A stretch of 64,000 bases of DNA. Origin: Patescibacteria group bacterium (GTDB taxonomy: Bacteria; Patescibacteriota; Patescibacteriia; Patescibacteriales; WJLG01). The notes beneath the pieces are model-generated. The model was given only the letters and a program-made list of their open reading frames with translations. It ran no database searches and was not told the origin of the DNA. This document shows, piece by piece, positions 1 through 64,000 of the stretch (positions are counted from its first letter, which is position 1; each line of letters starts with the position of its first letter). The translations under genes and the position numbers were made by a program. Where the stretch lies: contig JBAZHE010000004.1 of NCBI GenBank assembly GCA_041652555.1, positions 657-64,656 of the forward strand, in the 5' to 3' direction.

Positions 1-2986
1 TACGAGGGAGATAAAAGGTATTGTTATATATTTTTGTACCAGAGCTGGTCCATGCAACACTTACGGCAAAATAACTATGGGGGTTAATAAATACATTATT
101 TCTTATAATCGTGTCATCGGCGTAAGACAAAAATACTTGAGCCGTTCCCCCAACATCGCTAAAAGAATAATTATTATAAAATAAATTACCATCAATTATC
201 ACGCCAGACGGCCTTGTACCAGACCCTTTTCTAATAAAAACAAAATCTAAATGAGGACCTTCAACGTCTGGACCAGTATAGAAGTCATGTTGATATATAT
301 TATAAATCGTATTGCCGATTATAGTAACATTGACAGTCGGGCCGCTGTCTCCTACCACATCTACTCCCCACATAACATAATCGTGTATTTCGTTATTTGA
401 GATAACGGTGTTTCGAGGACCATTTACACCTATGCCACCCCCTCCTGTTCTTGTAATTTCATTATTAGATATCAAACAGTTGGTTGGCAAGTTTAATGAC
501 ATACCACCGCTAGCACATGCATTAGCATACCCATTAACTGTCGTGCTACAATCAGTATTCCAATATCCTACATTATGTATATAATTATCTTGGATAATGA
601 TATTATCATTGGTCGCCTCAAATCTTATGCCATTTGTTTTCCAAGGCTCACTACCTACTGCTAATTGTGCTTGATTTATGATTTCAAAATTTCTAATAGT
701 TATATAATTCCTAGAAGCTGTCGCAAGAAATCCTTGATAATTCGGTACAGAATTATTACCATCAATAATTGCTTTTCCTGTCCCCCAAGAACCAGAAGAG
801 TTACCATCATAAACAATAGAACTTCCAATACTTCCAGACCAATTAAGCCTAATTAAACCTATATAAGAAACGCCTCCTTTAAAAACAAGATTAGCTCCTC
901 CTGTTAAAATAGCTGAAGAAGGATTGTTAGTAGCATTAGAATCTCCCGGGCAATGCTTCCAAGGTGTAGATGTTGTCAGTCCGTTATTAGTGTCTAAACC
1001 GTTTTCATAATCTATATAATAAGTTACTAGAGTTATTAAAACTTGATCACTTAAACTACTGGAAATATTTCCTGAACTATCTTTCGCCCAAGCATAAAGG
1101 GTTTTTAATCCTTCAGTAGAAAATGTATAAGTAGTAGTTGCACTTGTTTCCCAATGAGGATCAGAAAGAGCTGGAATAGAAGCCGATTCATTTACAAGGT
1201 AACCAGCTAATCCAGAGCCTCCCGTGTCAGAAGCGGTAAATGAAGTAATATTAACAGTTAAAGAAGAAGAGGTGGCGGGAATAGCAAACAAATCAACCGT
1301 AGGAGCTATACTATCAATAGAACTATCAGTAGTAAATGTTAAGCCAGAAGAAGTGGCAATTGTGCTAGAAGCGTTAGCAGAGCTAACATAAAAATGATAT
1401 TGTGTGCTCTCGGAAAGATTATGTAACACTATAGAATGATTAGTATCCAAAGCCGAGGAAGAAGATGCTAGATTATAACCTTGGTTGGCGTCGTAATATG
1501 CTTGAGTGGCATAATAAACCATAGAGGTAGCGGCTTGATCGGTTGTCCAAGTAACAGTGGTAGTGGTAGCAGTGGTAGAGGTAGCGACACTTGTTATATT
1601 TGGAGGAATAGCTCCAGAAAAAGCTAGATCAAATGTTCCAATAGACCATGAACTTTCTGGTCTATTTATTCCAGCAATATCTTTGTTTCCCCTTGGGTTT
1701 ATCCATCTAGAGTCCAATGAAAGATTGGTGCCACTCCACTTCAACGCAGAAGCTGAACTAATATTTAAATTCTCTGAACCGGCCGTCACGTTAGAAAAAT
1801 AAGCGCCAGTACTAGTGCTGTATGCGACTTGAGCTGTTCCTAGGCTACCATCACTCGAAGCAGAGGTGGTTGTCGCTATATTGCCATGTGCCCCTCTGTA
1901 AAAATTAGCTATAGTATTATTTCCAGCATAAGAATTTTTTATAACAAATGTTTTATAATCTGCCACAGAAAATCCATAATTACTATTATTAACAGCAGAA
2001 CAATTATAACAATACACGTTATTATTGCCTACGTTTGTTACCTCAAAACCAATTTTAGAATCAAAAGCTATTACGTTATTAAACACAACCAATGGACCTC
2101 TGGTTACACTAAAAGCAGTAATAGCTCCATTATTGTTAAACGAAATAGTGTCAACAAATCTAATGTCTGTCGAGGCGCCAAGAGTATTAACGATTGCCGC
2201 AGTTCCATTACTGGCCGTATTTCTAATCTGTAGCCCCTCAATTCTTATATAGTCAACTGCAACAACTAAAGCTGCATTATAATTTGCAGAAACACTCAAG
2301 AGATATTTAGTTAAGTTCCTAACCCCAATATGTCTTTGACTAAAATTTGCCTCAGTAGAAGTGCTTATTGGTGTATATATTCTAATATAATTATTCGCAC
2401 TAGTTGTCCAATCATAAATATTAGCAGCAGTGCTATCGACTCCAGAATCATAGTAACAAGGGATATTCAAAATATAATTACCAGCAACAGTAGTTGTGGC
2501 ATTTAAATGATTAGCATTAGAGGCTCCTGGATTATCTCCGCCAACTGCAGCATTTAGACTTCTAAAAGCATGAGCTATTTTTAAAACAGTAGCTGTAGTG
2601 GTAGCTGTTGGTTGAGCGCCGAGCCTAGTAATAACATTCCAGGTAGTTGATGATACTTTGGCGGAGATATAGACGGTGGTTGTAGCACTGGCGTTGCCGT
2701 AGGATATTTGGTCACCAACACCTATATTAGTAGCGGTTTGAGCAACAGAAAATGTAGCAGTATTACCAGAAATGGTTATAGTTGGACTTCCGGTTTTGTG
2801 ATCGTTAGTGTTTTGACCGACTGAATAATAAATATTAACCTCGCCGGCAGCTTCAACATCTTTGGTTTGCCAGAGATTGTTGATGTGAGGATAGATAATT
2901 ACAGCGACAGCGAACAATGACAATCCTAGGAGTGATAGGAGGAGTGTTCGAGGTTTGAATGAGAGAGATTTTTTGATTTTGAACAT
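1..2986 (-). CDS. Secreted or anchored right-handed parallel beta-helix repeat protein with Fn3-like module; 3' end runs off the window
   Basis: Absent from the ORF track because no stop lies inside the window. Manual minus-strand translation from ATG (2986-2984) gives MFKIKKSLSFKPRTLLLSLLGLSLFAVAVIIYPH (signal/anchor), then an open frame to position 2. It contains TTVTWTTDQAATSMVYY (Fn3-like) and beta-helix turns (ISNNEITRTGGGGIGV, VISNNEIHDYVMWGVDV). Plus-strand ORFs 665-2252 are antisense shadows. Confidence 0.7.
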   Translation of the reverse strand, partial: MFKIKKSLSFKPRTLLLSLLGLSLFAVAVIIYPHINNLWQTKDVEAAGEVNIYYSVGQNTNDHKTGSPTITISGNTATFSVAQTATNIGVGDQISYGNASATTTVYISAKVSSTTWNVITRLGAQPTATTTATVLKIAHAFRSLNAAVGGDNPGASNANHLNATTTVAGNYILNIPCYYDSGVDSTAANIYDWTTSANNYIRIYTPISTSTEANFSQRHIGVRNLTKYLLSVSANYNAALVVAVDYIRIEGLQIRNTASNGTAAIVNTLGASTDIRFVDTISFNNNGAITAFSVTRGPLVVFNNVIAFDSKIGFEVTNVGNNNVYCYNCSAVNNSNYGFSVADYKTFVIKNSYAGNNTIANFYRGAHGNIATTTSASSDGSLGTAQVAYSTSTGAYFSNVTAGSENLNISSASALKWSGTNLSLDSRWINPRGNKDIAGINRPESSWSIGTFDLAFSGAIPPNITSVATSTTATTTTVTWTTDQAATSMVYYATQAYYDANQGYNLASSSSALDTNHSIVLHNLSESTQYHFYVSSANASSTIATSSGLTFTTDSSIDSIAPTVDLFAIPATSSSLTVNITSFTASDTGGSGLAGYLVNESASIPALSDPHWETSATTTYTFSTEGLKTLYAWAKDSSGNISSSLSDQVLITLVTYYIDYENGLDTNNGLTTSTPWKHCPGDSNATNNPSSAILTGGANLVFKGGVSYIGLIRLNWSGSIGSSIVYDGNSSGSWGTGKAIIDGNNSVPNYQGFLATASRNYITIRNFEIINQAQLAVGSEPWKTNGIRFEATNDNIIIQDNYIHNVGYWNTDCSTTVNGYANACASGGMSLNLPTNCLISNNEITRTGGGGIGVNGPRNTVISNNEIHDYVMWGVDVVGDSGPTVNVTIIGNTIYNIYQHDFYTGPDVEGPHLDFVFIRKGSGTRPSGVIIDGNLFYNNYSFSDVGGTAQVFLSYADDTIIRNNVFINPHSYFAVSVAWTSSGTKIYNNTFYLPR

Positions 2987-3047
2987 ATTTTTTAAAATTA
3001 TTTTATTGGTTTATTTTTGATTTAACTTATTCTATGCCCCGAGCTTT

Positions 3048-3097
3048 ACACACCCCGTCTCGGAGTACCGAGCCACCCCTCTTACTAGAGGGGATTT
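3048..3097. repeat. Palindromic ~50-nt element, intergenic copy (second copy lies inside ligA)
   Basis: Blocks ACACACCCCGTCTCG (3048-3062), GCCACCCCTCTT (3072-3083) and CTAGAGGGGATTT (3085-3097) recur in the same order at 33737-33785. Contains the hairpin CCCCTCT-tact-AGAGGGG. Confidence 0.7.
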
Positions 3098-3195
3098 AAA
3101 ACAACAAAAAAACATCGTTTTAAAAAACAATGTCATTGTTAGGTGATAATGATGATGGGTGGGAATTAGAAAATTCTGAGGAAGAGTTTTTAGTG

Positions 3196-3204
3196 CCCCC
3201 CCCC
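3196..3204. repeat. Homopolymeric C9 tract (G9 on minus strand) about 210 nt upstream of the beta-helix protein gene
   Basis: tagtgCCCCCCCCCtggaat read directly; unusual in this AT-rich sequence. Confidence 0.9.
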
Positions 3205-3302
3205 TGGAATTATTTCAATAATATTCAAGTGGGATGCTTTCATTATTATATCTTTTTTTATTTTATTTTTTTATTCTTTGTTATATTATAGCACAAAAAA
3301 AA

Positions 3303-3833
3303 TTATTTGCTAATTTTTTTATTTTTTCTGACTATTGACAAAAAATTTTCTTTATTTACTATCTTTTTACCAGTTTTTTGCTCCAATTCCAAGCGCGCAT
3401 TCTTAGCAATTTTTCCGCCCTTTTTTGCTGGAATTTTATTTTCTATTAAACCTTTAGCTTGCATCGTTTCGGCAATCTGACGAGTTGAAAGTTCTGCCAA
3501 GGCGGTAAAAACTAATTCGGCGTCAGACATATGGTCACGCAAATTTTCTGTTTTCAAACTTTTTAAATCTTTATGCTCTTAAACCGTTAAATCGCTCCAT
3601 TCTTGATGAATAATATTCGTCAAAATAGCATATTCATCTTCTTCTTTTACTTCATTATCTTTCCAGTAATCTGTCAGCTTATTCCAATACTTTCTTGCTG
3701 TCTGAAAATCTTTTTGGTCGGTTAAAACAGCGATAATATCCACCACGCTAAAATACCACTTTTCCTGTTTTTCATCCCAAGAACGGCGCACCGGTTGATC
3801 TTCAAAAATTGCCATTTGTTTTTCGTTGGTCAT
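3303..3833 (-). pseudogene. Bro-N / DinD-like (DNA-damage-inducible protein D family) gene interrupted by an in-frame TAA
   Basis: ORFs 3579-3833 and 3303-3557 share one frame and are separated only by TAA at 3579-3581: ...IIHQEWSDLTV*EHKDLKSLKTENLRDHMSDAELVF. The N-terminal part (FEDQPVRRSWDEKQEKWYFSVVDIIAVLT) and C-terminal part (NLRDHM..ELVFT..AKKGGKIAKNARLELEQKTGKK) match my memory of this family. Total length looks shorter than typical members. Confidence 0.55.
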
Positions 3834-3964
3834 AAATTTTGATTATTATTATCTAAAATATTACCTTCCCGAAATTTTTATCCTTATTTTTTTATTATAA
3901 TATTGCTTGAAAAAAAACAAAAATCAGGTAGACTACCTGATTTTAAATTATGTCTTGTATTTTA

Positions 3965-5338
3965 TTAGAAACCTTTCCAGCCAGTTGAACTATGAGAAGC
4001 TGGGCGGCGAGAAAATGATCGCCCCCTGGACTGCGGAGCTGCTGAAGATCGAGGGCCGAATTTTTTTTCTTTATTAACCCGTGTCGGGCGTTCAGCTTGA
4101 TTATCGCGGCGAGTAAATTTCTTCTCTGAACGAAAAGACGAATTTGATCTGCCAAAACTTCTTCCCGTTACCCTTCTTTGTCCAAAACTTTTTTGGCCGA
4201 AAGAAACAGCGTGTAGAGGAGAAATCTCTCTTAATGGTATGACTTTTTTTACTAATCTTTCAATTTCTTTAATTTCGCGCGCCTGCATTGGGTCAGCGAA
4301 AGAAATCGCTTTACCAGATTTTCCGGCGCGAGCGGTGCGGCCGATGCGATGAACATAATCATTAGCATCATCAGGCAAATCATAATTAACAACCAATTCA
4401 ATTCCGGAAACATCAATGCCGCGCGCGGCAATATCAGTCGCAATCAAAACGCGATAACGGCCGGCGCGAAAACCATCCAAGGCTTTACGACGCTGAATTT
4501 GCGAACGATTGGAATGAATTTCCGTGGCTTGATAACCCATTAAAGAAATTTTTCCGGTTAAATTAGCAACGCTGTGTTTAGTGCGACAAAAAATCAATAC
4601 TGCCCCGGAATATTCATGCAAAAGAATTTCTAGTTGCGCCAGCTTGGAATTTTTTTCCACAATAAAAATTTCCTGATCAATATTAGTCGCTGTCGTACCA
4701 GACGCCGCTACCTCCACCCGCAAAGGTGAAGCCATATATTTATTAGCCAGCTTAATGATTTCTGTCGGCATAGTCGCAGAAAAAAGCATAGTCTGCCGTT
4801 CCTTGGGAATATTTTCTAAAATTCTTTCAATTTGTGGCATAAAGCCCATATCTAACATCATATCCGCTTCGTCCAAAACTAAAATTTTTACATCATTTAG
4901 CTTAACCGTATGACGCTCTAAATGATCATTTAAACGGCCAGGGGTGGCCACAATAATATGTGGTAAACGACGTAATTCACTGATCTGGCGATTAATATTT
5001 TCTCCACCAATTAAAACTGCCGTGCGCAAACCAAGCGCCGCGCCATATTTGCGAAGACTTTCATCAACCTGTACAGCTAATTCACGTGTCGGCAAAAGCA
5101 CTAAGCCGCGGCCTTTATACAAAGCCAAGCGCTGTAACATTGGGATAGCAAAAGCCAATGTCTTCCCGGTCCCTGTTTGGGCGACACCGAGTAAGTCCTT
5201 GCCCAAAATAGCCACCGGGATAGATTCACGCTGGATTGGTGTTGGATTTTTTAAACCAGCCTTAGCGATTGCTTGCAAAAGCTTTTCTGCAATGCCTAAA
5301 CCGTCGAAACCGGAGTTTTCTTGTTTTTTTTCTGTCAT
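3965..5338 (-). CDS. DEAD-box ATP-dependent RNA helicase with Arg/Ser-rich C-terminal tail
   Basis: Q motif TPIQ, Walker A AQTGTGKT, VLDEADMMLD, SAT, HRIGRTARAG. The track start at 5491 is a non-ATG upstream extension. ATG at 5338 (MTEKKQENSGF) sits just before the Q motif. Confidence 0.9.
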   Translation of the reverse strand: MTEKKQENSGFDGLGIAEKLLQAIAKAGLKNPTPIQRESIPVAILGKDLLGVAQTGTGKTLAFAIPMLQRLALYKGRGLVLLPTRELAVQVDESLRKYGAALGLRTAVLIGGENINRQISELRRLPHIIVATPGRLNDHLERHTVKLNDVKILVLDEADMMLDMGFMPQIERILENIPKERQTMLFSATMPTEIIKLANKYMASPLRVEVAASGTTATNIDQEIFIVEKNSKLAQLEILLHEYSGAVLIFCRTKHSVANLTGKISLMGYQATEIHSNRSQIQRRKALDGFRAGRYRVLIATDIAARGIDVSGIELVVNYDLPDDANDYVHRIGRTARAGKSGKAISFADPMQAREIKEIERLVKKVIPLREISPLHAVSFGQKSFGQRRVTGRSFGRSNSSFRSEKKFTRRDNQAERPTRVNKEKKFGPRSSAAPQSRGRSFSRRPASHSSTGWKGF

Positions 5339-5559
5339 AAATTTTGTAAAATTTTTGAGGTTTATAAACCAATAATAGGCAATAAACTCAAAAAGTGACC
5401 CGATTCTCGAAAATTGCCTATTGAGTGGCAGATAATCAGCAAGGTCACTTACAAAAATGTTATGACGATGAGAGATTCGAATCTTAGCCAATAAAATCAG
5501 CTAAATTAATAATAGCGTTATACTAGCACAAAAAAATTATTATGTCAAACGGTCATTTT

Positions 5560-7713
5560 CTAACCGTTAATCAAAACCCTAACCAGCCTTATTCTGTCAT
5601 AAGAATATTCTCCGTTAAATTTTTCAAAAATCGGCTTAAGTTTTTCATCACCAAGCTCAACAAAGGATTCTTTTATTTTATTATAACTATCCAGCGGCAA
5701 CTTTAAATATTCTAAATCCAATCGCTCACCGGCGTCTATCATTTTCTCTATATGGTTAACAACTGTCGGAACTTTAACATCTTGATGCTTGGCGATTCTT
5801 TCTATAGGTATTTTTTTAATCAAAAGTTCTCTGGTCTTGGCGTAGAATTGCGGATTTCCTATCAGCATTTTTATAATTCTTTCTTCTCTTATTGTTTTAT
5901 CCTTCACCGACACTTCCGCCTTTGAAATATTATGGCTCTTCATAAAATTTCCAATGCGCGCTAAAAATATTTCACCGTATTGCTCAAGTTTTTTCGCTCC
6001 AACTCCGCTAATACTTAAAAACTCTTCCTCGCTTAGGGGAAAATAGTAAGCCATTTCCTGCAAAGATGCGTCGCCAAAAATAATAAACGGCGGAACATCA
6101 GCCTTGTTAGCGAATTCTTTACGCAAAGCCCGGAGCTCGTCAAACAATTCTTGATTATAATCAACCTCGCCTTGCTTAACTTTTTTCGCCGTCACCATAT
6201 CAGCTCGGGGTTTTGCCAATTCCAACTCCTCATTATTTTTTAAAAAAATAAGCCCTTGGCGCGCAACGCGAAGAGTCGGATACTCCCCTTCATTTTTTAA
6301 CAAATATCCCTGATTAACCAGCTGATTAATAATTTGCGCCAAGCCGTTCTCGGAAAAATCTTTTACTATTCCAAACACTGACAACTCATGATGATTATTT
6401 CTTTTCACTTTTTGAGTGGCCTTGCCCAACAAAACATCAACAATATAATTTTTCCCAAAACGATTTTCAGTTCTTAAAATGGCGGAAATAATTTTTTGCG
6501 CCACTATTTTGGCCGAGAATTTTTCTTTTGGAGTTAAGCAAACATCACAGCCACCGCAATTATCATTTTTCAATTCTTCTCCAAAATATTTAAGCAAATA
6601 TTTTTTACGACAAGTATCAAGATCGCCATAATTTAAAACCTCGGCTAATTTTTCTTCAGCCATTCTCCGCAAATTATTATCTTCTATTTGATTGATAAAA
6701 AACTGATGCTTGCGCGTATCGGCGTAAGTATAAAACATCACGCATTCGCTTGGAAGCCCGTCGCGTCCGGCGCGACCGATTTCTTGATAATAGCCCTCTA
6801 GCGTTTTTGGAAAAGTATAATGCACCACCAAACGAACATCTGATTTATCTATTCCCATACCAAAAGCAATCGTCGCCACGATAATATCCACTTTATCTTT
6901 TATAAAAAGGTCTTGGGTTATTTTTCTTTCCCGATTATCAAGTCCGGCATGATAGGCGCGAGCGCTAAAATTATTTAGCTTTAAATTTTTCACCAAATCT
7001 TCAGTCTCTTTTCTGGAAAAACAATAAATAATCACCGATTCATTTTTATATTGATCCAATAATTTAACCAACTTAGGGAAAGCTTCTTTTTTTTCAATAA
7101 CACTAATTTTTAAATTCTCCCGGTTAAAACTGGAAATAAAAACCTTGGCCTTGGCCAAATTCAACTGCTTTAAAATATCCGCACGGACTCTCTCGGTAGC
7201 CGTAGCGGTTAAAGCAATAATCGGCACACCGGCAAAGACTTTTTTAAGCGCTCCTAAACTGCGATAATCAGGACGAAAATCATGCCCCCACTCGGAAATA
7301 CAATGAGCCTCATCAACCGCAACTAAACTAATCTCTAGACTTTTTAAAAATTCCTGAAAAGAAGACAGGGCGAATCTTTCCGGCGCAATATAAAGTAATT
7401 TTACACTCCCCTGTTTTATTTTTCTATAAACACTATTAATTTCATCCGATGTTAAGCTGGAATTAATAAACTCTGCCCCGATTCCGCACTCCCGCATAGA
7501 ATCAACCTGGTCTTTCATTAAGGCTATCAGAGGAGAAATAACTAAAGTAACGCCATAAAGTTTCAAAGCTGGCAACTGAAAACAAAGCGACTTACCGCCA
7601 CCGGTTGGCATCAAAACAAAACTATCACTCCCGGCTAGAACATTATTAATAATCTCCTCCTGTAAAGGACGAAATTCATCATGACCGAAATATTGTTTCA
7701 ATAATTTTTTCAT
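5560..7713 (-). CDS. recQ: ATP-dependent DNA helicase RecQ
   Basis: FGHDEFRPLQEEII, MPTGGGKSLCFQLPA, DEAHCISEWGHDFRPDY, a Cys cluster (CGGCDVC) and an HRDC-like segment (LFDELRALRKEFANKADVPPFIIFGDASLQEMA). Confidence 0.92.
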   Translation of the reverse strand: MKKLLKQYFGHDEFRPLQEEIINNVLAGSDSFVLMPTGGGKSLCFQLPALKLYGVTLVISPLIALMKDQVDSMRECGIGAEFINSSLTSDEINSVYRKIKQGSVKLLYIAPERFALSSFQEFLKSLEISLVAVDEAHCISEWGHDFRPDYRSLGALKKVFAGVPIIALTATATERVRADILKQLNLAKAKVFISSFNRENLKISVIEKKEAFPKLVKLLDQYKNESVIIYCFSRKETEDLVKNLKLNNFSARAYHAGLDNRERKITQDLFIKDKVDIIVATIAFGMGIDKSDVRLVVHYTFPKTLEGYYQEIGRAGRDGLPSECVMFYTYADTRKHQFFINQIEDNNLRRMAEEKLAEVLNYGDLDTCRKKYLLKYFGEELKNDNCGGCDVCLTPKEKFSAKIVAQKIISAILRTENRFGKNYIVDVLLGKATQKVKRNNHHELSVFGIVKDFSENGLAQIINQLVNQGYLLKNEGEYPTLRVARQGLIFLKNNEELELAKPRADMVTAKKVKQGEVDYNQELFDELRALRKEFANKADVPPFIIFGDASLQEMAYYFPLSEEEFLSISGVGAKKLEQYGEIFLARIGNFMKSHNISKAEVSVKDKTIREERIIKMLIGNPQFYAKTRELLIKKIPIERIAKHQDVKVPTVVNHIEKMIDAGERLDLEYLKLPLDSYNKIKESFVELGDEKLKPIFEKFNGEYSYDRIRLVRVLING

Positions 7714-7783
7714 TTATTCAAGCTAATTTAAAACATTAACAGTATATCAAAAATCTCAACATAATTTAAGTCCAAAATTATCA

Positions 7784-7814
7784 GCAAAAAACAACCGTTA
7801 CTACGGTTGCTTTT
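7784..7814 (-). terminator. Rho-independent terminator downstream of the MscS-type gene (possibly bidirectional)
   Basis: Stem CAACCGT / ACGGTTG (7792-7798 / 7803-7809), loop tact, A-run on the plus side (T-run on minus) and tttt after it. Confidence 0.6.
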
Positions 7815-7904
7815 ACGAAGAGTGTGGTATGGAGTTGGAATGATTTTACCTGTCTATTCTAAACTTAAAAAGTTTTAATTCCAAGCCTAACCAAAAAACA
7901 AAAA

Positions 7905-8762
7905 TTAATTTTTCGCCTGATGATTAACCTGTTGCGGGAAAGGAATCTCTATCCCTTCTTTATCAAAAGCAATCTTTAATCTTTTTCTTAATTCTCCAGC
8001 AACATCCCATTGTTTAATCGGCTGAGTATCACCAAGAATTTTAATAATAATCGCTGAATCGCCAAAATCATCAACCCGCAAAAATTGCGGCGCCTTAATA
8101 ATAGATTCTTTCCAAGCCAGATCGTCAGCTAAATCCTGACCAACTTTATTCACCACAGAAATAACCTGCTCAAGATTAGAACTATAAGAAACACCAATAT
8201 TTAAATTTACCCGGGAATAAAACTTAGAAAGATTGGAAACTTTTTTTATTTCTCCATGCGGAACATGATGAACCGTGCCGTCTAAATCGCGAAGAGTGGT
8301 CATTCGCAAGCTTATATCTTCAACTTGTCCGCAAGTGCCGTCAAAACAAACAACATCGCCAACTCGATATTGATTTTCTAAAACAATAAACAACCCACTA
8401 ATTACATCACGAATAAGATATTGACCTCCAAAACCAAGGGCTAAACCAGCAATTCCGGCAGCGGCTAAAAGCGGGCCAATTGCCAAACCAAATTCCTGGA
8501 GAATCATTAAAATAGCAATAATAAAAACAACTATATTTGAAGTGGCTGAAAAAATTCTAATTAAAGTGTCTTCGCGCTTTTTTTCCGCCTCTTTAGTTAA
8601 AAAATGATCAGCAATAACAACTTTTCTAATAAGCTTTTCAATAAAAATTTTGCCAAACCTGCTAAAAAGCCAAGCGGCTAAAAAAATAGATAAAATTTTA
8701 AAACCATGTTCCAAAAGCCATGGGGTGATATTTTGCATAATTGTTTGAATTAACTTTTCCAT
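7905..8762 (-). CDS. Small-conductance mechanosensitive channel (MscS family)
   Basis: N-terminal TM helices followed by GDVVCFDGTCGQVEDISLRMTTLRDLDGTVHHVPHGEI, the typical MscS beta-domain signature. Confidence 0.8.
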   Translation of the reverse strand: MEKLIQTIMQNITPWLLEHGFKILSIFLAAWLFSRFGKIFIEKLIRKVVIADHFLTKEAEKKREDTLIRIFSATSNIVVFIIAILMILQEFGLAIGPLLAAAGIAGLALGFGGQYLIRDVISGLFIVLENQYRVGDVVCFDGTCGQVEDISLRMTTLRDLDGTVHHVPHGEIKKVSNLSKFYSRVNLNIGVSYSSNLEQVISVVNKVGQDLADDLAWKESIIKAPQFLRVDDFGDSAIIIKILGDTQPIKQWDVAGELRKRLKIAFDKEGIEIPFPQQVNHQAKN

Positions 8763-8892
8763 ATATTTTATCTTGAATTTTATAAAAATTAAGTATTCTA
8801 CTCCTTTTTGTTTATTATCTTACTAATCGATGAATAATGCAAGCCTAAATATTTAGATATAAAGGCTAAGTATATTCATCCCAATAAAAATT

Positions 8893-8901
8893 TGCTATAA
8901 T
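8893..8901 (+). promoter_or_regulatory. Extended -10 promoter element (TGcTATAAT) upstream of the 781-aa surface protein gene
   Basis: tttGCTATAAT read directly, about 45 nt upstream of the start region. No clear -35. Confidence 0.35.
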
Positions 8902-8945
8902 AAATAATGGTTAGTGTTTAATAAATTTAGTGTCTAATAAGCAAG

Positions 8946-11291
8946 GTGATGGAGGAACCAATCTTTTTTAAAAACGCCCTAAAAAAGCGATCCCAAAAAA
9001 CAAGGATAGCTTGGTTGGTCGCGGTTTTATTTTTGTTTATTATTCCTTTAACGACTCAAGCGACTATTTATCAGCCTGGCGCAACTTTAAATCCTGATTG
9101 TCCGCCTTCGGACGACCCGTCCACTTGTGGCGTAATTGCGCCGGCCACAGCCGGATCAAATTCTAATATCACTTCACTTAACGGTTTGACAACTCCCCTT
9201 TCCGTTGACCAAGGTGGCACCGGTTTGGTAGATGTTGGATCCGACGGGCAAGCGCTAATATCTTCTGGCGGAGCTTTAGCCTGGACTGCGCTGGATACTT
9301 CAGTTGTTTCAGAAAACGGCGCTTTTTATTTTACCAACGCCCGAGCTCGTTTGGCTATTTCCTCAACAATTACCGGCCTTTCTTATGCTTCCACTACCGG
9401 TATTTTTTCAATAAATTCCGGTTACGAAACAACCTTGGTAGCTTCGTCCACGCAATGGAATAATTTATATCACAATCCTTCCTTGATTTACGGCGCCTCA
9501 GATAATTTAATTTGGACTGATAATTCTATCGGAGTGGCATCAGGTTATTCAATTCCACTCACGGCTTCTTCAACGCAATGGAACAATTTTTTTCATACTT
9601 CAACTACATCACCTTCCTTTAGCTCCACTGGAAATTTCCTTGGCACTTGGGATGGCTATGCTACCAATACTTTACCTTACTTAGCTGATACCACTGTTTT
9701 GGAACCTTTATGGCGGGCAGCTTCCACTACTGTGTTAACCACGGACACCGAACTTGAACCATTGTGGCGAGCGGCTTCATCTACTGTATTAACTACCGCT
9801 ACTGAACTTGAACCGTTATGGCGGGCAGCTTCATCATCTTTAACTATTGCTTCATCTACTCAGTGGAATAAATTTTTTCATGCTTCCACCACATTGCCAT
9901 ATTTAGCTGATACCACTATTTTGGAACCGTTATGGCGAGCGGCTTCTTCATCTTTGACTGTGGCTTCTTCCACACAATGGAATAATTTATATCACAATCC
10001 TTCCTTAATTTACGGCGCTTCGGACAATTTAAGTTGGACCGGTAATTCCATCGGCGTAGCCACCGGTTATTCAATTCCGCTCACTGCTTCTTCTTCGCAG
10101 TGGAATAAATTTTTTCATGCTTCAACCACTTTGCCATATCTAGCTAATACCACCGTCTTAGAACCGTTGTGGTGGGCGGCTTCCACTACCGTATTAACTA
10201 CCGCTACCGAGCTTGAACCTTTATGGCGAGCCGCTTCTTCATCTTTAACTATTGCTTCATCTACGCAGTGGGATAAGTTCTTTCATGCCTCAACCACATT
10301 GCCATATTTAACTGATACTACCGTCTTGGAACCTTTATGGCGCGCCGCTTCTACTACTGTATTAACTACCGCCACCGAACTTGAACCGTTGTGGCGAGCC
10401 GCTTCTTCATCATTGACAGTGGCTTCGTCCACACAATGGAATAATCTATATCACAATCCTTCCTTAATTTATGGTGCCTCGGACAATTTAACTTGGACTG
10501 GCAATTCCATCGGTGTAGCCACAAATTATTCAATTCCGCTCACAGCTTCTTCTACGCAATGGAACGGATTCTTTCATGCTTCTTCATCATTCTTTAAACT
10601 TGACCAAACTACTCCTCAATCAGTAATCAACGGCGTTCCTTACATTGTAAACGGAATTAAAACTCCAAAGATTTATCCAAATGCCGACAGCACAACCGCT
10701 ATTCAGTTTAACAAAGCAGACGGCACTACTAATGTATTGAACGTTGATACTACGAATGGAAGGGTTGGAATTGGAACAATTACGCCACAAACCCCTCTCG
10801 ATGTAGTAGTAAGTCCTGGTGTTAGTATGCTTATAGATTATTATGCTGCAGGACGTTCTCCAAGATTTAGTAGTTCTGGTGGTTTTGGGTATTTATATTT
10901 TAAACCAGCCAGCCAATACACCATTTTTGATGGTATAGGTAATAATAATTCGACATTACAAATACAATCTTATAGCACAGGCGTTGCCGAGCTTAAATTT
11001 TTCAATACTAATGGTGGTAGTACAAGCTATAACAAAATTACTACTTCTAATTATGGTGGTGGTAACGCTAATTTATCAATAGTTCCAGATGGTGGAAAAG
11101 TTGGGATTGGTCTTTTAGCACCAACAGCAGTATTACACCTTAAAGCCTCTACAGCTACTGCTAATACTGCCAGTTTAAAGATTGACGCTGGTGTTGTCGC
11201 TACTACGCCAGTAAGCGGAAATATAGAAAGCGATGGAACGCACTTATGGTGGACTGATAGCGGAGGAACACGTCATCAATTAGATAATTAA
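8946..11291 (+). CDS. Repeat-rich secreted or anchored surface protein with tail-fibre-like C-terminal region
   Basis: N-terminal anchor (IAWLVAVLFLFIIPL). Nested repeats LEPLWRAASS.VLTTATE and SSTQWNN(L/F).H...SIPLTASSTQWN. C-terminal GRVGIGTITPQTPLDVV motif shared with ORFs 40171-42624 and 46702-48354. Confidence 0.7.
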   Translation: MMEEPIFFKNALKKRSQKTRIAWLVAVLFLFIIPLTTQATIYQPGATLNPDCPPSDDPSTCGVIAPATAGSNSNITSLNGLTTPLSVDQGGTGLVDVGSDGQALISSGGALAWTALDTSVVSENGAFYFTNARARLAISSTITGLSYASTTGIFSINSGYETTLVASSTQWNNLYHNPSLIYGASDNLIWTDNSIGVASGYSIPLTASSTQWNNFFHTSTTSPSFSSTGNFLGTWDGYATNTLPYLADTTVLEPLWRAASTTVLTTDTELEPLWRAASSTVLTTATELEPLWRAASSSLTIASSTQWNKFFHASTTLPYLADTTILEPLWRAASSSLTVASSTQWNNLYHNPSLIYGASDNLSWTGNSIGVATGYSIPLTASSSQWNKFFHASTTLPYLANTTVLEPLWWAASTTVLTTATELEPLWRAASSSLTIASSTQWDKFFHASTTLPYLTDTTVLEPLWRAASTTVLTTATELEPLWRAASSSLTVASSTQWNNLYHNPSLIYGASDNLTWTGNSIGVATNYSIPLTASSTQWNGFFHASSSFFKLDQTTPQSVINGVPYIVNGIKTPKIYPNADSTTAIQFNKADGTTNVLNVDTTNGRVGIGTITPQTPLDVVVSPGVSMLIDYYAAGRSPRFSSSGGFGYLYFKPASQYTIFDGIGNNNSTLQIQSYSTGVAELKFFNTNGGSTSYNKITTSNYGGGNANLSIVPDGGKVGIGLLAPTAVLHLKASTATANTASLKIDAGVVATTPVSGNIESDGTHLWWTDSGGTRHQLDN
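9400..10590 (+). repeat. Intragenic nested tandem repeats (about 42-nt LEPLWRAAS units embedded in longer ~300-nt units)
   Basis: Near-identical DNA and protein blocks recur at least 3 times (long unit) and about 9 times (short unit) within the 781-aa ORF. Confidence 0.8.
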
Positions 11292-11349
11292 ATTAAACTA
11301 CTAAAATTAATAAACTTTAAAAATTAACTCCAAATAAATAATTAAAACT

Positions 11350-12297
11350 ATGCTTAAAAAAACAAATATCCTAATTTTTCTGCTGGCGCTGATTTTAATC
11401 ATCACCAGTTGCGGAGCGTATTATTTTTACAGTCGCGCTCATAAAGCCGAACAAGATCCGAGCATTCTCGCCCAACAAGAAGTCGCCAGTGTCGTCGCCA
11501 TCGTTGGCCAATTAATGGTTCTTCCCCCCGATGAAACTCCGTTTTTAGCAACTGTGATGAACAAAGAAAATCTCCAAGACCAGCCGTTTTTTGCCGATGC
11601 GGAAGATGGAGATAAGCTCCTGATTTACGCCCAAGAAATGAAAGCGATTCTTTATCGGCCAAGTACGAACAAAGTTATTAATGTAGAACCAATTGTCTTA
11701 AATGCCCCGCAAAAAGCCTTAAAAATAGCTTATTATAACGGCACTGAAACAGCCTGGATAACCGACAGCGTGGAAGAAAAAATCCAAACCACTTTTGGCG
11801 CTTTAACGCAAACCGCCAGCAAAGGTGAGGCTATTAAAAAAGATTATCAAGACACAATAGTTGTGGATTTAACCGGAAAAAATTCCACCAGCACCCAAGT
11901 AATCGCCGCTTTTATGGGCGGTAAAATGGGATCATTGCCCGAGGGAGAAGTCGCGCCGACCGGAGCTGACGCTCTGATTATTTTAGGCAAAAACATCATT
12001 GCCCAAGTCTCGGAAAAACAACTCTTAAAAGTCGCTTATTATAACGGCTCTGAAACAGTCGGAATAACCGCCGGCATGGAAGAAAAAATCCAAGCCACTT
12101 TTGGCGCTTTAACGCAAACTGCCAGCAAAGACAATGCTATTAAAAAAGATTATCAAGGCATTTTAGTCGTAGATTTGACCGGAAGAAACGCCACCAGCAC
12201 CCAAGTAATCGCCTCTTTTATAGACGGTAAAGTGGGGTCGTTGCCCGCGGAAGAAACTAAACCGGAAGCTGATATTCTAATTCTTCTAGGCAACTAA
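11350..12297 (+). CDS. Membrane-anchored protein with two tandem LytR_C-like domains
   Basis: N-terminal TM (ILIFLLALILIITSC). Two ~90-aa repeats: LK(I/V)AYYNG(T/S)ET..IT...EEKIQ.TFGALTQTASK..AIKKDYQ...VVDLTG.N.TSTQVIA.F..GK.GSLP. Confidence 0.55.
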   Translation: MLKKTNILIFLLALILIITSCGAYYFYSRAHKAEQDPSILAQQEVASVVAIVGQLMVLPPDETPFLATVMNKENLQDQPFFADAEDGDKLLIYAQEMKAILYRPSTNKVINVEPIVLNAPQKALKIAYYNGTETAWITDSVEEKIQTTFGALTQTASKGEAIKKDYQDTIVVDLTGKNSTSTQVIAAFMGGKMGSLPEGEVAPTGADALIILGKNIIAQVSEKQLLKVAYYNGSETVGITAGMEEKIQATFGALTQTASKDNAIKKDYQGILVVDLTGRNATSTQVIASFIDGKVGSLPAEETKPEADILILLGN

Positions 12298-12351
12298 ACA
12301 CCAATTTAAAATTAAGCTACGCAAAAAAATAGTTATTCCTACCAATCTTAA

Positions 12352-13719
12352 ATGAATCTATCTAAAAGTAAAATTTTTATAATTATCGCTTTCTTTCTTC
12401 TTGTACCCGCGACAATTTTGGCGTCCGAATCAGACGGGACAATTCTTTCCGGCCATGAATACGGCTGGGGAGACCAGAGTGGCTGGGTGAATTTTGGTAC
12501 GACACTGGGCAATGTTCATGTTACTGATACCGGCCTTACTGGTTATGCTTGGGCGGCCAATCATGGCTGGATTAACCTTAATCCATCCCTGGGCGGAGTA
12601 CATAACGACAGTGCTGGCAATCTTTCCGGTTCGGCTTGGGGCGAACAATTGGGCTGGATAAGCTTTGCTAATGTTGGAATAGATGCTCAAGGAAATTTTA
12701 ATGGCACAGCGACTGGCACTTTAGCCGGCACAATTACCTTTGACTGCGCTTATTGCGATACTCGCACTGATTGGCGTCCAGCTTCTGCCCGCATCGTCTG
12801 TGGCAATGGAATTATTGAAACCGACGAACAATGCGATGGCGGAGATTTTGGAGGAAAAACTTGCGCCAGTTTGGGTTATTCTTCCGGATCGTTAAGCTGT
12901 CGGGCTGATTGCAGTCTTAATACTTCTGGTTGCTCTTCCGGAGACAGTGGAGGCGGAGGAGGAGGTGGCGTGGCTCCGGCTACCACTGTTATTTTTTCCG
13001 GCTGGGCTTATCCGAAAAGCATAATAACTCTTTTGAAAGACGCCCAAGTTGCGGCTACCGGCGTTGCTGGAACCAACGATGCTAGTTTTCAAATAACACT
13101 CACCGGTTTATCCGGTGGCAATTATACTTTTAGCGCCTATTCCGAAGATAGCCGAGGCAACCGCTCTTCTTTATTAACTTTTTCAGTGAGCGTTACTGCT
13201 GGCGTCACCACCAATGTCAACGGAGTTTTTATTGCCCCGACCATTTCTGTTGATAAAAAAGAAGTGGCACAAGGCGACGACATCACGATTTTCGGGCAAA
13301 GCGCTCCTGACAATGAAATTACCATTACGGTTAATTCAGAAGAGGCTCATTATGCCAAAACAATTTCTGACAAAAATGGCATTTATCTATATAATTTTGA
13401 TACTGCTCCGCTGGAATTAGGACAACATTTTACTAAATCAAAAGCAGCCGTAGAAGACAACATCAGCACTTTTAGCAAAACAATAGACTTTTTGGTCAGT
13501 ACCAAAACCATTATTTCCCCGCCAGCCCCAAAATGCCTACTCAAAGCCGATTTAAACGACGATTGCAAAATAAATTTAATCGATTTTTCCATTGCCGCTT
13601 ATTGGTATAAACGACCTTTAAACGCTGACATTAAAATCCTAGAAACGGAAAAACTAAACAACGATGGCAAAATTGATTTGGTTGATTTCAGTATTATGGC
13701 TTTCTACTGGACTGGTTAG
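12352..13719 (+). CDS. Secreted protein: GW(I/V)(N/S)F repeats, Cys-rich repeat, Ig-like region, C-terminal dockerin-like pair
   Basis: Signal peptide. GWVNFG / GYAWAANHGWINL / GWISFANVG. CGNGIIETDEQCDGGDFGGKTCASLGYSSGSLSCRADC. C-terminal DLNDDCKINLIDFSIAAYW and LNNDGKIDLVDFSIMAFYW (EF-hand-like dockerin repeats). Confidence 0.6.
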   Translation: MNLSKSKIFIIIAFFLLVPATILASESDGTILSGHEYGWGDQSGWVNFGTTLGNVHVTDTGLTGYAWAANHGWINLNPSLGGVHNDSAGNLSGSAWGEQLGWISFANVGIDAQGNFNGTATGTLAGTITFDCAYCDTRTDWRPASARIVCGNGIIETDEQCDGGDFGGKTCASLGYSSGSLSCRADCSLNTSGCSSGDSGGGGGGGVAPATTVIFSGWAYPKSIITLLKDAQVAATGVAGTNDASFQITLTGLSGGNYTFSAYSEDSRGNRSSLLTFSVSVTAGVTTNVNGVFIAPTISVDKKEVAQGDDITIFGQSAPDNEITITVNSEEAHYAKTISDKNGIYLYNFDTAPLELGQHFTKSKAAVEDNISTFSKTIDFLVSTKTIISPPAPKCLLKADLNDDCKINLIDFSIAAYWYKRPLNADIKILETEKLNNDGKIDLVDFSIMAFYWTG

Positions 13720-13773
13720 TAAAGTTAATTAGGCATAAAGACGAGTAAACCCTTAAACACTAATAAAATACCA

Positions 13774-14751
13774 ATGAATATTAACGTTCAAAATACACAA
13801 AAAAATATAAGCACTAAAGAAAAAATTACGAAAATTTTGTGTTTATTTGTATTTTTATTCGTGTTATTTAGTGTTTTGCCCGGCGTTGCGCAAGGAGCAG
13901 AACTCTATATAAATTCTACTAGCACAACAAATGGAGAATACGGCCTAAACCAGTCCTGGGAAACCAAAGTATTTTTAAACAGCGACGGCGAGGGCATCAA
14001 CGCGGTGGAGGGGAAATTTTTATTCCCATCCGATCTTTTGGAAGCCAAAACAATATCCGACGGAAACTCTGTTGTTAATTTATGGGTGGAAAAACCGCAA
14101 TTAGAATCCGATGGCCAAATCGTCTTTTCCGGCATTACCCCGGGAGGATACAATGGCGAGCAAGGATTAATTTTCTCGGTTATTTTTTCGTCCAAAAAAG
14201 AAGGCGATGGCGTGCTGGGATTAAGCCAGGCAAGGGCGCTTTTAAATGACGGCCAAGGCACGGTCGCGCCACTTTTAATTTCCAACTGGCAATTTTTGAT
14301 TTCCCCCGCATTTCCTTCTCCCACCTTGCCAATAGTTGAAGACATTTATCCGCCAGAGGAGTTTCTGCCTCAAATCACCCACTCCACAACGCTTTTCAAT
14401 AACCAATGGTTTTTAATCTTCGCCACTCAGGACAAAAATTCAGGGATAGACCGCTATGAAGTTAAAGAAAGTAAAAACGCAAAATCCGGTCGCTGGCTGG
14501 TGGCAGAAAGCCCTTATCTCCTTCAAGATCAGCAATTAAAAAGCTATATTTACGTTAAAGCGATTGATCAGACCGGCAATGAACGGATTGAAATACTCCA
14601 GCCACGAACACCAATATCAGATTACCAAAACATTATTAATATTATCACCCGCAACACCATCGCTTTAATAGTGCTAATTATCGTGCTAGCCCTGATTATT
14701 ATCGGTTATTTTACTAGAAATCTATGGAGAAAAAAACAAAGAAAACGCTAA
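13774..14751 (+). CDS. Cohesin-like domain protein with C-terminal TM anchor
   Basis: Signal peptide. ELYINSTS...INAVEGKFLFPSDLLEAKTISDGNSVVNLWVEKPQ...GQIVFSGITPGGYNG pattern, which I recall from CPR proteins annotated as cohesin-domain. C-terminal TM IALIVLIIVLALIIIGYF plus a basic tail. Confidence 0.5.
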   Translation: MNINVQNTQKNISTKEKITKILCLFVFLFVLFSVLPGVAQGAELYINSTSTTNGEYGLNQSWETKVFLNSDGEGINAVEGKFLFPSDLLEAKTISDGNSVVNLWVEKPQLESDGQIVFSGITPGGYNGEQGLIFSVIFSSKKEGDGVLGLSQARALLNDGQGTVAPLLISNWQFLISPAFPSPTLPIVEDIYPPEEFLPQITHSTTLFNNQWFLIFATQDKNSGIDRYEVKESKNAKSGRWLVAESPYLLQDQQLKSYIYVKAIDQTGNERIEILQPRTPISDYQNIINIITRNTIALIVLIIVLALIIIGYFTRNLWRKKQRKR

Positions 14752-16397
14752 TTTCAAAGCGGAACATCATTAATTTTTTAGCCATTGTCGGTTTTATTAT
14801 CGCGTCTTTTAATTTTGGCCAAGTCGCCAAAGCCGCCTCGCTTTATTTTTCTCCGACTTCTGGATCCTACGCCGTGGACAAAAATTTTTCCGTCAGCATC
14901 TATATTTCCAGCGCCGATCAGGCAATGAACACAGCTTCAAGCATAATTTTATTTCCTAAGGATAAATTAAAAATTATTTCAATTTCTAAAACAGGATCGA
15001 TTTTTAATTTTTGGGTCAAAGAGCCCGCTTTTGATAACGAAGCGGGAACGATAACTTTTGAAGGGATTGTACTAAACCCCGGCTTTATGGATAAAAACGG
15101 AAAAATTATCACTCTTACTTTTGGTGTCAAAACCGTCGGAACCGCCTCGCTAAATTTTTCTTCCGGCTTAGTCTTAGCCAATGACGGCAACGGCACCAAT
15201 ATTCCGTCAAGCTGGGGCAAAGCGAATTATTCGCTTACCGCAGCTACTCCGGCGCCACCGGTTATTGAACCAGTTCCAACTCCAGTCACCGGAAATCCTC
15301 TCTCCCCCTCAATTTTTTCTCTTACTCACCCCAACGTTCTTCCTTGGTATAACAATAATAATCCTCAATTTACCTGGACTATCTCTTCGGACATTACGTC
15401 TAGCCGAGCACTCACCGACAGGCTTCCTAATTCACGCCCAACAACTACTTACAGCCCGCCTTTTGCCGAAGAAAAAGTCAATAATCTAGAAGATGGCGTT
15501 TGGTATCTTCATGTGCAATTAAAAAATAAAGACGGCTGGGGCGACATCACTCATTTCCGTTTTCAAATTGACACCAAATCACCAGAACAATTCACTGTAA
15601 CCTTTGTTGATGGCAAAGAAACCGACAATCCGTACCCGAAAATCCTCTTAAGAGCAGTTGACGCTTCGTCAGGAATAGATTTTTATCAAATAAAAATCGA
15701 TGATGGCGAAATTATAACCATCCCAGCTGAAGCCGGAGAAAGTACTACTTACACTTTGCCACTGCAAAAACTGGGCGAACACAGCCTTACTGCCCAAGCC
15801 TTTGACCGAGCTGGAAATTACGCCACCGCCACCGCCGAAAAATTTACCATTGAATCCATTCTGCCACCGGTTTTCACCGATTATTCTTCCGCCATATTAA
15901 ACAACGAAATTTTAATAGCTAAAGGAATGACTTATCCCAACAACAGCCTAATTATCTGGTTGCAAAAAAGATCAGAAAATCCGCAAAGTTTTCAGATAGA
16001 AAGTGATAAAAACGGCGTCTTTGTCTTTACTTATAGCAAAAAATTAAAAAACGGCGCTTACCAACTTTGGGCGGAAACGGTTGATCCTCACGGCGCCAAA
16101 AGCGACCCTTCGAAAAAATTAACTATTACCGCCAAACAGCCACTAATTTGGAAAATCGGCCCCTGGACCATAGATTTCCCAAACATAATGGTTCTCTTCC
16201 TAGTATTGATTATTTTCTTAGCCGTCTTACTCCGATATTTGCGCAAACAAAAAAGTTACCAGCTTCTCAAAGAAGATGTTCGTCAACAGATAAAATTTCT
16301 TGAAAAAACCCGAACAAAAAGGTCGCTTACCAGTGAAGAGAAAAAAGCTATCATACATCTTAGAAAAAGTTTAAGCGAAAAAAATAATCGATTATAA
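14724..16397 (+). CDS. Cohesin-like plus Ig-like domain surface protein with C-terminal TM anchor
   Basis: LYFSPTSGSYAVDKNFSVSIYISSADQAMNTASSIILFPKDKLKIISISKTGSIFNFWVKEPAFDNEAGTITFEGIVLNPGF is paralogous to the previous ORF. C-terminal TM MVLFLVLIIFLAVLL. Confidence 0.5.
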   Translation: MEKKTKKTLISKRNIINFLAIVGFIIASFNFGQVAKAASLYFSPTSGSYAVDKNFSVSIYISSADQAMNTASSIILFPKDKLKIISISKTGSIFNFWVKEPAFDNEAGTITFEGIVLNPGFMDKNGKIITLTFGVKTVGTASLNFSSGLVLANDGNGTNIPSSWGKANYSLTAATPAPPVIEPVPTPVTGNPLSPSIFSLTHPNVLPWYNNNNPQFTWTISSDITSSRALTDRLPNSRPTTTYSPPFAEEKVNNLEDGVWYLHVQLKNKDGWGDITHFRFQIDTKSPEQFTVTFVDGKETDNPYPKILLRAVDASSGIDFYQIKIDDGEIITIPAEAGESTTYTLPLQKLGEHSLTAQAFDRAGNYATATAEKFTIESILPPVFTDYSSAILNNEILIAKGMTYPNNSLIIWLQKRSENPQSFQIESDKNGVFVFTYSKKLKNGAYQLWAETVDPHGAKSDPSKKLTITAKQPLIWKIGPWTIDFPNIMVLFLVLIIFLAVLLRYLRKQKSYQLLKEDVRQQIKFLEKTRTKRSLTSEEKKAIIHLRKSLSEKNNRL

Positions 16398-16424
16398 TTC
16401 GTCGCCAAATTCATAGAATAAAAA

Positions 16425-16453
16425 ATGAAACACTAAAAAGGTGTTTCATTTTT
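16425..16453 (+). terminator. Rho-independent terminator immediately before the island boundary
   Basis: ATGAAACAC-taaaaag-GTGTTTCAT followed by TTTTT. Confidence 0.75.
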
Positions 16454-16457
16454 ACTG

Positions 16458-16478
16458 GCGGAGAGTGAGGGATTTGAA
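16458..16478. repeat. attL: displaced copy of the tRNA-Ser 3' end
   Basis: Exact 21/21 match to 28834-28854. Confidence 0.85.
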
Positions 16479-16597
16479 AATGAAAAACGATTTTTAGAAT
16501 AAGCCTTTAAAATCAAGATTATTCAATGAATATGGGCTGAAAATAACTTTTTCAGTTTACCAACATTTACCATTTTTCATCATCTTTTATCGTTTTT

Positions 16598-16618
16598 TGG
16601 GCACAGGGTGGGCACAAA
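16598..16618. promoter_or_regulatory. 21-bp motif TGGGCACA-GGG-TGGGCACA-AA; candidate integrase arm-type site (left arm)
   Basis: Exact 21/21 match to 28708-28728. Internal 8-mer direct repeat with 11-bp register. Lies about 120 nt inside attL. Confidence 0.4.
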
Positions 16619-16664
16619 CTCACCGGCACAATACAGGGAAAACGATAAAATGATGATATTTCTA

Positions 16665-17009
16665 TTATTTAATCTTTTTGCTTTTTGTAAAAATCGCATT
16701 AAACAAATAATAAAGCAAGCAGGATAAAAAATAATAATAGAGGATGTTTAAAGTAAAGCTTAAAACCGAAATTAAAGAATTAATAGCTAGAAAAAATGAG
16801 CTATCGTAAGATGAATTGATTACAAGCCCTAAAGTTTTATTTATTAAGCTTATTATGAAGTTTATAGGTAAATCAAGGATAAAAATATTTGGAGTATCAC
16901 CTGGATTTTTCATTCTCAAAACAGACAAAGAATTAAAAAACCCCGATATATAAACAAATAGGATTGTGATCCAAAATTTAAAGCTGTTTAATTTAAAAAA
17001 AGGTTTCAT
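16665..17009 (-). CDS. Small polytopic membrane protein, unknown function (last gene of the rSAM operon)
   Basis: ORF-track protein with 3-4 hydrophobic segments (WITILFVYISGFF, FIISLINKTLGLVI, LISVLSFTLNILYYYFLSCLLYYLF). Confidence 0.45.
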   Translation of the reverse strand: MKPFFKLNSFKFWITILFVYISGFFNSLSVLRMKNPGDTPNIFILDLPINFIISLINKTLGLVINSSYDSSFFLAINSLISVLSFTLNILYYYFLSCLLYYLFNAIFTKSKKIK

Positions 17010-17022
17010 ATATTAATATCAA

Positions 17023-17202
17023 TTAAAAAAAAATCTTTCCAATTAAAAATAACGGCCAACCAATCATTACTATAATTACACTACTTATTCTTTCGTAAAG
17101 AGAAATATTTCTAGTTTCTCCGCCAATAAAATAAATAATTAACCCGACCAATAGATAAATAAAAATAACACTAAATACAATAATTATTTTTTTATTTTTC
17201 AT
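17023..17202 (-). CDS. 59-aa two-TM membrane protein (below the ORF-track size cutoff)
   Basis: Manual translation: MKNKKIIIVFSVIFIYLLVGLIIYFIGGETRNISLYERISSVIIVMIGWPLFLIGKIFF*. Confidence 0.35.
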   Translation of the reverse strand: MKNKKIIIVFSVIFIYLLVGLIIYFIGGETRNISLYERISSVIIVMIGWPLFLIGKIFF

Positions 17203-17233
17203 AGACCTTAATTATATCATTACAACTAAAAAC

Positions 17234-17497
17234 TTATCTTTTTGTGTTTATTTTTCTAAAAATAAAAAAGGATACTACAATACCAACGGCAGCACCAAGT
17301 AACGCTCCGAAGTCGCCACAAGATTCATAACCGCGCAAGCCGAACATATGACAGCAAAAACAGCTACAGTCATGACCTGTCACATCACAATCGCTCGCCC
17401 CTATCCCCATCATAGAAAACAAACCGAAGACGGCCAAAAGCAAAGTAAAAAATATCGCCCCGATCAGAAATAATATTTTTTTAATCATCTTATTCAT
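17234..17497 (-). CDS. 87-aa membrane protein with a 7-Cys loop between two TM helices
   Basis: ILFLIGAIFFTLLLAVFGLF...SDCDVTGHDCSCFCCHMFGLRGYESCGDFG...LLGAAVGIVVSFFIF. Its start abuts the stop of the upstream gene (17497/17498). Confidence 0.55.
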   Translation of the reverse strand: MNKMIKKILFLIGAIFFTLLLAVFGLFSMMGIGASDCDVTGHDCSCFCCHMFGLRGYESCGDFGALLGAAVGIVVSFFIFRKINTKR

Positions 17498-18247
17498 TTA
17501 CATTTTTTGCACCTCTTCCACTATTTTTAAAATTAAATCCTTTATATCTTCTTTTCCGTTTAAAACGAAACTTTTATTTATCTTTTTTACAATCTTATCG
17601 TGCTCCGGATAGCTCATAGTTGGTACGCCAAAAACTTTCAACCAGCTTGGAGAATTTTGCACTATAACATTGAATATTTCCGAGACATTCCAGACAAAAA
17701 AATTATATTTTTCTGGGCGATATTTTTTAAAAAGAGAATAAAAATATTCATAGAATATGAAATGAAGCATTTCGTGAGCAATGATAACATTGATATATTT
17801 GCGCGACCGAAATTTGTAAGGAACTTGGAAGGTTTTATCTTCTAAAAATCTCGGGTACATACTCCAGATTGTAAAATAAGCTGTGTACTCGCCTTTTGGC
17901 CAAGAAAAATCTCCAAACAAATCATTGATCAAATTAAAAAAATTCGGCTCAATCTTTTTCCAATTGGTTGCAAATATTTTTAAATTCTTATTCATCAATT
18001 CAGAATTAATAAAATATTGCTTCTTGATAAATTTCACAAGAGCATCATTGTTAGAAATTTTATTATCGGAAAAATATTTTTTTAATTGAGAATAATGCTT
18101 AAATACAGCCCACAACAAATTACGCCCATCGTCAAAAGCGGCATCAGCGGTAAAGGCTTGCAACGTTTTTATGTCTTTTTTGTAATCTATTTTAAATTTA
18201 ACTTTTGGATGCATAAAATTAAATGGAGGTATTATTAATACCTCCAT
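17498..18247 (-). CDS. HExxH-motif protein (putative zinc metallopeptidase), paralogous in motif context to 18604-19134
   Basis: YINVIIAHEMLHFIFYEYF. No other recognisable domain. Confidence 0.45.
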   Translation of the reverse strand: MEVLIIPPFNFMHPKVKFKIDYKKDIKTLQAFTADAAFDDGRNLLWAVFKHYSQLKKYFSDNKISNNDALVKFIKKQYFINSELMNKNLKIFATNWKKIEPNFFNLINDLFGDFSWPKGEYTAYFTIWSMYPRFLEDKTFQVPYKFRSRKYINVIIAHEMLHFIFYEYFYSLFKKYRPEKYNFFVWNVSEIFNVIVQNSPSWLKVFGVPTMSYPEHDKIVKKINKSFVLNGKEDIKDLILKIVEEVQKM

Positions 18248-18408
18248 TCTATCATTCTAACCTTAATTATTCAATTGAGACTAGTATTTTTATTTATGCT
18301 CCCCGAATTATGGATGATATTCAAACCAGCATACTATTTTAATCAGCACAAATAAAAAAGGGCTGTTATTAAACAACCCACAAATTTAAAATATGCTCGC
18401 TATTCAAC

Positions 18409-18579
18409 TTAAATTTTTCTAAATTTCTTCTTTTTCAACAAAGAAAAAAAATGTTTTACGACATTAAAAAAACGAGTCACAGAAAAAGAATCTTCATTTA
18501 CTCTGCTCCTATTTTTTTGTTGTGATTTTTTTAAAGAAGCCTCTCCTAAATATTTTTCCCTCATCCCAGGATACAGCAT
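18409..18579 (-). CDS. 56-aa basic protein with strong SD (not in ORF track)
   Basis: GAAGGAGGAtaatATG. MLYPGMREKYLGEASLKKSQQKNRSRVNEDSFSVTRFFNVVKHFFSLLKKKKFRKI*. Followed on the minus strand by hairpin GGGTTGTT/AACAGCCC plus a T-run (about 18360-18385). Confidence 0.4.
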   Translation of the reverse strand: MLYPGMREKYLGEASLKKSQQKNRSRVNEDSFSVTRFFNVVKHFFSLLKKKKFRKI

Positions 18580-18603
18580 ATTATCCTCCTTCTTTGTAAT
18601 AAA

Positions 18604-19134
18604 CTATTGAACCAAATAATCTTTAAATATTTTTTTTAGTCCTGATTCAACAAAAATACAATCCACCTCTTGTTCGTTCTCCTTGCTGTAATCACTATTT
18701 TTTTGTAAATCTTCAATCAATAGATGTATCATTTCGTGAATTATTGTCTCAGCTATATATTCTGCCTTATGGCGAAGATTAACAACTATCGTATCCGGAA
18801 AATAATAATAGCCATCGCAACCGTAATAATTTAAAAAAACTTTAAACTGTTTGTTTATTAAAAATTTATCATTGTATCTCTCTAAAAGAGATTTTATTTC
18901 ATCTTCATTTATTTTTAAAAAATCATCAACCTCCTTGAGTATCTGATCTGGATTGTTTTCTATTTTATCTTTTTCCAATTGCGAAACAATCACCTCTTCC
19001 GTTATATTTTTATCCTCAAAAGGAAAATATATTCTAATGTTATTTTTTTTAAAAAAATCCAGAGATTCTACGACTTCAGTCATCTCTTTAATTATGATTT
19101 TTTCATCATATTTAATATCAAAATATTTACTCAT
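18604..19134 (-). CDS. HExxH-motif protein (putative zinc metallopeptidase)
   Basis: AETIIHEMIHLLIEDL. The track start at 19176 lies inside a hairpin (GAGGGG...CCCCTC); ATG at 19134 (MSKYFDIKYDEK) is more plausible. Confidence 0.45.
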   Translation of the reverse strand: MSKYFDIKYDEKIIIKEMTEVVESLDFFKKNNIRIYFPFEDKNITEEVIVSQLEKDKIENNPDQILKEVDDFLKINEDEIKSLLERYNDKFLINKQFKVFLNYYGCDGYYYFPDTIVVNLRHKAEYIAETIIHEMIHLLIEDLQKNSDYSKENEQEVDCIFVESGLKKIFKDYLVQ

Positions 19135-19201
19135 AATAAATTTTAATGAGGGGAAAGCAACTAGCGAACCCCTCATTTATTAGTAATCATAAAACTGTCC
19201 T
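19131..19201. repeat. ~70-nt intergenic element, copy X (copy Y at 45943-46012)
   Basis: 29-nt core TCATTTATTAGTAATCATAAAACTGTCCT matches 45984-46012 at 26/29, with weaker similarity across the adjacent ~40 nt including a hairpin. Confidence 0.6.
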
Positions 19202-20500
19202 GGCAAAACTCTCGACCTCCTCTATAGAGCAATTCAACGCCAGACCTATATCTTCTAAGGAATTTTTACCATTCATTAGTTTTATGGCATCTACGCCAAA
19301 CTGATCTAAAATTAACATACCCTTACCATCAAACAACCCAACATAACAATTTTCCGACTCTTTTCTTATTTTGTATTGTTTGTTTAACACTGGATAGTTA
19401 TCAATCTTTTTGTTTTTAAAACCGTTTGGGGTTGTCGTTACTTGAAATATCCATTTTTTAAAATAATTTTTCAAAGTAATAAAAATTGATTCTAAAAAAT
19501 TTTCTTCTACTGGCAACTTGATAAATTCATCGGCGATAAAATTATTCTTCATCGTCCTAGAAGCAATACAACCGCCACCACAAAAAGTTGGACATAGCCT
19601 GCAAGATAACGGTAAGTGTTTAAAAGTTCGAAAATCAGCTAATTTTTTCTCCCAAATAACTGATAAATCATCCTCAAAAATATTACCTATACCAACGCTC
19701 AAGCTTGCACAATTTTTAACCTCCCCTAAATAATTTATTTGACCAAAAGCTATTCCCTGAGCGCAATACAGTAGATACTTCCAATATTTAACCGGCACTT
19801 TGCATCTCGGAAATGAGTCTATTAAATTAACGGGAAATCCATAATTAATTCTTATTCTATGTATCATCTCGAGAATTTTCAAATAATCACCCATTGTTAA
19901 CTCACCATAGCTTCCATCTCCTTTATAGAGTCGATTCATGCAAACATTTTTTATTCCGTATTCTTTGTTAACTGAAACGATAAACTCTTCAAAAGTTTCA
20001 AGATTGATTTTGTTAGGAGTAAACAATATCGCAACTTCGACTCCAATGTTTTGCAATTTTTGAATTGAATTAACTGCTAAATCAAAACTTCCATCAACCC
20101 CTGTAACCTTATCATGCACATCTTTTAAGCCGTGGAGCGAAACACCACACTCTATCATGCCAATACTTTTAATAAAATCGATGTCTTCGCTTGAAAATAA
20201 TGTACCATTTGAAACGAAAGAGATAAAAAACCCTAATCTTTTCGCCTCACTCATTATTTCCTTCCACTCCTTAATAAGAGAAAACTCTCCGCCAAAAAAT
20301 CTAACCTCTAAAACACCGCTCTTTTTAAGAAGGTGTAATATTTTAATAAGATTATCAAATCTTTTTTGACTAGGAATGCTTACATATCTTTTTTGATAAG
20401 GTTCAGTGGGGCAAAAACAAAAAAAACATCTTAAATTACAATCTGCTGTCAACTCTAAGTTAACGGAAATTGGTGCAGACAGTTTTGTTCCAGTATTCAC
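19187..20500 (-). CDS. Radical SAM / SPASM-domain peptide-modifying enzyme with C-terminal PqqD-like (RRE-like) extension
   Basis: CNLRCFFC (CX3CX2C). SPASM-like CAQGIAFGQINYLGEVKNC ... CRLCPTFCGGGC. C-terminal GMLILDQFGVDAIKLMNGKNSLEDIGLALNCSIEEVESFARTVL resembles PqqD. The track start (TTG at 20542) lies inside a terminator hairpin; GTG at 20500 follows AAGGAG with a 6-nt spacer. Confidence 0.8.
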   Translation of the reverse strand: MNTGTKLSAPISVNLELTADCNLRCFFCFCPTEPYQKRYVSIPSQKRFDNLIKILHLLKKSGVLEVRFFGGEFSLIKEWKEIMSEAKRLGFFISFVSNGTLFSSEDIDFIKSIGMIECGVSLHGLKDVHDKVTGVDGSFDLAVNSIQKLQNIGVEVAILFTPNKINLETFEEFIVSVNKEYGIKNVCMNRLYKGDGSYGELTMGDYLKILEMIHRIRINYGFPVNLIDSFPRCKVPVKYWKYLLYCAQGIAFGQINYLGEVKNCASLSVGIGNIFEDDLSVIWEKKLADFRTFKHLPLSCRLCPTFCGGGCIASRTMKNNFIADEFIKLPVEENFLESIFITLKNYFKKWIFQVTTTPNGFKNKKIDNYPVLNKQYKIRKESENCYVGLFDGKGMLILDQFGVDAIKLMNGKNSLEDIGLALNCSIEEVESFARTVL

Positions 20501-20529
20501 GTCTTGCTCCTTTTTTTTAAAAAAACAGC

Positions 20530-20565
20530 CAACCCTTCCCAATTTTTTATCACAAGAAAGGGTTG
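20530..20565 (-). terminator. Terminator/attenuator-like hairpin between the precursor peptide gene and the rSAM gene
   Basis: Minus-strand CAACCCTTTC-(16-nt loop)-GGAAGGGTTG followed by gcTGTTTTTTT, then the rSAM SD. Confidence 0.55.
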
Positions 20566-20575
20566 ACTTCCTTTA

Positions 20576-20701
20576 TTAATACGCGCATCTACACTGTCCA
20601 GCGCATTGACTTGATTGCATTTTCAAATCAATACTTTTACTTGTGGACAACCCAAGCTTTTTAACGTGTCTTTTAATAAAAAGACGCTTTAATGCTTTCA
20701 C
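20576..20701 (-). CDS. 41-aa Cys-rich putative RiPP precursor peptide (unannotated, GTG start)
   Basis: Manual reverse complement: AAAGGAGGTGataaGTG aaa gca ... tat TAA TAA gives (M)KALKRLFIKRHVKKLGLSTSKSIDLKMQSSQCAGQCRCAY. Sits directly upstream of and co-oriented with the rSAM/SPASM gene. Confidence 0.6.
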   Translation of the reverse strand: MKALKRLFIKRHVKKLGLSTSKSIDLKMQSSQCAGQCRCAY

Positions 20702-20750
20702 TTATCACCTCCTTTCTGTTTTTTGTAAAGATCAAATTTCACCTGCAAGA

Positions 20751-20779
20751 ATAATAACCTTAAAATAATAAAATGTCAA
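20751..20779 (-). promoter_or_regulatory. Candidate sigma-70-type promoter of the peptide/rSAM operon
   Basis: Minus strand TTGACA-17 nt-TATTAT. A second overlapping TTGACA lies 9 nt upstream. Confidence 0.4.
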
Positions 20780-20836
20780 CATTGTCAATATTTCAGTTAC
20801 CAATATAGTAAAAATAACGCCAATTTTAGCGTTATC

Positions 20837-20859
20837 TTTACTAGCGGAGGGCGTGGAAC
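20837..20859. repeat. Degenerate att-like copy inside the island
   Basis: TTTACTAGCGGAGGGCGTGGAAC versus attL context TTTACTGGCGGAGAGTGAGGGAT (16451-16473). The shared TTTACT prefix is not present at the tRNA copy. A degenerate TGGGTACAAAT follows at 20901-20911. Confidence 0.4.
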
Positions 20860-20979
20860 AAAGTTAGAACTATTATATCTAATTATTTTCTAGATTCTAA
20901 TGGGTACAAATCATAAGCGACTTCTTCACATGGATGAACTTCCTTCATGGCAGTAATACTACAGTAAAGAAGAAAAAAA

Positions 20980-21885
20980 TTATTTTATATTTTTTTCAAT
21001 TTCAGAAAATGCTCTATCTTTCTCTAAATCAACCTTTTCCATTCCATCTGGACTTGCCTCATAATCCCCATCTTCTTCAAGTTTAAAATCAATTATATAA
21101 TGTTGTCCTCTAAAATCGACTTGATATTTATAGACAAACCCTTCATGGTTTTTTGGATCAATAGGCAAATTAGACATATAAGTTGGCCTCTTTCTCAGTT
21201 CCTTGGACAATTCTTCCCAAGAAGAAACTACTGGATATTTATTATTGTCATTAAAATATAATTCTAATGCTGTTTGCACTTGTTTAACATCAGCTATTCT
21301 TCTAGCATCTCTAGATTTTCTTCTAGCATTATTTAAAGCAACAACAGAGAGAGTAGATAAAATAACTAAAAATACAAAAGATGAAATTATTATAACAACC
21401 ACTGAAATATTTATTGATCTTAAGAATGGAAAGATTCTATATACTAAGGCTATAAAATTAATAAAAACTATCCAACTGATCAAAGAATAAAATGCTCTAA
21501 AAGGGCTCTTATTTACTTTATATTCATTTTTTATAGATCCATGAAGAAAAAATTCACTTACTTGATTTCTAGTATGCTCCAATCCTTCATATTCTATAAG
21601 TAGCTTTTTAAAAGTAAAGTGAACGACCCAACCAAAACAAAATAATGGGAGTAACAAAAACAAAGTAATAAGACTGTCTACGTCTTCATATATTTTATAA
21701 TTAACAAGGGCTATTATAACTGTAGAAAGAGAAAAAACGGTTGTAAAATAAAACTTAACTAACCCAAGCTGTATATCATCAATCTTGTGCATTTTATCAT
21801 CGCTTTGTTTTAATTCTTCTAAAAAATAAGTTTTTACATCATCCATATTTTTATTTTTTCCAATCTTCAATTGTAATTTTATCAC
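20980..21885 (-). CDS. Polytopic membrane protein with C-terminal type IV pilin/pseudopilin-like globular domain
   Basis: At least 4 hydrophobic segments, then NNARRKSRDARRIADVKQVQTALELYFNDNNKYP (typical post-helix region of CPR pilins). No G/FTLIE prepilin cleavage motif. Confidence 0.5.
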   Translation of the reverse strand: MIKLQLKIGKNKNMDDVKTYFLEELKQSDDKMHKIDDIQLGLVKFYFTTVFSLSTVIIALVNYKIYEDVDSLITLFLLLPLFCFGWVVHFTFKKLLIEYEGLEHTRNQVSEFFLHGSIKNEYKVNKSPFRAFYSLISWIVFINFIALVYRIFPFLRSINISVVVIIISSFVFLVILSTLSVVALNNARRKSRDARRIADVKQVQTALELYFNDNNKYPVVSSWEELSKELRKRPTYMSNLPIDPKNHEGFVYKYQVDFRGQHYIIDFKLEEDGDYEASPDGMEKVDLEKDRAFSEIEKNIK

Positions 21886-21907
21886 CCCTCTTTTCTATTT
21901 TCTCTTT

Positions 21908-22115
21908 TCAAAATTTTTTATTCGTTGTCGGCAATTTGTAGTGTTTTTTGCAACCGTGCCAAAAGCACAAATCGATAAAAATAACCGTTTGATATTTTTT
22001 TCAAAACCAAATCAGGTTTTCCGAAATAATGAGTGGAATTTTTTCTATAACGAAAGCTCTCTTTCCAAAGGTCTCTTCTAAAACTAATTTCAATCTTACC
22101 GTCTTTACTTCTCAC
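21908..22115 (-). pseudogene. vsr: Decayed very-short-patch repair endonuclease (vsr) remnant
   Basis: Frame 1: RSKDGKIEISFRRDLWKESFRYRKNSTHYFGKPDLVLKK. After a frameshift, frame 2: KKYQTVIFIDLCFWHGCKKHYKLPTTNKKF then TGA where Vsr has Trp. The tail overlaps the next gene's start. Confidence 0.6.
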
Positions 22116-22164
22116 TTTACTTATTATTTCGCTTCTCTTTTTTTTAAAACTGTATCATCCATAA

Positions 22165-22920
22165 TTATTTATCAAATAACTCAACAGGATTGATTTTAAA
22201 TTGTAACATTTTAGCAGAATCTCTACCTCCGTCACCACCCTTTCTTTGCATTCCTATTTTTCCAATTTTCAGACTACCCTGGTCCGTTATTCTTATATCG
22301 CCTTGTCCAAAAACATTCATTGCCTCGTTAATAGATTTTAAAACCCAATCGTTATCACCATTCGCTTTTAAAATAACTAATACCCAATCAGCAGAAAATT
22401 CTCCCCTGCCTTTCAGTAAATCGGAAATAACAAGAATTCTGTTTTTATCAAAAAATTTAATAATCTTTTTTTGATCTTTCTTTTTCATTTCTGTTAAAAG
22501 CATTCTTCGAGGATCTTTTAAGTTTTTTTCTTTTGGCTCTATCTCACCAGTAAAAAGTTTTAAAATTTTAACAATATCTTTTGGAATTTTCCAAAGCTCG
22601 GTATATTTATCAACCCACCTTTTGTCAATTTGATTAAATCCCTGCGGGTTGCTAACCAATTTAACTTGCAAATTTTGCAAATCTTCTTGAGATTTTAATT
22701 TAATAACAATCCTAATCCTAACTTGAACGTCGGCCTTATATTGCCCTCTAACTTTTTCCGCTTTGACATATTCAATATTATCAAAATCATACCCCATTTC
22801 AGAAAGCCAAGCTTGAGCAATTTCACTCGCTCTCCAGTTATTAAATGTTTTTATTACATCTTTTTCGTTTTTGAACCCTCCCTTTGCGGTTTTAGAACCG
22901 AGTTTCACCAAATTTACCAT
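22165..22920 (-). CDS. Type II restriction endonuclease (specificity unknown; C-terminus reminiscent of the MspI/HpaII group)
   Basis: Immediately downstream of the C5-MTase. Candidate catalytic D...Q-V-K (KADVQV...LQVKLVSN). C-terminal KMLQFK resembles my memory of the R.MspI C-terminus. Weak. Confidence 0.5.
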   Translation of the reverse strand: MVNLVKLGSKTAKGGFKNEKDVIKTFNNWRASEIAQAWLSEMGYDFDNIEYVKAEKVRGQYKADVQVRIRIVIKLKSQEDLQNLQVKLVSNPQGFNQIDKRWVDKYTELWKIPKDIVKILKLFTGEIEPKEKNLKDPRRMLLTEMKKKDQKKIIKFFDKNRILVISDLLKGRGEFSADWVLVILKANGDNDWVLKSINEAMNVFGQGDIRITDQGSLKIGKIGMQRKGGDGGRDSAKMLQFKINPVELFDK

Positions 22921-22928
22921 ACAAATAT

Positions 22929-23912
22929 TTAAATTATGCTTATTAAATTTTGAGCCAATCTTTCTATCACATTAACAGTCATAGCATTTCCAGCTTGAGA
23001 TAAAAGATTTGTATTATTAATTTTTCCTATTGTTTTTTCCGCTATGTCTTTTGGGAAACCTTGCAACAACAAAGATTCAAATCCGGACAATCTCCTTAAT
23101 TTTCCATTTTTAACATAAAGAATTCCATGTCTGCCAGTTCTCAACGTTGGAACCTTATTTTTATAAATTCTTAAATCCGATTGTCTAGTGTCTAAAACAA
23201 TATAGTCTTTTTTAAGCAAATCTTCTAAATTATGTTTCCCTTTATTATACTTATTATTTAAGTAATTTAAAAAAGTTTTATACCCCGAGCTGTTTTCGTC
23301 AAATTCAAGCTCTTTGCCGCCATCAATTAAATATTCGGATAATTTAGGACTATCAGGAAGATCAATAAATCCTAAGTCATTATTTTTTACTAAGTCTTTT
23401 CTTATTCCAACGAAATAAATTCTTTCTCTCATTTGAGGAACTCCATAATGTTCGCTATTTAAAACCTCATTAAAAATAACTTTATATCCAGCCTTATCTA
23501 GTTCGTTTAAAATTACCCGCAAAGTTTTCCCCTCATCATGGTTAACTAATCCTTTAACATTTTCCAAAATAAAATATTTCAAATTCTTTTCAAGCATTAT
23601 TTTAATTAGGCCAAAAATTATTTGCCCTCTATCATCAGCCATTCCTTTTCTTTGCCCAACTATAGAAAATGATTGGCAAGGAAAACCGGCAATCATTAAA
23701 TCGAAGTCTGGCATTTGTTTTGGATCGGCTTTCATTAAATCGCCAAAGTTTTGCTCTTTATGTCCAAAAAATTCTCTGTATGTCTTCTCGGAACTTTTAT
23801 TTATTTCGGAAAAGCCGACACAACGCATTCCATTTTTTTCTAGACCGAGTCTGCCAGCCCCAATGCCGGCGCAGAAATCCATGAATTTTATTTTCTGTTT
23901 TGTTTTTTGCAT
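22929..23912 (-). CDS. DNA (cytosine-5)-methyltransferase
   Basis: Motif I FCAGIGAG, motif IV GFPCQSFS, ENVKGL, QMRERIYFVG, GNAMTVNV. The track start at 23969 is a GTG extension overlapping the lexA promoter; ATG at 23912 (MQKTKQKIKFMDF) is preferred. Confidence 0.9.
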   Translation of the reverse strand: MQKTKQKIKFMDFCAGIGAGRLGLEKNGMRCVGFSEINKSSEKTYREFFGHKEQNFGDLMKADPKQMPDFDLMIAGFPCQSFSIVGQRKGMADDRGQIIFGLIKIMLEKNLKYFILENVKGLVNHDEGKTLRVILNELDKAGYKVIFNEVLNSEHYGVPQMRERIYFVGIRKDLVKNNDLGFIDLPDSPKLSEYLIDGGKELEFDENSSGYKTFLNYLNNKYNKGKHNLEDLLKKDYIVLDTRQSDLRIYKNKVPTLRTGRHGILYVKNGKLRRLSGFESLLLQGFPKDIAEKTIGKINNTNLLSQAGNAMTVNVIERLAQNLISII

Positions 23913-23931
23913 ATTTATGTTTGTTATTAAT

Positions 23932-23960
23932 ATTTTACTCTTTTTACAAATACTTGTCCA
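23932..23960 (-). promoter_or_regulatory. Candidate promoter of the methyltransferase operon
   Basis: Minus strand TGGACA-17 nt-TAAAAT. Its -35 lies 3 bp from the divergent lexA -35. Confidence 0.35.
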
Positions 23961-23963
23961 CGG

Positions 23964-23992
23964 TTGCACTTCGGTCTATCTTCGGGTATAAT
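23964..23992 (+). promoter_or_regulatory. Candidate promoter of lexA
   Basis: TTGCAC-17 nt-TATAAT read directly. Confidence 0.5.
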
Positions 23993-24005
23993 GTTAATAT
24001 AACAT
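23991..24005. promoter_or_regulatory. Imperfect palindrome ATGTTA-ata-TAACAT between the lexA -10 and its ATG; candidate operator
   Basis: 6-bp arms, 3-bp spacer; overlaps the end of the -10 and abuts the start codon. Confidence 0.3.
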
Positions 24006-24605
24006 ATGAATCCATTAACGAAAAGACAAAAAGAAATTTTAGAATATATCTCTTTATATATAGAGAAAAAACAATATTCCCCCACTTACGACGAAATCAA
24101 AAATAATTTCGGATTATCAGCCTTGTCAACTGTTCACGAACATATAACAGAATTGGTTAATAAGGGATATATCAAAAGAGGTGACAAAAATCCTCGTGGA
24201 ATTTCACTTACTCCAAAGAAAAAACAATACATGGAAATACCTCTTTCCGGAGTTATTCGAGCAGGAAGTCCAATTGAAGCCTTGGAAACAACTGACGAAT
24301 TTGTAAATGTTGTTCGCGAACCATCTTTAAAAGGATCTCTTTACGCCTTGAAAGTTAAGAGTAATTCTATGATTGGTGAGGGAATATTTAATGACGACAT
24401 TATAATTGCCAAAAAACAATCCACCGCCGAAAACGGCGATACAGTAGTCGCCGTTATAGATGACAACGAAGCAACTTTAAAAAAATTCTTCAAAGAGAAA
24501 GGAATGATAAAACTACAACCAGCCAACCCGACATATCGTCCGATATACAGAAAAAATGTTGAAATAAGAGGTGTGGTTGTAAAAATAATAAGAAATTTAA
24601 AATAA
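24006..24605 (+). CDS. lexA: LexA-type repressor (wHTH plus S24 autopeptidase)
   Basis: LTKRQKEILEYI...YSPTYDEI...LSALSTVHEHITELVNKGYIKR. Ala-Gly site (VIRAGSPIEA). Ser nucleophile (KSNSMIGEGI) and Lys (ATLKKF). Confidence 0.85.
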   Translation: MNPLTKRQKEILEYISLYIEKKQYSPTYDEIKNNFGLSALSTVHEHITELVNKGYIKRGDKNPRGISLTPKKKQYMEIPLSGVIRAGSPIEALETTDEFVNVVREPSLKGSLYALKVKSNSMIGEGIFNDDIIIAKKQSTAENGDTVVAVIDDNEATLKKFFKEKGMIKLQPANPTYRPIYRKNVEIRGVVVKIIRNLK

Positions 24606-24633
24606 CCATTATTAACCCTTTTTATTAAGTTAC

Positions 24634-25530
24634 ATGAAAAAAACTTCAAGTATTGCAATAGCAAAAAAAGGAGCTCTAAAAAAGATAACAGATAACATAG
24701 AAAAAATCTATGACGATTTTATAGTCAATGAAAAAATATATCAGCTTAGAATTGTTTGTCATTCTAAACCCGGTTTATACGAAAAGAACGAAGAAGCTGT
24801 CTCAAAAATAAAAGACATTGAAGAGCTTGTAAATTTTTTAGATGACCGGAGAATTGAACAATTTGATGAAGACGATAAAAATGAAGCGAAAGACGAAAAC
24901 ATAGCAAAAGTTAGAGCTTTATTGGCGTTGGAAGAAAAAGAATGGGCTGAAAAAAATAAAAGACCTTGGCCACCAGAAGAAGAGTCCAAATTTGAGAGAG
25001 AAGACTATATAAAAAATGAAGCCAAAAGAATTATGAAAGGCTCGACGGCTATTTTTCTTTTTAACCGAATCAATATTAATCCGGATTTATGGCGAAGTGT
25101 AATTGCGGCGATGTTTTTGCGTGTTCCGATAGAAAAAGTTTTGGAATGTAAAGAATCAATTTTAACTAAATATTTTTTACCGACAATTGATAATGATTGT
25201 TTAATAGTGCGTATCAATGAAATGACAAAGCCGGCAGATTTCGAACTAATTATAGATCTTTTAGGAACTAAGCAAAATGATTACGCAAAAAAATACGGAT
25301 ACATAAATAGTACGAGCACTACGGGATACCCAAGCCGCAAAGCGGACAAAATAATAACCGAATGCTATTTCAAAAGAATGGACATTAATCAAATTCACGA
25401 CGAATTAAAAAATCAAGGAATTACTAAAAAATATTCTGAGGCTAAAATTAAAGAAAGAATCAAAGAGTACTTGACACAGACTCGGCAAACGGAAAAATTA
25501 TCAGAAAAAATAAAAATTACCTGTGCATAG
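24634..25530 (+). CDS. Hypothetical protein (298 aa), probably co-transcribed with lexA
   Basis: Long ORF 28 nt after lexA; acidic/Lys-rich; no motif recognised. Confidence 0.5.
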   Translation: MKKTSSIAIAKKGALKKITDNIEKIYDDFIVNEKIYQLRIVCHSKPGLYEKNEEAVSKIKDIEELVNFLDDRRIEQFDEDDKNEAKDENIAKVRALLALEEKEWAEKNKRPWPPEEESKFEREDYIKNEAKRIMKGSTAIFLFNRININPDLWRSVIAAMFLRVPIEKVLECKESILTKYFLPTIDNDCLIVRINEMTKPADFELIIDLLGTKQNDYAKKYGYINSTSTTGYPSRKADKIITECYFKRMDINQIHDELKNQGITKKYSEAKIKERIKEYLTQTRQTEKLSEKIKITCA

Positions 25531-25598
25531 AGTTTTTTTCTCTACATAAAACTCATATCCTAATTTAACTCTAGTTAGCTAAAATAAATAACTGCATC

Positions 25599-25632
25599 AA
25601 AGATTTTAATTTAACAATTAAAATCTTTTTTT
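25599..25632. repeat. 34-nt perfect hairpin repeat, copy 1 (AAAGATTTTAATT-taac-AATTAAAATCTTTTTTT)
   Basis: Near-identical to 25766-25799 (one loop difference). Could act as a terminator after ORF 24634-25530 or as an operator/origin element. Confidence 0.7.
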
Positions 25633-25765
25633 ATTACAAAAAATCAGCGAAAAAAAGAAAATCACAAAAAACAGAAAAAACTGAGAGATGTGGATAAATT
25701 TTTGCTCACGAAAATATTTTCTCAACACCAAGACCATTATCACTTTTAAAAAAAGATGTTATCCG

Positions 25766-25799
25766 AAAGATTTTAATTTGACAATTAAAATCTTTTTTT
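25766..25799. repeat. 34-nt perfect hairpin repeat, copy 2
   Basis: AAAGATTTTAATT-tgac-AATTAAAATCTTTTTTT, 167 nt after copy 1. A perfect DnaA-box 9-mer (TGTGGATAA, 25689-25697) lies between the copies. Confidence 0.7.
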
Positions 25800-25891
25800 A
25801 ATCAAATGTAAGCTAAATTTCTAACAACCCAAAATGCTATGATAATAATTAAAGAAACACTTTTAAAAAATAATTTTAATTTAATACAACG

Positions 25892-26401
25892 ATGGAAAAT
25901 GAAACTAAAAACTCAAACGACAAAGAAAGATTCCTTAAATTAAGATACGGATTATATGATTGGTTTATGTCAAACCGCTTTAGAGAACCAAAGTCTAAGG
26001 TTTTTTTTGCGATTGTCAGGCTTACGGACGGCTGGAATAAATCGGAGGCAATAATAAACGAAAGGCAACTGGCAAAAATAACAAAAATTAATTCAAGAAA
26101 CGTAGGAAGATACTTAAAATATATGCTTAACAAAAGAATCTTATTTAGACGTGATAGTGGAAAGAAAAAATATGGCAAAACAATGTATTTTTACAAGATA
26201 AACAGTCACATACGCCATCCAAAAGATGGCAGTGAAGAAAACCACCATTCAGAAGATGGCAATACAGCCATACCGCTTACGGCAAAAACCGCCATAAGCG
26301 AGATGGCTATTAAAGATATAAAAGAAATTAAAAATAAAGCTGTGCAAGAATCTATGGATAAACTTAAAAACTACAAAAAGGGCTACCTAGACGAACAGTA
26401 G
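25892..26401 (+). CDS. Phage replication protein O-like / DnaD-like wHTH replication initiator
   Basis: KVFFAIVRLTDGWNKSEAIINERQLAKITKINSRNVGRYLKYMLNKRIL matches my memory of the phage_rep_O N-terminal domain pattern (R.T.G..K....IS..Q.A..TG.....V.R....L....I). Confidence 0.55.
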   Translation: MENETKNSNDKERFLKLRYGLYDWFMSNRFREPKSKVFFAIVRLTDGWNKSEAIINERQLAKITKINSRNVGRYLKYMLNKRILFRRDSGKKKYGKTMYFYKINSHIRHPKDGSEENHHSEDGNTAIPLTAKTAISEMAIKDIKEIKNKAVQESMDKLKNYKKGYLDEQ

Positions 26402-26439
26402 AAAAAAGAAAACGAAAGAAAAAAGAAAAAATTGCGGAA

Positions 26440-27460
26440 GTAAAGGAACCTCCCCCTTTCTTTGTAAAAATTTCAAAAGAGACTTCCCCTTTTAAAAGAC
26501 TTTTGATTTTAAGATAGCTTGTAGATTTTCCGCCCGAAAAAATTAGCCCTCCCCTTTCATTACAACCTAATGGCCGGAGCAAGGACTTTGCAAGAGCCTC
26601 GCGGTAATTTCCGGCCGTAACTTAGATTGAACTTCGGTAAATGGTTTTTCCACAAAAAGATAGGCAGGGGTGAGAAAGAGAAAAAGAAAAAGATAAGCTC
26701 CTTTAAAAAACAGAATGAATAAGCGCCCCAAGCTCCCATATTAAATTATTAAAAAAAGATTGGGGCAATTATTCTTTCTGTTTTTCAGAAAATAATTTTT
26801 TCTTTTTCTCTTTCTCACCTCTGCCGAATTATATTCTATCCGACTACAAAAAAGTTTTCACAACCGAACGAAATGACTGATAAACATTTAGAAAGCCAAA
26901 CGCGATGAAAGAAGTTTTTTAAAAGCAAAAACATCCTCCCAAAAAAATATTATTTTTTGCTTTTAAAAAACTTCTTTGGTCGCGACAATGTTGCAAGATT
27001 GACTTTTAGAACGCAACCGCCGGAGCAATGACACAGGCAGAACACAAAACTTTTTCCCGGCGGAACTTAGATGAATTTCGCGAGAGCAACCGAAGCCAAC
27101 CACGACAGAATATTTTTCACTTGTCTCCGTTGCCTTACTTCGCATAACGCATATTCTCGCGAAGTAAGTTGAGAACGTTCTTTCTCCCCTATCTTAATTT
27201 AATTCGCGCGCGATTACCTTTGCTTGACCGAGATGTTTAAACGCGTCTACTTCCGCGAAATATTCGTTATGCGAAGTAAGGGTGCGAGAACGAAAGCTTT
27301 ACCTGTGTCTCCGACTATTTTCCACGCGAGCCAAGACGAATATAATCTAGTGACGAACTTTCGCGAGCGAAGCCTCAAAAACACCAAGACATCCATCTTA
27401 AAAAATGGTACAATACAAGAGTGCTTAAGGTGATAAAATCACCCCCTGTATTGTACCTTA
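26440..27460. other. About 1 kb ORF-free, relatively GC-richer, hairpin- and repeat-dense segment (candidate origin/iteron region or structured ncRNA)
   Basis: TCCCCTTT-type repeats (26450-26558). Long hairpin 26664-26824. Perfect 24-bp-stem hairpin 26901-26985. Two ~60-nt related units (26574-26637 and 27020-27080). 16-nt perfect inverted repeat 27133-27148 / 27266-27281. Hairpin 27407-27457. Confidence 0.6.
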
Positions 27461-27469
27461 ACAATTAAA

Positions 27470-27685
27470 ATGATTGGTTCCCACGCCAACAAAAAATTGA
27501 TAAACACCGCTGAATTAGCGGAATACCTAAGGTTATCAAAAACCTCTGTTTATCGTTTGATAGAGAAAAGATCCATTCGCTTTTACAAAGCCGGCGGACA
27601 CATTCTCTTTGATATTTATGATGTCGATGAATATCTAAAAAATAGATGCGTGGAACCGATAGAAAGAAAATATGGCAACATATAA
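27470..27685 (+). CDS. xis: Excisionase-family HTH DNA-binding protein
   Basis: LINTAELAEYLRLSKTSVYRLIEKRSIRFYKAGGHILFDIYDVDEYL (HTH_17 / excisionase pattern). Overlaps the integrase start by 14 nt. Confidence 0.75.
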   Translation: MIGSHANKKLINTAELAEYLRLSKTSVYRLIEKRSIRFYKAGGHILFDIYDVDEYLKNRCVEPIERKYGNI

Positions 27686-28771
27686 AAGAGGAAAGGTTTG
27701 GTATGTGCGTTTTCGTTACGGACGAGAAAGATGCGTTAAAAAATCTCCGGACAATTCTCCGTCTGGGGCCAAGGCTTTTGAAGCCAATTTAAGAAACCGA
27801 CTTGCTCGAGGAGAAAACATCAACTGCGAAGAAGAAAAAAAGACGGATATTTCTTTTGCCGATTTTTCCAAAAAGTTTTTTGATATTTATGTTAAGAATA
27901 ACAATAAGCTATCAGAGCAAATGCAAAAGAATTATGTTTTCAAAGCAAGGCTAATTCCTTTCTTTGGCAAAACTAAAATGTCTGAAATATCCAGTTTGCA
28001 AATAGAAGAATTTAAGGCTCACGTGCTTGGCACGGGAATTAAAAGAAAGACAGCTAATAATATTTTAACCATGTTAGCGAAATGTCTTAGAACTGCCGAA
28101 GAATGGGAAGTCATTGAAAAAATTCCCCGAATAAAAAAATTCAAAGTTGAGCCATGCGGTTTTGATTTCTTAACTGAAAAAGATATTGAAGATTTAATTG
28201 GGGCGGCTAAGGGAATTTGGAAAGACATGATTAAATTCGCGATTGATACTGGGCTAAGGCTCGGGGAAATAAGCGCGCTTGATTGGACTTGTGTTGATTT
28301 AAACAAGAAAACAATCACGGTAAGAAGATCTTACACAAAAGGTCAAATGTCATCGCCCAAGAGTAATAAGGAAAGACACATTCCAATGACCAGTCGAGTT
28401 TTTGAACTTCTGCAAAATCGTCCGGGAAGAATAGGATTAATTTTTTCTTTAGAGAATGGCAAACCGATAGAACAAAATCGATGCCGAAATCATATGCTGG
28501 CAATCTGTCAAAGAGCCAATCTGAGGCCTTTAAAATGGCACACGCTGCGTCATACCTTTGCAACTAGACTAATTAGCAATGGTGCCTCCATAAAAGCCAT
28601 ACAAGAGCTTTTAGGCCATTCGGAAAAGCCGTTACCATGAGATACGCTCATCTTGAGCCCAACGTTTTAAAAGACACTGTGGAAATTTTAGACAGTTTAG
28701 AGATTAGTGGGCACAGGGTGGGCACAAATGCCAAAATTTGCCTCCCGATAGAGGCAATAAAGCAATTTTAA
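27672..28771 (+). pseudogene. int: Tyrosine integrase, frameshifted just upstream of the catalytic Tyr
   Basis: Frame 1 ends ...HTLRHTFATRLISNGASIKAIQELLGHSEKPLP* (28640). A shifted frame continues MRYAHLEPNVLKDTV... to 28771. Restoring one A in GAAAAG (28623-28628) gives GHSEKAVTMRYAHL, the canonical box II. Confidence 0.8.
28708..28728. promoter_or_regulatory. 21-bp TGGGCACA-GGG-TGGGCACA-AA motif, right copy (candidate arm-type site)
   Basis: Exact match to 16598-16618. About 105 nt inside attR, within the frameshifted integrase tail. Confidence 0.4.
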
Positions 28772-28833
28772 AAATCAATTTTTACCCTTTAAATACAACA
28801 AAAAAAGGCCATTAAGCCTTTTTAAAATGAGGT

Positions 28834-28854
28834 GCGGAGAGTGAGGGATTTGAA
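28834..28854. repeat. attR core within the tRNA-Ser 3' end
   Basis: Exact 21/21 match to 16458-16478. Confidence 0.85.
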
Positions 28855-28919
28855 CCCTCGATGCCTTTCGACATGCACGCTTTCCAAGCGTGTGCACTAG
28901 ACCACTATGCGAACTCTCC
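28835..28919 (-). tRNA. tRNA-Ser (anticodon GGA), class II with long variable arm
   Basis: Manual fold of the 85-nt reverse complement. Acceptor GGAGAGT/ACTCTCC, discriminator G. D stem GCAT/GTGC. Anticodon stem CACGC/GCGTG with loop TTGGAAA. Variable arm ATGTC-GAAA-GGCAT. T arm GAGGG-TTCAAAT-CCCTC. No encoded CCA. Confidence 0.9.
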
Positions 28920-29008
28920 GATTCGAGTCTTCAATAAAAACCTAGCCTATTTTTAGCCAGGTATTTATTATATTATATTAAAACAAAAAATATTTCAACC
29001 CCTTAAAT

Positions 29009-30451
29009 TTACGGTTTTTTCTCGTGCCAATCAGTTATCTGTTCAAAATTATGGGCAATTTTAAAAATCTTATCCTCCCCAAAACGCGGACCGATTAATT
29101 GCATTCCTAAAGGCAAGCCACTATCAAAACCGCACGGTACAGATATTGCAGGTAAACCAGCTAAAGAAGCTGGAATAACAAAAATATCTTCCAAGTACAT
29201 TTGCAAAGGATTAGCGGAGTATGAACCAATTTTGTAAGCCCCCGTCGGTTGTGTCGGAGTTAAAATAATATCCACTTCTTTTAAAGCAGAATCTAATTCT
29301 TCTTTTATTTTTGTACGCACTTTCTGCGCCTGCAAATAATAAGCGTCTCGATAGCCGGCCGACAAGGCATAGGTGCCAAGCATTATTCTTCTCTTTGCTT
29401 CACGACCAAAACCTTGACCGCGTGACTTGGTATAAACTTCTAGCAAATCTTTACCCTTAACTGATAATCCGTATCTTATTCCATCAAAACGCGCCAGATT
29501 AGAAGATATTTCCGAAGGAGTGATAATATAATAAACTGGTACGGCATACTTTGAATGCGGTAAACTAATTTCTTTAAATTCAGCGCCTAGCTCGGTGAAT
29601 TTCTCTTTTGCTTCGTCAATGGATTTGCGGACAGATTCTGACAATCCTTCTCCATAATATTCAATTGGCAAGCCAATTTTAATTCCCTTTAAATTTTCTT
29701 TGTTAAGAGAATTTATTTTAACCAGTTCCTCTGGCGTTGAAGCGTCATACCTGTCATGCCCGGCAATTACTTGCAAAACTAAAGATGCATCCTCGACGGT
29801 TTTTGTTAAAGGGCCTGGAACATCAGTAGATGAAGTCATAGACATTAAACCAAAACGCGAAGAACGGCCGTAAGTAGGCTTTAAGCCAACAATACCGCAA
29901 AAAGACGCAGGGCAACGAACAGAACCACCTGTATCAGTTCCTAGGGCAAATAAACACATATCAGAGGCCACGGCCGCTCCGGAACCGCCGGAAGACCCTC
30001 CAGGAACGCAATCTAAATTCCAAGGGTTATGTGTTGGGCCAAAAGCACTATTTTCCGTAGAACCGCCATGAGCAAATTCATCCAAGTTAGATTTTCCAAG
30101 GAGCACTGCTCCGGCTTCGCGTAATTTTTTAATTATTGTCGCATCAAAAGGCGCGATATAGTTTTCCAAAATTTTTGAGGCAGCAGTTGTTTTGACTCCC
30201 TTGGTTAAAATATTATCTTTAGCAATATAAGGAATACCCAAAAGCCCGCCCTTCTCCCCGCTAGCTCGGCGTTCATCAGCCTTTTTTGCTTCTTCCATCG
30301 CCTCATTCTCGCAAACCGTCAAAAGCGCTTTTATTTTATCGTCAACTTCTTTTATTCTATCAAGACAAGCGCGAGTCAAATCAACCGAAGTTATTTCTCC
30401 AGCATTCAATTTGTCCAGTGCTTGTTTTATTGTCAGTTGATTTAAAAACAT
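29009..30451 (-). CDS. gatA: Glu-tRNA(Gln)/Asp-tRNA(Asn) amidotransferase subunit A
   Basis: Amidase signature GGSSGGSGAAVA. Typical N-terminus (LTIKQALDKLNAGEITSVDLT). 480 aa. Confidence 0.9.
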   Translation of the reverse strand: MFLNQLTIKQALDKLNAGEITSVDLTRACLDRIKEVDDKIKALLTVCENEAMEEAKKADERRASGEKGGLLGIPYIAKDNILTKGVKTTAASKILENYIAPFDATIIKKLREAGAVLLGKSNLDEFAHGGSTENSAFGPTHNPWNLDCVPGGSSGGSGAAVASDMCLFALGTDTGGSVRCPASFCGIVGLKPTYGRSSRFGLMSMTSSTDVPGPLTKTVEDASLVLQVIAGHDRYDASTPEELVKINSLNKENLKGIKIGLPIEYYGEGLSESVRKSIDEAKEKFTELGAEFKEISLPHSKYAVPVYYIITPSEISSNLARFDGIRYGLSVKGKDLLEVYTKSRGQGFGREAKRRIMLGTYALSAGYRDAYYLQAQKVRTKIKEELDSALKEVDIILTPTQPTGAYKIGSYSANPLQMYLEDIFVIPASLAGLPAISVPCGFDSGLPLGMQLIGPRFGEDKIFKIAHNFEQITDWHEKKP

Positions 30452-30462
30452 ATTTTATAAAT

Positions 30463-32955
30463 TTAATTTGTATTTTCAAGAATTAAAGCTATCTCCATTA
30501 AACTATCAAAATAATAAACTTCTTTTCCAGCTGGTTCATTTAAAATCTCACCTCGACAAAAAACGCATTTCAACCCAGCGTCAAGAGCTGATTTTATACC
30601 ACGAGGTGAATCTTCAACGGCCACACAAAACTTTGGATCAATGGCTAATTTATCAACTGCTTTGCTGTAAGGATGTGGAAATGGTTTAGTAAATTCAGTA
30701 TCCTCTCGAAAAATACAAACATCAAAAATATCTTCAACATTGTATTCCTTTAAAATAATGTCTATAAATTCCTTTTTAGAAGAAGATACAAGCCCGATTT
30801 TATAACCCATTTCTCTTATTTTTTTTATAGCAAACATATTTACGGCCAACAAATCACTAAAAGAATATTTTTTAAGAGTCTCTCTATAATCATCATAAAC
30901 TAAATTCATAAAATCCTCTTTATTAGAAAAACTAGACAGCTCCGCAATGTCAAAAAGTTTATCATATTCTTTAAGTTCATTTTCAACATAATCAACCAGG
31001 CTAATTTCTTTGCCAGAAAGTTCTTTAACAACTTTAGAAAAAGATGAGAAAAAAATATGTTCCGTTTTGGCAATTGTTCCATCAAAATCAAATAAAAAAA
31101 CTTTAGCATTTTTCTTATTTAACACATTTTCAGATAAATAATCAGCTACGTAATCGCGGTAAGGCTTATCAGCTCTCTCTAGATTATTTATTCCAGTATT
31201 GCTTATTAATTTAAACAATATTTTAGTCAGCTCATCTTTCTTTAAAATCCACTCAGGCGAATTTGCTAATATTTCAAACTCAACAAATAAACCTATGCCT
31301 CGCAAATTATCAATACATATATTTTCAAAATAACTACCAAGATTTCTACTGAAAACAATTCTTTCTTTTTCAACAGTATTATATTTAAAATACCCCAATG
31401 ATGGTAAAAAAAATTTAATACTATTTGCTGACTCTGGCGACATCGGAGCATTATGTTCCACTTTTGAATAAAAACCAGAGAGAGAAGATGATTTGCCTTT
31501 AAAAGTAAGTTCAGAATATTTTCCTGATGATCTTAATCTTAAACAGGTTCTATTTTTAATAAACTCACCTTTTACATCAGAAAAATATTCATCTTTTTCC
31601 ACGTTTAAATCAGATCTAGAAAAACCATTTTTTTCACAAAATTCAATTAAAGAATTCTTATCTTTCAAAAAGAACTTATCTTCAACCTCTATATAATTTT
31701 TTAAAACCCCTTTCTTGTGTTTTTTGTTTATCGTAGCAATTAAATATTTACCTTGAATATTTTTAAACTCTTTAAAATCGACCTCAGCATTGTCTTTAAA
31801 AAATTCTTTAATAACGGATTGAAAATTTTCTTTATTAAAATATGAGCCTCCAACATCTTTTAAAAATCCTGAATACCAATATTTATTTAATAACATCGGA
31901 AATAGGCCAGTTTTTCTCGGGTCTTCTATTTCAATAATAACTATTTTATCAGCGACCCTAAAACAATTAGCAAATAATCCAAAAAGTTCTTCCCTGCTAG
32001 ATATGTGATGAAGAGTATTAGAACACACCGCCACATCAAAAGACGTATCACTGAAAGACAAATAGGAGGCATTGTGATTTGTAAAAAGAATCCTTTTGCC
32101 TTCTCTTTGTCTTGTATTTATTTGACTCCAACTAACATCATTAGCTACTGCATAATTAAGATTTTTTCTGTTATAAATCTCACTAATTAAACGACTATCA
32201 CCACAAGAAACATCAATCAGCGACTTACAATCGCCAATTTCATTATTAATAACTTCTAAAAATTTCCTTTTTCTCTTGAGGGTGGGGGTTAAAATAAACC
32301 TTTTTACCAAAACATCGTGAATAAAATATCTCCATTTAACTTTTTCGTTGGTAGAAATCTCTTTCTCTAACGGGCGAGACTTAAATTTTTTAATATATTC
32401 CGAACATATTCTCACAACCTCTCTATTGGCATATCTATTAATGTTTTTTAACTCTTCTTGATTTATTTTTACAAACCTGCCTTTAGCCTCGTAAAAATTA
32501 AAATCTTTTTTGTTTCTTATTCTAGCAGAAAACGCCAACCCAAAATGACAACAAGTATTGCCATTAAAAATAAATTCATTATGAACAAACGCGATAGGCT
32601 CTATCTCGCCAAGCATCATGTCTATATTATTATCTTCGCTGATTTCTTTTAAAATTCTCTTTACTGCGGTGTGAATATCTTCATTTTTTTGAATACTGCC
32701 TCCGGGCAAAGACCAAAAAAGTTGTTCTTGGATATTTCTTTCAAGATAAACATCTCCATCTTCATCATAAACGGTTAAGAGTATAAAATATTTTCTTTTT
32801 AGACAATATTCGAAAAGTTCTTCAGATACATTGCCATGATATTTTATAACTGATAAATTGTAAATCTTTTTGTAAATATCAAAAGCAAAACCAATATAAT
32901 CAGTTTTTTCTTTGAACACCTTATCTAGATAAAAATTTTCACAATTACTTTCCAT
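30463..32955 (-). CDS. 830-aa four-domain fusion: Nudix-like, class I SAM methyltransferase, CYTH (triphosphate tunnel), HAD phosphatase
   Basis: Nudix-box-like GGSIQKNEDIHTAVKRILKEISE (RE/EE positions degenerate). MTase LIDVSCGDSRL ... VAVCSNTLHHIS. CYTH ExExK in YIEVEDKFFL. HAD VFLFDFDGTIAKTE ... VEDSPRGIKSALDAG. Confidence 0.7.
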   Translation of the reverse strand: MESNCENFYLDKVFKEKTDYIGFAFDIYKKIYNLSVIKYHGNVSEELFEYCLKRKYFILLTVYDEDGDVYLERNIQEQLFWSLPGGSIQKNEDIHTAVKRILKEISEDNNIDMMLGEIEPIAFVHNEFIFNGNTCCHFGLAFSARIRNKKDFNFYEAKGRFVKINQEELKNINRYANREVVRICSEYIKKFKSRPLEKEISTNEKVKWRYFIHDVLVKRFILTPTLKRKRKFLEVINNEIGDCKSLIDVSCGDSRLISEIYNRKNLNYAVANDVSWSQINTRQREGKRILFTNHNASYLSFSDTSFDVAVCSNTLHHISSREELFGLFANCFRVADKIVIIEIEDPRKTGLFPMLLNKYWYSGFLKDVGGSYFNKENFQSVIKEFFKDNAEVDFKEFKNIQGKYLIATINKKHKKGVLKNYIEVEDKFFLKDKNSLIEFCEKNGFSRSDLNVEKDEYFSDVKGEFIKNRTCLRLRSSGKYSELTFKGKSSSLSGFYSKVEHNAPMSPESANSIKFFLPSLGYFKYNTVEKERIVFSRNLGSYFENICIDNLRGIGLFVEFEILANSPEWILKKDELTKILFKLISNTGINNLERADKPYRDYVADYLSENVLNKKNAKVFLFDFDGTIAKTEHIFFSSFSKVVKELSGKEISLVDYVENELKEYDKLFDIAELSSFSNKEDFMNLVYDDYRETLKKYSFSDLLAVNMFAIKKIREMGYKIGLVSSSKKEFIDIILKEYNVEDIFDVCIFREDTEFTKPFPHPYSKAVDKLAIDPKFCVAVEDSPRGIKSALDAGLKCVFCRGEILNEPAGKEVYYFDSLMEIALILENTN

Positions 32956-32959
32956 AAAA

Positions 32960-33258
32960 TTAATCTTGTTCTAGAACTTTTTTCACTTTAATTTGATTCC
33001 CTAAAAGGCCGTTTGGAGATTGGGCAAACGCAGCTTCGCGTTCGTCTTTTGACCACTCCTCTACTTCATCGGCGCGCCAAACATCGAACAGGCCAGTAAC
33101 TTGCGCAGTTGGCTGAACATTAGTAGTATCAACTTCTTTTAATTGATCAATAAAATTTAAAATATTAGAAAGCTGAGGCGTTAGCACGTCGATTTCTTCC
33201 TCGGAAATTCCAGACGGGCAAGCGCCGCGACTTTTTTAACTTCATCTTTAGATAACAT
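32960..33258 (-). pseudogene. gatC: gatC with a 1-nt frameshift (or homopolymer sequencing error)
   Basis: ATG at 33258: MLSKDEVKKVAALARLEFPRKKSTC*. The other frame continues (V)LTPQLSNILNFIDQLKEVDTTNV.... Adding 1 nt near GGAATTTCC (about 33203-33211) gives ...LARLE(I/F)SEEEIDVLTPQLSNIL. The span is 299 nt, one short of 100 codons. Confidence 0.75.
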
Positions 33259-33305
33259 AAAATTAAATATTCTAGATTCCCGTTTTCACGGAAATAACAC
33301 GCTGT

Positions 33306-35432
33306 TTATTTTATCATTTTAATAAACTCTTCTTCGTTCAAAACTTTAACACCAAGCTTCTGCGCTTTATCAAATTTACTTCCCGCTTCGGCGCCGGTGA
33401 CAACAAAAGAGGTTTTTTTGCTGACGGATTCTGAGACTTCTCCCCCTAATTTTCTTATATTATCTTTTGCTTCGTCCCTTGTCAAACCGGACAAAGAACC
33501 GGTTAAAACAAAGGATTTGCCTGATAATTTTCCGCCACCGGATAAACGTTCTTCGTTTTTAAGCGATACCCTATTTTTTTCCAATTTTTCCAAAATCGCT
33601 AAATTTTTCTCATTATGCCACCAAGAAAAAACACTCTCCGCCACTATCGGGCCAATATCTTTCATATTCTCAATTTCTTCTAGAGATAGGTTGGAAAAAA
33701 AACATAAAACATCTTTAATTTTAAATACGCCAAGCGACACACCCCGTCTCGCTCCGCTCGCCACCCCTCTTTCTAGAGGGGATTTTAAAAATTCTTTGGA
33801 AATTGTGATCGCTGTTTCTTCGCCAACGTGACGAATGCCAAGACCAAAAATAAATCTAGAAATATCAATTTCACGATGAGCATTAATTGATTCAATAATA
33901 TTTTGTGCCTTTTTTTCCGCAAAACGTTCTAAAGGCTTTAAGTCGCCCTCGGTTAAAAAATAAAAATCAGCCACGTCAGACACTAAGCCTTCTTTAAATA
34001 ATTGCTCCACGATTTTTTTGCCCAAACCTTCAATATCTACGGCGTTTTTAGAAGTCCAATGAGTTAAATTGCGCAAACGAACGGCAAAACAATTACGATT
34101 CAAACAACGATAAGCAACTTCTTCACCAACACGCTCCACGTCTCCGCCACAAATCTGACAAGTTTTAGGAACGGATATTTTTTTTTCAATACCAGTGCGT
34201 AATTTCGGTAAAACTTGGACGACTTTTGGAATTACATCGCCAGCACGCTCAATAATTACCGTATCGCCAATCTTCAAATCCAAACGTTCAATCTCATTCA
34301 TATTATGCAAAGTAGCATGTGTTACGGTGATACCTGAAACGTCCACCGGCTCCAACTCCGCCACTGGTGTTAAAATTCCAGTGCGACCAACTTGCCAATT
34401 AACCTTTTTCACTACTGTCGTTGTTTGAATGGCTGGAAATTTAAAAGCCATTATATAGCGCGGACCTTTACCAATAATACCCAAAATATTCCAATCAGCC
34501 AAATAATTTATTTTTACTACTGTACCATCTATTTCAAAAGGTAATTTTTCCCGCGCTTCGCCGATTTCGCGATAAAAAGAAAAGGCCTCTTCTAAATTTT
34601 TACAAACTCGATTTTCTTTAATCGTCTTTAAGCCTAAAAGATTTAAAATTTCTCTTTTCTGACTATGTTTTTCCAGCCCAAAATCACCAATAACTTCATA
34701 AGCATAAAAATCTAATTCTCGTTCGGCCGTAATTTTTGAATCTAGCTGGCGGATTGACCCGGCGGCACCGTTACGTGGGTTAGCCAAGGGCGGTTTGCCT
34801 TCTTTTTGGTATTTTTTATTCAACTTGACAAAAACTTTTTTTGTCATCACTACTTCGCCACGGACAAAAATTTCTTTGGATAAAGATTGAATTATTTTTT
34901 TTGCTTGTTCTGAAGATAAACCAATTTTTTTCAAATCATTTTCTGAAATTTTATTTAATGACAAAGGAATCGCTTCGATAGTTTTTAAATTTTTTGTAAC
35001 ATTTTCACCGATTTGACCGTCACCGCGTGTCGCCCCTTGAACAAAAAGACCATTCTTATATTTTAAACTCATCGCCAATCCATCAGCTTTTAACTCCACA
35101 AAATATTCATATTTTTTATTGAGAATATTGTTATTTCTTTTTTCCCAGTTGCGCATATCCTGTTCATTAAAAGAATCAAAAAGAGAAATCATCGGCACCG
35201 TATGGCGAACTTTTTCAAATTTATCCAAAGGCACCCCACCCACTCTCTGAGTTGGCGAATCAGACGTAACTAATTCCGGATTCTCTTGTTCTAATTTCTG
35301 CAATTCATTTTTCAAGGAATCTAAAGCCGCATCGGGAATCTCCGATTTGTCCAAAACATGATAAGCATAACGATAACGGTTGATTTCCGCACGAAGATTT
35401 TCTATACGCAATTGAATTTGCTGTTTATTCAT
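33306..35432 (-). CDS. ligA: NAD-dependent DNA ligase LigA (with about 20-aa in-frame repeat-derived insertion)
   Basis: Adenylation motif ELKADGLA. OB fold. Zn finger (CQICGGDVERVGEEVAYRCLNRNC). HhH region. BRCT (GKSFVLTGSLSGLTRDEAKDNIRKLGGEVS). Confidence 0.92.
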   Translation of the reverse strand: MNKQQIQLRIENLRAEINRYRYAYHVLDKSEIPDAALDSLKNELQKLEQENPELVTSDSPTQRVGGVPLDKFEKVRHTVPMISLFDSFNEQDMRNWEKRNNNILNKKYEYFVELKADGLAMSLKYKNGLFVQGATRGDGQIGENVTKNLKTIEAIPLSLNKISENDLKKIGLSSEQAKKIIQSLSKEIFVRGEVVMTKKVFVKLNKKYQKEGKPPLANPRNGAAGSIRQLDSKITAERELDFYAYEVIGDFGLEKHSQKREILNLLGLKTIKENRVCKNLEEAFSFYREIGEAREKLPFEIDGTVVKINYLADWNILGIIGKGPRYIMAFKFPAIQTTTVVKKVNWQVGRTGILTPVAELEPVDVSGITVTHATLHNMNEIERLDLKIGDTVIIERAGDVIPKVVQVLPKLRTGIEKKISVPKTCQICGGDVERVGEEVAYRCLNRNCFAVRLRNLTHWTSKNAVDIEGLGKKIVEQLFKEGLVSDVADFYFLTEGDLKPLERFAEKKAQNIIESINAHREIDISRFIFGLGIRHVGEETAITISKEFLKSPLERGVASGARRGVSLGVFKIKDVLCFFSNLSLEEIENMKDIGPIVAESVFSWWHNEKNLAILEKLEKNRVSLKNEERLSGGGKLSGKSFVLTGSLSGLTRDEAKDNIRKLGGEVSESVSKKTSFVVTGAEAGSKFDKAQKLGVKVLNEEEFIKMIK
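33737..33785. repeat. Palindromic ~50-nt element, copy inside the ligA coding sequence
   Basis: Same three blocks as 3048-3097, with hairpin CCCCTCT-ttct-AGAGGGG. Translated in frame as KSPLERGVASGARRGVSLG. Confidence 0.7.
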
Positions 35433-35497
35433 ACCTATATTTTACCAAAAAACCGCCAGAATTTCCAGCGGCTTTTAACTTAACAAAGTTTTAAATA

Positions 35498-35797
35498 CTA
35501 CTTTTTGACTGGAGTTTGCTCTGTGGCAGAGTTATTTTGAGCTTCTTGAGCCTGTTTTAAGCATTCCACACTCACAATACTCATAGTCTTGTTTTCACCT
35601 AGATTAAGGGGCACTTCCTGACATTTCTCAGCCTGAGCGCCAACATCCAAAATAGCTTGAGAATAGCCGCTCCTAGCTGCGTTATTAAGTTGATTAACCT
35701 TAAAATCACTCCAAATGTCCCAGCCGATATAACCTAAGGAAAAAATTACCCAAAGAATCGCTACCGCGAGAATAACTAACTTCTTACTAATCTTCAT
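35498..35797 (-). CDS. Small N-terminally anchored hypothetical protein
   Basis: ORF track; TM LVILAVAILWVIFSLGYIGW. Confidence 0.5.
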   Translation of the reverse strand: MKISKKLVILAVAILWVIFSLGYIGWDIWSDFKVNQLNNAARSGYSQAILDVGAQAEKCQEVPLNLGENKTMSIVSVECLKQAQEAQNNSATEQTPVKK

Positions 35798-35861
35798 AGA
35801 TTTTTTGTTAATATTATTAATATATTTAAATTATACAACACTCTTTTAAAAAAATCAACCC

Positions 35862-36239
35862 TTAAAAATCCAGTTGAATTTCAACCGTCCTTTTTAGATT
35901 TTCATATTCGCCGGTTGATCTTAAAATAACCACTGGACTAATCGCCCGATCAACGCGATAAAATGAGCTGTTGAGCAAGCTACCGGAAAAAAGATTAATC
36001 GTGCCAGAAGGTGGCGCTGTAATATCCCAACCGTTTTTACGCCATTCCCATAAAGTCCTCTCTATGCCGGACTCGGCGGCAAAATAGGCTTTAGTTGATC
36101 TAGCTTGCGTGCCGCTCATTTTTACACCGGAAACTATTATTTTAGCAGACGCCAAAGAAATCATAATGACAATACTTAAAATCAAAAGTGTCATTAGCAA
36201 AGCGGTGCCTGACTGGCAATATTTAATATTTTTATTCAT
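35862..36239 (-). CDS. PilX-like minor pilin
   Basis: QSGTALLMTLLILSIVIMISL then STKAYFAAESGIERTLWEW (PilX_N-like). Confidence 0.55.
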   Translation of the reverse strand: MNKNIKYCQSGTALLMTLLILSIVIMISLASAKIIVSGVKMSGTQARSTKAYFAAESGIERTLWEWRKNGWDITAPPSGTINLFSGSLLNSSFYRVDRAISPVVILRSTGEYENLKRTVEIQLDF

Positions 36240-36765
36240 AAAAACGGGAAGATAAACTTGTTTGCACGATCATTGTTTGCGTTTGACCGCCCTTGGCGGT
36301 TATCATCATCTGAAAACGTAATAAAACTCGCGGTTGAGATCCGGCAACGGCACCATCTAAACGATATTTTAAGCCGGAAATATTTAAATTGGGTGGGGTT
36401 ATATACTGCGCCGCACCAGAATCCTCTTGACGAGACAAGCGACCAGAAGAAATAAAATAACGCACGCATCGGCCATGATAATTATAAAAAGTAAGTTCAT
36501 CTTTGGCAGCGTTAAGCTTATAAATTTTCCCAGCATCAACACAAAGGCCGGTATTATCTCTCATTGCCATACGCACCTCCTTAGACATTTTATCAAAAGT
36601 ATAGCGGATACTTTCCTGCATATCCTGCGAAGCGATTGTTAAGCGCTGACTATTTATAACCATCTGAAAAATTTGAGTGGTTACCAAAAGGATGATCACG
36701 AATATCGTCACCGAAACCATCAGCTCTATAAGAGTAACGCCAGATTGAAATTTTGAATTTCTCAT
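36232..36765 (-). CDS. Type IV pilin-like / pseudopilin protein
   Basis: Class III signal: KFQSGVTLIELMVSVTIFVIILL. Confidence 0.65.
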   Translation of the reverse strand: MRNSKFQSGVTLIELMVSVTIFVIILLVTTQIFQMVINSQRLTIASQDMQESIRYTFDKMSKEVRMAMRDNTGLCVDAGKIYKLNAAKDELTFYNYHGRCVRYFISSGRLSRQEDSGAAQYITPPNLNISGLKYRLDGAVAGSQPRVLLRFQMMITAKGGQTQTMIVQTSLSSRFYE

Positions 36766-36782
36766 TTTATTATAAACATATT

Positions 36783-37307
36783 TTATCTCCAGTCATACAA
36801 AACCGTCTGGGTAATAAAATGATGGATATTTTGACCAGTCTGCCATTGCACTGCGCACTCCAAAGTAGTGGAAGCGGCGGTTTCAGTCTTGACAGTTATG
36901 GTTCTGGAAAAAGCTGTGGTTATAGCTGTTCCTGGAGTCACTAAATGGCGATAAAAACTATTGCTGTCAATATAAAGTTTAGCTAAAGGATCGTTTATAT
37001 TCGTAACATTGGTTATCCCCATATAATCAATAGCGTAAGTTCCATCCTGAATAATATTAGTAGCAGAGTTAATGCCAGTTTTCCAATTATTTCCAGCTAG
37101 CCAATTATTATCGCGAATATTTCGGCAAAGTTCCAAAGATTCTTGGCAAAGCTGGGAAGCGATAATATTATTGTGATTAATATAGCCGACTTGAACATTC
37201 TGATTAACTAAGGACATCACCCCCAAGAGGCCGAAAGAAATAATAAAAATTACCGCCAAAACTTCCATAATAGTAAACCCTTGCTGAAATTTTAAATTTT
37301 TTATCAT
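36783..37307 (-). CDS. Type IV pilin-like / pseudopilin protein
   Basis: MIKNLKFQQGFTIMEVLAVIFIISFGLLG. ATG at 37307 is preferred over the track start at 37325. Confidence 0.65.
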   Translation of the reverse strand: MIKNLKFQQGFTIMEVLAVIFIISFGLLGVMSLVNQNVQVGYINHNNIIASQLCQESLELCRNIRDNNWLAGNNWKTGINSATNIIQDGTYAIDYMGITNVTNINDPLAKLYIDSNSFYRHLVTPGTAITTAFSRTITVKTETAASTTLECAVQWQTGQNIHHFITQTVLYDWR

Positions 37308-37345
37308 AAATATTTTAATACCCACTTCCTAATTAATACTCACTG

Positions 37346-37915
37346 CTATTGCACCTCTATCAAACCAAAAGAATTGACTTTGATTGTACTAATTGAATTA
37401 TCAGTTGACTCACGCAAAACAATAGACCCAAACGTCGTCGTAGCTGGAGAAAAGGAAGAACTATAAATATTGGTTGTCGGATCCGGCGGAACAAAAGTTA
37501 TATTCAAACGATTTGTTGTGCTTACATTAAATTTTAAATCACTAATAGAAATATTAATCGGCAAATCTACTGTTGACCCCCCATATCCAGTTATTGCCTC
37601 GCCGGCATCATAGATTTTATTATTATTAAGATCGGCAAAAACCAAATATCTTTTATCATTAACGCTTCTATCAAAATAAACTCCCCAGCCACCCGCCGGA
37701 ACCGAATTATTATATTCCGCCGACCCCAGGCCTTTACTTTGTGCCAACCTAATATCACTAGCCATTTTCTGCGCCGCCAAAGACAATTCCAGCTGACGCG
37801 AACCGCCACGATAATTAGTAATAAAAATGCTCATTAAAAAAGCAATAATGCTCACACTAACCAGCAATTCTATCATGGTAAAGCCCTTTTGAAATTTAAA
37901 AAAATTAACAATCAT
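37346..37915 (-). CDS. Type IV pilin-like / pseudopilin protein
   Basis: MIVNFFKFQKGFTMIELLVSVSIIAFLMSI. ATG at 37915 is preferred over the track start at 37945. Confidence 0.65.
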   Translation of the reverse strand: MIVNFFKFQKGFTMIELLVSVSIIAFLMSIFITNYRGGSRQLELSLAAQKMASDIRLAQSKGLGSAEYNNSVPAGGWGVYFDRSVNDKRYLVFADLNNNKIYDAGEAITGYGGSTVDLPINISISDLKFNVSTTNRLNITFVPPDPTTNIYSSSFSPATTTFGSIVLRESTDNSISTIKVNSFGLIEVQ

Positions 37916-37920
37916 AATTT

Positions 37921-39294
37921 TTATTCCGGTTTTGCTTCCCGCCAAGTCGGCAAAATATCAACAAAAAAATTATTAGTGGAAGTGCAATTATACCCACTAG
38001 GACCAGTAACATTAAGACTGGCAGAATTATTACCATATTGAAAAACTATTCCGGTTAATGACGAAATGGGAGTATAAATAATTTTATCTCCAACGGCACT
38101 CCAGTGCCAAGAACATAAAGCTTCGGTACAAGCGACGGGCGTAGATGGCGCAGAAGAGCGATAAATAAAAGAGGCGTCAGTAAATGTCGCAACCTCATTG
38201 GCTAATGGTTCAAGCGGTAACCAGGCAAAAGAAACATCGGGAAATTCATTACTATAAGTAGTAAAAGTATAAAGTGGTTCTGGAGAAAGAGTCGCATTGC
38301 TCGCGATATTATCGGTTAAAGTACTAGAGCCAGTGCCAGTATAAAATTGGTACCAATCCGAAGAAAAACCGAAAGAATCCCAAACCTTCACCCACCAATA
38401 ATACGAAGTGGCATAATTAAACAACGAGCTAGTAGTAGCATATTGTTCGGCGGAAGACATTCTTTTCCCCGTATCAATAAGCGGACTAACGCGAGTATTA
38501 GAAGTATTAATGACTACTTGATAGGCGGTTTGCGCGTCTAGCGGTTCGTCGGCATCTTCCATATCCCAAGATAAAACAGCACCATTAGTAACAACACAAG
38601 CGTCTTCATAATTCCAATTTGGCGCCGCCAGATTGTCTACTGCTGGAAAATGCACGCCGTTCAACGCGACAGCATAAGAAGCTGTTCCGCAGGAAGAATT
38701 ATTAGCACAATTAAAGCTTATCCAGCCAATACCAGAACCATCGGAATTTCCATTCCAAGCCCAGCCCTTAAATTCACCGTTAGTGGAAAAGATGTCGACG
38801 TAAACCCCATAAGCCGGAGAAAAAGTTTCATCGCGTAATTTTATCCAACCATCATTGCCAAGCGACAAAATTTTCGCCCAACCCCAAATTTTTCCGGTTT
38901 CCGGATCAAGACAGGCAGTACAATGAGCGAATGAATCGCAGAGTCCAGAACAGTTAGCGGCAAAAGCATAAGCATCCGGTGGCGCATCGGTTTCTTCAAA
39001 ACTTATCCAACCAACATTAGAATTCCAAGCATAACCGGAAAAATTTTTATTGGCTGGGGAAGTATTTACATCAACCCCGTAGTCAGCCGTAGCGCAGGAA
39101 GAATTATTAATACAATTAAAACTAGTCCAGCCAACTGAAGAACTCCAAGTCCAACCGGTTGTCTTATCGGCCGAGCCAGCTGAAATTGGAGAACCGCCAC
39201 GAAAAAACAAAAAACTGACAATAATGGCAATGAAAAATACCAAAATAAGTCTAGATCTTTTCGCCCTATAGTTTAGAGATAAAAATTTAGTCAT
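37921..39294 (-). CDS. Anchored GW(I/T)SF-repeat protein heading the pseudopilin operon
   Basis: TM LILVFFIAIIVSFLFF. GWTWSSSVGWTSFNC, GYAWNSNVGWISFEE, GWAWNGNSDGSGIGWISFNC: the same repeat type as ORF 12352-13719. Confidence 0.55.
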   Translation of the reverse strand: MTKFLSLNYRAKRSRLILVFFIAIIVSFLFFRGGSPISAGSADKTTGWTWSSSVGWTSFNCINNSSCATADYGVDVNTSPANKNFSGYAWNSNVGWISFEETDAPPDAYAFAANCSGLCDSFAHCTACLDPETGKIWGWAKILSLGNDGWIKLRDETFSPAYGVYVDIFSTNGEFKGWAWNGNSDGSGIGWISFNCANNSSCGTASYAVALNGVHFPAVDNLAAPNWNYEDACVVTNGAVLSWDMEDADEPLDAQTAYQVVINTSNTRVSPLIDTGKRMSSAEQYATTSSLFNYATSYYWWVKVWDSFGFSSDWYQFYTGTGSSTLTDNIASNATLSPEPLYTFTTYSNEFPDVSFAWLPLEPLANEVATFTDASFIYRSSAPSTPVACTEALCSWHWSAVGDKIIYTPISSLTGIVFQYGNNSASLNVTGPSGYNCTSTNNFFVDILPTWREAKPE

Positions 39295-39407
39295 TTCGTT
39301 AATACTCTACATTTAAATTATAACACAATAATGGCAATAAAAAAAACGGCTGGCATATATCCGCCAAAACCGTTTTTTTTCTTGCGTTAAATTTATGTCA
39401 GCAATAA

Positions 39408-40151
39408 TTACTCCACAACGGTCGGCGCCACTTCAGCAGAATTAGCTTCTTCAGCCATTTCTGTTAATTCTATTTTTATAGCATTGAATTTACTTTTTTC
39501 GGAAATATCTTCATCAGCCCAGGCCGTAATTTTTATCTTGCCTTTTAAATCAGCAATTTTTCCAGTAAAAATAATTGTTTGACCCATTTTTTCTTTATAA
39601 ATTTTAGGAATCTCTACCGTTAATCTTTCTAATTCGGCCTTGGCTTCAAAACAAATGCTTTCTTTTATTTCTTCTGGACTACAAAGGGAGATATTTTTTT
39701 TAAGATCAGCCGCTCTTTTTTCTAAAGGCTCAAGCAAGATGCTACCTTCTTGATTATCTTTTTTAAGTTCTTCTCTGTTTTTTTCTTTTTTAAGAACAAT
39801 TTCTGTCTCATCCGTAATCACCGCCGTTCTAACTTTAAGACCATCTGAAAGAAGTGGATTTGGCAGAGGGGCGGTAAAAATAATTTCTTGGCCACTTATT
39901 TTAATCGCTTCTCCGGACAAAAATTTAATTTCTTCTTTACCTAAAAGTCCAGAAGCGATTAATTTATTTTTTGCTTCAGCCATAAATTTTTCGGAAGAGG
40001 CACATGACAAAGAACAAACTGCTTTATTTTTTAAAGTTGAAATTAAGACCACGCCAAGAGCAAAACCAACAATCAAAGAAGCTATAATGATAATAACAAT
40101 TATAAGCGGTGAACCGCCATAACAATTGCTTATTTTATTTTTTTTAAGCAT
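39408..40151 (-). CDS. N-terminally anchored hypothetical protein
   Basis: ORF track; TM LIIVIIIIASLIVGFALGVVLI. Confidence 0.5.
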   Translation of the reverse strand: MLKKNKISNCYGGSPLIIVIIIIASLIVGFALGVVLISTLKNKAVCSLSCASSEKFMAEAKNKLIASGLLGKEEIKFLSGEAIKISGQEIIFTAPLPNPLLSDGLKVRTAVITDETEIVLKKEKNREELKKDNQEGSILLEPLEKRAADLKKNISLCSPEEIKESICFEAKAELERLTVEIPKIYKEKMGQTIIFTGKIADLKGKIKITAWADEDISEKSKFNAIKIELTEMAEEANSAEVAPTVVE

Positions 40152-40170
40152 ATTTTTATTTTTTAATTAC

Positions 40171-42624
40171 TTATTTACATTGATTAGCCTCCAGCACTTC
40201 TACCCTGGCCTTTAATTCTTTAATCGCTTCTATTAAGTAAGCATTAAAATCAGCTGGAAAACCAATGCTATAAGCCTTGCCGTTGGCATCAACCAAGTCT
40301 TTATCTTTACCAGAAGCGTCTATCTCTGTCACCCATTGCGGAAACACCTCTTTAAGATTTTGCGCCATAACACTAGCCCGCACACCAGTTTCACCGGCAT
40401 GCTCTTCGGGATTTATCCAATGATAAGTCATGCCGTTTAATTGACTTAATTTTTCCAAGGCTTCTTTCCCGTTTATCTGGCCTATATCGGTCTTTAAACG
40501 CTGATCTGAAGTATTTGACCAAGATCCACCATTTGGTTTACCAGCAGAGTCGCTTCCAAGTTGCAGTTGATAGCTCGGGCTTGACACGCCAATACCAACA
40601 TAACCACTATAATATGGATAGCTTTTCATAAAAACAAATTCTTTACCCCAAAAAGCCATACGATCGTCGCTACTCTCTTCTCCAATAGTACAGAAGTCGC
40701 CATCTCCAAATTGGATAGTGGAATTACTAGACCATGGTGTATTTGGACCAACCTTAATTGTAGTATTTCCACTGCTAGAAACATGAAGTTTTGCGACAGG
40801 ATTATCTGTTCCAATGCCGACACTGCCATCTGTTTTTATATACATCTTCCCTCCATTTGCAGTACCAATATAAAGAGGGTGGTTTGTTATAGTACCAATC
40901 CATCCATATGTAAGTTCTGACAAAACCACCGTTTCAACAGCACTACTAGTTCCTCCTGTAACTTTTAACTGAGTGGGGCCAGAATTATAAATCTCAATTT
41001 TTGAATCAGGATTATTAGTTCCTACGCCGACATTGCCGGCAAAATAACTTTTTGGACCTTTACCGTAAAAATCATAACCAGTATCAGAAGTTGCTTCTAC
41101 TCCTTTGCCACCATTTGAGGCATACCCTTGTACTCCGGCGCCACTGGATTCAATAGAAGAGGCTTGAATACCATAAAGGCGACCAACAGCCGTAATCGCA
41201 TCAGCCGATGACCCTGCTTCAACTTGCACTTTAGTACACGTAGAACAAATAGATGCTGTCCCGATTCCGACACTGCCTGAAGTATTAATATTTAAACCCT
41301 GAGCCGAGCCACCATTATAAGCAATGCGAAAGAGATTTGAAGCACCATTATCAACTAAAATATTCCACCTATTAGAGCCATCATTACTATAAAGATTTAA
41401 TTGATCTTCCCAACCACTCCCTTGAGCAACAATTTTAGTTGCTCCTCGTACATCCAATTTTGCATTAGGACCAGTCGTCCCGATACCAATATTACCATTT
41501 GTTCCTATATACATCTTTCCATTATAGTTAGCACCAATATAAAGAGGATGATTTGTTTGAGTCCCAATCCATCCATAGGCATTTTCTGATAAAACTACCG
41601 TTTCAACGGCGCTACTACTCCCTCCTGTAACTTTTAATTGAGTAGCACCTGTACCATACACCTCAACTTTAGAATCTGGACTAGCAGTTCCGATACCGAC
41701 GTTGCCAGTGTTGTAATATATAGAAGTTCCATTTACACCAAATACATTATGAGCAATAATACTCTGATCAGATCCATTGCCAGTAGCAGTTGTTGAACCA
41801 CTAAGAACGGAACAGGTTCCTTTTAACTGCTCAACGCTGGTTATATTTATATTTCTACCTGTAGAATATAAAACTTTTTCCATCCAAACATCTCCATTGG
41901 AGTCTGCTGAAAAGGAAACATCATAAGAATGTTCGTGGATTTTCACACCATCTCTTGTGATTAACGGTATTGTAGTCAATTTCCTGGATACATATAATTC
42001 AGTCGGTTGAAAATAACTATTTTCCGAGCTAGACATTACCACTTTACACAAAGAATTCTGTGCTATATTTAAAAACGCAACTTTAGTCCCCTGAGCAGGT
42101 AAAGTTAGTGTTACTGAATTAACTGCGATAATTTTCTTGCCCGTTCCACCAATTGTTATATCTCCATTTACTCTAAAATCACCATTTACATCAAATTTTT
42201 TTCCTGGTGTCGCTGTCCCAATGCCGACGTTGCCGTTGTTGTTATAAATATTCTGGCTGACCGCCCAAGAGGTTCCATCGGAATATAAGGTGCTTCCAGC
42301 CGCACCGACAGCTGGCATACTACCGCCCGGAGCAATGCAATTCGCGCCATTGATGTCGCAAAAAGAGCTGGCGGAATAAACTTTACCGTTTTGATCAACG
42401 CGAAATTTGTCAATTCCAAGTCTTTGAAGAAGCATTAAGCTACCTAATGGAGGATTAGTCGGTCCGGCATTGCCATAATAAATATTCTGACTAACCGCGT
42501 CCTTTATATCGGCATTAACAACTATGCCAACATTTTGAGCCAAGACTGGCGACAGCGGCATTACAGCCGTGACTAAGAGAATGGCAAAAAATAAAAAATT
42601 TCGCCCAAGATTTCTTTTTTTCAT
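40171..42624 (-). CDS. Tail-fibre-like surface protein with C-terminal S74-type intramolecular chaperone autoprocessing domain
   Basis: Signal peptide. Repeated GNVGIGTA(T/S)P..K..V motifs. An ~85-aa internal duplication. C-terminal SDQRLKTDIGQINGKEALEKLSQLNGMTYHW (SD.RLK signature of the endosialidase / tail-spike chaperone domain). Confidence 0.7.
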   Translation of the reverse strand: MKKRNLGRNFLFFAILLVTAVMPLSPVLAQNVGIVVNADIKDAVSQNIYYGNAGPTNPPLGSLMLLQRLGIDKFRVDQNGKVYSASSFCDINGANCIAPGGSMPAVGAAGSTLYSDGTSWAVSQNIYNNNGNVGIGTATPGKKFDVNGDFRVNGDITIGGTGKKIIAVNSVTLTLPAQGTKVAFLNIAQNSLCKVVMSSSENSYFQPTELYVSRKLTTIPLITRDGVKIHEHSYDVSFSADSNGDVWMEKVLYSTGRNINITSVEQLKGTCSVLSGSTTATGNGSDQSIIAHNVFGVNGTSIYYNTGNVGIGTASPDSKVEVYGTGATQLKVTGGSSSAVETVVLSENAYGWIGTQTNHPLYIGANYNGKMYIGTNGNIGIGTTGPNAKLDVRGATKIVAQGSGWEDQLNLYSNDGSNRWNILVDNGASNLFRIAYNGGSAQGLNINTSGSVGIGTASICSTCTKVQVEAGSSADAITAVGRLYGIQASSIESSGAGVQGYASNGGKGVEATSDTGYDFYGKGPKSYFAGNVGVGTNNPDSKIEIYNSGPTQLKVTGGTSSAVETVVLSELTYGWIGTITNHPLYIGTANGGKMYIKTDGSVGIGTDNPVAKLHVSSSGNTTIKVGPNTPWSSNSTIQFGDGDFCTIGEESSDDRMAFWGKEFVFMKSYPYYSGYVGIGVSSPSYQLQLGSDSAGKPNGGSWSNTSDQRLKTDIGQINGKEALEKLSQLNGMTYHWINPEEHAGETGVRASVMAQNLKEVFPQWVTEIDASGKDKDLVDANGKAYSIGFPADFNAYLIEAIKELKARVEVLEANQCK

Positions 42625-42670
42625 AAAAAATAAAAAATTAATTTTTCTTTAAAAAATGATAAGATACTTT

Positions 42671-42728
42671 ATATCTCTTTTTTAACATATTAAAATTATA
42701 CATCTTTTTAAAAAAACAGGCAAATAAA
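42671..42728 (-). promoter_or_regulatory. Duplicated promoter module (left copy) upstream of the tail-fibre-like gene
   Basis: 31-nt perfect identity (42671-42701 = 45111-45141), with similarity extending to about 58 nt. Minus strand TTGCCT-17-TATAAT, then ATG 6 nt later opening a 16-codon mini-ORF MLKKRYKVSYHFLKKN*. Confidence 0.55.
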
Positions 42729-42818
42729 AAAACGGTTAGCGACATGCCAACCGTTTAATGTACTATCACGACAATTGAAAAATTCTGCAACAAAATTCTC
42801 AAGTGCCGAAAATAAAGA

Positions 42819-43625
42819 TCAAAGAATGTTTCCAGGAGTAACTGTTATACCCAAATCTCCTGCCGGCTCCAGGTTAAATACCGCATTAACAACAACACCA
42901 TTGCCGTCGTGACCAGTTAAAACCAGAGGGAGAGTGTAATCCTTGGAACTTTCCAAGGTCGGTGTAACAATAGAACCCGAGTAAAAAAGATTACCACTAC
43001 ATCCGACGTCAACACCAATATTCCAGAAATAGCCAACAGTCAAGTAACCTGTCTCCTTTATAATATTAACACTACCAGGAAGAAAATTCTTTTTAAACTC
43101 TTTTCTGACAGACGGAGAACTGTTCCAGTCCCAGCAAATCATCGTACTGCAAGCATTGGCAAAAGCTGGATTGTTTTTCAAATCAATTGTCACAATAACT
43201 TTTGTGACTCTAGCTTTGCAATTAACGATAACCGGAAATGTATCAACATCATCTGGGACAGTAAAAAGAAGCATTCCACTATTAAGACAATTTTGACGTA
43301 AGCTATCAAGCCTACTCGCCCCGATAAAATAAGAAGCTCCTTTCTTGAGATTATTAAACCTCACTTTAGAACCGATGCAAACATTTTCTTCACTAATTAT
43401 CTTTCCAGATTGATAATCTTCACCATATCCTATGGAAACAATTAAGGTATCTTCGGCTGAAGCTAATGTTTTAGCTATGCCGCCAATTTTTTCCTGTGGC
43501 AAAGAAACCTCTACAACTGCATTTTCATTTCCGGAAGAAACCAGACCAACACCTGTCCCAAGATTGGAACAGCCGACAAAAGAAATTAGTGCCGCAAGAA
43601 CGGCAAAAACAAATATCCGTTTCAT
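42819..43625 (-). CDS. Lipoprotein, unknown function
   Basis: MKRIFVFAVLAALISFVGCSN (lipobox FVGC). SD AAAGGAG upstream. Confidence 0.6.
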   Translation of the reverse strand: MKRIFVFAVLAALISFVGCSNLGTGVGLVSSGNENAVVEVSLPQEKIGGIAKTLASAEDTLIVSIGYGEDYQSGKIISEENVCIGSKVRFNNLKKGASYFIGASRLDSLRQNCLNSGMLLFTVPDDVDTFPVIVNCKARVTKVIVTIDLKNNPAFANACSTMICWDWNSSPSVRKEFKKNFLPGSVNIIKETGYLTVGYFWNIGVDVGCSGNLFYSGSIVTPTLESSKDYTLPLVLTGHDGNGVVVNAVFNLEPAGDLGITVTPGNIL

Positions 43626-43662
43626 GGTAACTCCTTTTAAATTTCGAATTACGGGTTATGGG

Positions 43663-44292
43663 TTACGGGTTGAACACTACACCAGTATCCGACGGAATGA
43701 TTGTTGGAATAATAACCATTAACCCTAAACTGTCTATGTTAATACCAACTTCAACAACAACTTCTTCGGGAGATAAAAGCACCTCCCCTAAATTTCCACC
43801 TTGAACAACTCTCGTGACAGTTTGGTAACCATCATGAGAAAAAATTACAGGAACTGAAACTGATGCTGTTTTAGCCATCCCCGTTACTTCAGCCGCTTGA
43901 CTAATCGTTGGCAAAATCAAACGATTAGAGATGCTTAACGCTTTTTCAGCCACCTGACCTAATACGGCTACATAACCTCCAAACGGTAATCTTTTTACGG
44001 ATTGCTTATTAGAAATTACTTTACCGTTTAAACTGAAAATTATTCTTTCGTTTTGTGAAATTATAATTTTCTTAGGCTGAAAAATTAAATTCGTTGTCGG
44101 AACAAAAAGTTCAAAATTCCCATTACTCGTGGAAAAAGTGGAGCATTCTGGTGAAGCCAAGTAAATTTTTACTCCACCGACAGGTAAACTCGTTACCGAG
44201 TCTACTGTTTTTCCATTAATCGTTTCTGCGAAACTTACCGGAAACCACATGATCCCCGGCACCAACAAGATAATCAAAGTTTTAATGAACAC
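43663..44292 (-). CDS. Secreted protein with carboxypeptidase-regulatory-like (CarboxypepD_reg) domain
   Basis: Signal peptide; INGKTVDSVTSLPVGGVKIYLASPECSTFSTSNGNFELFV. Confidence 0.5.
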   Translation of the reverse strand: MFIKTLIILLVPGIMWFPVSFAETINGKTVDSVTSLPVGGVKIYLASPECSTFSTSNGNFELFVPTTNLIFQPKKIIISQNERIIFSLNGKVISNKQSVKRLPFGGYVAVLGQVAEKALSISNRLILPTISQAAEVTGMAKTASVSVPVIFSHDGYQTVTRVVQGGNLGEVLLSPEEVVVEVGINIDSLGLMVIIPTIIPSDTGVVFNP

Positions 44293-44460
44293 GAGACACT
44301 CCTTTGTTTTTTTCGTTTTTGTTTTTTATTTGATAGTTGCTTAAATACAACCATCATTAATGTGCTATTAGTATACCAAAAAATAGACAAAAAGTCAAGA
44401 GATAAACAATAAATAATCTATTATTAGCCAAAAAATATGTTTAAGGATTATTTTTTATAG

Positions 44461-44853
44461 TTAATTTTTCTCTAAAAAATGATAAAGCGTGCGGATTAAA
44501 AAATAATGTTTTTTTATAATTTTTTGATAGAGTTCTTCCGCAAATTTATCATTATAAGTATGAATTATTTCATTGCGATCGTCAGCCATCTCTAAAAATT
44601 TTTCCGCCTCAACGTCGGAAATCAGTTTATTCTTTTTTAGCTCCCTAAAACATTCTTTAGGAGAAAAAACATTGATACCAAAATTATTTAACAAAAACAG
44701 CTTAGCTGTTTTCCAAGCCAATTCAAAACAATATTCAAATCTTTTTATAGAGGCATCCCTGATAAATTTATTTTTTCTTTTCTTAACCGCCTCTTCTAAT
44801 GTTAAAAGAGCTTTATTAAAATCCTTTAACTTTAATTTTAACGTTTTATCCAT
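44461..44853 (-). CDS. HEPN-domain protein (HI0074-type nucleotidyltransferase substrate-binding family); putative toxin of a HEPN/MNT pair
   Basis: IRDASIKRFEYCFELAWKTAKLFL and the R-x4-H motif (DDRNEIIHTYN). Confidence 0.75.
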   Translation of the reverse strand: MDKTLKLKLKDFNKALLTLEEAVKKRKNKFIRDASIKRFEYCFELAWKTAKLFLLNNFGINVFSPKECFRELKKNKLISDVEAEKFLEMADDRNEIIHTYNDKFAEELYQKIIKKHYFLIRTLYHFLEKN

Positions 44854-45128
44854 AGCACTTTATTGCTAAAAACATTTTCTTTAAATTCTTTGGAAACTTT
44901 ATTAAAATTAACAATATCTATAAAATACGGGATAGTAGAATCGGCGAAGTTTTCTTTTAATTCGGCAACGGCGCGATAATTAACTTTCCCCAAAATTCCC
45001 AAATCAACATCACCGAAATTTTTTTGCGATAAAGAAGAGCCAAAAATAAAAATTTTAACGCCAGTGTTTTTTTTGGCGAACCGCACAGCTTCGGATTTAA
45101 TTCGTTCTAAATATCTCTTTTTTAACAT
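44838..45128 (-). CDS. Minimal nucleotidyltransferase (MNT); putative antitoxin
   Basis: IFIFGSSLSQKNFGDVDLGILG (GS...DxD). ATG at 45128 lies 6 nt after a TATAAT, suggesting a leaderless transcript. The track start at 45188 is an upstream extension. 16-nt overlap with the HEPN gene. Confidence 0.75.
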   Translation of the reverse strand: MLKKRYLERIKSEAVRFAKKNTGVKIFIFGSSLSQKNFGDVDLGILGKVNYRAVAELKENFADSTIPYFIDIVNFNKVSKEFKENVFSNKVLWIKR

Positions 45129-45168
45129 ATTAAAATTATACCTCTTTTCCGAAAAATGGGCAAATAAA
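45111..45168 (-). promoter_or_regulatory. Promoter module (right copy) of the MNT-HEPN operon
   Basis: Minus strand TTGCCC-17-TATAAT (45163-45158 / 45140-45135). Identical 31 nt to 42671-42701, including the first 6 MNT codons. Confidence 0.55.
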
Positions 45169-45186
45169 ACGCGCTGTACCAATAGC

Positions 45187-45227
45187 AAAAAATAAAAAGC
45201 TACCGTTTGAAATTATCTGGCGGTAGC
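45187..45227 (-). terminator. Rho-independent terminator after the lysS remnant
   Basis: Minus strand GCTACCG-(15-nt loop)-CGGTAGC followed by TTTTTATTTTTT. Confidence 0.6.
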
Positions 45228-45244
45228 CTGGTAAAAAATCAATC

Positions 45245-45895
45245 TCACCTCATTAGAGGAAAAAATACGACATCTGTAAGGTTTCTCTGATTGGTCAGGA
45301 TTGCTGTAAATCGATCAATCCCTAAACCAACTCCTGAACATGGGGGCATTCCGTATTCAAGCGATTTAACGAAAGCATCATCAAAAAACATTGCTTCGCT
45401 ATCGCCACTCTTACGCAAAGAAGCCTGTTCGTTCAAAAGGTTAGCCTGTAAAACAGGATCGGCCAACTCAGAATACGCCTTGACCATTTCCCAACCATTA
45501 ACCAAAACTTGAAAAGAATCGACGACTAACGGATTTTGATCATTCCTTCTTGCTAGGGGTATAAGAATTGATGGGTGATGAACAAGAAAAGTCGGCTGAG
45601 TAAGCTTTGGTCGAGAAACCTTCTTATACAGCTTATCGATCAACCCGCCCAAAGAAATATCCTTAGCAACTTCACCAAGATTAATTCCACTCCTGCCTAT
45701 TTCTGCAAGCAAATCATCCTTTTCTAAATAAGCAAGAACATCAATCCCGCAATCATTAAGAACCAAATCCCGATAATCAACGACTCGCCACTCGCCGGAA
45801 AAATCCAGCACACTGCTCTGATAATCAAATTTGCATAGTAAAACATTAACAAAAAAATGGATTTTAAGCAATATTTTACCAATAGTTGGATTCAA
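45245..45895 (-). pseudogene. lysS: 5'-truncated class II lysyl-tRNA synthetase (C-terminal ~210 aa only)
   Basis: FLVHHPSILIPLARRN, VLVNGWEMVKAYSELADP (motif 2 region), EYGMPPCSGVGLGIDRFTAILT (motif 3). No anticodon-binding domain or motif 1. Only about 120 nt of non-coding sequence lies upstream. Confidence 0.7.
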
Positions 45896-45942
45896 ACCGA
45901 TATTCCCCTATGTTTTCACCAACTATTTTTGACCATTAAACT

Positions 45943-46012
45943 TCATAACAAATTTAAAAAGAGGCGAGCAATTAGCACACCCATCATTTACTAGTAATCA
46001 TATAACAGTCCT
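45943..46012. repeat. ~70-nt intergenic element, copy Y (copy X at 19131-19201)
   Basis: See copy X. Lies between the cupredoxin-like gene stop and the lysS remnant. Confidence 0.6.
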
Positions 46013-46014
46013 AC

Positions 46015-46695
46015 TTATTCAACTATCATTTTCCCGGTAATCTCTTTACGACCGGGAATATCTGAATAAAAAACATATTCGCCTTTTTTTTCAGGGGCGT
46101 TAAAAGTTATTATGCGAGTGTCTCCTTTCATTAAGCCAATAGCGATAGCCGATAAAGACGAATCTTGAAATTTAAAAACTTCCATAAAATCCACAGCCGT
46201 AACCGACAAAGAAACTACCTGTCCGGCTTTGACCTTAAAATTATCAGGAGAAGATCCCGTGGAAGTAAAAGTTAATTTAATAACAGAATCCGGTAATTTA
46301 TCAGGATCAACCGCCACGGACTGCACGGGTGCTCCTTCTCGGCTATCAGAGCCGGAATTATCAGCTTCACTTCCACCGTTCCGAGATAAAACTTTGCCAG
46401 TTTCTATATCTATCGGATTACTGCCTTCGGCCACTATCACTGTTTTAATAATTTTTTCTTCAGTAGAGCTACCGTTTTGTACTGTCCTTTTAAAATTTAC
46501 GGTTTGGGAAGTGCTATCTTCTTGACCGGCATTTTTTTCCGCATCCTTTATTAAGTCGCCAGTTGTTTTCTCAATTTTTATATTTTGAGAAGGGGGAAGG
46601 CCTTTCCAAATTAAAAACCCAACGACAAAAATAAAAATTATTATGCCGACTATTATACCAATGATTGTTAAAATTCTTTTTAATTGATAGCTCAT
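46015..46695 (-). CDS. N-terminally anchored protein with C-terminal cupredoxin-like fold (copper ligands not evident)
   Basis: TM ILTIIGIIVGIIIFIFVVGFLIW. C-terminus FKVKAGQVVSLSVTA...GEYVFYSDIPGRKEITGKMIVE resembles the blue-copper C-terminus, but with Ser/Arg where Cys/His would be. Confidence 0.4.
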   Translation of the reverse strand: MSYQLKRILTIIGIIVGIIIFIFVVGFLIWKGLPPSQNIKIEKTTGDLIKDAEKNAGQEDSTSQTVNFKRTVQNGSSTEEKIIKTVIVAEGSNPIDIETGKVLSRNGGSEADNSGSDSREGAPVQSVAVDPDKLPDSVIKLTFTSTGSSPDNFKVKAGQVVSLSVTAVDFMEVFKFQDSSLSAIAIGLMKGDTRIITFNAPEKKGEYVFYSDIPGRKEITGKMIVE

Positions 46696-46701
46696 ATTTT
46701 T

Positions 46702-48354
46702 TTATTGCAAATTTATTAACACCTGTATTTCAGAATGACCAGGAGTGGCATCTTCCAGTGCCTTGCCGATAATGGTGCCGATTTTAAGATCAACAGCACG
46801 CATTGCCTCACCAGTTGTCGCCGAAGTCGTGAGTAAATCGCCTTTTTTAATCCGCCCAGAAGAATCATTAACTTTTACTGGCACAACACCGACTAAGGCA
46901 ATTACCACTTTTTTATCTGAATCAACTTTACCCATTACGACAGAGGCTTGATCAGAAACTACGCCAACTACGCCGGAATCATATTTTTCAAAGCAAGCAG
47001 TAACATTTTTAAACCCACCATCGTTCATTACTAAAACTGTACCAGCTGGATAATTTTCATCAGCAATAAATTCTTCAGCCGCGTCACCACCGCCTAAATT
47101 AATTTGTCCATCGACCGACAAATCTCCAGAAAATTTTCCATTTCCGACTACATCCAATTTTTCAGTCGGATTTGTCGTCCCGATACCGACGTTACCAATG
47201 TTAAAATAACTATCGCCCATTGAATTTATAAGAGTATTAACTGTTGAACCATTATTAGCATAACCTGATATACTGCCACTTGACGGCGTTGCATTTATTA
47301 TCCATCTATTATATCTCGTTGGGATTGCATTTGCCCAATTAACATAAACCGAACTATTTAGAGTTCCCGACGTACTCCCTTTTGGTCCTAAATAAACCGA
47401 ACTATGACCGTAACTATCGGTCCCAATATGCATTCCGTGACCACTAAATCCTATCCATTTATCAACATCAGCTCCAGCGAGATGGAACAAGGTTTTATCT
47501 TCTGTATTATTACTAATTACTAAAGTATCAGAGAATATACCATTACCAGCAACGTTTAGTTTATAACTACCAGGATTCGTCGTCCCAATGCCGACGTTGG
47601 TACCGTCGTTATAAAGAAGGTTATTGGAGACCCAATTAGTACCATTAGATCGCAAAGTATAACCGCTTACGCCAGAGGCGGAAGGAATGGAACTGCCAAC
47701 AAGAGAATCAACATAAGCCTTGGAAGCGGCTTCGTCGCCACTAGTTGGAGGGGAAGATAATCCCTTAATGCGCCCGTCACCCAAAGCTATGCGCGCTCCG
47801 TACACCGCGCCATCAACGGACAAAGGATAGAGTGGTGAGGTGGAAGCAATTCCAACATTACCAGTATTAGAAATTCTCATTCTTTCATTTAAATATGGTG
47901 CCACTGAATTGTCTGCCGTGTAAAATGCTAAACCTGCCAGAGCGCCATTACTATATTCGGCAATTGAGGCTATTTTCCCGGCCATATCATTAGTCGCAAG
48001 AATAGACGTATCCGCTGATCTGAATTGCAATGAAGAAAATTCTTGACCAACCGCTGTAATATTTGTATTTCCCCCCGAAACAGTTAAAACCCCGGAATTA
48101 CCTGAAGTTCCTTTAACTTCTAAATTAGTTAATGGTGCTACTACTCCAATGCCAACACTACCGGAAATATTAAGCCCGCCGACCTTAGTCTGTGTGGCAG
48201 AGCCGACATTAATCGGAGTATCAAGATTATTTGCTGGCGGAACAGTGCCGTTGGCCGGATTCTGCCAAGCGGCCAAGACGGGAAAAGCAAAAACGATTGC
48301 CAAAATAATAAAAGCAATGGCGTAAAATAAATTTTTGTTTTTATTTAAAAACAT
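46702..48354 (-). CDS. Tail-fibre-like surface protein (GNVGIGTTNP repeats)
   Basis: Signal peptide. GSVGIGVVAPLTNLEV, GNVGIASTSPLYPLSV, TNVGIGTTNPGSYKLNV, GNVGIGTTNPTEKLDV. Conserved C-terminal ...GTIIGKALEDATPGHSEIQVLINLQ. Confidence 0.65.
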   Translation of the reverse strand: MFLNKNKNLFYAIAFIILAIVFAFPVLAAWQNPANGTVPPANNLDTPINVGSATQTKVGGLNISGSVGIGVVAPLTNLEVKGTSGNSGVLTVSGGNTNITAVGQEFSSLQFRSADTSILATNDMAGKIASIAEYSNGALAGLAFYTADNSVAPYLNERMRISNTGNVGIASTSPLYPLSVDGAVYGARIALGDGRIKGLSSPPTSGDEAASKAYVDSLVGSSIPSASGVSGYTLRSNGTNWVSNNLLYNDGTNVGIGTTNPGSYKLNVAGNGIFSDTLVISNNTEDKTLFHLAGADVDKWIGFSGHGMHIGTDSYGHSSVYLGPKGSTSGTLNSSVYVNWANAIPTRYNRWIINATPSSGSISGYANNGSTVNTLINSMGDSYFNIGNVGIGTTNPTEKLDVVGNGKFSGDLSVDGQINLGGGDAAEEFIADENYPAGTVLVMNDGGFKNVTACFEKYDSGVVGVVSDQASVVMGKVDSDKKVVIALVGVVPVKVNDSSGRIKKGDLLTTSATTGEAMRAVDLKIGTIIGKALEDATPGHSEIQVLINLQ

Positions 48355-48414
48355 ATCTTAACAAGTTCCAATAACTATTATAAGTATAGCAACAATCAGC
48401 TCTATTTGTAAATC

Positions 48415-48813
48415 TTATTTTTCACAAAAAAATTCTTCTCCCAATTCAATCATTTTTAATCGGTCTTTTTCAGTTTCATCATTATAGCCGGCCAGATGCA
48501 AAAGGCCGTGTACGAAAATAAATAATAATTCTTTTTTGAAAGAAGTTTTTAATTCGGCGGCCTGGCGCTTGATTTGGGCGGGGCTGATTACTATTTCACC
48601 GAAAAAATCCCCTTCGCCGGTAAAAGATAAAATATCGGTGGCTTTATTTTTTTTACGATAAATAAAATTTAATTTTTTAATCGCACCGTCGGAAATAAAA
48701 GCCACTGAAATATTTTTATTTTTTATTTTGCGCATCCGAAAAAATTTTTCCGCGACAGCAATTAGTTCTTTCTTGTTTATCTTGAATTTAGTAGTATTAT
48801 TTATTTCAATCAT
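48415..48813 (-). CDS. ybeY: rRNA maturation endoribonuclease YbeY
   Basis: FVHGLLHLAGYNDETEKDRLKM (H-x3-H-x5 motif region). 132 aa. Confidence 0.8.
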   Translation of the reverse strand: MIEINNTTKFKINKKELIAVAEKFFRMRKIKNKNISVAFISDGAIKKLNFIYRKKNKATDILSFTGEGDFFGEIVISPAQIKRQAAELKTSFKKELLFIFVHGLLHLAGYNDETEKDRLKMIELGEEFFCEK

Positions 48814-49889
48814 TTTAAAATAAAATTATTCACAAGGACTTGAAAAATATTTTTATAAGGCTCCTTAGCTGAATCGGATGGCACATAAGAGAGTGAGTAA
48901 ATATCATTTTTACCATCATCGGTTAAATAAAAAATATTTTTGTTGGTTGAATAGATTCCCTGCCAACCGTTTTTAAAGACAACCTTATCGGCCGAAGCCG
49001 GCTCGTCGGAAAATTGGCTGTTATACCAAGATAAAATATCTTTTTTTAGAGAATTAAGATCGCCCGTTATTTGAAAGAATGAATTATCTGGCGCCGAAAA
49101 AATCACTGATTCGCCTTGACCGGTTTCTTTTATACTCCAAGCAGTTGGAATTAGAGCGGAATAACCAATACTCCCGCTTTTATACACGCTCAAAGCGAAA
49201 TTAGCCGATAAATCTCCCGCACCGGCCGGATTATAGCCATTAATTAATTCAGAAAGGTCGCCATAAGTATCACCGTCGGAGTCCGCTTTTAAAGGATTAG
49301 TCCCTAAAATCGTTTCTTCAGCATCAGTTAAACCATCGGAGTCGGCATCAACGCCGGAAACAGTTTGTTTTTCAGCCAAAGTTGAAGACGCAACAGCCGG
49401 GGTGGACGAAGAATTTTCGGCCATAGCAGTAGAAGTGGCTGAAGAAACCCAATCTTCTTTTTCTTCCGAGACCGCCGGAGCTGATAATTCCTCTTCTGGC
49501 TTTGGTAATATTTCTTCTTCCAGCTCAGTATTCAACTCTTCTTTTTCTACTTGCGCCTCAGTAATACTTTGTTCACTTTCCGACAAAGAAATTTTTTTAG
49601 GATTTATAAAAAAGATGTAGCCAAGATAAATCGCCGCAATCATAACTAAGATTCCAACAATGATAATTGCCGCTCCAACTGCCCTACTTGATTTAGTGGA
49701 ATCGCCATTACTCAATTTGAATTTCCGTGGCATTACGCGGATTAAAAGATTTTTTTCAATCTCTTTCTCAATATTTTTGTAATCAGGATCTTTTTCTTCC
49801 AAATCCAAATCTTCGCTTAATTCATTAATTTTGCCGGTTAGCCGGCTGTTTTTCTCTGCCATAAAAATAATATTATTTAATGAGTTCAC
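48810..49889 (-). CDS. Anchored protein with thrombospondin-type-3-like Ca-binding repeats
   Basis: TM AIIIVGILVMIAAIYLGYIFF. DADSDGLTDAEETILGTNPLKADSDGDTYGDLSELINGYNP. Confidence 0.55.
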   Translation of the reverse strand: MNSLNNIIFMAEKNSRLTGKINELSEDLDLEEKDPDYKNIEKEIEKNLLIRVMPRKFKLSNGDSTKSSRAVGAAIIIVGILVMIAAIYLGYIFFINPKKISLSESEQSITEAQVEKEELNTELEEEILPKPEEELSAPAVSEEKEDWVSSATSTAMAENSSSTPAVASSTLAEKQTVSGVDADSDGLTDAEETILGTNPLKADSDGDTYGDLSELINGYNPAGAGDLSANFALSVYKSGSIGYSALIPTAWSIKETGQGESVIFSAPDNSFFQITGDLNSLKKDILSWYNSQFSDEPASADKVVFKNGWQGIYSTNKNIFYLTDDGKNDIYSLSYVPSDSAKEPYKNIFQVLVNNFILK

Positions 49890-50691
49890 CCGGCCCCTTA
49901 GGATTATATCCAGCCGTTACTTCATTGCCATCAAGGTAAGTATCGGCATCAGTGTCCGGATTATTGGGATCAGTCAAATAAACTTTAACTTCATCATAGT
50001 CGGATAAATTATCATCGTCAGTGTCGGGTTTTAAGGGGCTCGTATTAAAAATATTAACTTCATCACCGTCAGACAGGCCGTCACCGTCAGTATCAACTTT
50101 AGCTGGATCAGTTCCAGCCAAACTCTCATCAAGATCAGAAAGACCATCTTTATCAATATCAATTGGTACCGCCACAATATCTGTTGAATCTGTTGAAGTG
50201 GCGAAAGTCGTTGATGCAATGTTTTCCGCAATCGGAGCTTCATATATACCATCCGAAACAGTTTGAGTTTCATTTTGCGAAGCAGTCAGCTCTTCAATAT
50301 TATTTTCTTTGGACGTAACATCTTTAATCTCAATGCTAGACTGTTCTCCAATATTCTCTTGATTTTCATTATTAATTATAATCTCTTGTCCAGAAGAAGG
50401 AAAAAATTCATCTTTCAATTGGCTTAAGCCGGTAAACCCTAAAAAATTAGAAGCTAAAACCAAACCGGCCGCGATAACAATCAAAAGAATCAAAATAGCG
50501 ACTAAAATATTTACTAAATTGCTTGGTTTATTTTTCCTGGACGAAGAAGAATTTCCAGCCCCTTGGTCATTTGCAACGTCGAGAACTGATTCTTTAAGGC
50601 CGTTAAAAATATCTTCGGTCGGCGCCGGAGGATTAGTAAAACTTTGCGGAGTAGAGCCGGTGTCCGGCTTTTTGTCTAAATTTTCAAACAT
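49873..50691 (-). CDS. Anchored protein with thrombospondin-type-3-like Ca-binding repeats
   Basis: TM ILVAILILLIVIAAGLVLA. DIDKDGLSDLDESLAGTDPAKVDTDGDGLSDGDEVNIFNTSPLKPDTDDDNLSDYDEV. Confidence 0.55.
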   Translation of the reverse strand: MFENLDKKPDTGSTPQSFTNPPAPTEDIFNGLKESVLDVANDQGAGNSSSSRKNKPSNLVNILVAILILLIVIAAGLVLASNFLGFTGLSQLKDEFFPSSGQEIIINNENQENIGEQSSIEIKDVTSKENNIEELTASQNETQTVSDGIYEAPIAENIASTTFATSTDSTDIVAVPIDIDKDGLSDLDESLAGTDPAKVDTDGDGLSDGDEVNIFNTSPLKPDTDDDNLSDYDEVKVYLTDPNNPDTDADTYLDGNEVTAGYNPKGPGELIK

Positions 50692-50709
50692 AGTTATTGA
50701 AATTAATTA

Positions 50710-53700
50710 TTAATTTTGATCAAAGAAGTAAGATTCTTTCAAGATACCATTACCAGAGCCGCGCGTTGTACCGGCAGACACGGCCGGTAAATCATCGCCA
50801 GTATTACCAGTCTCACCACTATCACGACAATAATATAATTTATAACCGGTATTATGACAAGTTCCAGTGGCTGGCAAACAATTCATTCCCTCTGGATTAT
50901 CGCGCCAAGGATACCAAGTAAAATCAGCGGCGATATCAGATGGCCAAGGATTGGTACAGGCAAAAACTTGCAAATCGGCCAGTGCCGTTAAACCATTTCC
51001 AATATTAGAATCATCTCTATTTGTAATATTAACAGTGGCGGTTAAGCCTGTTTGAGCGTCAATAATATCACTCCGCGCTCGCACCAATTGCGTTTCGGCA
51101 TTAACAGCAAATGGTGTTGGGTTAATAGTCTCAGCGACATCACCATTGGCAACTGCCCAATTCCAATTCCAAGCATAACCAGTGACCGGATAAAGCTTCT
51201 GGCCGTCGGACGAATAAGCGCTGGCGACAAAAACTTTATCAGCATCTTTAGTTTTATCAAAGGAATCAGCGCCGGAATCAGTATCGTTTTCATTTAAATC
51301 ATTTTCAACTTTATTAAAAAGATACGATGGCGGCTTAATGTCAACTTTTTCAATATCGCACAATCCTTTGTTTCCATTATCTCTAGTGGTAAACGACCAA
51401 ATAAAAGCCGGATGATATACAATATTATTAACAGTATTGGTAAAAGTAATACTGCCGAAAGTGGCTGTATTATCAACAGGACTATTGTCCGCATACATAC
51501 CGACGCCATAAGAACTTCGCACACCATTAGAATTATCTAGTTTATCATCACCTTTAATAATAACAAAATATTTAACATTAACATCTAAAATTCCCACCGG
51601 CTTAAAAATTAAACGCGTGGAATCCACTCCAACCTGCTCTGCGCTGGTCGCGCCGGAAATAGCACAATATTTCATTGCCGGATTCGGTCCGGGGCTAGCC
51701 TTGGCATCACGACCAAAAATATTATGTAAAAAACTTATAGCTTTAGTAAAAATGGTTAAATTTTTATTTTCTCCAAACGATAATAAAACGGAATTAGGCG
51801 GACAGGCGCCACTATATTCTCCAACCACTAAAACATTACCCTTAAAACTGGCAGTTGACATTATTTGATTGAAATCAACATAAATCGCGGCATTCGTACA
51901 AGCATCATCAGAGCCATCAGCCGGAGATGGCGACGTTGTTATAACGCTGGGGCGAGCGCGACAGCAAGAATCAACACCGCAACCGACACCAAGTGGACTA
52001 TTGCCACCGGCCACACATTCAGAATTAGATGAACAACCGCAACATAAACCACGGTCTGCGCCTCCGCAAGGAGAAACATTCGGCTGGCATTTTAAATTAT
52101 TATTTAAAACTGAGCACTGATCATTATTCGGGTCGCAACAACAATAACCGCAACCACCTTCAAGACCAGCCTGGCAAGCAAAAGGATTTTGGCAAATGCT
52201 TTGATCACAAGCATTGGTCGCTTTATTTTCACAAGAAAGCCCTAAATTCACTGTGCCACCGGCACATTTAACATCACAATCAGCCGCGGATTTAAAAGTT
52301 TTTGCCGCACCCGGGAAAGCCGTCGGATTGGAAGCGGAACAGCCACCATTAACATCACAAACATGATAACCGCAATAAGCTAAACCAGCTTGCGTAACTA
52401 AGTCAAATAAATTTCCGGCGCCTCGGGCAAACTGACGGCCGGCGCAAGAATTACTTTTAGTTCCATCCACACAGCAAGTACTGCTGTGATTAGTACAAGA
52501 AGCTGGGTCCAAAGAAGCGCAATCGCCACAAGCGCCTTCCGGCTGTCCATCGCCGTTTGGATCGGCGTTAACATCGCAATATTTAGAATAAGAAGAACCT
52601 TCACAATTGCAAGCCGCATCAGAGCTTGCTTGGTCGACAACTCCGCCAATTTCTATACGGCAACCAGAACAAACACCGTAAGTATTGGTATTATTATTTC
52701 TATCAACGCCACAAGTCCCTTCACAAATTAAACCAGTACAGCAATCATTATTATTGTTAGCTTTGCGACAGCAACATTCACAACTAGCGCCGTCAGCCGA
52801 ACAATCGCCCGGAGAATTAAAACAAGTGCCAAAAGGACAACTATTAGTAAATTTGCTTCGCTCGGAACAACTTTGATTTATCGGATCATTACTGCCCAAA
52901 TCAAACTTAGTGGAAAAATCCCACTCAAAAACACTGGACGGAATATTAATAGCACAATCACTAGCCGCATCAACACAACGTCCGGCGGCATAAGTTCCAG
53001 TTGGACAACAAACTTGCGCGCCACAAACCACATTTGGGTCTGACGCTTTCAAACAACTACCAATTTCTAAATTCAAACCATTACCGATTTCTTCCGGAGA
53101 ATTTTTTACTATTCTAGCCGGACCGGTAATCACCCCTTCCGGAACCATCGCCTTAACACGGAAAGCCTTAGCTAAACCTCTACCCTCTTCATCCCAAAAA
53201 GATATTTTTCCCGAGCCGAAAACATCACGATTATTATAGAATCTAACCTTACTTAAAGAAGTATCAAAATCACCGAAATACTCACCCCAAAATTCAACTA
53301 CCTGCCCAACCTGCGCCAACACCGGCTTAATTTTACAAAGCGATGGGAAGAGGGACAAAGTAGAATTAGCGCCAAAAAAATTCGGGCTTAAATTTTCCGT
53401 ATTAACTTCTCTATTATTAACAACTACAGTTAAAATATAATTTCCATTCACCAAGCTTTCTGGAACTTTTACTAAAATTTGCTTATCACTCCAAACACTA
53501 TCGGCGCAAATATCGGGGAAAAAATAATTAGCCTCGGAACCAGTTTGAGCGTTGCCGAAATAAACCGTGCTTGCTCCTTGAGTGGAACCGAAGCCGGAAC
53601 CGTAAATCGTAACATATTGCTTTGGAGCACCAACAACCGGCTCAAAAGAAATAATTCTCGGACCATTAGTCGCTTCCACTGTTTTAGAAAATTTTAAATA

Positions 53701-55098
53701 ATTACTCGGAACACCAGAAACAGTCGAAACAAAAGTTGTTGTATATCCGGTTTTAATGTTTGGCACCAAAGCCGAACCGTTAATCGAACCAAAACTGGAA
53801 TTTCTTCCGGCTATAGCCGCGTTAAGACGACCAAATTCAGAAATAGAATTATTCAAATTCAAACCATAATAAGAAATTTCCTCATCAAATGCACCACTCT
53901 CCGGTTCTATTTTACATAAACCGGGGCGTTGAATGTCATTAATAATAAAATCTGGCAAAATTTCACCAACAGCATCGTTAGTATCTTCATTTTTTGCATC
54001 AGCTGTAATTATTCTAATCGGACCGTTTTGGACGCCGGCCGGAACAACAACTATTATCTGATCGTCAGACCAATTAGAATCACAGCGCGGGTTATTCGGA
54101 AAAGAAGCTTCCACAGAAAAATCCGTTCCATTCCAAAAACGAACATGACCGACAGCTGTGCCAAAATAACGGCCACTAATAACTATAATATTTCCTGACG
54201 CGCCATTGGGCGCTTCAGTATTGCAAGTGGAGGCAGGGCAATCCGCGTCAGTAACACAAAAATTATTGACATTATTGGCGCAAAAACCACCAACCGGACT
54301 AACATCTTCTATAACCGGAAAGGCTAAGCAAGTACAGGTGGAGCTGGCACCAAAAGAATCGCAAGTCAAACCGCGGGAGCAAGCATTTTGATTAACCTGA
54401 CAGCCAGCGGCCTCCAAATCCAAATCGCAGGGTTCGCCGACACCGCCACCTTCTTCACAGGTGCAAGAAGATTCTTCACAATATAAGTTGGCACCGCACA
54501 TTATGCCACTAGCTTGGCAACTAGCCAAAGCCTCGTCGCCATCACAAGATTCACCAGCGCCAGCTAATCGCCGACAAGTACAATTATTGGAGCGGCAATA
54601 ATAACCATTGGAACACAAACTATCGGAAGCATCGCATTCCAGCGTAAGCGTATTTTCATCGCAAGCGGAACCCTCGCCTCCACCTGACGGAATCACACCG
54701 CCGCCACCCCCCCCACCACCTCCACCCGGAGCACCGGTAATATTTGCCATGCGATTTATTACAAAAGTAGCAACAATAAAGGCTGAAAAAATAATCACTA
54801 AGCCGATAACGGCGCTAATAATTATTTTTTTGGCCGTTTCCACTCTTTTTTCATCACCGGCCGAAGTCATCCAGACAAAACCGCCATAAACAATCAGCCC
54901 AACCGCCAAAAGACCCAAAAATCCCAAGATAATTTGGATAATGCGGACAACAATCACTCTTGGCTCGGTTGCGCCGAGATTCAAGTTATTTCCAGCGTCC
55001 AAACCGAAATTTGATTGCGCCCAAACCAAACCTCCAGCCACAAAGAAGGCTGCCAGAATTGAAAAAAATATTACAAATTTTAATTTTTTAGGAAACAT
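50710..55098 (-). CDS. Giant (1462-aa) surface protein: signal peptide, T4SS-pilin (TrbC/VirB2)-like TM hairpin, poly-Gly linker, Cys-rich and IPT/TIG-like ectodomain
   Basis: IIQIILGFLGLLAVGLIVYGGFVWMTSAGDEKRVETAKKIIISAVIGLVIIFSAFIVATFVI (two-TM pilin-like hairpin). GAPGGGGGGGGGGVIPSGGGEGS. Many CxxxC / CCxC clusters. IPT-like segments (GNIIVISGRYFG, QYVTIYGSGFG). Confidence 0.65.
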   Translation of the reverse strand: MFPKKLKFVIFFSILAAFFVAGGLVWAQSNFGLDAGNNLNLGATEPRVIVVRIIQIILGFLGLLAVGLIVYGGFVWMTSAGDEKRVETAKKIIISAVIGLVIIFSAFIVATFVINRMANITGAPGGGGGGGGGGVIPSGGGEGSACDENTLTLECDASDSLCSNGYYCRSNNCTCRRLAGAGESCDGDEALASCQASGIMCGANLYCEESSCTCEEGGGVGEPCDLDLEAAGCQVNQNACSRGLTCDSFGASSTCTCLAFPVIEDVSPVGGFCANNVNNFCVTDADCPASTCNTEAPNGASGNIIVISGRYFGTAVGHVRFWNGTDFSVEASFPNNPRCDSNWSDDQIIVVVPAGVQNGPIRIITADAKNEDTNDAVGEILPDFIINDIQRPGLCKIEPESGAFDEEISYYGLNLNNSISEFGRLNAAIAGRNSSFGSINGSALVPNIKTGYTTTFVSTVSGVPSNYLKFSKTVEATNGPRIISFEPVVGAPKQYVTIYGSGFGSTQGASTVYFGNAQTGSEANYFFPDICADSVWSDKQILVKVPESLVNGNYILTVVVNNREVNTENLSPNFFGANSTLSLFPSLCKIKPVLAQVGQVVEFWGEYFGDFDTSLSKVRFYNNRDVFGSGKISFWDEEGRGLAKAFRVKAMVPEGVITGPARIVKNSPEEIGNGLNLEIGSCLKASDPNVVCGAQVCCPTGTYAAGRCVDAASDCAINIPSSVFEWDFSTKFDLGSNDPINQSCSERSKFTNSCPFGTCFNSPGDCSADGASCECCCRKANNNNDCCTGLICEGTCGVDRNNNTNTYGVCSGCRIEIGGVVDQASSDAACNCEGSSYSKYCDVNADPNGDGQPEGACGDCASLDPASCTNHSSTCCVDGTKSNSCAGRQFARGAGNLFDLVTQAGLAYCGYHVCDVNGGCSASNPTAFPGAAKTFKSAADCDVKCAGGTVNLGLSCENKATNACDQSICQNPFACQAGLEGGCGYCCCDPNNDQCSVLNNNLKCQPNVSPCGGADRGLCCGCSSNSECVAGGNSPLGVGCGVDSCCRARPSVITTSPSPADGSDDACTNAAIYVDFNQIMSTASFKGNVLVVGEYSGACPPNSVLLSFGENKNLTIFTKAISFLHNIFGRDAKASPGPNPAMKYCAISGATSAEQVGVDSTRLIFKPVGILDVNVKYFVIIKGDDKLDNSNGVRSSYGVGMYADNSPVDNTATFGSITFTNTVNNIVYHPAFIWSFTTRDNGNKGLCDIEKVDIKPPSYLFNKVENDLNENDTDSGADSFDKTKDADKVFVASAYSSDGQKLYPVTGYAWNWNWAVANGDVAETINPTPFAVNAETQLVRARSDIIDAQTGLTATVNITNRDDSNIGNGLTALADLQVFACTNPWPSDIAADFTWYPWRDNPEGMNCLPATGTCHNTGYKLYYCRDSGETGNTGDDLPAVSAGTTRGSGNGILKESYFFDQN
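54707..54714. repeat. C8 (coding-strand G8) homopolymer inside the poly-Gly linker of the giant protein
   Basis: ccgccaCCCCCCCCaccacc read directly. Confidence 0.9.
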
Positions 55099-55110
55099 TA
55101 TTTTAAAATA

Positions 55111-56433
55111 TTAAAATCTTAGCTGATTATTCAGGTCCATTACCGCTTCAAATTCTTCACGAGTAAGATAATTTAGATTCTTGATTTTACGGTCGGCGAT
55201 AACAGCATCTATATCTTTGCCTTCAGTAATTGATTCCTGTCCGATGGAAAGATAGGTTCTGTTTACCGGACTGCGGCGCCAGGCTTGGATGCCGGCCAGT
55301 TGCTTATTAATCCCCTCCCTAGCTAAAAGATCAACGACACTTTTTATTTTCTTGCCAATATTTTGCGGGCTATTTCCTAAGCGACGAAAATTTATCAAAT
55401 CCATATAAGCTAATTCGTCAATCGGGCTCATCACTTGCGGCGGACCAATATCATCCATTTTTTTCTTATTCCCCGGTGTCGCTAAAGCGCGTATTGCTTC
55501 TTTATTTTCCGGCACCTTATCCGTTAAAATTTCTTTTGCTTTTTCTTGTTCAGCAGCGGAAAATTCGTTCAAATCAATTCTCTCTTTCGCGACGGAAGCA
55601 ATAGGGATAATTGTTTCTTCGGGAGCGCTGGGAATTTTTTCAGTTGTCACAACCTCTTTCTTTTTTAACTCCGCGGCTAAATCATATTCAGCCCCATCTC
55701 CGCTAAAGCTACGATGGGTAAATTTATCTTGCGGAAGCTGTGGTGAAATAACCTCACTTTTCTGAAATTTTACGCCAAACTCTTTTTTATTCTGCGCGGC
55801 CGCCAAAACTCGATCAGCTTCCGCCTCTTCCAAAGATAAACCGCCAGACAAAACGCTTTTCAACAATCCTTCTCGCGCTTCAGCCTTAGTTCTTATTCCT
55901 TTTAGATAAGTTAAAATAATCTTACGCAAACGACCGGCCAATTCAGAGCTGGCAAAGGTTATGCCGGAAGAATGTGAAATTTCTTCAGCCACGGCATCCA
56001 AATCTAAAACTTTCGACGGCAAAGAAGCGGCTTGTTCGGTAAAGGAAGACTTTCCTTCATTCGATTCTATTTTTTCTCCTTCACTCATCAACCTGTCTTC
56101 CAGCTTATCCTCTGTCGCTTTAGTGAAAGGGGAAGCTTCAATAAGAGGTGATTCTGCTAACGCTAAATATTCCTGAGCATCTTTAAAAACGCGAGCGCGC
56201 AATTCCGCTTCCAGTGTCGCCGCTCGGACTCGGTCGAGCTTGAATTCTTTTTCCAAAATCACTGCTAATTCAACAAAAGGGAAATCCTTAATCATCGCAC
56301 GGACGACCAAATTAGCCAATGGCAAACTATACCGGCTTTCCAGATCTTCTATCGCCTCCAAAACTTCAGCACTAGAAACTTTTTTCTTAATGTTGTCTGA
56401 CAGGCTATTATATTTTTGTAAAAATTCCAACAT
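55111..56433 (-). CDS. Hypothetical cytoplasmic protein (440 aa)
   Basis: ORF track; tightly packed in the operon (3-nt gap to the upstream gene). Confidence 0.5.
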   Translation of the reverse strand: MLEFLQKYNSLSDNIKKKVSSAEVLEAIEDLESRYSLPLANLVVRAMIKDFPFVELAVILEKEFKLDRVRAATLEAELRARVFKDAQEYLALAESPLIEASPFTKATEDKLEDRLMSEGEKIESNEGKSSFTEQAASLPSKVLDLDAVAEEISHSSGITFASSELAGRLRKIILTYLKGIRTKAEAREGLLKSVLSGGLSLEEAEADRVLAAAQNKKEFGVKFQKSEVISPQLPQDKFTHRSFSGDGAEYDLAAELKKKEVVTTEKIPSAPEETIIPIASVAKERIDLNEFSAAEQEKAKEILTDKVPENKEAIRALATPGNKKKMDDIGPPQVMSPIDELAYMDLINFRRLGNSPQNIGKKIKSVVDLLAREGINKQLAGIQAWRRSPVNRTYLSIGQESITEGKDIDAVIADRKIKNLNYLTREEFEAVMDLNNQLRF

Positions 56434-56435
56434 TT

Positions 56436-57569
56436 TTATTCTAATTTTTTTATTTCTTCTTCAATCATTTTGCGTTCCAGACCACGAGAGTCGTAACGGT
56501 CGGCCTCGGTTTTTAATTCAGCAATTTTCTTAGCACGCTCCACAGCCGGCTGATTAATTATTTCTTTTTCTTTTTCCAAACGAGCTTTGGCTTCAGATAA
56601 GTCTCCAGTTTCTTCTTCTTTTTCAAAAGGAATTATCTGCCAATCAACACCATCCTCGTTTGGCATACTATCCGGAAAAAATTTAAGATTCCGATAAAGA
56701 ATTAATAATTTTTTCACTAATTCGCGATCCTCATCATTTAATTTTTTAGCATTGACTGATTTTAATAAAAAATCTCCTAAAACTATATTATCAAAAATTC
56801 CACTACCTTTTTGCTCTATAAAATCTTTTAGCCAATTACCAATTGTACCAAACGCTGATTTCTTTTCTAATACAAATGGTGCGGTTGTAATTTTTTCCTC
56901 ATTAGAAAGCAAAGCACGAAAAAGCTGATCACGATAAGCAAAACCTTTATCACCGGCAAGTATTTCTAATAAGACATTATTAACAGTATTAATAATATAA
57001 GGAGATTCGGTTGATAAAAAACCTGCAATATTAGAATTAAATATTTCATCACAATCCCTCTTTTCTTTTTTAGGGTCAACATCTTGAATAATATCATTTT
57101 CTGCAACTTCAATCTTCTGTTTTGCCTCCGCTAATAATTCAACTTCATATTTTTTATTAGCCGTTTCCTCCGCCAACCATTCTTCTTTTTCTTTTTTAAC
57201 TGACGCTATTTCTTCGTTAGTATTTTTTTCATAATCAGCCGAATTACCACCTAATGAACGCATATAATCATCTATTCCTCCGATCCAATCCTTAACAACC
57301 ATAAGACGTAAACCAACAATATCAAGAGCTAAGGTTTTAGCTTTTACATCATCAAAAGAAAATAATTCTTTTATTTTGGGAATTAACTCAGTTAAAAGAA
57401 CATTCTTGCGAAACAAATCAGAAATTAAACTGGCCATTTTAGTACTGTCATTTCCTGTTAAACCGTTTTTTTCACTAATAAAAACATTGTTTTCAACGGC
57501 TTTAGCTGAATTTCTATAATCCTCAACAATTTCAGGAATATCTTTTTTGTTTTTTTTATCAATAGTCAT
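56436..57569 (-). CDS. Hypothetical acidic protein (377 aa)
   Basis: ORF track; operon context. Confidence 0.5.
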   Translation of the reverse strand: MTIDKKNKKDIPEIVEDYRNSAKAVENNVFISEKNGLTGNDSTKMASLISDLFRKNVLLTELIPKIKELFSFDDVKAKTLALDIVGLRLMVVKDWIGGIDDYMRSLGGNSADYEKNTNEEIASVKKEKEEWLAEETANKKYEVELLAEAKQKIEVAENDIIQDVDPKKEKRDCDEIFNSNIAGFLSTESPYIINTVNNVLLEILAGDKGFAYRDQLFRALLSNEEKITTAPFVLEKKSAFGTIGNWLKDFIEQKGSGIFDNIVLGDFLLKSVNAKKLNDEDRELVKKLLILYRNLKFFPDSMPNEDGVDWQIIPFEKEEETGDLSEAKARLEKEKEIINQPAVERAKKIAELKTEADRYDSRGLERKMIEEEIKKLE

Positions 57570-57574
57570 AAAAA

Positions 57575-60049
57575 TTATGCAACTGCTGTTGATATATCAT
57601 CATCATTATCTATTCTAGTAGAATCACGATGACCCGCAGCTTTCATCATATCTCTTAACTTAACTACTAGTGCCATATTCTCTCCTTGTTTATTTAAAGC
57701 CTTAAGTTTATTATAACTCATTGATTCAACCACTGCTCTCTCAGCCGCAGCACCATGATTATTTAAGAATTTACCCAAGCTTTCCATATTTAAACCATTA
57801 ATATCCACAGCCTTGGAACGCTGAAAAAATGCTTTTAGATTTTCTTCATTGAAACCATTAGTAGCATCAGCATCTTCAAAGGAGTTTTCTATATTACCAG
57901 TAAGCTCAACATGTAAAATAGAAGATTTTGCCGCCGCATCTTCGTACTCCTTAGCTTTAGTTGCATCTCCAGCTCTCAAAGACTCTTCTGCCTTTCCGAC
58001 AAAAGTATCGCGCATTGCTGGTAAAAGTTTAGAAATATTATCTCGACCATCACGACCGGATTTCTTAAATGCCGATTCAATAGCTTTTTTAAATTCTCCT
58101 GATTCCATATTATCTTTAGCAGCCAAAAACATTGCAGTATTGTCAGCCTTATAAAGAGGTGTTGGCAAGTTAGTAAGATCAATTTTCCCTTTCTCCAGTC
58201 TCTTTTTAAATCTATCAACGTCTCCTTCATTTGACATATCATAATTATAAGCAGTCTGTTTTTTATCGATAGAGTCTTCTACTTTTTCAAATATTGGTTT
58301 TAGACCAGAAGTAATTTTCTTAGCCAAATCAGCGTCTTTCTTGTTACGCAAATTACCGCCTTCAGACAACACATTAGCAGCAGCTATTCTATCTATATCG
58401 TTAGCCCCACTATTTTCCATTATTGCCAACTGCTGACCAGCATCCAAATTTTTAAATTCTTTTGATTTAGATTCAACTTTTTCTTCTTTAACTTTATCAG
58501 AAACTGCTCTAACCTTATTAACCGAAGAACTAACAGATTGATGAATTGCAGCTTCGAAAGAGTCCATTTTTTTAACACTCTTCTTGCCATTTTTCAAAAC
58601 TTCAGCATTATTTTTCTCATTAACAAAAACTTTTTGTGAATCATCCCACATCCACTTCTTATCATTCAAACTTAATTTAGCATTCTTATCACCTCCCTGA
58701 ACCTTCATAAACTGCTCATGTCTAGCACGATTCAAATCACGATCTCCCAATACTTTATTTTTTAACTTCTCTATAGCTCTACCAGGTTGTTTTATTCCAG
58801 CCATTGCTAAAGAAGAAATTCCAGACATAGCCGTAGCTTTTAATTTATTGTCCGGCTTCATGGTAGCGGCAATACCTGCGCCTGCCAAACGATCTAATGT
58901 TCCAAGGCCAATCTTCCCGGTTGCCACTCCCGCACCAACAACCGCCGCGCCACCAGCCACGGCCGCGCCAGTAACTTTTTTCTTCGTCCACCCCGCACCA
59001 GCGTTAATTTTCGCTAAGCCGGCACCGGCGATTTTGCCGACACCGCCGGCCATTGATTGTGAAATCATTAGGCCGCCAATTAACATACCGATAGATACGG
59101 CAAACTTAGCTAAAGGTTCAAATTTAGAAATCGCAGTTAATCCTTCCGGCCCAACCAAGTCAGTCGGCAAACCTTCTAATTGGCTGGAACTGCCGACCGA
59201 AACAAAGGCTAGCCACAAGAAAAAAGCTAAGACCGGACCGATAATAACATTCTCAGTAAAATCACTCCACCATTTTTTTGCATAACTTGCGCCTTGCGGA
59301 AAAGTGGAAAGGAAATAAGCCAAAGGAGAAAGCACGACATAAATCCAAAGCATCACGATTCTCATCGTCAGAACTCCGATAAAAACTACCAGCACTACAG
59401 CGGAAATAAGCACCATTATTAAAGCTAGCGCATAAGAAGAAAAGACTGTAAAAGCATTGGCTCCTGTCCCCGTTGTAGAATCATTAAACATTTCTAGCTT
59501 TGGGATAGCAAACATTTCAGAAAAACTGCCGGCGGCCACATCTTTAATTTGCGACAAAAAGGCCAGCATTACTATCTGCGCAACATCAATAATTAATCCG
59601 CAAATAGTTTTGGAAAAATTTATCAAAACCGCCATTATCAAAAGCTTGGGTAAAGTTTCCTTTATACTGTATCCGCCAACGCGCAAAATAGTAGAAAAAG
59701 CGATCACTAAGAGAATGATGATAAAAAATAAATTACAAATATCGCGAACAATCACCCAACCACTTACCACTGCTGCCGCCGTAGTGAACCCGCTATATCT
59801 GGCCAAACCGATAACCATAGCTATTAATAAACCAAGAAGCCATAAAATAAAATTATAAAAAGCGGATACAATACTACTTAATATATTAGAAACCCAACCA
59901 TCTCCAGCCGCTAGCGCAATATTACCGGCAGAAAAAGAGACAACCACCAAGGCCAAAACCAAAACAACCATTGGCCAATTTTTCTTTTGACTGAAAATTT
60001 TATCTTTAATTTTTTTTAAAAAATTTTTCATTTTTAAATTAAGCTCCAA
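57575..60049 (-). CDS. 824-aa polytopic membrane protein (N-terminal ~400 aa multi-TM; possibly TrbL/VirB6-like) with a large soluble C-terminal half
   Basis: At least 8 hydrophobic helices (e.g. LLGLLIAMVIGLARY, LFFIIILLVIAFSTIL, ICGLIIDVAQIVMLAFL). The VirB6 assignment rests on context with the pilin-like protein only. Confidence 0.45.
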   Translation of the reverse strand: MELNLKMKNFLKKIKDKIFSQKKNWPMVVLVLALVVVSFSAGNIALAAGDGWVSNILSSIVSAFYNFILWLLGLLIAMVIGLARYSGFTTAAAVVSGWVIVRDICNLFFIIILLVIAFSTILRVGGYSIKETLPKLLIMAVLINFSKTICGLIIDVAQIVMLAFLSQIKDVAAGSFSEMFAIPKLEMFNDSTTGTGANAFTVFSSYALALIMVLISAVVLVVFIGVLTMRIVMLWIYVVLSPLAYFLSTFPQGASYAKKWWSDFTENVIIGPVLAFFLWLAFVSVGSSSQLEGLPTDLVGPEGLTAISKFEPLAKFAVSIGMLIGGLMISQSMAGGVGKIAGAGLAKINAGAGWTKKKVTGAAVAGGAAVVGAGVATGKIGLGTLDRLAGAGIAATMKPDNKLKATAMSGISSLAMAGIKQPGRAIEKLKNKVLGDRDLNRARHEQFMKVQGGDKNAKLSLNDKKWMWDDSQKVFVNEKNNAEVLKNGKKSVKKMDSFEAAIHQSVSSSVNKVRAVSDKVKEEKVESKSKEFKNLDAGQQLAIMENSGANDIDRIAAANVLSEGGNLRNKKDADLAKKITSGLKPIFEKVEDSIDKKQTAYNYDMSNEGDVDRFKKRLEKGKIDLTNLPTPLYKADNTAMFLAAKDNMESGEFKKAIESAFKKSGRDGRDNISKLLPAMRDTFVGKAEESLRAGDATKAKEYEDAAAKSSILHVELTGNIENSFEDADATNGFNEENLKAFFQRSKAVDINGLNMESLGKFLNNHGAAAERAVVESMSYNKLKALNKQGENMALVVKLRDMMKAAGHRDSTRIDNDDDISTAVA

Positions 60050-60653
60050 AGGTTGATTTTACCCAAGAAGTTATCGCCTCCCAGCCAGCTTCCATGACTG
60101 TTTGCCCGGCATTGCTCATCATTACTAAGAAAAAAATTATTGCCAATAAAACAAAGAGTATTATCACATCTATTAAACCTATTAGTACTTTTTCCCCCAA
60201 ACCAATCATTTTCGCTTTGTCTTTTAGGATCTCCGCTCCAGGAGCTTTTCCGCTCTTAGCCAAACCCCATTCTTCACCCAAATCACAAAAAAATTTCTTG
60301 CCAAAAATAGCATTTCCCAACCAATGAGCATTTATATAATAAAAACCAAGAATAAAACCGACTACGGTAGCAGCCGAAAACCAAGATTTTTTTAAAAGCG
60401 ACGCGGTGGCAATAGCGGCCGGATTGATTGAACTGGGAATTTCACCGACAATTTTTTCTGCCGCGGATTCTTTATTCTTTAAAGCTTGAGCGCGCACCTG
60501 ATTAAAAGTACTGATGTTTTCTTCGCCGGCCTTCTCTTCTATTATTGGCTGACGCGCACTTACTTGTTTGCGCCACAAATTTCGAGCGACAGAAATTTGT
60601 TCCGGCCCAGATAATGTTTTTAAAGATAACAATTTTTCATCAACGCTCGGCAT
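60039..60653 (-). CDS. Membrane protein (two C-terminal TM segments), first gene of the long operon
   Basis: ATG at 60653 (MPSVDEKLL) is preferred over the track start at 60692. TMs ATVVGFILGFYYINAHW and LIDVIILFVLLAIIFFLVMM. Confidence 0.5.
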   Translation of the reverse strand: MPSVDEKLLSLKTLSGPEQISVARNLWRKQVSARQPIIEEKAGEENISTFNQVRAQALKNKESAAEKIVGEIPSSINPAAIATASLLKKSWFSAATVVGFILGFYYINAHWLGNAIFGKKFFCDLGEEWGLAKSGKAPGAEILKDKAKMIGLGEKVLIGLIDVIILFVLLAIIFFLVMMSNAGQTVMEAGWEAITSWVKSTFGA

Positions 60654-60838
60654 TTTTTCTTTAAAATATCGGCAAATTTTCCCCTTGCACACAAGGAAAA
60701 AATCAACCTATTTCTTCATTGTTAATTATAACATAAAACAGGAGAGAAGGACAAGAAAAATTTTCCCAAAAATAAAAAGCCCGCGAGTTGAAAGTTATCA
60801 ACAACGCGGGCTCATATCTTGAAAGTGCACAATCAGTT

Positions 60839-62002
60839 TTACCTGATCGACGACACCTTACTAACGAACGTTTTTCCGGTTACTCCCCGATATTGGGCGA
60901 GGTAAGTGCCGGAAGCACTTAAGAAATTGGTTTTATTCACGATTCTTCGCCCCATAAGGTCGAACGAACCGACAACTGAAAAACTTTCGCGAACAATACG
61001 ACTAGCTGGAACAAAACGGACGGGACTGGCACTAGTACCGAAATCAAAGACTTTACCTTTAAAAACAAGCAAAAAATCATCCTTGAAATTCAAACCTATT
61101 GGTGTCAGATTGTCCTTTGACGAGCCAACGTCAGCGAAAGAAAAATTATTAGCAACCAAGTCGGTTTTTGACAAATCGACGGTGCAAAAATTTTTTCTTC
61201 CCTGATACAACATGACATTATTTCTATTAATACTCATAGAAAATGCCACATCCCCGCCCTTTATTGGTAAGACTGTCCATTTCCCAGTGGAACGAGTCCA
61301 CTTAAAAATAGAGTCATCCCCAATATAAACATTTCCTTCGGCGTCAACTGCGGAACCGTTTGCGACTCCGGAGTGCCAATAAGAGATGTCATTAGTAACC
61401 CATTCCTTAGTGATGTCACTCCAAAAATAAACGAAAGACGACACCACAACAACTTCGTTTGACCAAAAGAAAATATTCGGCCAACCGACACCTCTCATGT
61501 AAGCAATATTGGGAAAATCCTGCCAACCATCAATCTCTCCGGAAGCAAAAAGATTAACAAAGCAGACTCCTGCGTCGCTTACGCAAACAATTCTGTTTTT
61601 CACTGAATCAAACTTTACAGAGCGTACAATCCCATTCAACGCCTTAGCCTGAAGTGAATCATACACCACATACGTGGTGTCAGATACTTTTAATCGAAGA
61701 AGTTTCTTTTCTCCTCCGACCCAAAAATATCCTTTATCATCAAAACAGCATGTCCAAGTAGATCCAAGACTGAATTTTTTAACAGTTCTTCCAAAAGGAT
61801 TAACGACTTCGCGATCATACGACTCCACTCCTTCGCAGTTAACTCCCCAAATTTCAGACATCTTTTGAGGATTCTCTGCCACACAAATATAGCTAAGAGG
61901 TTCGTACACCCTGCAAACCATGCCGAGTATCGTATCGGCGGACGATGACACTGATGGGAAAATTATCCCAAGCGCAAGAATGAAAACAAAACACTTTTTC
62001 AT
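60839..62002 (-). CDS. Secreted protein with a C-terminal beta-sandwich sorting-like tail (Por/T9SS-CTD or FlgD-Ig-like pattern)
   Basis: Signal peptide MKKCFVFILALGIIFPSVSSSA. C-terminus FDLMGRRIVNKTNFLSASGTYLAQYRGVTGKTFVSKVSSIR. Locally GC-richer by eye. Confidence 0.45.
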   Translation of the reverse strand: MKKCFVFILALGIIFPSVSSSADTILGMVCRVYEPLSYICVAENPQKMSEIWGVNCEGVESYDREVVNPFGRTVKKFSLGSTWTCCFDDKGYFWVGGEKKLLRLKVSDTTYVVYDSLQAKALNGIVRSVKFDSVKNRIVCVSDAGVCFVNLFASGEIDGWQDFPNIAYMRGVGWPNIFFWSNEVVVVSSFVYFWSDITKEWVTNDISYWHSGVANGSAVDAEGNVYIGDDSIFKWTRSTGKWTVLPIKGGDVAFSMSINRNNVMLYQGRKNFCTVDLSKTDLVANNFSFADVGSSKDNLTPIGLNFKDDFLLVFKGKVFDFGTSASPVRFVPASRIVRESFSVVGSFDLMGRRIVNKTNFLSASGTYLAQYRGVTGKTFVSKVSSIR

Positions 62003-62218
62003 TATAGACTCCTTTTTTTAAAATAAGCGGTACAAAAACCAATTCCTTAAAATTTTTAAAGTACAGCCCCCCAAAAGGGGCAAGAAATACTATCTAAGAT
62101 AATAGCATACAATTACTAGAAAATCAAGACTCTGTCAAATATTTATAGATAAATAAACTAATATTAGCGAAAAATGTGAATAATTATTTATCCCCCACAC
62201 TCCAGACTAAATAATATT

Positions 62219-64000
62219 TTATTTTTCATAAACTGTAATCACGCCTGGAAATTCATAAAAACCATCACTACAAATTGGAAAAGCTGGGCCACACTCATCG
62301 TAGTAATTGTAAGAAGAATTGTAATTACTATGACAAGTATCACTAGTATTTACTGCTCTACTACTATTCATACAAACCCCGGAAGACGGGCAAGTATTGC
62401 CGGCACCACTATGGCCTTCAGTACACCACCCCCAATTATCGCGAATTTTAATACGAGGCTTCACTATGCAATAATCTGTATCCTCTGGACAATTTAATGT
62501 TGGCATTTCAGAATTAAGAGCAACATTTCCATCTTTAGTTTTCAAGTCCCAATACTCATAAGAATGAAAAGCAGAATGAGGATTCTTTTCATCCGGCCTG
62601 TCACCATCTTGCAGACCGGAGACAACTAACTTTTCTCCATCACCCCAATCAATCTCATAAGCAGTTAGTGGCAACTGTTCGCTGTCAATGCGGGAATTAA
62701 AAGTAAGATTCAAAAAACCGCGACGATAAATGATAGGATTAAGCATATTATTGCCTTTGATACTAAAAACATCCGGTGCCACCGCACAGCCTTGGCCATT
62801 GGCGCGAACATTACCTGGGCACCAAGCTGCTGGCGAATTCCAATTTAAGCTATCATCGGCCAGATAAGTTTTTAAATTTTCATCCCATTTCCAAGTACCA
62901 TAACTTTGAAAAAATAGATACGACAAACTATTGACGTCATAGAGTTGACCCATGTGGCCACCGCCAGTCGGATAAGGTGCTGTGGCTGTGGTGCCGTTAG
63001 TGGTTGAGGCATAGGGCAAAGGCATAGGACTGGTCGTCAATTCGCCCATGGCCGAGCTCCACTGAATCGGATCAGCCTTAAAACTGTCGGTGACCCCGTT
63101 TTCCTGTTCAGGAATAGTAATTGACCCAAAAGGCAAAGTATAATATTTATCAGCCAAGAAAGTATCACTACTGGCGCAAGCAAATGGATCGGAATTTAGC
63201 TCATCAGCTTTTTTCACATAAGTGCCATAGGCAGAGCTAATTGGCATTTGCTGATTACACTTAGCGGTAAAGCCGGTAGTAGCTTTGACACGGCTGGCCC
63301 AAGCCTTATTCTCACCACTCGGAGTAACAACTTGCGCTATTTTAGTACAGGACAAATCAGGAATATAAAAAGTATAGGACATGGTTATCCTATTATCACC
63401 TCCGTCACAAAGACGCCCGTTTTCACATTTATCTCCCGCTCCAGATGTTTCTCTATTAATAATATAAAGTCTGCCATCATCAGGACAATCCGATGTCGTA
63501 TTGGCATAATCAACTCCGATTTTGTTGTCATTAGCTGAATTGCCACACTCAAAGACGACACCAAAAACACTGCCGTCGGGATAAACTTCAGAAACATGAT
63601 ATCCTAAATTATTGAGAACACTAGTACTTTCTCCTTGAACATCTCTATACAAATCAACAAAATCAATCATTCCAACGGTTGGCTCACCTTCCTTGCCAAG
63701 AAAATGATAAGATCCATCTAGTCGCATAAACGTCTGGCCAGTAGATTCAGTTGCTTCAAAGATAACCTTTATAGTGTTTGTTCCATACTCCAAGGGTATA
63801 TAATCTCCAACGATCCCATTCAAAGATCCGCCAGACCTATGATTTCCAACGTCTAAAACTTTATTTTCATTAACATACACTTCTAAACTTTCTTCTTCAA
63901 GATATTCAAATTCTGTTCTTAGTATATAAGGATAATTTATTCTTTCCCCATTTCCGGACGTAAAAAAATCTGTATTTGCTCCCATACAATAATATAGCGG
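62219..64000 (-). CDS. Large secreted Cys-containing hypothetical protein; 5' end may extend beyond the window
   Basis: ORF track from 63985. The frame stays open upstream to position 64000 (PLYYC-MGAN...). Confidence 0.5.
   Translation of the reverse strand, partial: PLYYCMGANTDFFTSGNGERINYPYILRTEFEYLEEESLEVYVNENKVLDVGNHRSGGSLNGIVGDYIPLEYGTNTIKVIFEATESTGQTFMRLDGSYHFLGKEGEPTVGMIDFVDLYRDVQGESTSVLNNLGYHVSEVYPDGSVFGVVFECGNSANDNKIGVDYANTTSDCPDDGRLYIINRETSGAGDKCENGRLCDGGDNRITMSYTFYIPDLSCTKIAQVVTPSGENKAWASRVKATTGFTAKCNQQMPISSAYGTYVKKADELNSDPFACASSDTFLADKYYTLPFGSITIPEQENGVTDSFKADPIQWSSAMGELTTSPMPLPYASTTNGTTATAPYPTGGGHMGQLYDVNSLSYLFFQSYGTWKWDENLKTYLADDSLNWNSPAAWCPGNVRANGQGCAVAPDVFSIKGNNMLNPIIYRRGFLNLTFNSRIDSEQLPLTAYEIDWGDGEKLVVSGLQDGDRPDEKNPHSAFHSYEYWDLKTKDGNVALNSEMPTLNCPEDTDYCIVKPRIKIRDNWGWCTEGHSGAGNTCPSSGVCMNSSRAVNTSDTCHSNYNSSYNYYDECGPAFPICSDGFYEFPGVITVYEK

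Follow-up and report, generated by a model that had tools for sequence, protein, structure and literature searches.

Tyrosine integrases direct islands and prophages into tRNA genes, and the attP sites of these elements carry a tRNA 3' end, as in P4, HP1, mycobacteriophage L5, and the Islander/TIGER islands. The element analyzed here is of an ordinary kind, and tRNA-targeted site-specific integration as such is already known. Its host is an uncultivated Patescibacteria bacterium, and it occupies 12.4 kb in the 3' end of a serine tRNA gene. Within the 64,000-nucleotide stretch that we analyzed (the window), we assign positions 16458–28854, with high confidence, to an integrated mobile element in the chromosome of this member of the Patescibacteria (CPR).

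Borders of the element and its predicted attP

The 21-mer GCGGAGAGTGAGGGATTTGAA occurs exactly at 16458–16478 (attL core) and at 28834–28854 (attR core). Two copies are present in the 64-kb window, with none expected by chance, and the window contained no further copy at up to 3 mismatches and no convincing third copy at up to 6 mismatches. The right copy now forms the 3' end of the integration target, an intact tRNA-Ser(GGA) (28834–28919), which was called as a single intact gene, spanning 28834/5–28919, by both ARAGORN and Rfam (tRNA, 57.4 bits). The sequence-only reading had correctly recognized this tRNA end but needs correction with respect to the strand, as the tRNA lies on the minus strand, and the 21-mer on the plus strand therefore gives its 3' end in reverse complement. 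The 21-mer comprises the T-loop, the 3' T-stem, the 3' acceptor strand, the discriminator G, and one C. No tRNA includes the left copy. Identity of the repeats ends after GAA, with AATG following at the left copy and CCCT in the tRNA, and 12,355 bp lie between them. A scattering of the 21-mer over many unrelated loci, which had been named as evidence against integration, was not observed, as 12 of the 13 IMG/VR matches outside the window lie in called tRNA-Ser genes and the remaining one is cut by a contig end. The 21-mer is a generic 3' end of many tRNA-Ser genes and not lineage-specific, and the unusual feature is therefore its isolated second copy, not the word itself.

The composition changes exactly with the interval between the repeats. 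The island has a GC content of 31.8% compared to 38.2% in the rest of the window, it is the lowest-GC 12.4-kb stretch of the window, and the tetranucleotide distance reaches its maximum at 18–27 kb. Just beyond the left repeat, there is a terminator on the minus strand (16421–16457), consisting of a hairpin with T-run (16421–16453) and a 4-nt spacer, directly after which the left core copy begins. The exact repeats, this terminator, and the AT-rich interior had all been proposed from the letters alone and proved correct, the last by the suggested GC and k-mer plots. In the direction of the tRNA, the left border runs from the displaced 3' end of the tRNA into the terminator as ...GC-CA-GTAAAAATGAAAC-hairpin, which indicates an encoded CCA. 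At the right border, an element-borne hairpin terminator (28802–28823, minus strand) now follows the tRNA. This terminator sequence also follows the tRNA in the relative L187, where the native trailer is displaced.

Both ends carry a tandem-heptamer site, GGGCACAGGGTGGGCACA (18–20 bp); on the integrase side its distance from the core is about 105 bp, and an identical copy at the other end is about 120 bp away from the core there. In the repeat search, the candidate P' arm-type site GGGCACAGGGTGGGCACAAA was found at 16599–16618 (plus strand; two heptamers with an 11-bp period), with an additional GGCACAA nearby at 16625–16631. It lies in the non-coding P' arm (16479–16664), which has no ORF with a family match and aligns at 67.6% to the distal arm of the L187 insert. 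The candidate P arm-type site (28709–28728, plus strand) lies within the 3' coding end of the integrase gene. GGGCACANNNNGGGCACA is present only at 16599 and 28709, and no other GC-containing tandem heptamers of period 11 occur in the 64-kb window. Judged by sequence, the paired predicted arm sites are arranged as in a split attP. The reconstructed attP has a spacing of 266 bp; L022, with sites of the GGGCAT type, has 265 bp, and L106, a real attP contig with the GGGCAAT type, has 276 bp. The relatives thus repeat the layout with different heptamers. Under a strict criterion, the same arm pairing was found in 11 of 68 viral-contig relatives, compared to none of 295 control windows.

We propose that a circular form of about 12.4 kb would have contained a three-part attP, namely a copy of the 21-bp tRNA-Ser 3' end with an arm site on each side, the tandem heptamers being placed at a distance of about 105–120 bp. 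Recombination of this attP with the tRNA-Ser(GGA) 3' end, which lies downstream of gatA, would have been catalyzed by a heterobivalent tyrosine integrase (lambda/Tn916 type) with N-terminal arm-binding, core-binding, and catalytic domains. The attP would thereby have been split, the integrase-proximal arm and the element's own terminator completing the tRNA (attR), and the other arm and the second core copy being left 12.4 kb away (attL).

The gatA–tRNA-Ser site in relatives and the left flank

In related Patescibacteria, the gatA–tRNA-Ser site contains related elements, a remnant, or nothing. Homologous integrases (52–58% identity) are encoded beside the same gatA-proximal tRNA-Ser(GGA) in L019, L022, and the P0004 contig, each with quite different cargo. 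In one such island, L028, the tRNA end is exactly repeated over 25 nt in direct orientation, the two copies lying 9.1 kb apart. The closest relative found, L187 (GatA 82%), contains a 2.4-kb remnant insert between copies of the repeat seen in the window, here 24 nt long; the P arm of this insert shares 84% identity with that of the window and retains the last integrase codons. L188, whose GatA protein is identical to that of L187, has a precise empty site, which gives one precise empty/occupied pair, and L189 shows the site of the L022 island in its empty state. Neither an integrase nor a repeat was found in 9 further species representatives, each with at least 2.4 kb of sequence past the tRNA, nor in L041 (GatA 57%). 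The paired arm sites, the integrases at the same site in relatives, and the remnant and empty sites are three independent lines of support for the site-specific integration that had been proposed, all expected components of which are found in the window. As to the suggested checks, an empty site was thus found in L188 but not in the window's own species; every assembly of this species is in the occupied state, and a circular form was likewise not found. The JGI metagenome collection contained no repaired attB or circular attP junction of the element, the sole match being another attL. No syntenic genome carries such gene content without flanking repeats.

The left-flank genes of the window are absent from its nearest relatives L187 and L189, and homologues in L025 lie beside tRNA-Ser in inverted orientation, so that there is no clean empty-site synteny for the window insertion. 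The sequence just outside attL differs from the native trailer of L188 and L189 and resembles the element-borne spacer of L019-type elements, with 30 exact nt of 16421–16457 plus core being shared with the integrase-proximal spacers of L019 and L104, and also of L022. On this sequence comparison, the left border may abut older mobile DNA and not the original chromosome or tRNA trailer. The insertion could then be one layer of a tandem array instead of a single element in a virgin chromosome: an L019/L104-type element would have arrived first, the present element would have entered the reconstituted tRNA, and the sequence left of attL would be a stub of the earlier integrase-proximal arm, so that the left flank may partly be old mobile DNA. 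Besides the 30 nt and the missing synteny, the A-run/hairpin/TTTCAT layout common to the outer left flank, L019, L022, and L104 fits such an array, as does the absence from the window of the closest relatives' native trailer AGAGACAATTTAGTATCGTGCA. The L187 insert, moreover, is a chimera of a window-type P arm and an L104/L019-type P' arm, indicating that two element types have met at this site. However, the stub would span only about 40–60 nt, neither an integrase remnant nor a third copy of the core lies to the left of 16458, and the GC content of the left flank is host-like or higher (0.40–0.46). In L025, the homologues of the left-flank genes are located beside tRNA-Ser without any integrase, and the arms could equally derive from the native trailer of some host in the clade. 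We therefore regard an array as a tentative possibility that deserves serious consideration. If it were true, the unoccupied tRNA-Ser(GGA) trailer of the species would not be CAGTAAAAATGAAAC running into the 557-aa gene.

Gene content of the element

The sequence-only reading had listed restriction-modification, lexA, rep, and radical-SAM genes as cargo, and profile matches were obtained for each of these. The region 16665–18579 (minus strand) contains three ORFs for membrane proteins (114, 59, and 87 aa, of which the 87-aa product is Cys-rich), a gene for an HExxH protein of 249 aa (17498–18247), and a 56-aa ORF, with no family matches in profile searches. It is followed by a 190-aa HExxH protein (18604–19176, minus strand), a putative metallopeptidase with a HEMIH motif and a sub-threshold SprT-like match. 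The radical-SAM/SPASM protein of the peptide-maturase type (19187–20542, minus strand; Pfam Radical_SAM 6e-21, plus SPASM) scores under every NCBIfam equivalog cut-off, and immediately upstream of its gene the ORF listing gave a candidate Cys-rich precursor peptide of 41 aa (20576–20701, minus strand; ...QCAGQCRCAY). Further minus-strand genes encode a 301-aa membrane protein (20980–21885) whose C-terminal part is pseudopilin-like by weak T2SSG/GspG matches, a 65-aa Vsr mismatch-endonuclease fragment (21918–22115; PF03852 2e-10, profile positions 17–56 only), a type II restriction endonuclease of the R.HinP1I family (22165–22920; PF11463 7e-90, full profile; PADLOC REase_II), and a C5 cytosine DNA methyltransferase (22929–23969; PF00145 6e-70; PADLOC MTase_II).

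On the plus strand, a LexA-family repressor (24006–24605; TIGR00498, 185 bits versus a cut-off of 111) has an Ala-Gly cleavage site and Ser/Lys dyad motifs. The following ORF without assigned function (24634–25530) has 298 aa in the window, whereas other assemblies have a stop at codon 13 and a called protein of 202 aa. Two copies of the 24-nt palindrome GATTTTAATTTRACAATTAAAATC (25602–25792; none expected) precede rep and could be an operator, terminator, or origin element. The replication initiator (25892–26401, plus strand) has a phage O-like N-terminal domain (PF04492 6e-11; PHROG 'replication initiation O-like'; TIGR01610, 45.6 bits versus a cut-off of 45.5). Repeat and composition scans then revealed a 1.07-kb non-coding region (26402–27469) with long inverted repeats and a higher GC content (38%), which matched no Rfam family and is possibly an origin or regulatory region. 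The element carries xis-int and, beside a structured non-coding region, a RepO-like initiator that may replicate the excised form. It also has an autocleavable LexA-type repressor that may control the element, a restriction-modification pair of the HinP1I type, and a peptide-like radical-SAM/SPASM cluster.

The integrase, xis, the LexA-like repressor, and the O-like initiator could also be leftovers of a temperate phage or satellite, in which case the island would be a decayed remnant and not plasmid-like. The integrase family is common on viral contigs of 25–60 kb, a relative (the P0008 element, L106) has a Prim-Pol helicase and a small terminase subunit, and the truncated Vsr gene and the frameshifted integrase are signs of decay. 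However, profile searches detected no capsid, tail, terminase, portal, or lysis families in any ORF, the element contains no packaging or conjugation genes, and at a length of 12.4 kb the island still has two intact att arms, which is consistent with a complete small element. A phage or satellite origin of this kind is therefore unlikely.

Integrase frameshift and comparison with known systems

The xis gene (27470–27685, plus strand) encodes an excisionase-type HTH_17 protein (PF12728 2e-13; PHROG_66 excisionase) and overlaps the start of int, and the xis-int operon abuts the tRNA at the tRNA-proximal end of the island. This position had been recognized before, but the frameshift in the integrase gene had been missed. 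The tyrosine integrase ORF (27672–28640, plus strand; 322 aa; profile matches and alignments) ends before the catalytic tyrosine, whose codon (28643–28645) lies in a -1 frame continuation that was found by alignments, AVTMRYAHL...SGHRVGTNAKICLPIEAIKQF* (28628–28771, plus strand). The shift is due to a 1-nt deletion in the A4 run 28624–28627, upstream of this codon, and the A4 allele is identical in four assemblies (window, JGI, ENA, and Logan). In the frame-corrected integrase, R196, K230, H290, R293, H316, and Y325 align with 12 homologues. The AlphaFold2 model (pLDDT 88) has an N-terminal three-strand sheet plus helix, and Foldseek aligned it with full-length lambda Int over 342 columns and with the Tn1549 Int core (TM 0.68); Pfam scores for the N-terminal arm-binding domain were sub-threshold (E 0.05–0.12). 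Because the deletion takes the catalytic tyrosine out of the integrase ORF, the element has probably lost its mobility and is fixed in place.

Mobility could in principle persist by -1 slippage, with tRNA-Lys on GAA-AAG moving from A-AAG to AAA-G to join ...GHSEK to AVTMRYAHL..., or by a related integrase encoded elsewhere in the genome that would use the intact att and arm sites in trans. A -1 shift at this exact codon restores a full-length integrase that aligns with all relatives, A-AAG is a shift-prone motif known in E. coli, and xis, the two identical core copies, and the two identical arm sites are intact. Nevertheless, among the matches listed, the homologues of 345–400 aa span the RYAHL region in one frame (one further homologue is a 290-aa partial sequence), so that a shift is not conserved, and the DNA alignment with three relatives shows a plain 1-nt gap. 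Together with the non-significant downstream RNA structure (z = -1.6) and the lack of attP or attB junctions in the JGI collection, this makes a still mobile element quite improbable. Only the wide sharing of the 21-mer among tRNA-Ser ends would speak for a repeat that matches by chance or was left by local duplication of the tRNA, amid ordinary AT-rich variable chromosome. This reading is effectively refuted by the chance expectation of zero, by the second, independent 20-bp repeat at matching distance on both arms, and by the same architecture and empty sites in relatives.

The integrated element agrees with known tRNA-targeting islands in that its direct repeat is the 3' part of a tRNA, the integrase gene adjoins the intact tRNA, which receives its restored end and a terminator from the element, the composition shifts, and site occupancy varies among relatives. 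It differs in its Patescibacteria/CPR host with a small genome, in the frameshifted integrase, and in its cargo mix of restriction-modification, LexA, and a radical-SAM peptide-like cluster. As with the integrases of lambda, Tn916, and Tn1549, a predicted three-domain protein is preceded by an HTH excisionase gene, and both attP arms carry repeated predicted arm sites beside the core; here, however, there is one heptamer pair (11-bp period) per arm, at about 105 and 120 bp from the core, and the putative pair of the P arm is embedded in the 3' coding end of int itself. The element matches phage-inducible chromosomal islands and other phage satellites in size (10–15 kb), in its terminal integrase gene, in having a repressor, and in an origin-like non-coding stretch close to the replication initiator gene, but gene order and orientation differ, and terS, capsid-remodelling, and primase genes were undetected here, TerS and Prim-Pol being present only in the more distant relative L106. 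With integrative mobilizable elements and defence islands it shares the form of a small integrative element with a type II restriction-modification system, yet neither a relaxase nor an oriT was recognized in it, and this is its only recognized defence system.

Repeats, tRNA target and putative arm-type sites

The 21-mer GCGGAGAGTGAGGGATTTGAA occurs at 16458-16478 and again at 28834-28854, and a scan of the window with up to three mismatches detected no other copy, with none expected by chance. Even with up to six mismatches, the window contains no convincing third copy of this core. The only tRNA that ARAGORN called in the window is tRNA-Ser(GGA) at 28834-28919, in agreement with Rfam (57 bits). 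As this gene is on the minus strand, the right copy of the 21-mer is the reverse complement of the tRNA 3' end. After the left copy, which lies outside any tRNA, the sequence reads AATG, in contrast to CCCT in the tRNA. The exact 21-bp repeats of the sequence-only reading, one of which ends an intact tRNA-Ser, were thus confirmed, and direct repeats with one copy forming the 3' part of an intact tRNA gene are one property of a tRNA-targeted integrative element. In the tRNA direction, a hairpin terminator follows each core copy (16453-16421 and 28823-28802). The reconstructed attB junction is ...GGTGTTTCATTTTTACTG-GCGGAGAGTGAGGGATTTGAA-CCCTCGATGCC..., and the reconstructed attP junction is ...TTTTAAAATGAGGT-GCGGAGAGTGAGGGATTTGAA-AATGAAAAACG....

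Occurrence of the 21-mer at many unrelated loci had been named in advance as an argument against integration, and it was found in a trivial sense only: of the 13 exact matches in IMG/VR, 12 belong to called tRNA-Ser genes, which mostly form part of phage tRNA arrays, and the last is cut by a contig end. According to these matches, the 21-mer is a generic word, and we therefore dropped it as a lineage marker. The significant feature is the isolated half-tRNA copy rather than the 21-mer itself.

An exact repeat, GGGCACAGGGTGGGCACAAA, is present at 28709-28728 within the 3' coding end of the integrase gene, 105 bp from the core, and again at 16599-16618, 120 bp inside the opposite end of the island. 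No other GC-containing tandem heptamers of period 11 occur in the 64 kb. In the integrated window element, GGGCACAGGGTGGGCACA is found on both attP arms (the integrase-proximal P arm and the far P' arm) with a spacing of 266 bp when reconstructed through the core. The integrated element at L022, a locus of a relative, has GGGCATTCCATGGGCAT and GGCATCAGTTGGGCAT at a spacing of 265 bp, and the uninterrupted attP of contig L106 has GGGCAATATATGGGCAAT on both arms at 276 bp. The heptamers co-vary between the two arms in L022, L106, and viral relatives, and a strict exact-hexamer criterion recovered the arm pairing in 11 of 68 viral-contig relatives as compared to 0 of 295 control windows. The attP thus has putative arm-type sites on both arms, distinct from the core, as is typical of heterobivalent integrases. 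With this arm-site signature, the true far border of the element is independently established at 16458-16478.

The element of P0008, a homologous integrase with 50% identity, was found in two states, at L105 (9262-9349) and L106 (7153-7446), L105 being the L106 element integrated in tRNA-Ser(GCT). The L106 contig also encodes a small terminase subunit and a Prim-Pol helicase, suggesting that this relative within the family is a phage or a satellite.

The tRNA-Ser site in relatives and the left border

Integrases with 52-58% identity adjoin tRNA-Ser(GGA) downstream of gatA in GCA_964395625.1 (L019/L023), GCA_964547855.1 (L022/L028), and a Logan contig (P0004), all in the same gatC-ligA-pilin neighbourhood and with cargo that differs each time. 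L028 contains an exact 25-nt direct repeat of the tRNA end, with copies 9.1 kb apart. Among the 14 closest GTDB species representatives (GatA 62-77%), 13 have tRNA-Ser(GGA) right after gatA, and none was called in L032. In the scan of these loci, to which L041 (GatA 57%) was added, only two loci had an integrase. Neither integrase nor repeat was present at ten loci where at least 2.4 kb follow the tRNA, and the eleventh, L031, stops about 0.1 kb after the tRNA and gives no information on occupancy.

The closest relative found, L187 (GCA_964499465.1, GatA 82%), has a 2.4-kb insert with a 24-nt repeat at its two ends. The tRNA-proximal 130 nt of this insert are 84% identical to the window P arm, including the arm site and the last integrase codons (...SGHRLGTNAEIRLPAEAIKQF*), and the distal arm aligns with the window P' arm. 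L188, a contig from another run that encodes the same GatA protein, agrees with L187 at 100% identity as far as the tRNA end and then continues directly with the sequence found after the distal repeat in L187, so that L188 is a precise empty site. L189 (GatA 81%) has the same native trailer as L188, followed by an LCAT-family gene, and as a gene of the same kind lies beyond the L022 island, L189 is the empty counterpart of that island. In L187 (14034-14191 and 18274-18475), core and native trailer recur a third time about 4.2 kb further on, beside an rve-family transposase gene, which suggests a further insertion layer at the same tRNA.

The empty sites that were proposed as a check were therefore found at the family level, with the L187/L188 and L022/L189 pairs and the unoccupied relatives, but not for the window species, for which exact-protein look-ups with the left-flank gene, GatA, and the integrase returned near-identical occupied contigs only. 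A search for the proposed attP and attB junctions, run on the JGI contigs with a degenerate attL/attR/attB/attP pattern, gave one further attL only, and neither attB nor a circular attP junction. Viral contigs gave no match with the single integrase sequence, and with an integrase alignment only relatives of at most 42% identity, none with an adjacent tRNA-Ser. At L025 (12188-16327) of a related species, the surface-protein genes in the left flank of the window (455, 325, and 557 aa) have homologues immediately after tRNA-Ser(GGA), in the opposite orientation relative to gatA; as these homologues are inverted and only partly matched, we rejected L025 as a clean empty-site counterpart.

The left border permits a second reading, in which the window island integrated beside an earlier element, only a stub of which remains. 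On the tRNA strand, the left copy continues with CA-GTAAAAATGAAAC-hairpin, and the CA gives an encoded CCA, which the present tRNA is without. In layout and over 30 exact nt, the left outer flank agrees with a spacer in L019, L022, and L104 whose integrase-proximal position marks it as element-borne. The flank does not match the trailer native to L188/L189, and the window contains no copy of that trailer. The L187 insert is chimeric, with a window-type P arm and a P' arm with the GGGCAAC/GGTCAAC heptamers of the L104/L019 type, which implies that elements of two types met at this same tRNA-Ser. However, neither an integrase remnant nor a third core copy is present left of 16458, and the left-flank genes have host-like GC. 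We regard a tandem remnant as plausible but less likely than not. A native left flank predicts the trailer CAGTAAAAATGAAAC in an unoccupied allele, whereas a remnant predicts a trailer like AGAGACAATTTAG.

More speculatively, and in our view less likely than not, the gatA-proximal tRNA-Ser(GGA) of this Patescibacteria clade could be a hot spot for which two or more lineages of small integrative elements compete, one with GGGCACA and another with GGGCAAC/GGTCAAC heptamers. Such elements would insert in tandem, and recombination between them would leave chimeric remnants, of which L187 and possibly the left border of the window island would be examples. If this were true, the arm site in the integrase 3' coding end would be a family-wide co-varying specificity code that can be read directly from sequence, and the restriction-modification (R-M) system, LexA, and the peptide-modification cluster would be horizontally acquired traits in a minimal-genome host.

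Some differences were also observed outside the island. gatC (32956-33305) is split at about 33205, where the window has one G fewer than the JGI (L015) and ENA (L016) assemblies of the same strain, and the frame of the GatC N-terminus is not that of the remainder; the split is due either to misassembly or to genuine variation. Between gatC and gatA, an 830-aa methyltransferase-HAD hydrolase fusion gene (30463-32955, minus strand, GC 0.27-0.30) is also present in L022 and L188, while L019 has a UDP-glucose dehydrogenase-like gene instead and L189 is without it. The gatC-gatA gap thus appears to be another variable slot, here within the gat operon. A 34-bp stretch (39049-39082) inside a 457-aa gene (37921-39294) is missing from the JGI contig L015.

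Integrase reading frame and cargo of the island

The sequence-only reading had placed xis and a tyrosine integrase at the tRNA-proximal end, and both were found there, an HTH_17 excisionase (27470-27685) overlapping the integrase ORF (27672-28640; Phage_integrase, 3e-29), but the integrase is frameshifted. A recombinase gene thus lies inside the end that adjoins the tRNA, with an ORF that has no catalytic tyrosine. This ORF ends at 28640 with ...LLGHSEKPLP* at residue 322, and the -1 frame runs on as AVTMRYAHLEPNVLKDTVEILDSLEISGHRVGTNAKICLPIEAIKQF*. The RYAHL motif with the catalytic tyrosine is in this -1 frame and therefore out of frame with the encoded ORF, and the frame-corrected integrase has the full catalytic set R196, K230, H290, R293, H316, and Y325. 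DNA alignment with three related integrase genes located a single-base gap in the GAAAAG run of the window (28624-28627). As the A4 allele is common to the window and the JGI, ENA, and Logan contigs, which are 99.98-100% identical, it is not a one-off assembly error. Among the other homologues listed, those of 345-400 aa span the RYAHL region in one frame, and one 290-aa match is partial. A recent inactivating 1-nt deletion is the best reading of these data. A -1 slip on GAA-AAG, which would yield the full protein again, is a minor alternative. We rejected programmed frameshifting as the leading explanation, since the shift lacks conservation and no significant, potentially stimulatory RNA structure lies downstream of the site.

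In the AlphaFold (AF2) model of the integrase (pLDDT 88), the N-terminus contains strands at residues 2-6, 9-16, and 19-24 and a helix at 30-45 (pLDDT 83-89), which is predicted to be an arm-binding domain with the three-strand sheet plus helix of heterobivalent integrases. Full-length lambda Int aligns with the model over 342 columns, and Pfam Arm-DNA-bind gave only sub-threshold matches on the N-terminus. The paired heptamers together with this N-terminal fold are the signature of a heterobivalent integrase with arm sites.

The 12,355 bp between the repeats have 31.8% GC in comparison to 38.2% in the rest of the window, and no other stretch of such length in the window has a lower GC content. 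In tetranucleotide composition, the distance from the remaining window is greatest at 18-27 kb. This composition unlike that of the flanking chromosome, another property of tRNA-targeted integrative elements, bears out the AT-rich interior that had been noticed from the sequence, and family searches agree with the R-M, lexA, rep, and radical-SAM genes named there. An R.HinP1I-type endonuclease (22165-22920; PF11463, 7e-90, full profile; PADLOC REase_II) adjoins a cognate-type C5 methyltransferase (22929-23969; PF00145, 6e-70; PADLOC MTase_II), and the pair is a putative type II HinP1I-like R-M system. A 65-aa Vsr fragment next to this pair (21918-22115, minus strand) comprises the N-terminal part only, and a 301-aa membrane-protein gene starts where the remaining Vsr sequence would be expected. 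The product of 24006-24605 (TIGR00498, 185 bits versus a cut-off of 111) is, as judged from its sequence, a bona fide LexA, with DNA-binding domain, S24 peptidase domain, and the Ala-Gly, Ser, and Lys cleavage motifs. At 24670, the window has G and the JGI contigs have T, which changes codon 13 of the ORF 24634-25530 from GGA to a TGA stop, and the JGI annotation therefore calls a 202-aa product.

The radical-SAM/SPASM protein (19187-20542) belongs to a minus-strand cluster (17234-20701) with a candidate 41-aa Cys-rich precursor (...QCAGQCRCAY, 20576-20701), two HExxH proteins (18604-19176 and 17498-18247), and a Cys-rich membrane ORF (17234-17497). The maturase reached no NCBIfam equivalog cut-off, and we rejected a viperin identity, as the PADLOC matches span the generic radical-SAM core only. 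Upstream of the gene for a RepO-like initiator (25892-26401), the 24-nt palindrome GATTTTAATTTRACAATTAAAATC has two copies (25602-25625 and 25769-25792), each followed by a T-run, and a weaker copy is located right before xis (27450-27471). The following 1.07-kb non-coding region (26402-27469, GC 38%) contains long inverted repeats at 26663-26825, 26901-26984, and 27133-27281, and Rfam gave nothing above chance-level microRNA matches. It is possibly an origin of replication or a regulatory RNA region.

Class of the element and comparison with known systems

Family searches recognised no capsid, packaging, lysis, relaxase, or secretion genes in the island. Pfam, PHROGs, and NCBIfam gave no terS, ppi, or cpm families, which does not fit a PICI-like satellite, and no relaxase, type IV secretion system, or coupling protein was matched in the island, which does not fit a conjugative or mobilizable element. 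The element is best filed as a small integrative, plasmid-like island with defence and peptide-modification cargo. A circular element of about 12.4 kb would have integrated at the 3' end of tRNA-Ser(GGA) via a lambda-type integrase and thereby would have supplied a new tRNA end and terminator. By analogy with other elements, induction could respond to DNA damage through LexA and the palindromes that precede rep, and replication of the excised form could rely on the RepO-like protein together with the structured non-coding region. The integrase frameshift has probably fixed the island in place.

Altogether, the evidence supports the site-specific integration that had been proposed, and it shows that the R-M system, the LexA repressor, and the radical-SAM peptide-like cluster of this organism were horizontally acquired. 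A literature search found no specific description of such elements in Patescibacteria and none that dissects one at this level. The island is a fully delimited example in an uncultivated Patescibacteria genome, with att cores, arm sites, xis-int module, and cargo all resolved. The heptamer pair, of which one copy lies in the integrase 3' end and the other on the opposite side of the core at a distance of about 265 bp, offers a practical rule for finding, from sequence, the attP or the far border of islands using this integrase family. tRNA-targeted integrative elements are a classical kind, and the understanding of how they work is unchanged by our findings. Within this kind, the window integrase matches the lambda Int-like heterobivalent recombinases in its frame-corrected catalytic set, its predicted arm domain, and its paired putative arm sites.

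Follow-up and report, generated by a model that had tools for sequence, protein, structure and literature searches.

The window, by which we mean the whole 64-kb stretch of DNA analysed, is part of a Patescibacteria metagenome-assembled genome and contains a 12.4-kb integrative element inserted at a tRNA-Ser gene. An att repeat marks each of its edges (16458 and 28834), the right-hand copy (28834-28854) forming the 3' end of tRNA-Ser(gga). The right half of this island encodes, in order, a LexA-like S24 repressor, a 298-aa protein and the small replication protein Rep, followed by a gap of 1.07 kb, an HTH_17 excisionase gene (xis, 27470-27685) and a tyrosine integrase. The integrase gene is frameshifted just ahead of the catalytic tyrosine, with the C-terminus MRYAHLEPNVL... 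lying in another frame, a sign that the element may be decaying. The island has neither capsid nor terminase genes, and HUH, Rep_trans and relaxase domains are absent both from the proteins of the replication module and nearby island genes that were scanned and from the Pfam listing of the source contig. All genes flanking the gene-free kilobase are co-directional, and it is therefore likely that the kilobase is itself transcribed. The island edges and the features on the rep side of the gap are as follows.

16458-16478 and 28834-28854: att direct repeat GCGGAGAGTGAGGGATTTGAA, 21 nt
24634-25530, + strand: gene for the 298-aa protein, conserved partner of rep
25599-25633, no strand assigned: palindrome 1 upstream of rep, with a GATTTTAATTTAACAATTAAAATC core
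25689-25697, - strand: TTATCCACA, between the palindromes, the window's only perfect DnaA-box consensus
25766-25800, no strand assigned: palindrome 2, just upstream of the rep promoter
25892-26401, + strand: rep, 169 aa, N-terminal domain of phage replication protein O
26208-26310, no strand assigned: candidate Rep iterons, three 26-nt dyad repeats CCAT-N6-GATGGC, inside the 3' end of rep
26310-26445, + strand: A-rich tract, purine-biased, with a conserved box GAAAAAATTGCGGAA at 26425-26439

Rep matches Pfam PF04492 (E = 6e-11) and the PHROG annotation 'replication initiation O-like', and is 35% and 26% identical to the Rep proteins of two related loci, L074 and L077, respectively. It was a singleton in the protein search, and tblastn recovered only Pseudomonas phage O proteins of 25% identity. 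Its partner, the 298-aa protein, has homologues that are 51-74% identical, and its family numbers 41 representatives among 1.84 billion proteins; it has no match in Pfam or the PDB, its AlphaFold model is of low confidence (pLDDT 47) and the family contains no invariant histidine. In relatives the same module recurs as the 298-aa gene, a small wHTH rep (Phage_rep_O or HTH_36) and then a gene-free stretch, an order that holds in every locus long enough to display it (L074, L077, L084 and the P0122 locus). This stretch measures 1.3 kb in the P0122 locus of SRR26090901, the closest relative and one covered here at the protein level, runs for 1 kb and 434 nt to the contig ends of L077 and L074, respectively, and is partial in L084. 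As the island homologues form a single inherited block, their constant position next to rep does not amount to several independent observations. At least two module-bearing elements carry a large serine recombinase instead of xis and int, which argues that the module is independent of the integration system. We also considered whether L077 is a circular plasmid and rejected the idea: its contig has no terminal overlap, and its start resembles a tRNA fragment, for which ARAGORN makes no call.

The dyad repeats in the 3' end of rep lie outside the kilobase that the earlier note on this DNA had flagged, and the purine-rich tract comes next. Exact matches to CCAT-N6-GATGGC number three in the window, all at 26214-26307, with a degenerate fourth repeat near 26267; the repeats are not conserved as sequence between homologues. 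The adjoining tract (26310-26445) is 57% A, 74% purine and 73% AT, and equivalent A-rich tracts with the box GAAAA(A)TTGCGSAA are found in L074, L077 and L084. As candidate iterons for Rep, the dyad repeats are to be preferred to the C-rich TCCCCTTT repeats of the gap. On the other side of rep, the pair of palindromes (about 30 bp each and about 150 nt apart) is conserved in L077, L084 and the further relative L078; in L084 and L078 the corresponding position is taken by a DnaA box with one mismatch, and L074 has such a box as well. An enrichment of DnaA boxes in the window as a whole was examined and dropped, their number being not above chance. With its palindromes, A-rich stretch and DnaA box, the region upstream of rep is a candidate for a competing location of the origin core.

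The gap itself contains the following features, up to the boundary of the xis leader.

26442-26561, + strand: C-rich direct repeats a1-a3, spaced by 33 and 65 nt
26566-26641, + strand: hairpin d1, a GC-rich 9-bp stem with a 31-nt loop from AGCAAGGAC and a conserved AACTT tail
26663-26825, + strand: hairpin b, 163 nt, near-continuous, its 5' arm purine-rich
26901-26984, + strand: hairpin c, 31-nt arms, the inner 24 bp perfect
27012-27086, + strand: hairpin d2, the second copy of d, 72.7 bits with covariance model R1
27077 (+), 27156 (-) and 27360 (+): GC-rich short repeat TTCGCGAG, the window's only three exact copies
27080, 27284, 27326 and 27363: short repeats GCGAG(A/C), within 27077-27367
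27133-27281, + strand: hairpin e, a long-range inverted repeat with an ultraconserved e1 box at 27139-27165 and its partner e2
27205-27212, no strand assigned: (CG)4 run CGCGCGCG, in the loop of hairpin e

The statement that this kilobase holds no credible ORFs stands, as all three types of stop codon break all six frames. Searches of its small ORFs against Pfam and PHROG gave no match, and tblastn of the region against the related loci showed no protein-level similarity; with mixed stops in every frame and no protein similarity, a recoded or decayed gene is also out. By sequence inspection and a repeat finder, all seven features that the earlier note had listed (a to g) were recovered where it had put them or a few bases away. 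The direct repeats of a occupy 26442-26459, 26475-26492 and 26540-26557, and three of the five copies of YCCCCTTT in the window fall within them, all on the + strand. The near-continuous hairpin b is built from outer arms of 29 nt with a single G.T and inner arms of 29 nt that are 86% complementary, and reaches a minimum free energy of -75.8 (+) or -81.7 (-) kcal/mol (z = -11.5 and -12.7 against dinucleotide shuffles). Against the same kind of shuffles hairpin c gives z = -10.1 and -7.7 and hairpin e z of about -6. The two units of d proved to be related as described, d1 scoring 78.9 bits with model R1. The inverted repeat of e extends over 27133-27166 and 27248-27281, its outer 16-17 nt being perfect, and the alternating CG run (feature f) sits between the two arms, L077 having CCGCCGCGAA at a similar place in the e alignment. 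The region is indeed GC-richer than the rest of the island (0.33-0.455 compared with about 0.25-0.33), peaking at 0.455 over 27000-27400, and CGCGA is enriched 11-fold in it. The five best inverted repeats of the whole window all fall within 25599-27281, which argues that the hairpin cluster is not a product of chance.

Searches by sequence similarity placed the region in no known family. An Rfam scan, the first check that had been proposed, did not bear out a described structured RNA: with Rfam 15 only tRNA-Ser exceeded the gathering threshold in the window, relaxing the cutoff to E <= 10 added only miRNA-type or generic hairpin noise, and L074, L077 and L084 gave no match. Blastn of the region against phage and plasmid collections found nothing, and no other copy of any part of it exists in the window. 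Scanning viral and metagenome collections, the latter without the source sample, for the arm of hairpin b produced no match, and did not recover the source contig either. Among the candidates that were discarded, a scan of viral contigs for the motif CCGGAGCAA...AACTTAGAT returned eight matches, which we attribute to chance as the stem is missing; tandem duplication of a unit of about 460 nt was dropped because L074 has d1 and d2 adjacent without b and c; and L002, an element at the same tRNA site, has long hairpins of its own with no sequence similarity to the region in the window.

The earlier note had treated the region as one unit, from which the right-hand 100 nt or so, including hairpin g, have to be detached as part of the xis-int module: 14 islands conserve them while having nothing of the remainder. 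Identity to the nearest integrases is 58%, and fifteen integrase-related loci share DNA similarity with the region only in its last ~100 nt, most of them having coding genes right up to xis. Having only the xis leader in common with it, these integrase relatives were rejected as comparators for the whole region. The leader comprises three features.

27386-27414, + strand: predicted sigma-70-type xis promoter, AAGACA, 17-nt spacer and TG-extended TACAAT
27407-27457, + strand: hairpin g, a two-tier xis leader hairpin
27458-27471, + strand: box TTAACAATTAAAAT, ending in the xis start codon

The layout of -35, 17-nt spacer and -10 recurs in related islands as judged by eye and unscored. The box CYTTAAMAATTWAA running into the xis start codon is nearly invariant across the 14 islands, and in the window TTAACAATTAAAAT is seen only before xis and inside the two palindromes upstream of rep. 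Hairpin g itself is present at 27407-27457 (z = -4.6 and -7.6 against dinucleotide shuffles), though not with the 11-bp stem first ascribed to it, since 13 positions stack, one of them as A.C. It is found in all 14 islands of the xis-int family. Folding each sequence separately and indexing the pairs from the box showed 10-12 consecutive outer-stem positions paired in nearly all 14, most of them with two to four pair types, and one position that is U.G in seven of the 14; RNAalifold on a MAFFT alignment returned no structure, the 5' arm being out of register, and the per-sequence folds were used instead. As this U.G would be A.C on the other strand, the + strand is the strand on which g folds. 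Its 5' arm overlaps the predicted -10, such that g would form either in the xis mRNA itself or in read-through transcripts only. Judged on sequence comparison, g is a conserved cis-regulatory hairpin of the xis-int module, and the xis promoter and hairpin together (about 27375-27471) probably control expression of the excision gene.

For the remainder of the gap, the case had been made to depend on homologous elements keeping the region and its stems, and the comparison does not refute it: hairpins d, b and e are kept, with compensatory changes. The non-coding arm has a shared order of A-rich tract and box, GC-rich repeats, d in one or two copies, b and e. The C-rich repeats are less constant, a1 and a2 aligning loosely with L074 and no counterpart being seen in L077. 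The GC-rich repeats take the form of four GCGAGC copies in the arm of L074 and of GCGAG(A/C) and TTCGCGAG in the window. The units of d, which are adjacent to each other in L074, are paired in 35 of 35 core cells of a structure-anchored alignment of five copies, with three pairs changed on both sides. Their covariation score of 0.344 compares with 0.10 in shuffles (1/500) and collapses when the partner is slid, and conserved nucleotides stand at the loop edges. In L077 the d unit is followed by a 281-nt hairpin that is homologous to b and has the same base, GATAGGCAG...CTGCC, hairpin b thus being retained there with co-evolved arms; it is absent from L074. Neither L074 nor L077 has a counterpart of hairpin c, which is specific to the window and may have arisen by a recent expansion of a palindrome, without having a role.

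The 27-nt e1 box of hairpin e is identical at 26 of 27 positions between the window and L074, a pair whose rep genes share 55% identity as DNA and 35% as protein, and whose 298-aa genes are 63% identical as DNA. All four complete copies of e fold as one hairpin in which a 10-bp core, TCGCATAACG/CGTTATGCGA, is invariant and the basal and distal stems change in compensation, while the unpaired apical part ranges from about 20 to 88 nt; in three of the four the sense strand is the more stable. Across the hairpins, covariation was read from few sequences, three to five for d and e and 14 for g. The combination of covariation with tolerance of very different loop sizes suggests that selection acts on the hairpins in the form of folded single strands, since a loop of such variable length would be awkward for a fixed double-stranded binding geometry.

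An exact-pattern scan of IMG/VR for the e box identified two contigs, L086 and L087, both from small phages. L087 measures about 14.2 kb with a terminal overlap of 125 nt, which indicates a circular genome, and encodes a major head protein (PHROG) and an M23/LysM lysin (Pfam). Over the terminase and portal genes the two contigs are collinear, with 72% nucleotide identity. The L086 terL product scores just below the Pfam cutoff for Terminase_6N (20.5 against 22 bits, E = 4e-4), and the gene after it gives a clear match to an SPP1-type portal. Each phage has a single large non-coding region, of 1.2-1.45 kb, between a gene for a 189-aa zinc-ribbon/HTH protein and terL, and this region contains a d-like hairpin (stems GGCTGG/CCAGCC and ACGCTCGG/CCGAGCGT), a complete e hairpin, a purine-rich hairpin of 26-30 bp and many GCGAGC/GGAGCG repeats. 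GCGAGC arrays flank d in both phages as they do in L074. The arms of the e hairpin common to islands and phages are 96% and 91% identical. The island Rep, 298-aa protein, repressor and Xis have no homologue in either phage, and the phage 189-aa protein has none in the islands; the two phages represent a single lineage. A looser scan for the e core also matched L091, a high-GC prophage, which we judged a chance match. As d and e are present in phages without a Rep homologue, they cannot be Rep binding sites, and whatever reads them would be host-encoded or supplied in trans.

Three candidates had been listed for the region in the earlier note, an iteron/origin complex, a packaging or transfer site, and one or more structured non-coding RNAs. 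The list was a sound one: comparative data favour the first, and the other two are live rivals. Our reading is that the roughly 890 nt from 26402 to about 27290 form a replication control or origin region whose hairpins would act single-stranded through host factors, and we hold the chances of its being right to be even. It draws on linkage to rep in every island, the dyad repeats, the adjoining A-rich tract and the short-repeat arrays. An initiator gene lies immediately upstream of the candidate origin and keeps that place in L074, L077 and L084; an AT-rich region stands beside the candidate repeats (26310-26445); and d and e are hairpins whose stems have been preserved through compensatory substitutions, their unpaired or core nucleotides being conserved. 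Once the element has excised, the O-like Rep would bind the dyad repeats that the 3' end of rep contains, and the adjoining purine-rich A tract would then melt. Hairpins d, e and b would fold in the exposed single strand, or in a read-through transcript of rep, where host replication proteins may use them for entry or priming. On the other side, in the phages the cassette stands just upstream of terL, the classic place of a packaging site; covarying hairpins with a bias towards the sense strand are equally expected of RNA; and a second candidate origin lies upstream of rep.

The best-placed rival holds that the rep-sense strand gives rise to one or more structured RNAs comprising d, e and the long hairpins, either a processed 3' UTR or read-through RNA that would regulate or prime replication, or a set of sites between operons for RNase III-type processing and for insulation; in the phages such sequences would be part of a long co-directional transcript ahead of the late genes. 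Co-directional flanking genes make transcription likely, the region is GC-richer than its surroundings, and an RNA would account for the compensatory changes of d and e, for the conserved loop edges of d, for the sense-strand preference of e in three of four copies and for the U.G pairs of g that would be A.C on the other strand. In hairpins b, c and e of the window, however, G.T and A.C mismatches are balanced at three each, and no conserved promoter or terminator was seen by eye around d and e in the window, L074 or L077. Perfect duplexes of 24-30 bp would moreover be targets of RNase III and would not persist, the direct-repeat families (GCGAGC, CCAT-N6-ATGG and the C-rich repeats) are typical of protein-binding DNA, and Rfam offered nothing beyond hairpin noise even at E = 10. 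We consider this explanation unlikely. We also think it unlikely, though conceivable, that d and e constitute a new class of strand-specific cis-element, acting as RNA or as single-stranded DNA and common to a lineage of very small phages and to integrative islands of candidate-phyla bacteria, through which the islands would exploit the packaging machinery of the phage or the factor firing its origin; the islands would then be phage satellites.

There is a second rival, in which the d-e cassette is the packaging site (cos or pac) of the small phages and the island copy would serve to recruit a helper terminase, making the island a satellite. The cassette is directly upstream of the terL and portal genes in L086 and L087, its e hairpin is common to islands and phages that have no protein in common, and short-repeat arrays flank it as they do at known pac sites. 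The island is without capsid or terminase genes, and its 12.4 kb correspond to about 87% of the unit length set by the 14.2-kb phage. Proximity to terL nonetheless does not discriminate between the readings, because the phage, having no other non-coding region, has to accommodate its origin and promoters there too, and a single phage lineage is known. Terminases recognise double-stranded DNA, whereas covariation, loops of about 20-88 nt and strand bias suggest a folded single strand, and attachment to rep in every island is not required of a packaging site. We regard a packaging role as unlikely, slightly more so than the RNA reading. To our knowledge no phage satellites of Patescibacteria have been described so far; if hitch-hiking does lie behind the link to the phages, the known range of phage satellites would grow to include these bacteria.

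Last, the long hairpins could be palindromes of a selfish or neutral kind, MITE-like or born of slippage, that built up in a dispensable spacer of a decaying island. This would suit the nearly perfect arms, the frameshifted integrase, the restriction of c to the window and the length of b among homologues (0, 163 or 281 nt), but is very improbable: the window contains no second copy of any hairpin, no target-site duplication is seen in its sequence at the ends of b or c, hairpins d, e and g covary across elements whose proteins are 26-60% identical, and b keeps its position and stem base in L077. Only hairpin c and the variable length of b could be accounted for in this way.

Little is known of how the mobile elements of Patescibacteria replicate or move. 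The comparisons made here define a compact replication module, comprising the 298-aa protein, a small O-like Rep and a hairpin-rich arm; a pair of hairpin motifs, d and e, that are absent from Rfam and tie small phages to integrative islands; and, in a widespread integrase family, a leader hairpin conserved before xis. Each of these, the module, the d/e motifs and the xis leader, is a concrete and testable cis-element.

The replication region we propose resembles known systems in part. Bacteriophage lambda O binds ori-lambda, in which iterons inside the O gene are followed by an AT-rich tract and then by inverted repeats. The island likewise has an initiator with the O N-terminal domain, and the part of its gene immediately behind this domain contains the dyad repeats; next come an AT-rich tract with a strand bias and, beyond it, inverted repeats. 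Unlike the lambda system, its Rep has only 169 aa and lacks the C-terminal half of O, there is no P-like or helicase-loader gene, the non-coding part extends to about 900 nt with very long hairpins, and the conserved hairpins are also present in phages without an O-like protein.

Also similar in part are RSF1010, whose oriV has the inverted signals ssiA and ssiB, and pAMbeta1, in which the origin lies downstream of repE and is followed by ssiA. As in these plasmids, the candidate origin is beside or downstream of rep, conserved hairpins would act as single strands, a conserved sequence appears in inverted copies (e1 and e2 of the island) and the signals could be read by factors other than the initiator. 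They differ in that there is no sequence similarity and no dedicated primase was identified in the island.

Satellites that borrow the cos site of their helper, such as P4 with P2 and the cos-type SaPIs, provide the comparison for the phage link. There too a short non-coding sequence far outconserves the genes and is common to a phage and to islands free of packaging genes, with the phage copy beside terL and the island slightly smaller than the phage genome. Known cos sites, however, are recognised as double-stranded DNA and are without covarying hairpins, whereas d and e covary as hairpins.

A further parallel is offered by the single-strand origins (sso) of rolling-circle plasmids and of ICEBs1 (for the latter see PMC4595007). 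The island differs in having neither an HUH or Rep_trans initiator nor a relaxase. What it has in common with the sso is a non-coding hairpin region of 150-300 nt in a small mobile element, found in unrelated replicons and, as we would propose for the island, strand-specific and read by host enzymes.

The protein of 298 aa encoded next to rep (24634-25530) belongs to a very small family, with 41 representatives among 1.84 billion proteins. No relative was found for it in Pfam or the PDB, it contains no invariant histidine and its structure model is poor. The order of the module is constant, with the small winged helix-turn-helix gene rep following the 298-aa gene in every locus that reaches far enough. 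Several independent assemblies end inside this module or immediately after it, including the related loci L074 (at 10156) and L077 (at 3242) and the further compared loci L075, L076 and L085, with break points at the end of e1 (the first arm of the long-range inverted repeat, hairpin e), 20 nt past its second arm e2, or directly 3' of the 298-aa gene. These recurrent breaks suggest either a module boundary common to different elements or hairpins that are hard to assemble.

Upstream of rep, two palindromes enclose the only perfect DnaA box in the window:

25599-25633, palindrome (the two are 30-35 nt), conserved in L077, L084 and L078
25689-25697, DnaA box, between the two palindromes
25766-25800, second palindrome, conserved in the same three loci

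The palindromes might serve as operators or as an alternative core for the origin, and the 14-mer TTAACAATTAAAAT is common to their core and the xis start region.

Two related small phage contigs also carry hairpin e. The whole contig L087 (IMGVR_UViG_3300037247_001427) is a circular and complete phage genome, just ~14.2 kb long. Its genes all lie on the same strand, its single 1.2-kb non-coding region is dense with hairpins and GCGAGC/GGAGCG repeats, and it has no recognisable replication protein. The second, L086, has an iteron-like array:

3330-3570 of L086, minus strand, four tandem repeats of ~40 nt, TTTTAATGTAAATGTTGATGTTTGGTGTTAATGTCAGAG-like, directly upstream of the phage terL

In another genome (L002, GCA_964547855.1), a different island occupies the same tRNA-Ser / gatA site on the chromosome. 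Its own ORF-poor ~1.1 kb (6037-7140) does not resemble the window region in sequence and contains:

6054-6196 of L002, hairpin of 143 nt
same ~1.1 kb, hairpin of 105 nt, far stabler on the plus strand (-50 vs -35 kcal/mol)
same ~1.1 kb, direct repeat of 42 nt

The island in the window encodes Vsr-like, R.HinP1I-type restriction and C5 cytosine methylase proteins (21918-23969). Only 3 of the 164 GCGC sites in the window fall in its gene-free 1-kb region, despite CGCG being common there.

At 28600-28774, the integrase ORF ends at a stop at 28640, after LLGHSEKPLP*, giving 322 aa vs 363-374 aa in homologs; the missing C-terminus, with the catalytic-tyrosine motif MRYAHLEPNVL, lies in another frame, following a one-base frameshift close to an A-run. 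Possible explanations of the frameshift are that the gene is a pseudogene, that the sequence contains an error, or that slippage is programmed here. The 12.4-kb island is bounded at tRNA-Ser(gga) by a 21-nt att direct repeat, and a second repeat lies 126-140 nt inward of each end:

16458-16478 and 28834-28854, att direct repeat
16598-16618 and 28708-28728, repeat GGGCACAGGGTGGGCACAAA

In the excised circle both GGGCACAGGGTGGGCACAAA copies would flank the core, a predicted placing like that of arm-type integrase sites.

Follow-up and report, generated by a model that had tools for sequence, protein, structure and literature searches.

E. coli has been known since the 1990s to contain repeats that carry a triplex motif, described under the names BoxC, PIT and TMECO (PMC4666352). 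TMECO forms a triplex in vitro, and triplexes of the purine motif do not form in RNA; no origin, function or mobility gene has been found for it, and it has been linked to genome instability. Its sites in E. coli are rearrangement hot spots, inverted pairs exist without a gene between them, and its copies in K-12 have been reported to be always intergenic; PIT/BoxC shows neither promoter nor terminator activity (PMC4666352). Small palindromic repeats that are translated in frame provide a second precedent. The first-pass annotation of the DNA studied here invoked the RPE elements of Rickettsia as the established case; the analogy holds, but such repeats were already known beyond Rickettsia, for example in Opitutus terrae, whose ATP-dependent DNA ligase is one of the hosts (PMC3733652). 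In this study, we conclude that an insert in the ligA gene of a Patescibacteria group bacterium is probably a solo copy of a selfish repeat that is dispersed across phyla and carries an intrastrand triplex motif; a cassette with a DUF559 nuclease gene would be the autonomous form of this repeat, which would spread by repair-mediated copying.

The window, by which we mean the whole 64-kb stretch of DNA analysed, contains two copies of one element of about 50 nt, one intergenic and one internal to ligA (Table 1). They share the blocks ACACACCCCGTCTCG (15/15) and CCACCCCTCTTNCTAGAGGGGATTT (24/25), separated by a variable segment of 9-10 nt, and both contain the hairpin CCCCTCT-N4-AGAGGGG. When the 25-mer was searched with up to three mismatches, these two sites were the only matches in the window, with 0 expected from 100 shuffles. 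A covariance model, R1, built from 16 copies that all came from other genomes, recovered both with E-values of about 1e-15 in the 64-kb window, the next-best match there scoring 13 bits and the next full-length match 8 bits. The pair of sites and the shared hairpin that had been picked out at first reading (3048-3097 for the intergenic one) were thus real. Folded as DNA, the G-rich strand of the intergenic copy reaches -13.3 kcal/mol (z = -5.4) and that of the ligA copy -10.2 kcal/mol (z = -2.9), as computed with ViennaRNA, which scores hairpins only and has no triplex term. A scan of the window for GC islands that might mark further inserted repeats was uninformative because its 69 islands were mostly ordinary coding sequence.

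Table 1. Features of the two repeat copies and of the host gene (positions in the window)
Feature	Position	Strand	Basis
ligA, NAD-dependent DNA ligase, 708 aa, host gene	33306..35432	-	Pfam domains; PDB 2OWO E = 1.8e-157
Extra 45 nt in ligA = 15 codons, S551-V565, SPLERGVASGARRGV	33738..33782	-	Comparison with empty-site orthologues
Copy 1, inside ligA	33735..33784	-	R1 53.6 bits, E = 2.7e-15, model positions 1-48 of 48
Copy 1, Y arm CCCCTCT of hairpin 1	33775..33781	-	Read from sequence
Copy 1, R arm AGAGGGG of hairpin 1	33764..33770	-	Sequence and fold
Copy 1, loop 2: TGG, decayed mini-hairpin (GCGGAGC core left), AC	33746..33763	-	R1 alignment
Copy 1, third-strand block GGGGTGT, mirror of R arm with A -> T	33739..33745	-	Sequence
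Copy 2, intergenic, both hairpins intact	3046..3096	-	R1 56.1 bits, E = 3.9e-16; no long ORF over it
Copy 2, intact hairpin 2, CTCGG-TACT-CCGAG	3059..3072	-	Sequence and fold
Copy 2, third-strand block GGGGTGT	3050..3056	-	Sequence

The family extends far beyond this window. Genomes scanned with the pattern AGAGGGGTGG-N8-24-ACGGGGTGTG yielded at least 119 loci, in hosts of 0.32-0.71 GC that include Verrucomicrobiota, Bacillota, Planctomycetota, Ignavibacteria, Cloacimonadota and Patescibacteria, among others, and R1 gave 229 matches (188 + 41) in 124 loci. The wider search that the first-pass annotation had proposed therefore uncovered many more copies; its picture of an element in a CPR-like genome stands insofar as CPR genomes carry the repeat, but the family crosses phyla and is not CPR-specific. 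On the sense strand of ligA, the element has the form AANT-CCCCTCT-N2-4-AGAGGGG-TGG-[variable mini-hairpin]-AC-GGGGTGT-G-T. The Y arm CCCCTCT, invariant in 145 distinct copies among the matches listed, pairs with the R arm as hairpin 1. Loop 2 is 14-30 nt long, and a short form of the element with a 5-nt loop also exists, AGTCCCCTCTAATAAGAGGGGATTTAGGGGTGTGT. In an alignment that had been fitted to the covariance model, both partners vary at each of the four base pairs of hairpin 2, and 94.7% of pairs still match; 0 of 500 shuffles attained these values. Among the 133 copies listed, the variable segment takes 85 distinct forms, a stem of at least 3 bp is found in 128 (compared with about 27% of shuffles) and GNA triloops occur in 75 of the loops. 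GCGNAGC is a classic, very stable DNA mini-hairpin. The variable hairpin would serve as a structured linker only.

What sets the element apart from a simple palindrome is its third block. Because GGGGTGT mirrors the purine arm, it could associate with that arm in single-stranded DNA by forming reverse-Hoogsteen triads, G.G-C and T.A-T. Variant copies preserve this relationship, in the pairs GGAGGGG/GGGGTGG, AGAGGAG/GAGGTGT and AGGAGGG/GGGTGGT, with upstream controls near zero: an R arm GGAGGGG is followed by GGGGWGG in 17/36 cases (upstream control 1, consensus third strand 0), AGAGGAG is followed by GWGGWGW in 7/16 (control 0), and AGGAGGG has the matching third block in 8/14, where about 50% is the most that could be reached, since every palindromic hairpin enters the count once per strand. 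As far as sequence can tell, a hairpin combined with mirror co-variation is what characterises an intrastrand purine-motif DNA triplex, as in BoxC/TMECO of E. coli, and the co-variation suggests that the element may form such a triplex in vivo. Both window copies possess the Y arm, the complementary R arm and the mirror third block, so that the initial description of a palindromic element captured the hairpin but fell short of the whole, a triplex-motif repeat.

What is new here is that inverted copies of the repeat bracket small DUF559 genes. In the first scan a DUF559 gene lay beside repeats at 7-8 loci. In an independent set of 80 metagenome loci picked solely by DUF559 homology, which gave 190 R1 matches, 59 loci had a match within 150 nt of the DUF559 gene and 32 had matches on both sides, 25 of the latter being inverted with their 3' ends inward; match density was 5.74/kb near the gene and 0.18/kb further away. 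Spacing is tight: 2-50 nt separate the end of the upstream copy from the start codon, and on the other side a copy starts 3-25 nt past the stop codon or overlaps it. The encoded protein matches Pfam DUF559 (E = 3e-29 to 4e-31), and the DUF559 profile matches 3HRL (1e-23) and the homing endonuclease I-Bth0305I, a mobile-intron protein (3R3P, 7e-4), in the PDB. Clustering of the ORFs within 2 kb of the 133 copies listed gave no transposase cluster, RAYT or other, and DUF559 was the sole recurrent selfish-type neighbour; adjacency to a DEAD-box helicase at four loci, the window included, was judged to be chance because the orientation was inconsistent. The window and the loci of the LigA orthologues contain no DUF559 gene, and a full cassette was seen in CPR at one locus only (L091).

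We propose that the autonomous form is a cassette of about 0.45 kb, in which a gene for a DUF559 protein of about 115 aa (a Vsr-like PD-(D/E)xK nuclease) would lie between two copies in inverted orientation, their GGGGTGTG ends pointing towards the gene. The nuclease may recognise or cut the folded element, and host repair may then copy elements into new sites, in a homing- or REP/RAYT-like relationship that would act in trans on solo copies. Since a lone PD-(D/E)xK nuclease of 115 aa cannot carry out strand transfer, the copying step would need host functions. Both this role and this mechanism are inferred.

Another reading of the same loci is that the DUF559 gene is a selfish homing-type endonuclease or a passenger that landed, or was retained, between pre-existing inverted triplex motifs because such pairs are prone to recombination, with the repeats themselves spreading by slippage, template switching or another enzyme. 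The rearrangement hot spots and gene-free inverted pairs of TMECO (PMC4666352) fit this reading, as do pairs of copies in (+,-) orientation without an intervening gene in the present family (for example, L054 and L101) and the profile match to I-Bth0305I. E. coli offers evidence on both sides. There the DUF559 gene ycjD, present in 3378 of 5426 genomes, adjoins BoxC/TMECO copies, and a duplicated 3' gene fragment at its locus suggests local rearrangement, as the passenger reading would have it. In 60 evenly spaced genomes, however, those with ycjD had 11-26 BoxC-like places (mean 17.9) and those without it 1-12 (mean 6.2; p = 1.6e-9), a correlation that is confounded by phylogroup but that a mere passenger would not predict. 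The cassette architecture is, moreover, very regular and is kept across phyla with DUF559 proteins just 47-62% identical. On balance, we regard a homing-type or passenger gene as rather unlikely. We suggest, more tentatively than we do the origin of the ligA insert, that nucleases of the DUF559/YcjD type may be the missing partners of triplex-motif repeats in general (BoxC/TMECO in E. coli and the present GT-type family in a dozen phyla or more). Nucleases and repeats would then make up a new class of selfish element, with ends that would be recognised in the form of folded triplex/hairpin DNA and not by duplex sequence, and with solo copies that would spread in trans, even into essential proteins of CPR bacteria.

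A selfish repeat should be distinguished from a functional signal. Hairpin 1 is strong, the antisense strand has ATTT(T) immediately after it, and the ligA copies are conserved at the nucleotide level beyond their flanking codons, far above the surrounding synonymous sites, which could reflect selection in situ instead of recent insertion. Three ligA orthologues also differ by compensatory changes in hairpin 2, the position being occupied by CTCGCG..CGCGAG in L001 and by CCGCG..CGCGG in L003. These features would suit a terminator, stabiliser or regulatory hairpin kept for the control of ligA or of the downstream gatCAB genes. The distribution of copies speaks against it: intergenic copies are sense in 17 cases and antisense in 19, and lie between convergent genes in 9 and divergent genes in 9, so that neither orientation prevails and divergent gene pairs are not avoided, and an intrinsic terminator was rejected on this ground. 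Genic copies also occur in both orientations, sense in LigA, ValS, Tgt and MPG and antisense in MurD. Co-variation ties the third block to the purine arm in mirror order and not by complementarity, a relationship that is meaningless for Watson-Crick folding of RNA; purine-motif triplexes are reported to be absent in RNA and PIT/BoxC to lack promoter and terminator activity (PMC4666352), and loop 2 favours GNA triloops closed by C:G, as in the stable DNA mini-hairpin. In Rfam, a search of the window at gathering thresholds returned one tRNA only, and five element-bearing loci searched with E up to 1 gave nothing relevant. A regulatory RNA or transcription signal is accordingly improbable.

The distribution suggests that the repeat is mobile. 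In Verrucomicrobiota, many copies form (-,+) inverted dimers about 20 nt apart (for example, L007, L015, L052, L059 and L063). Only two pattern matches were found among 2.9 million viral contigs, and a flank k-mer test on 299 copies revealed no clear target-site duplication (best z 3.8 after 100 combinations), which fits REP/IS200-like or repair-mediated copying and gives no positive signature of either. The sequence strings of the element, used as a literature query, returned nothing useful.

In LigA itself, the ORF reads KSPLERGVASGARRGVSLG across the element. The closest relatives lack the segment (P0001, with 76% identity, P0005 and P0007), L125 and L210 lack the 45-nt stretch, and E. coli LigA has no counterpart, residues 531-541 of 2OWO corresponding to residues 547-582 of the query. 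The early suspicion that the segment is foreign to LigA was thus borne out, and aligning the orthologues, as had been recommended, confirmed an insertion. It lies within the HhH domain, ahead of the last HhH motif in the 2OWO alignment, and not, as first read, in the stretch from the HhH region to the BRCT domain. An AF2 model places it in a low-confidence loop between two helices (pLDDT <50 at residues 558-566), which favours the surface loop that the first-pass annotation had suggested looking for. Since the 45 nt contain no stop codon, the element is read through as 15 extra residues that LigA tolerates, and the insert is most likely neutral for the enzyme. A permissive surface loop of the HhH domain would have received a copy, and the same codon position has been hit repeatedly in sister lineages; a second insertion site in LigA of CPR genomes also carries an in-frame copy. 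The original position is length-variable throughout Patescibacteria, and even relatives with an 'empty' site are longer there than the most compact LigAs; other variable inserts at this site are DNA-level repeats too, namely heptanucleotide tandem repeats.

Length variability is what an ordinary lineage-specific loop of LigA would show, its likeness to the intergenic site being due to coincidence or local gene conversion. Such a loop would hardly share its 45-50 nt consensus with genomes of other phyla or reach an R1 E-value of about 1e-15 in the window; sister LigAs carry different variants of the element or none, and the tandem repeats at the site are likewise features of DNA. The assembly CAYNAR01 has the repeat elsewhere (L094), yet an empty site in its own LigA (L125). 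The closest relatives lack the peptide and further copies abound, the opposite of what the first-pass annotation had named as grounds for dropping the idea, and the scan and the R1 matches effectively refute the loop, which we consider extremely improbable. Equally remote is a chimeric join through the repeat during assembly or binning, repeats being classic sites of mis-assembly and the adjacent gatC having a frameshift in a T-run: the frame is exactly kept, both LigA flanks are collinear with orthologues, the separate 7.7-kb JGI contig P0009 is 100% identical through the insert, and inserts at the orthologous site turn up again in separately made assemblies from JGI, ENA and Logan, the same insert being present in L001/L002, L003/L004 and P0009.

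LigA is not the only protein affected, as CPR genomes also carry in-frame copies in ValS, Tgt, MurD and MPG, the insert in Tgt falling at a zero-length gap of solved TGT structures; the in-frame colonisation of genes that was suggested at the outset is supported by these cases. In small CPR genomes with scarce intergenic space, loops of essential proteins may be among the few places where copies survive. Selfish DNA is thus routinely translated within essential enzymes of CPR, a situation documented before chiefly in Rickettsia and a few REP-rich genomes, with consequences for annotation, structure prediction and the reading of 'CPR-specific insertions' in proteins. The HhH domain of LigA contains a recurrent insertion hot spot, and this loop could be a natural permissive site for engineering.

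Several described systems resemble the element in part. By eye, no R''/R' GTTRRRY core of an integron attC site is present, and small self-cleaving ribozymes and CRISPR repeats were set aside by eye against their motifs; a classical DDE-derived MITE was rejected because the element is asymmetric (AANT-CCCCTCT ... GGGGTGTG-T) and has no clear target-site duplication. The Vsr-like EDxHD homing endonuclease I-Bth0305I and 3HRL share a homologous nuclease domain with the DUF559 protein, but the cassette gene is free-standing, outside any intron or intein, and flanked by structured repeats. The RPEs (Ogata et al. 2000, 2002, cited via PMC10969869) too are small, structured, stop-free inserts read in frame in unrelated essential genes of a reduced genome, at surface-compatible positions. 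They are simple palindromes of about 100-150 bp (PMC10969869), restricted to Rickettsia and unrelated in sequence, with no known triplex mirror block or partner gene. The present element shares in-frame, stop-free insertion into unrelated protein genes with them, but at 45-50 nt, in other phyla and with a different architecture, it does not belong to that family.

REP/REPIN-RAYT systems (PMC3733652; Bertels and Rainey 2011, PMC3116915) come closer in organization. Both consist of short hairpin repeats, single or as inverted dimers, with a single small gene between inverted copies and no target-site duplication, and REP copies also occur in frame in DNA-repair genes, including the Opitutus terrae DNA ligase (Di Nocera et al. 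2013, PMC3733652); the peptides of the intragenic REP families of O. terrae are, however, unrelated to the present element. Inverted dimers are a common unit at Verrucomicrobiota loci, as in REPINs. In contrast, the partner is a PD-(D/E)xK DUF559 nuclease and not a Y1/HUH transposase, and no Y1 (IS200-like) gene flanked by repeats was found among the 133 copies listed. An invariant hairpin with a mirror third block seems to take the place of the GTAG- or CGTC-tagged palindrome of REPs; hairpin 2 does follow GTGG and precede (G)ACG (CGTC on the other strand), but the same bases are part of the triplex blocks.

The closest relatives are BoxC, PIT and TMECO (Hoyne and Maher 2000; Holder et al. 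2015, PMC4666352). Both they and the present family combine a Y arm, a complementary R arm and a mirror G-rich block (class II purine motif); both occur in many dispersed copies, with highly conserved stems, variable loops, no bias of strand or gene class and frequent inverted pairs; and BoxC beside the DUF559 gene ycjD parallels the DUF559 cassettes described here. They differ in sequence (CCCCTCT/AGAGGGG/GGGGTGT here, CCCTCNCCC/GGGNGAGGG/GGGNGAGGG in TMECO), in the third-strand base opposite A-T pairs (T here, A in TMECO), in loop 2 (14-30 nt with a covarying mini-hairpin here, 3 nt in TMECO) and in range, which covers many phyla here and Proteobacteria for BoxC/PIT/TMECO. TMECO is reported to be always intergenic and without a mobility gene, whereas the present family is translated in essential CPR genes and brackets DUF559 genes. 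The element does not fit the TMECO consensus CCCTCNCCC-N3-6-GGGNGAGGG-N3-GGGNGAGGG, owing to its different stems and its loop 2 of 14-30 nt, and the BoxC copy next to ycjD scores only about 7 bits with R1, so that BoxC is not detected; the present repeat thus belongs to the triplex-motif class as a family of its own. To BoxC/PIT/TMECO our results add a sister family whose conservation reaches from Verrucomicrobiota to Patescibacteria, a physical link, reproducibly seen, between triplex-motif repeats and DUF559, a family of small nuclease genes, and a matching ycjD-BoxC pattern in E. coli K-12; taken together, the three make an old question about triplex-motif repeats directly testable.

The first-pass annotation, which had read a repeat shared by an intergenic site and ligA as an in-frame insertion, is upheld, and the finding is real. 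The two window copies have in common the blocks ACACACCCCGTCTCG (15/15) and CCACCCCTCTTNCTAGAGGGGATTT (24/25), which flank a variable segment of 9-10 nt; a 25-mer search allowing up to three mismatches found no further site in the window and no matches in shuffles, and a covariance model gave the two copies scores of 56 and 54 bits, with no other window match exceeding 13 bits. Across the element, ligA translates as KSPLERGVASGARRGVSLG. When the window protein was aligned with 120 homologues, all Patescibacteria-type, this segment was absent from its closest relatives (proteins P0001, P0005 and P0007), and about a dozen others carried similar or different GC-rich peptides at the identical position, after F-[LI]-x, with the element family in P0002, P0014, P0016 and P0022 and related elements in P0006, P0015 and P0025. 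E. coli LigA (2OWO), which also lacks the segment, aligns in two blocks (query 5-547 with residues 3-531, query 582-707 with 541-669) that place the extra residues inside the HhH domain, ahead of the last HhH motif, and not between the HhH region and the BRCT domain as originally proposed. The extra DNA measures exactly 45 nt in the window and in the fetched loci L001 and L003, and is absent at the empty sites of L125 and L210. In an AF2 model (mean pLDDT 82.5), helices 538-550 and 572-580 are joined by an excursion of low confidence that contains these residues.

In a rough NJ tree, filled and empty LigAs are interleaved in at least four clades and sisters carry different element variants; several insertions or replacements at the same hot spot therefore explain the pattern more parsimoniously than one ancient insertion. 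In assembly CAYNAR01 the LigA site is empty (L125) but the element is present elsewhere (L094); no near-identical empty/filled pair was found among the sequences compared. Many more distant orthologues have translated heptanucleotide tandem repeats at the identical HhH site, where (CAAATTA)n yields the peptide ITNYKLQITN and (CAATTTT)n the peptide FSIFNFQFS, and in L061 the element is embedded within (GTTATCC)n repeats; because these repeats and the element occupy one position, DNA-level repeats of more than one kind have this site as a hot spot. A second in-frame hot spot, between the Ia and adenylation domains, is filled in L001 and L124 and empty in the window LigA.

Other features were observed next to ligA and next to the intergenic copy. 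Several orthologous loci have a small 23S_rRNA_IVP / bAvd-like four-helix-bundle gene directly upstream of ligA, with further copies close by; missing at that place in the window and L125, it resembles a further small cassette of patchy distribution. The gatC gene, which comes directly after ligA, seems to contain a frameshift: frame 2 reads MLSKDEVKKVAALARLEF up to a stop, frame 1 resumes at SEEEIDVLTPQL and runs to the normal C-terminus, and a T-run is seemingly one T short (GAATTTCCGAGG versus the expected GAATTTTCCGAGG), which could be a true frameshift or a homopolymer assembly error. Two adjoining 84-aa ORFs beside the intergenic copy resemble, by eye, the N- and C-terminal halves of one DinD/RhuM/BRO-type protein and may represent a gene that has been split or is decaying.

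The copies in ligA orthologues share TCCCCTCT-N2-4-AGAGGGG-TGG and ACGGGGTGTG, and their differing middles each form a small hairpin of their own. Further copies, for which a genome search had been proposed, proved numerous: the pattern AGAGGGGTGG-N8-24-ACGGGGTGTG, scanned in one genome per species, matched at least 119 loci, and the covariance model, trained on 16 of the scanned copies, recovered 229 copies across 124 loci. Hosts among the matches listed include Verrucomicrobiota, Pelosinus and other Bacillota, anammox Planctomycetota, Ignavibacteria, Cloacimonadota, Glassbacteria, Desulfobacterales, Bacteroidota and several CPR lineages, with GC from 0.32 to 0.71. Hairpin 1 (CCCCTCT/AGAGGGG) is invariant in sequence; hairpin 2 is free in sequence and keeps its pairing (double-sided changes at 4/4 pairs, 94.7% paired), with a stem of at least 3 bp in 128/133 copies versus ~27% of shuffles and, in more than half, a GNA triloop closed by C:G. 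A short form without hairpin 2 reads AGAGGGG-ATTTA-GGGGTGTGT. No matching family was found in Rfam, and no target-site duplication around the copies. Copies in Kuenenia and Anammoxibacter have a conserved extension, approximately CACGCTGAATAGATAC, 3-10 nt past GGGGTGTGT, and in Lacunisphaera-type genomes TTTTCACACAGTC comes after some copies; both are composite elements on the common core, each specific to its lineage. In IMG/VR the strict pattern occurred in only 2 of 2.9 million viral contigs; phages do not appear to be the main carriers of the family.

The third block, GGGGTGT, mirrors AGAGGGG except that T replaces A, and on the purine arm it would give predicted G.G-C and T.A-T triads. 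For every perfect 7-bp pyrimidine/purine hairpin in all fetched loci, we asked whether its own mirror block lay within 55 nt downstream, a test with a ceiling of ~50% because palindromic hairpins are counted on both strands. The block followed 322/624 consensus AGAGGGG hairpins; in the control, which looked upstream instead, it was present for 30. GGAGGGG hairpins had their own block in 17/36 cases (1 upstream) and the consensus block in none; own blocks followed AGAGGAG in 7/16 cases (0 upstream) and AGGAGGG in 8/14 (1 upstream). Such three-way mirror co-variation is the prediction of a triplex and is meaningless for Watson-Crick RNA folding. A terminator or strand-specific RNA role is likewise disfavoured, since intergenic copies are unbiased in orientation (17 sense versus 19 antisense) and context (9 convergent versus 9 divergent). 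Coding copies, defined as model matches within long ORFs of CPR loci, lie in LigA, valyl-tRNA synthetase, tRNA-guanine transglycosylase (Tgt), a MurD-like ligase and methylpurine glycosylase. Their survival is explained by the element's being rich in G/C and free of stops in most frames; the Tgt insert falls at a zero-length gap in solved TGT structures.

Features of the window and of the fetched loci
Feature	Sequence	Position	Remarks
Element, intergenic	window	3046-3096	minus
Element in ligA	window	33735-33784	minus
Extra DNA in ligA	window	33738-33782	S551-V565
ligA	window	33306-35432	minus; 708-aa ORF, complete NAD-ligase domain set
84-aa ORF pair	window	3303-3833	minus
gatC	window	33190-33245	minus
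LigA	L001		two copies; second near residue 113
Second LigA site	L001	5245-5292	one copy, related triplex-motif element
Second LigA site	L124	10334-10400	near residue 113; two tandem copies, related triplex-motif elements
Valyl-tRNA synthetase	L016		identity by eye from sequence
tRNA-guanine transglycosylase	L090
MurD-like ligase	L099		two antisense copies
Methylpurine glycosylase	L006		two copies
Heptanucleotide repeats in LigA	L208	3001-5136	P0036; HhH site
Heptanucleotide repeats in LigA	L209	3001-5112	P0040; HhH site
23S_rRNA_IVP / bAvd-like gene	L001	4463-4840
23S_rRNA_IVP / bAvd-like gene	L003	9599-9964
23S_rRNA_IVP / bAvd-like gene	L124	9536-9913
23S_rRNA_IVP / bAvd-like gene	L210	2589-2969
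Anammox extended copies	L024, L026, L032, L036, L093, L096, L100, L122
Viral match	L206	2165-2197	IMG/VR contig
Viral match	L207	2943-2976	IMG/VR contig
ycjD 3' duplication	L211	6330-6470	E. coli K-12

When ORFs up to 2 kb away from 133 copies were clustered, a single neighbour other than housekeeping genes recurred: a ~115-aa protein, 50-150 nt from the GGGGTGTG end at 7-8 loci, that belongs to DUF559, a Vsr-like PD-(D/E)xK domain (Pfam). A profile of this protein hits 3HRL and, with a weak score, the homing endonuclease I-Bth0305I. An independent set of 80 metagenome loci, picked solely by DUF559 homology, contained 190 model matches, whose density fell from 5.74 per kb close to the gene to 0.18 per kb farther off. 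A match lay within 150 nt of the gene in 59/80 loci and on both sides in 32/80, 25 of these 32 being inverted with 3' ends toward the gene; the upstream copy typically ends 2-50 nt ahead of the start codon, and the downstream one lies directly against the stop codon or overlaps it. The window itself has no DUF559 gene. Among 25 papers mentioning DUF559, none connects it with repeats; in one, DUF559 genes are listed as over-represented in predicted inversion targets, in keeping with inverted repeats on either side. By analogy with homing and REP/RAYT systems, the predicted hydrolytic nuclease may drive copying of the element.

Tracing DUF559 into E. coli led to BoxC/PIT/TMECO, CCCTCNCCC-N3-6-GGGNGAGGG-N3-GGGNGAGGG, which Holder et al. 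2015 (PMC4666352) describe as an intrastrand triplex of the purine motif, confirmed in vitro, and near which they report no mobility function. In K-12, a copy lies 165 nt downstream of ycjD (DUF559) and a partial copy overlaps its stop codon. The last ~45 nt of ycjD (ggagacggtgctggagaatattc...ctgaaccg) are duplicated ~100 nt downstream, between the partial and full copies, which suggests that the locus was once rearranged or that a second cassette has decayed there. The repeat next to ycjD occupies a median of 16 places per genome in 5,426 complete genomes, and ycjD is present in 3378/5426. Of 60 genomes sampled at even spacing, those with ycjD had 11-26 BoxC places (mean 17.9) versus 1-12 (mean 6.2) in those without (Mann-Whitney p = 1.6e-9, a statistic that ignores phylogroup, a confounder).

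Small repeats inserted in frame were already known, as were, separately, repeats with a triplex motif. What is new in this family is its conservation across phyla, its in-frame presence in essential CPR enzymes (as predicted translation) and its tie to DUF559 cassettes; the finding also offers a testable hypothesis for an old problem. The element follows the same logic as BoxC/PIT/TMECO, and DUF559 genes between its copies mirror the RAYT genes that are flanked by REPs.
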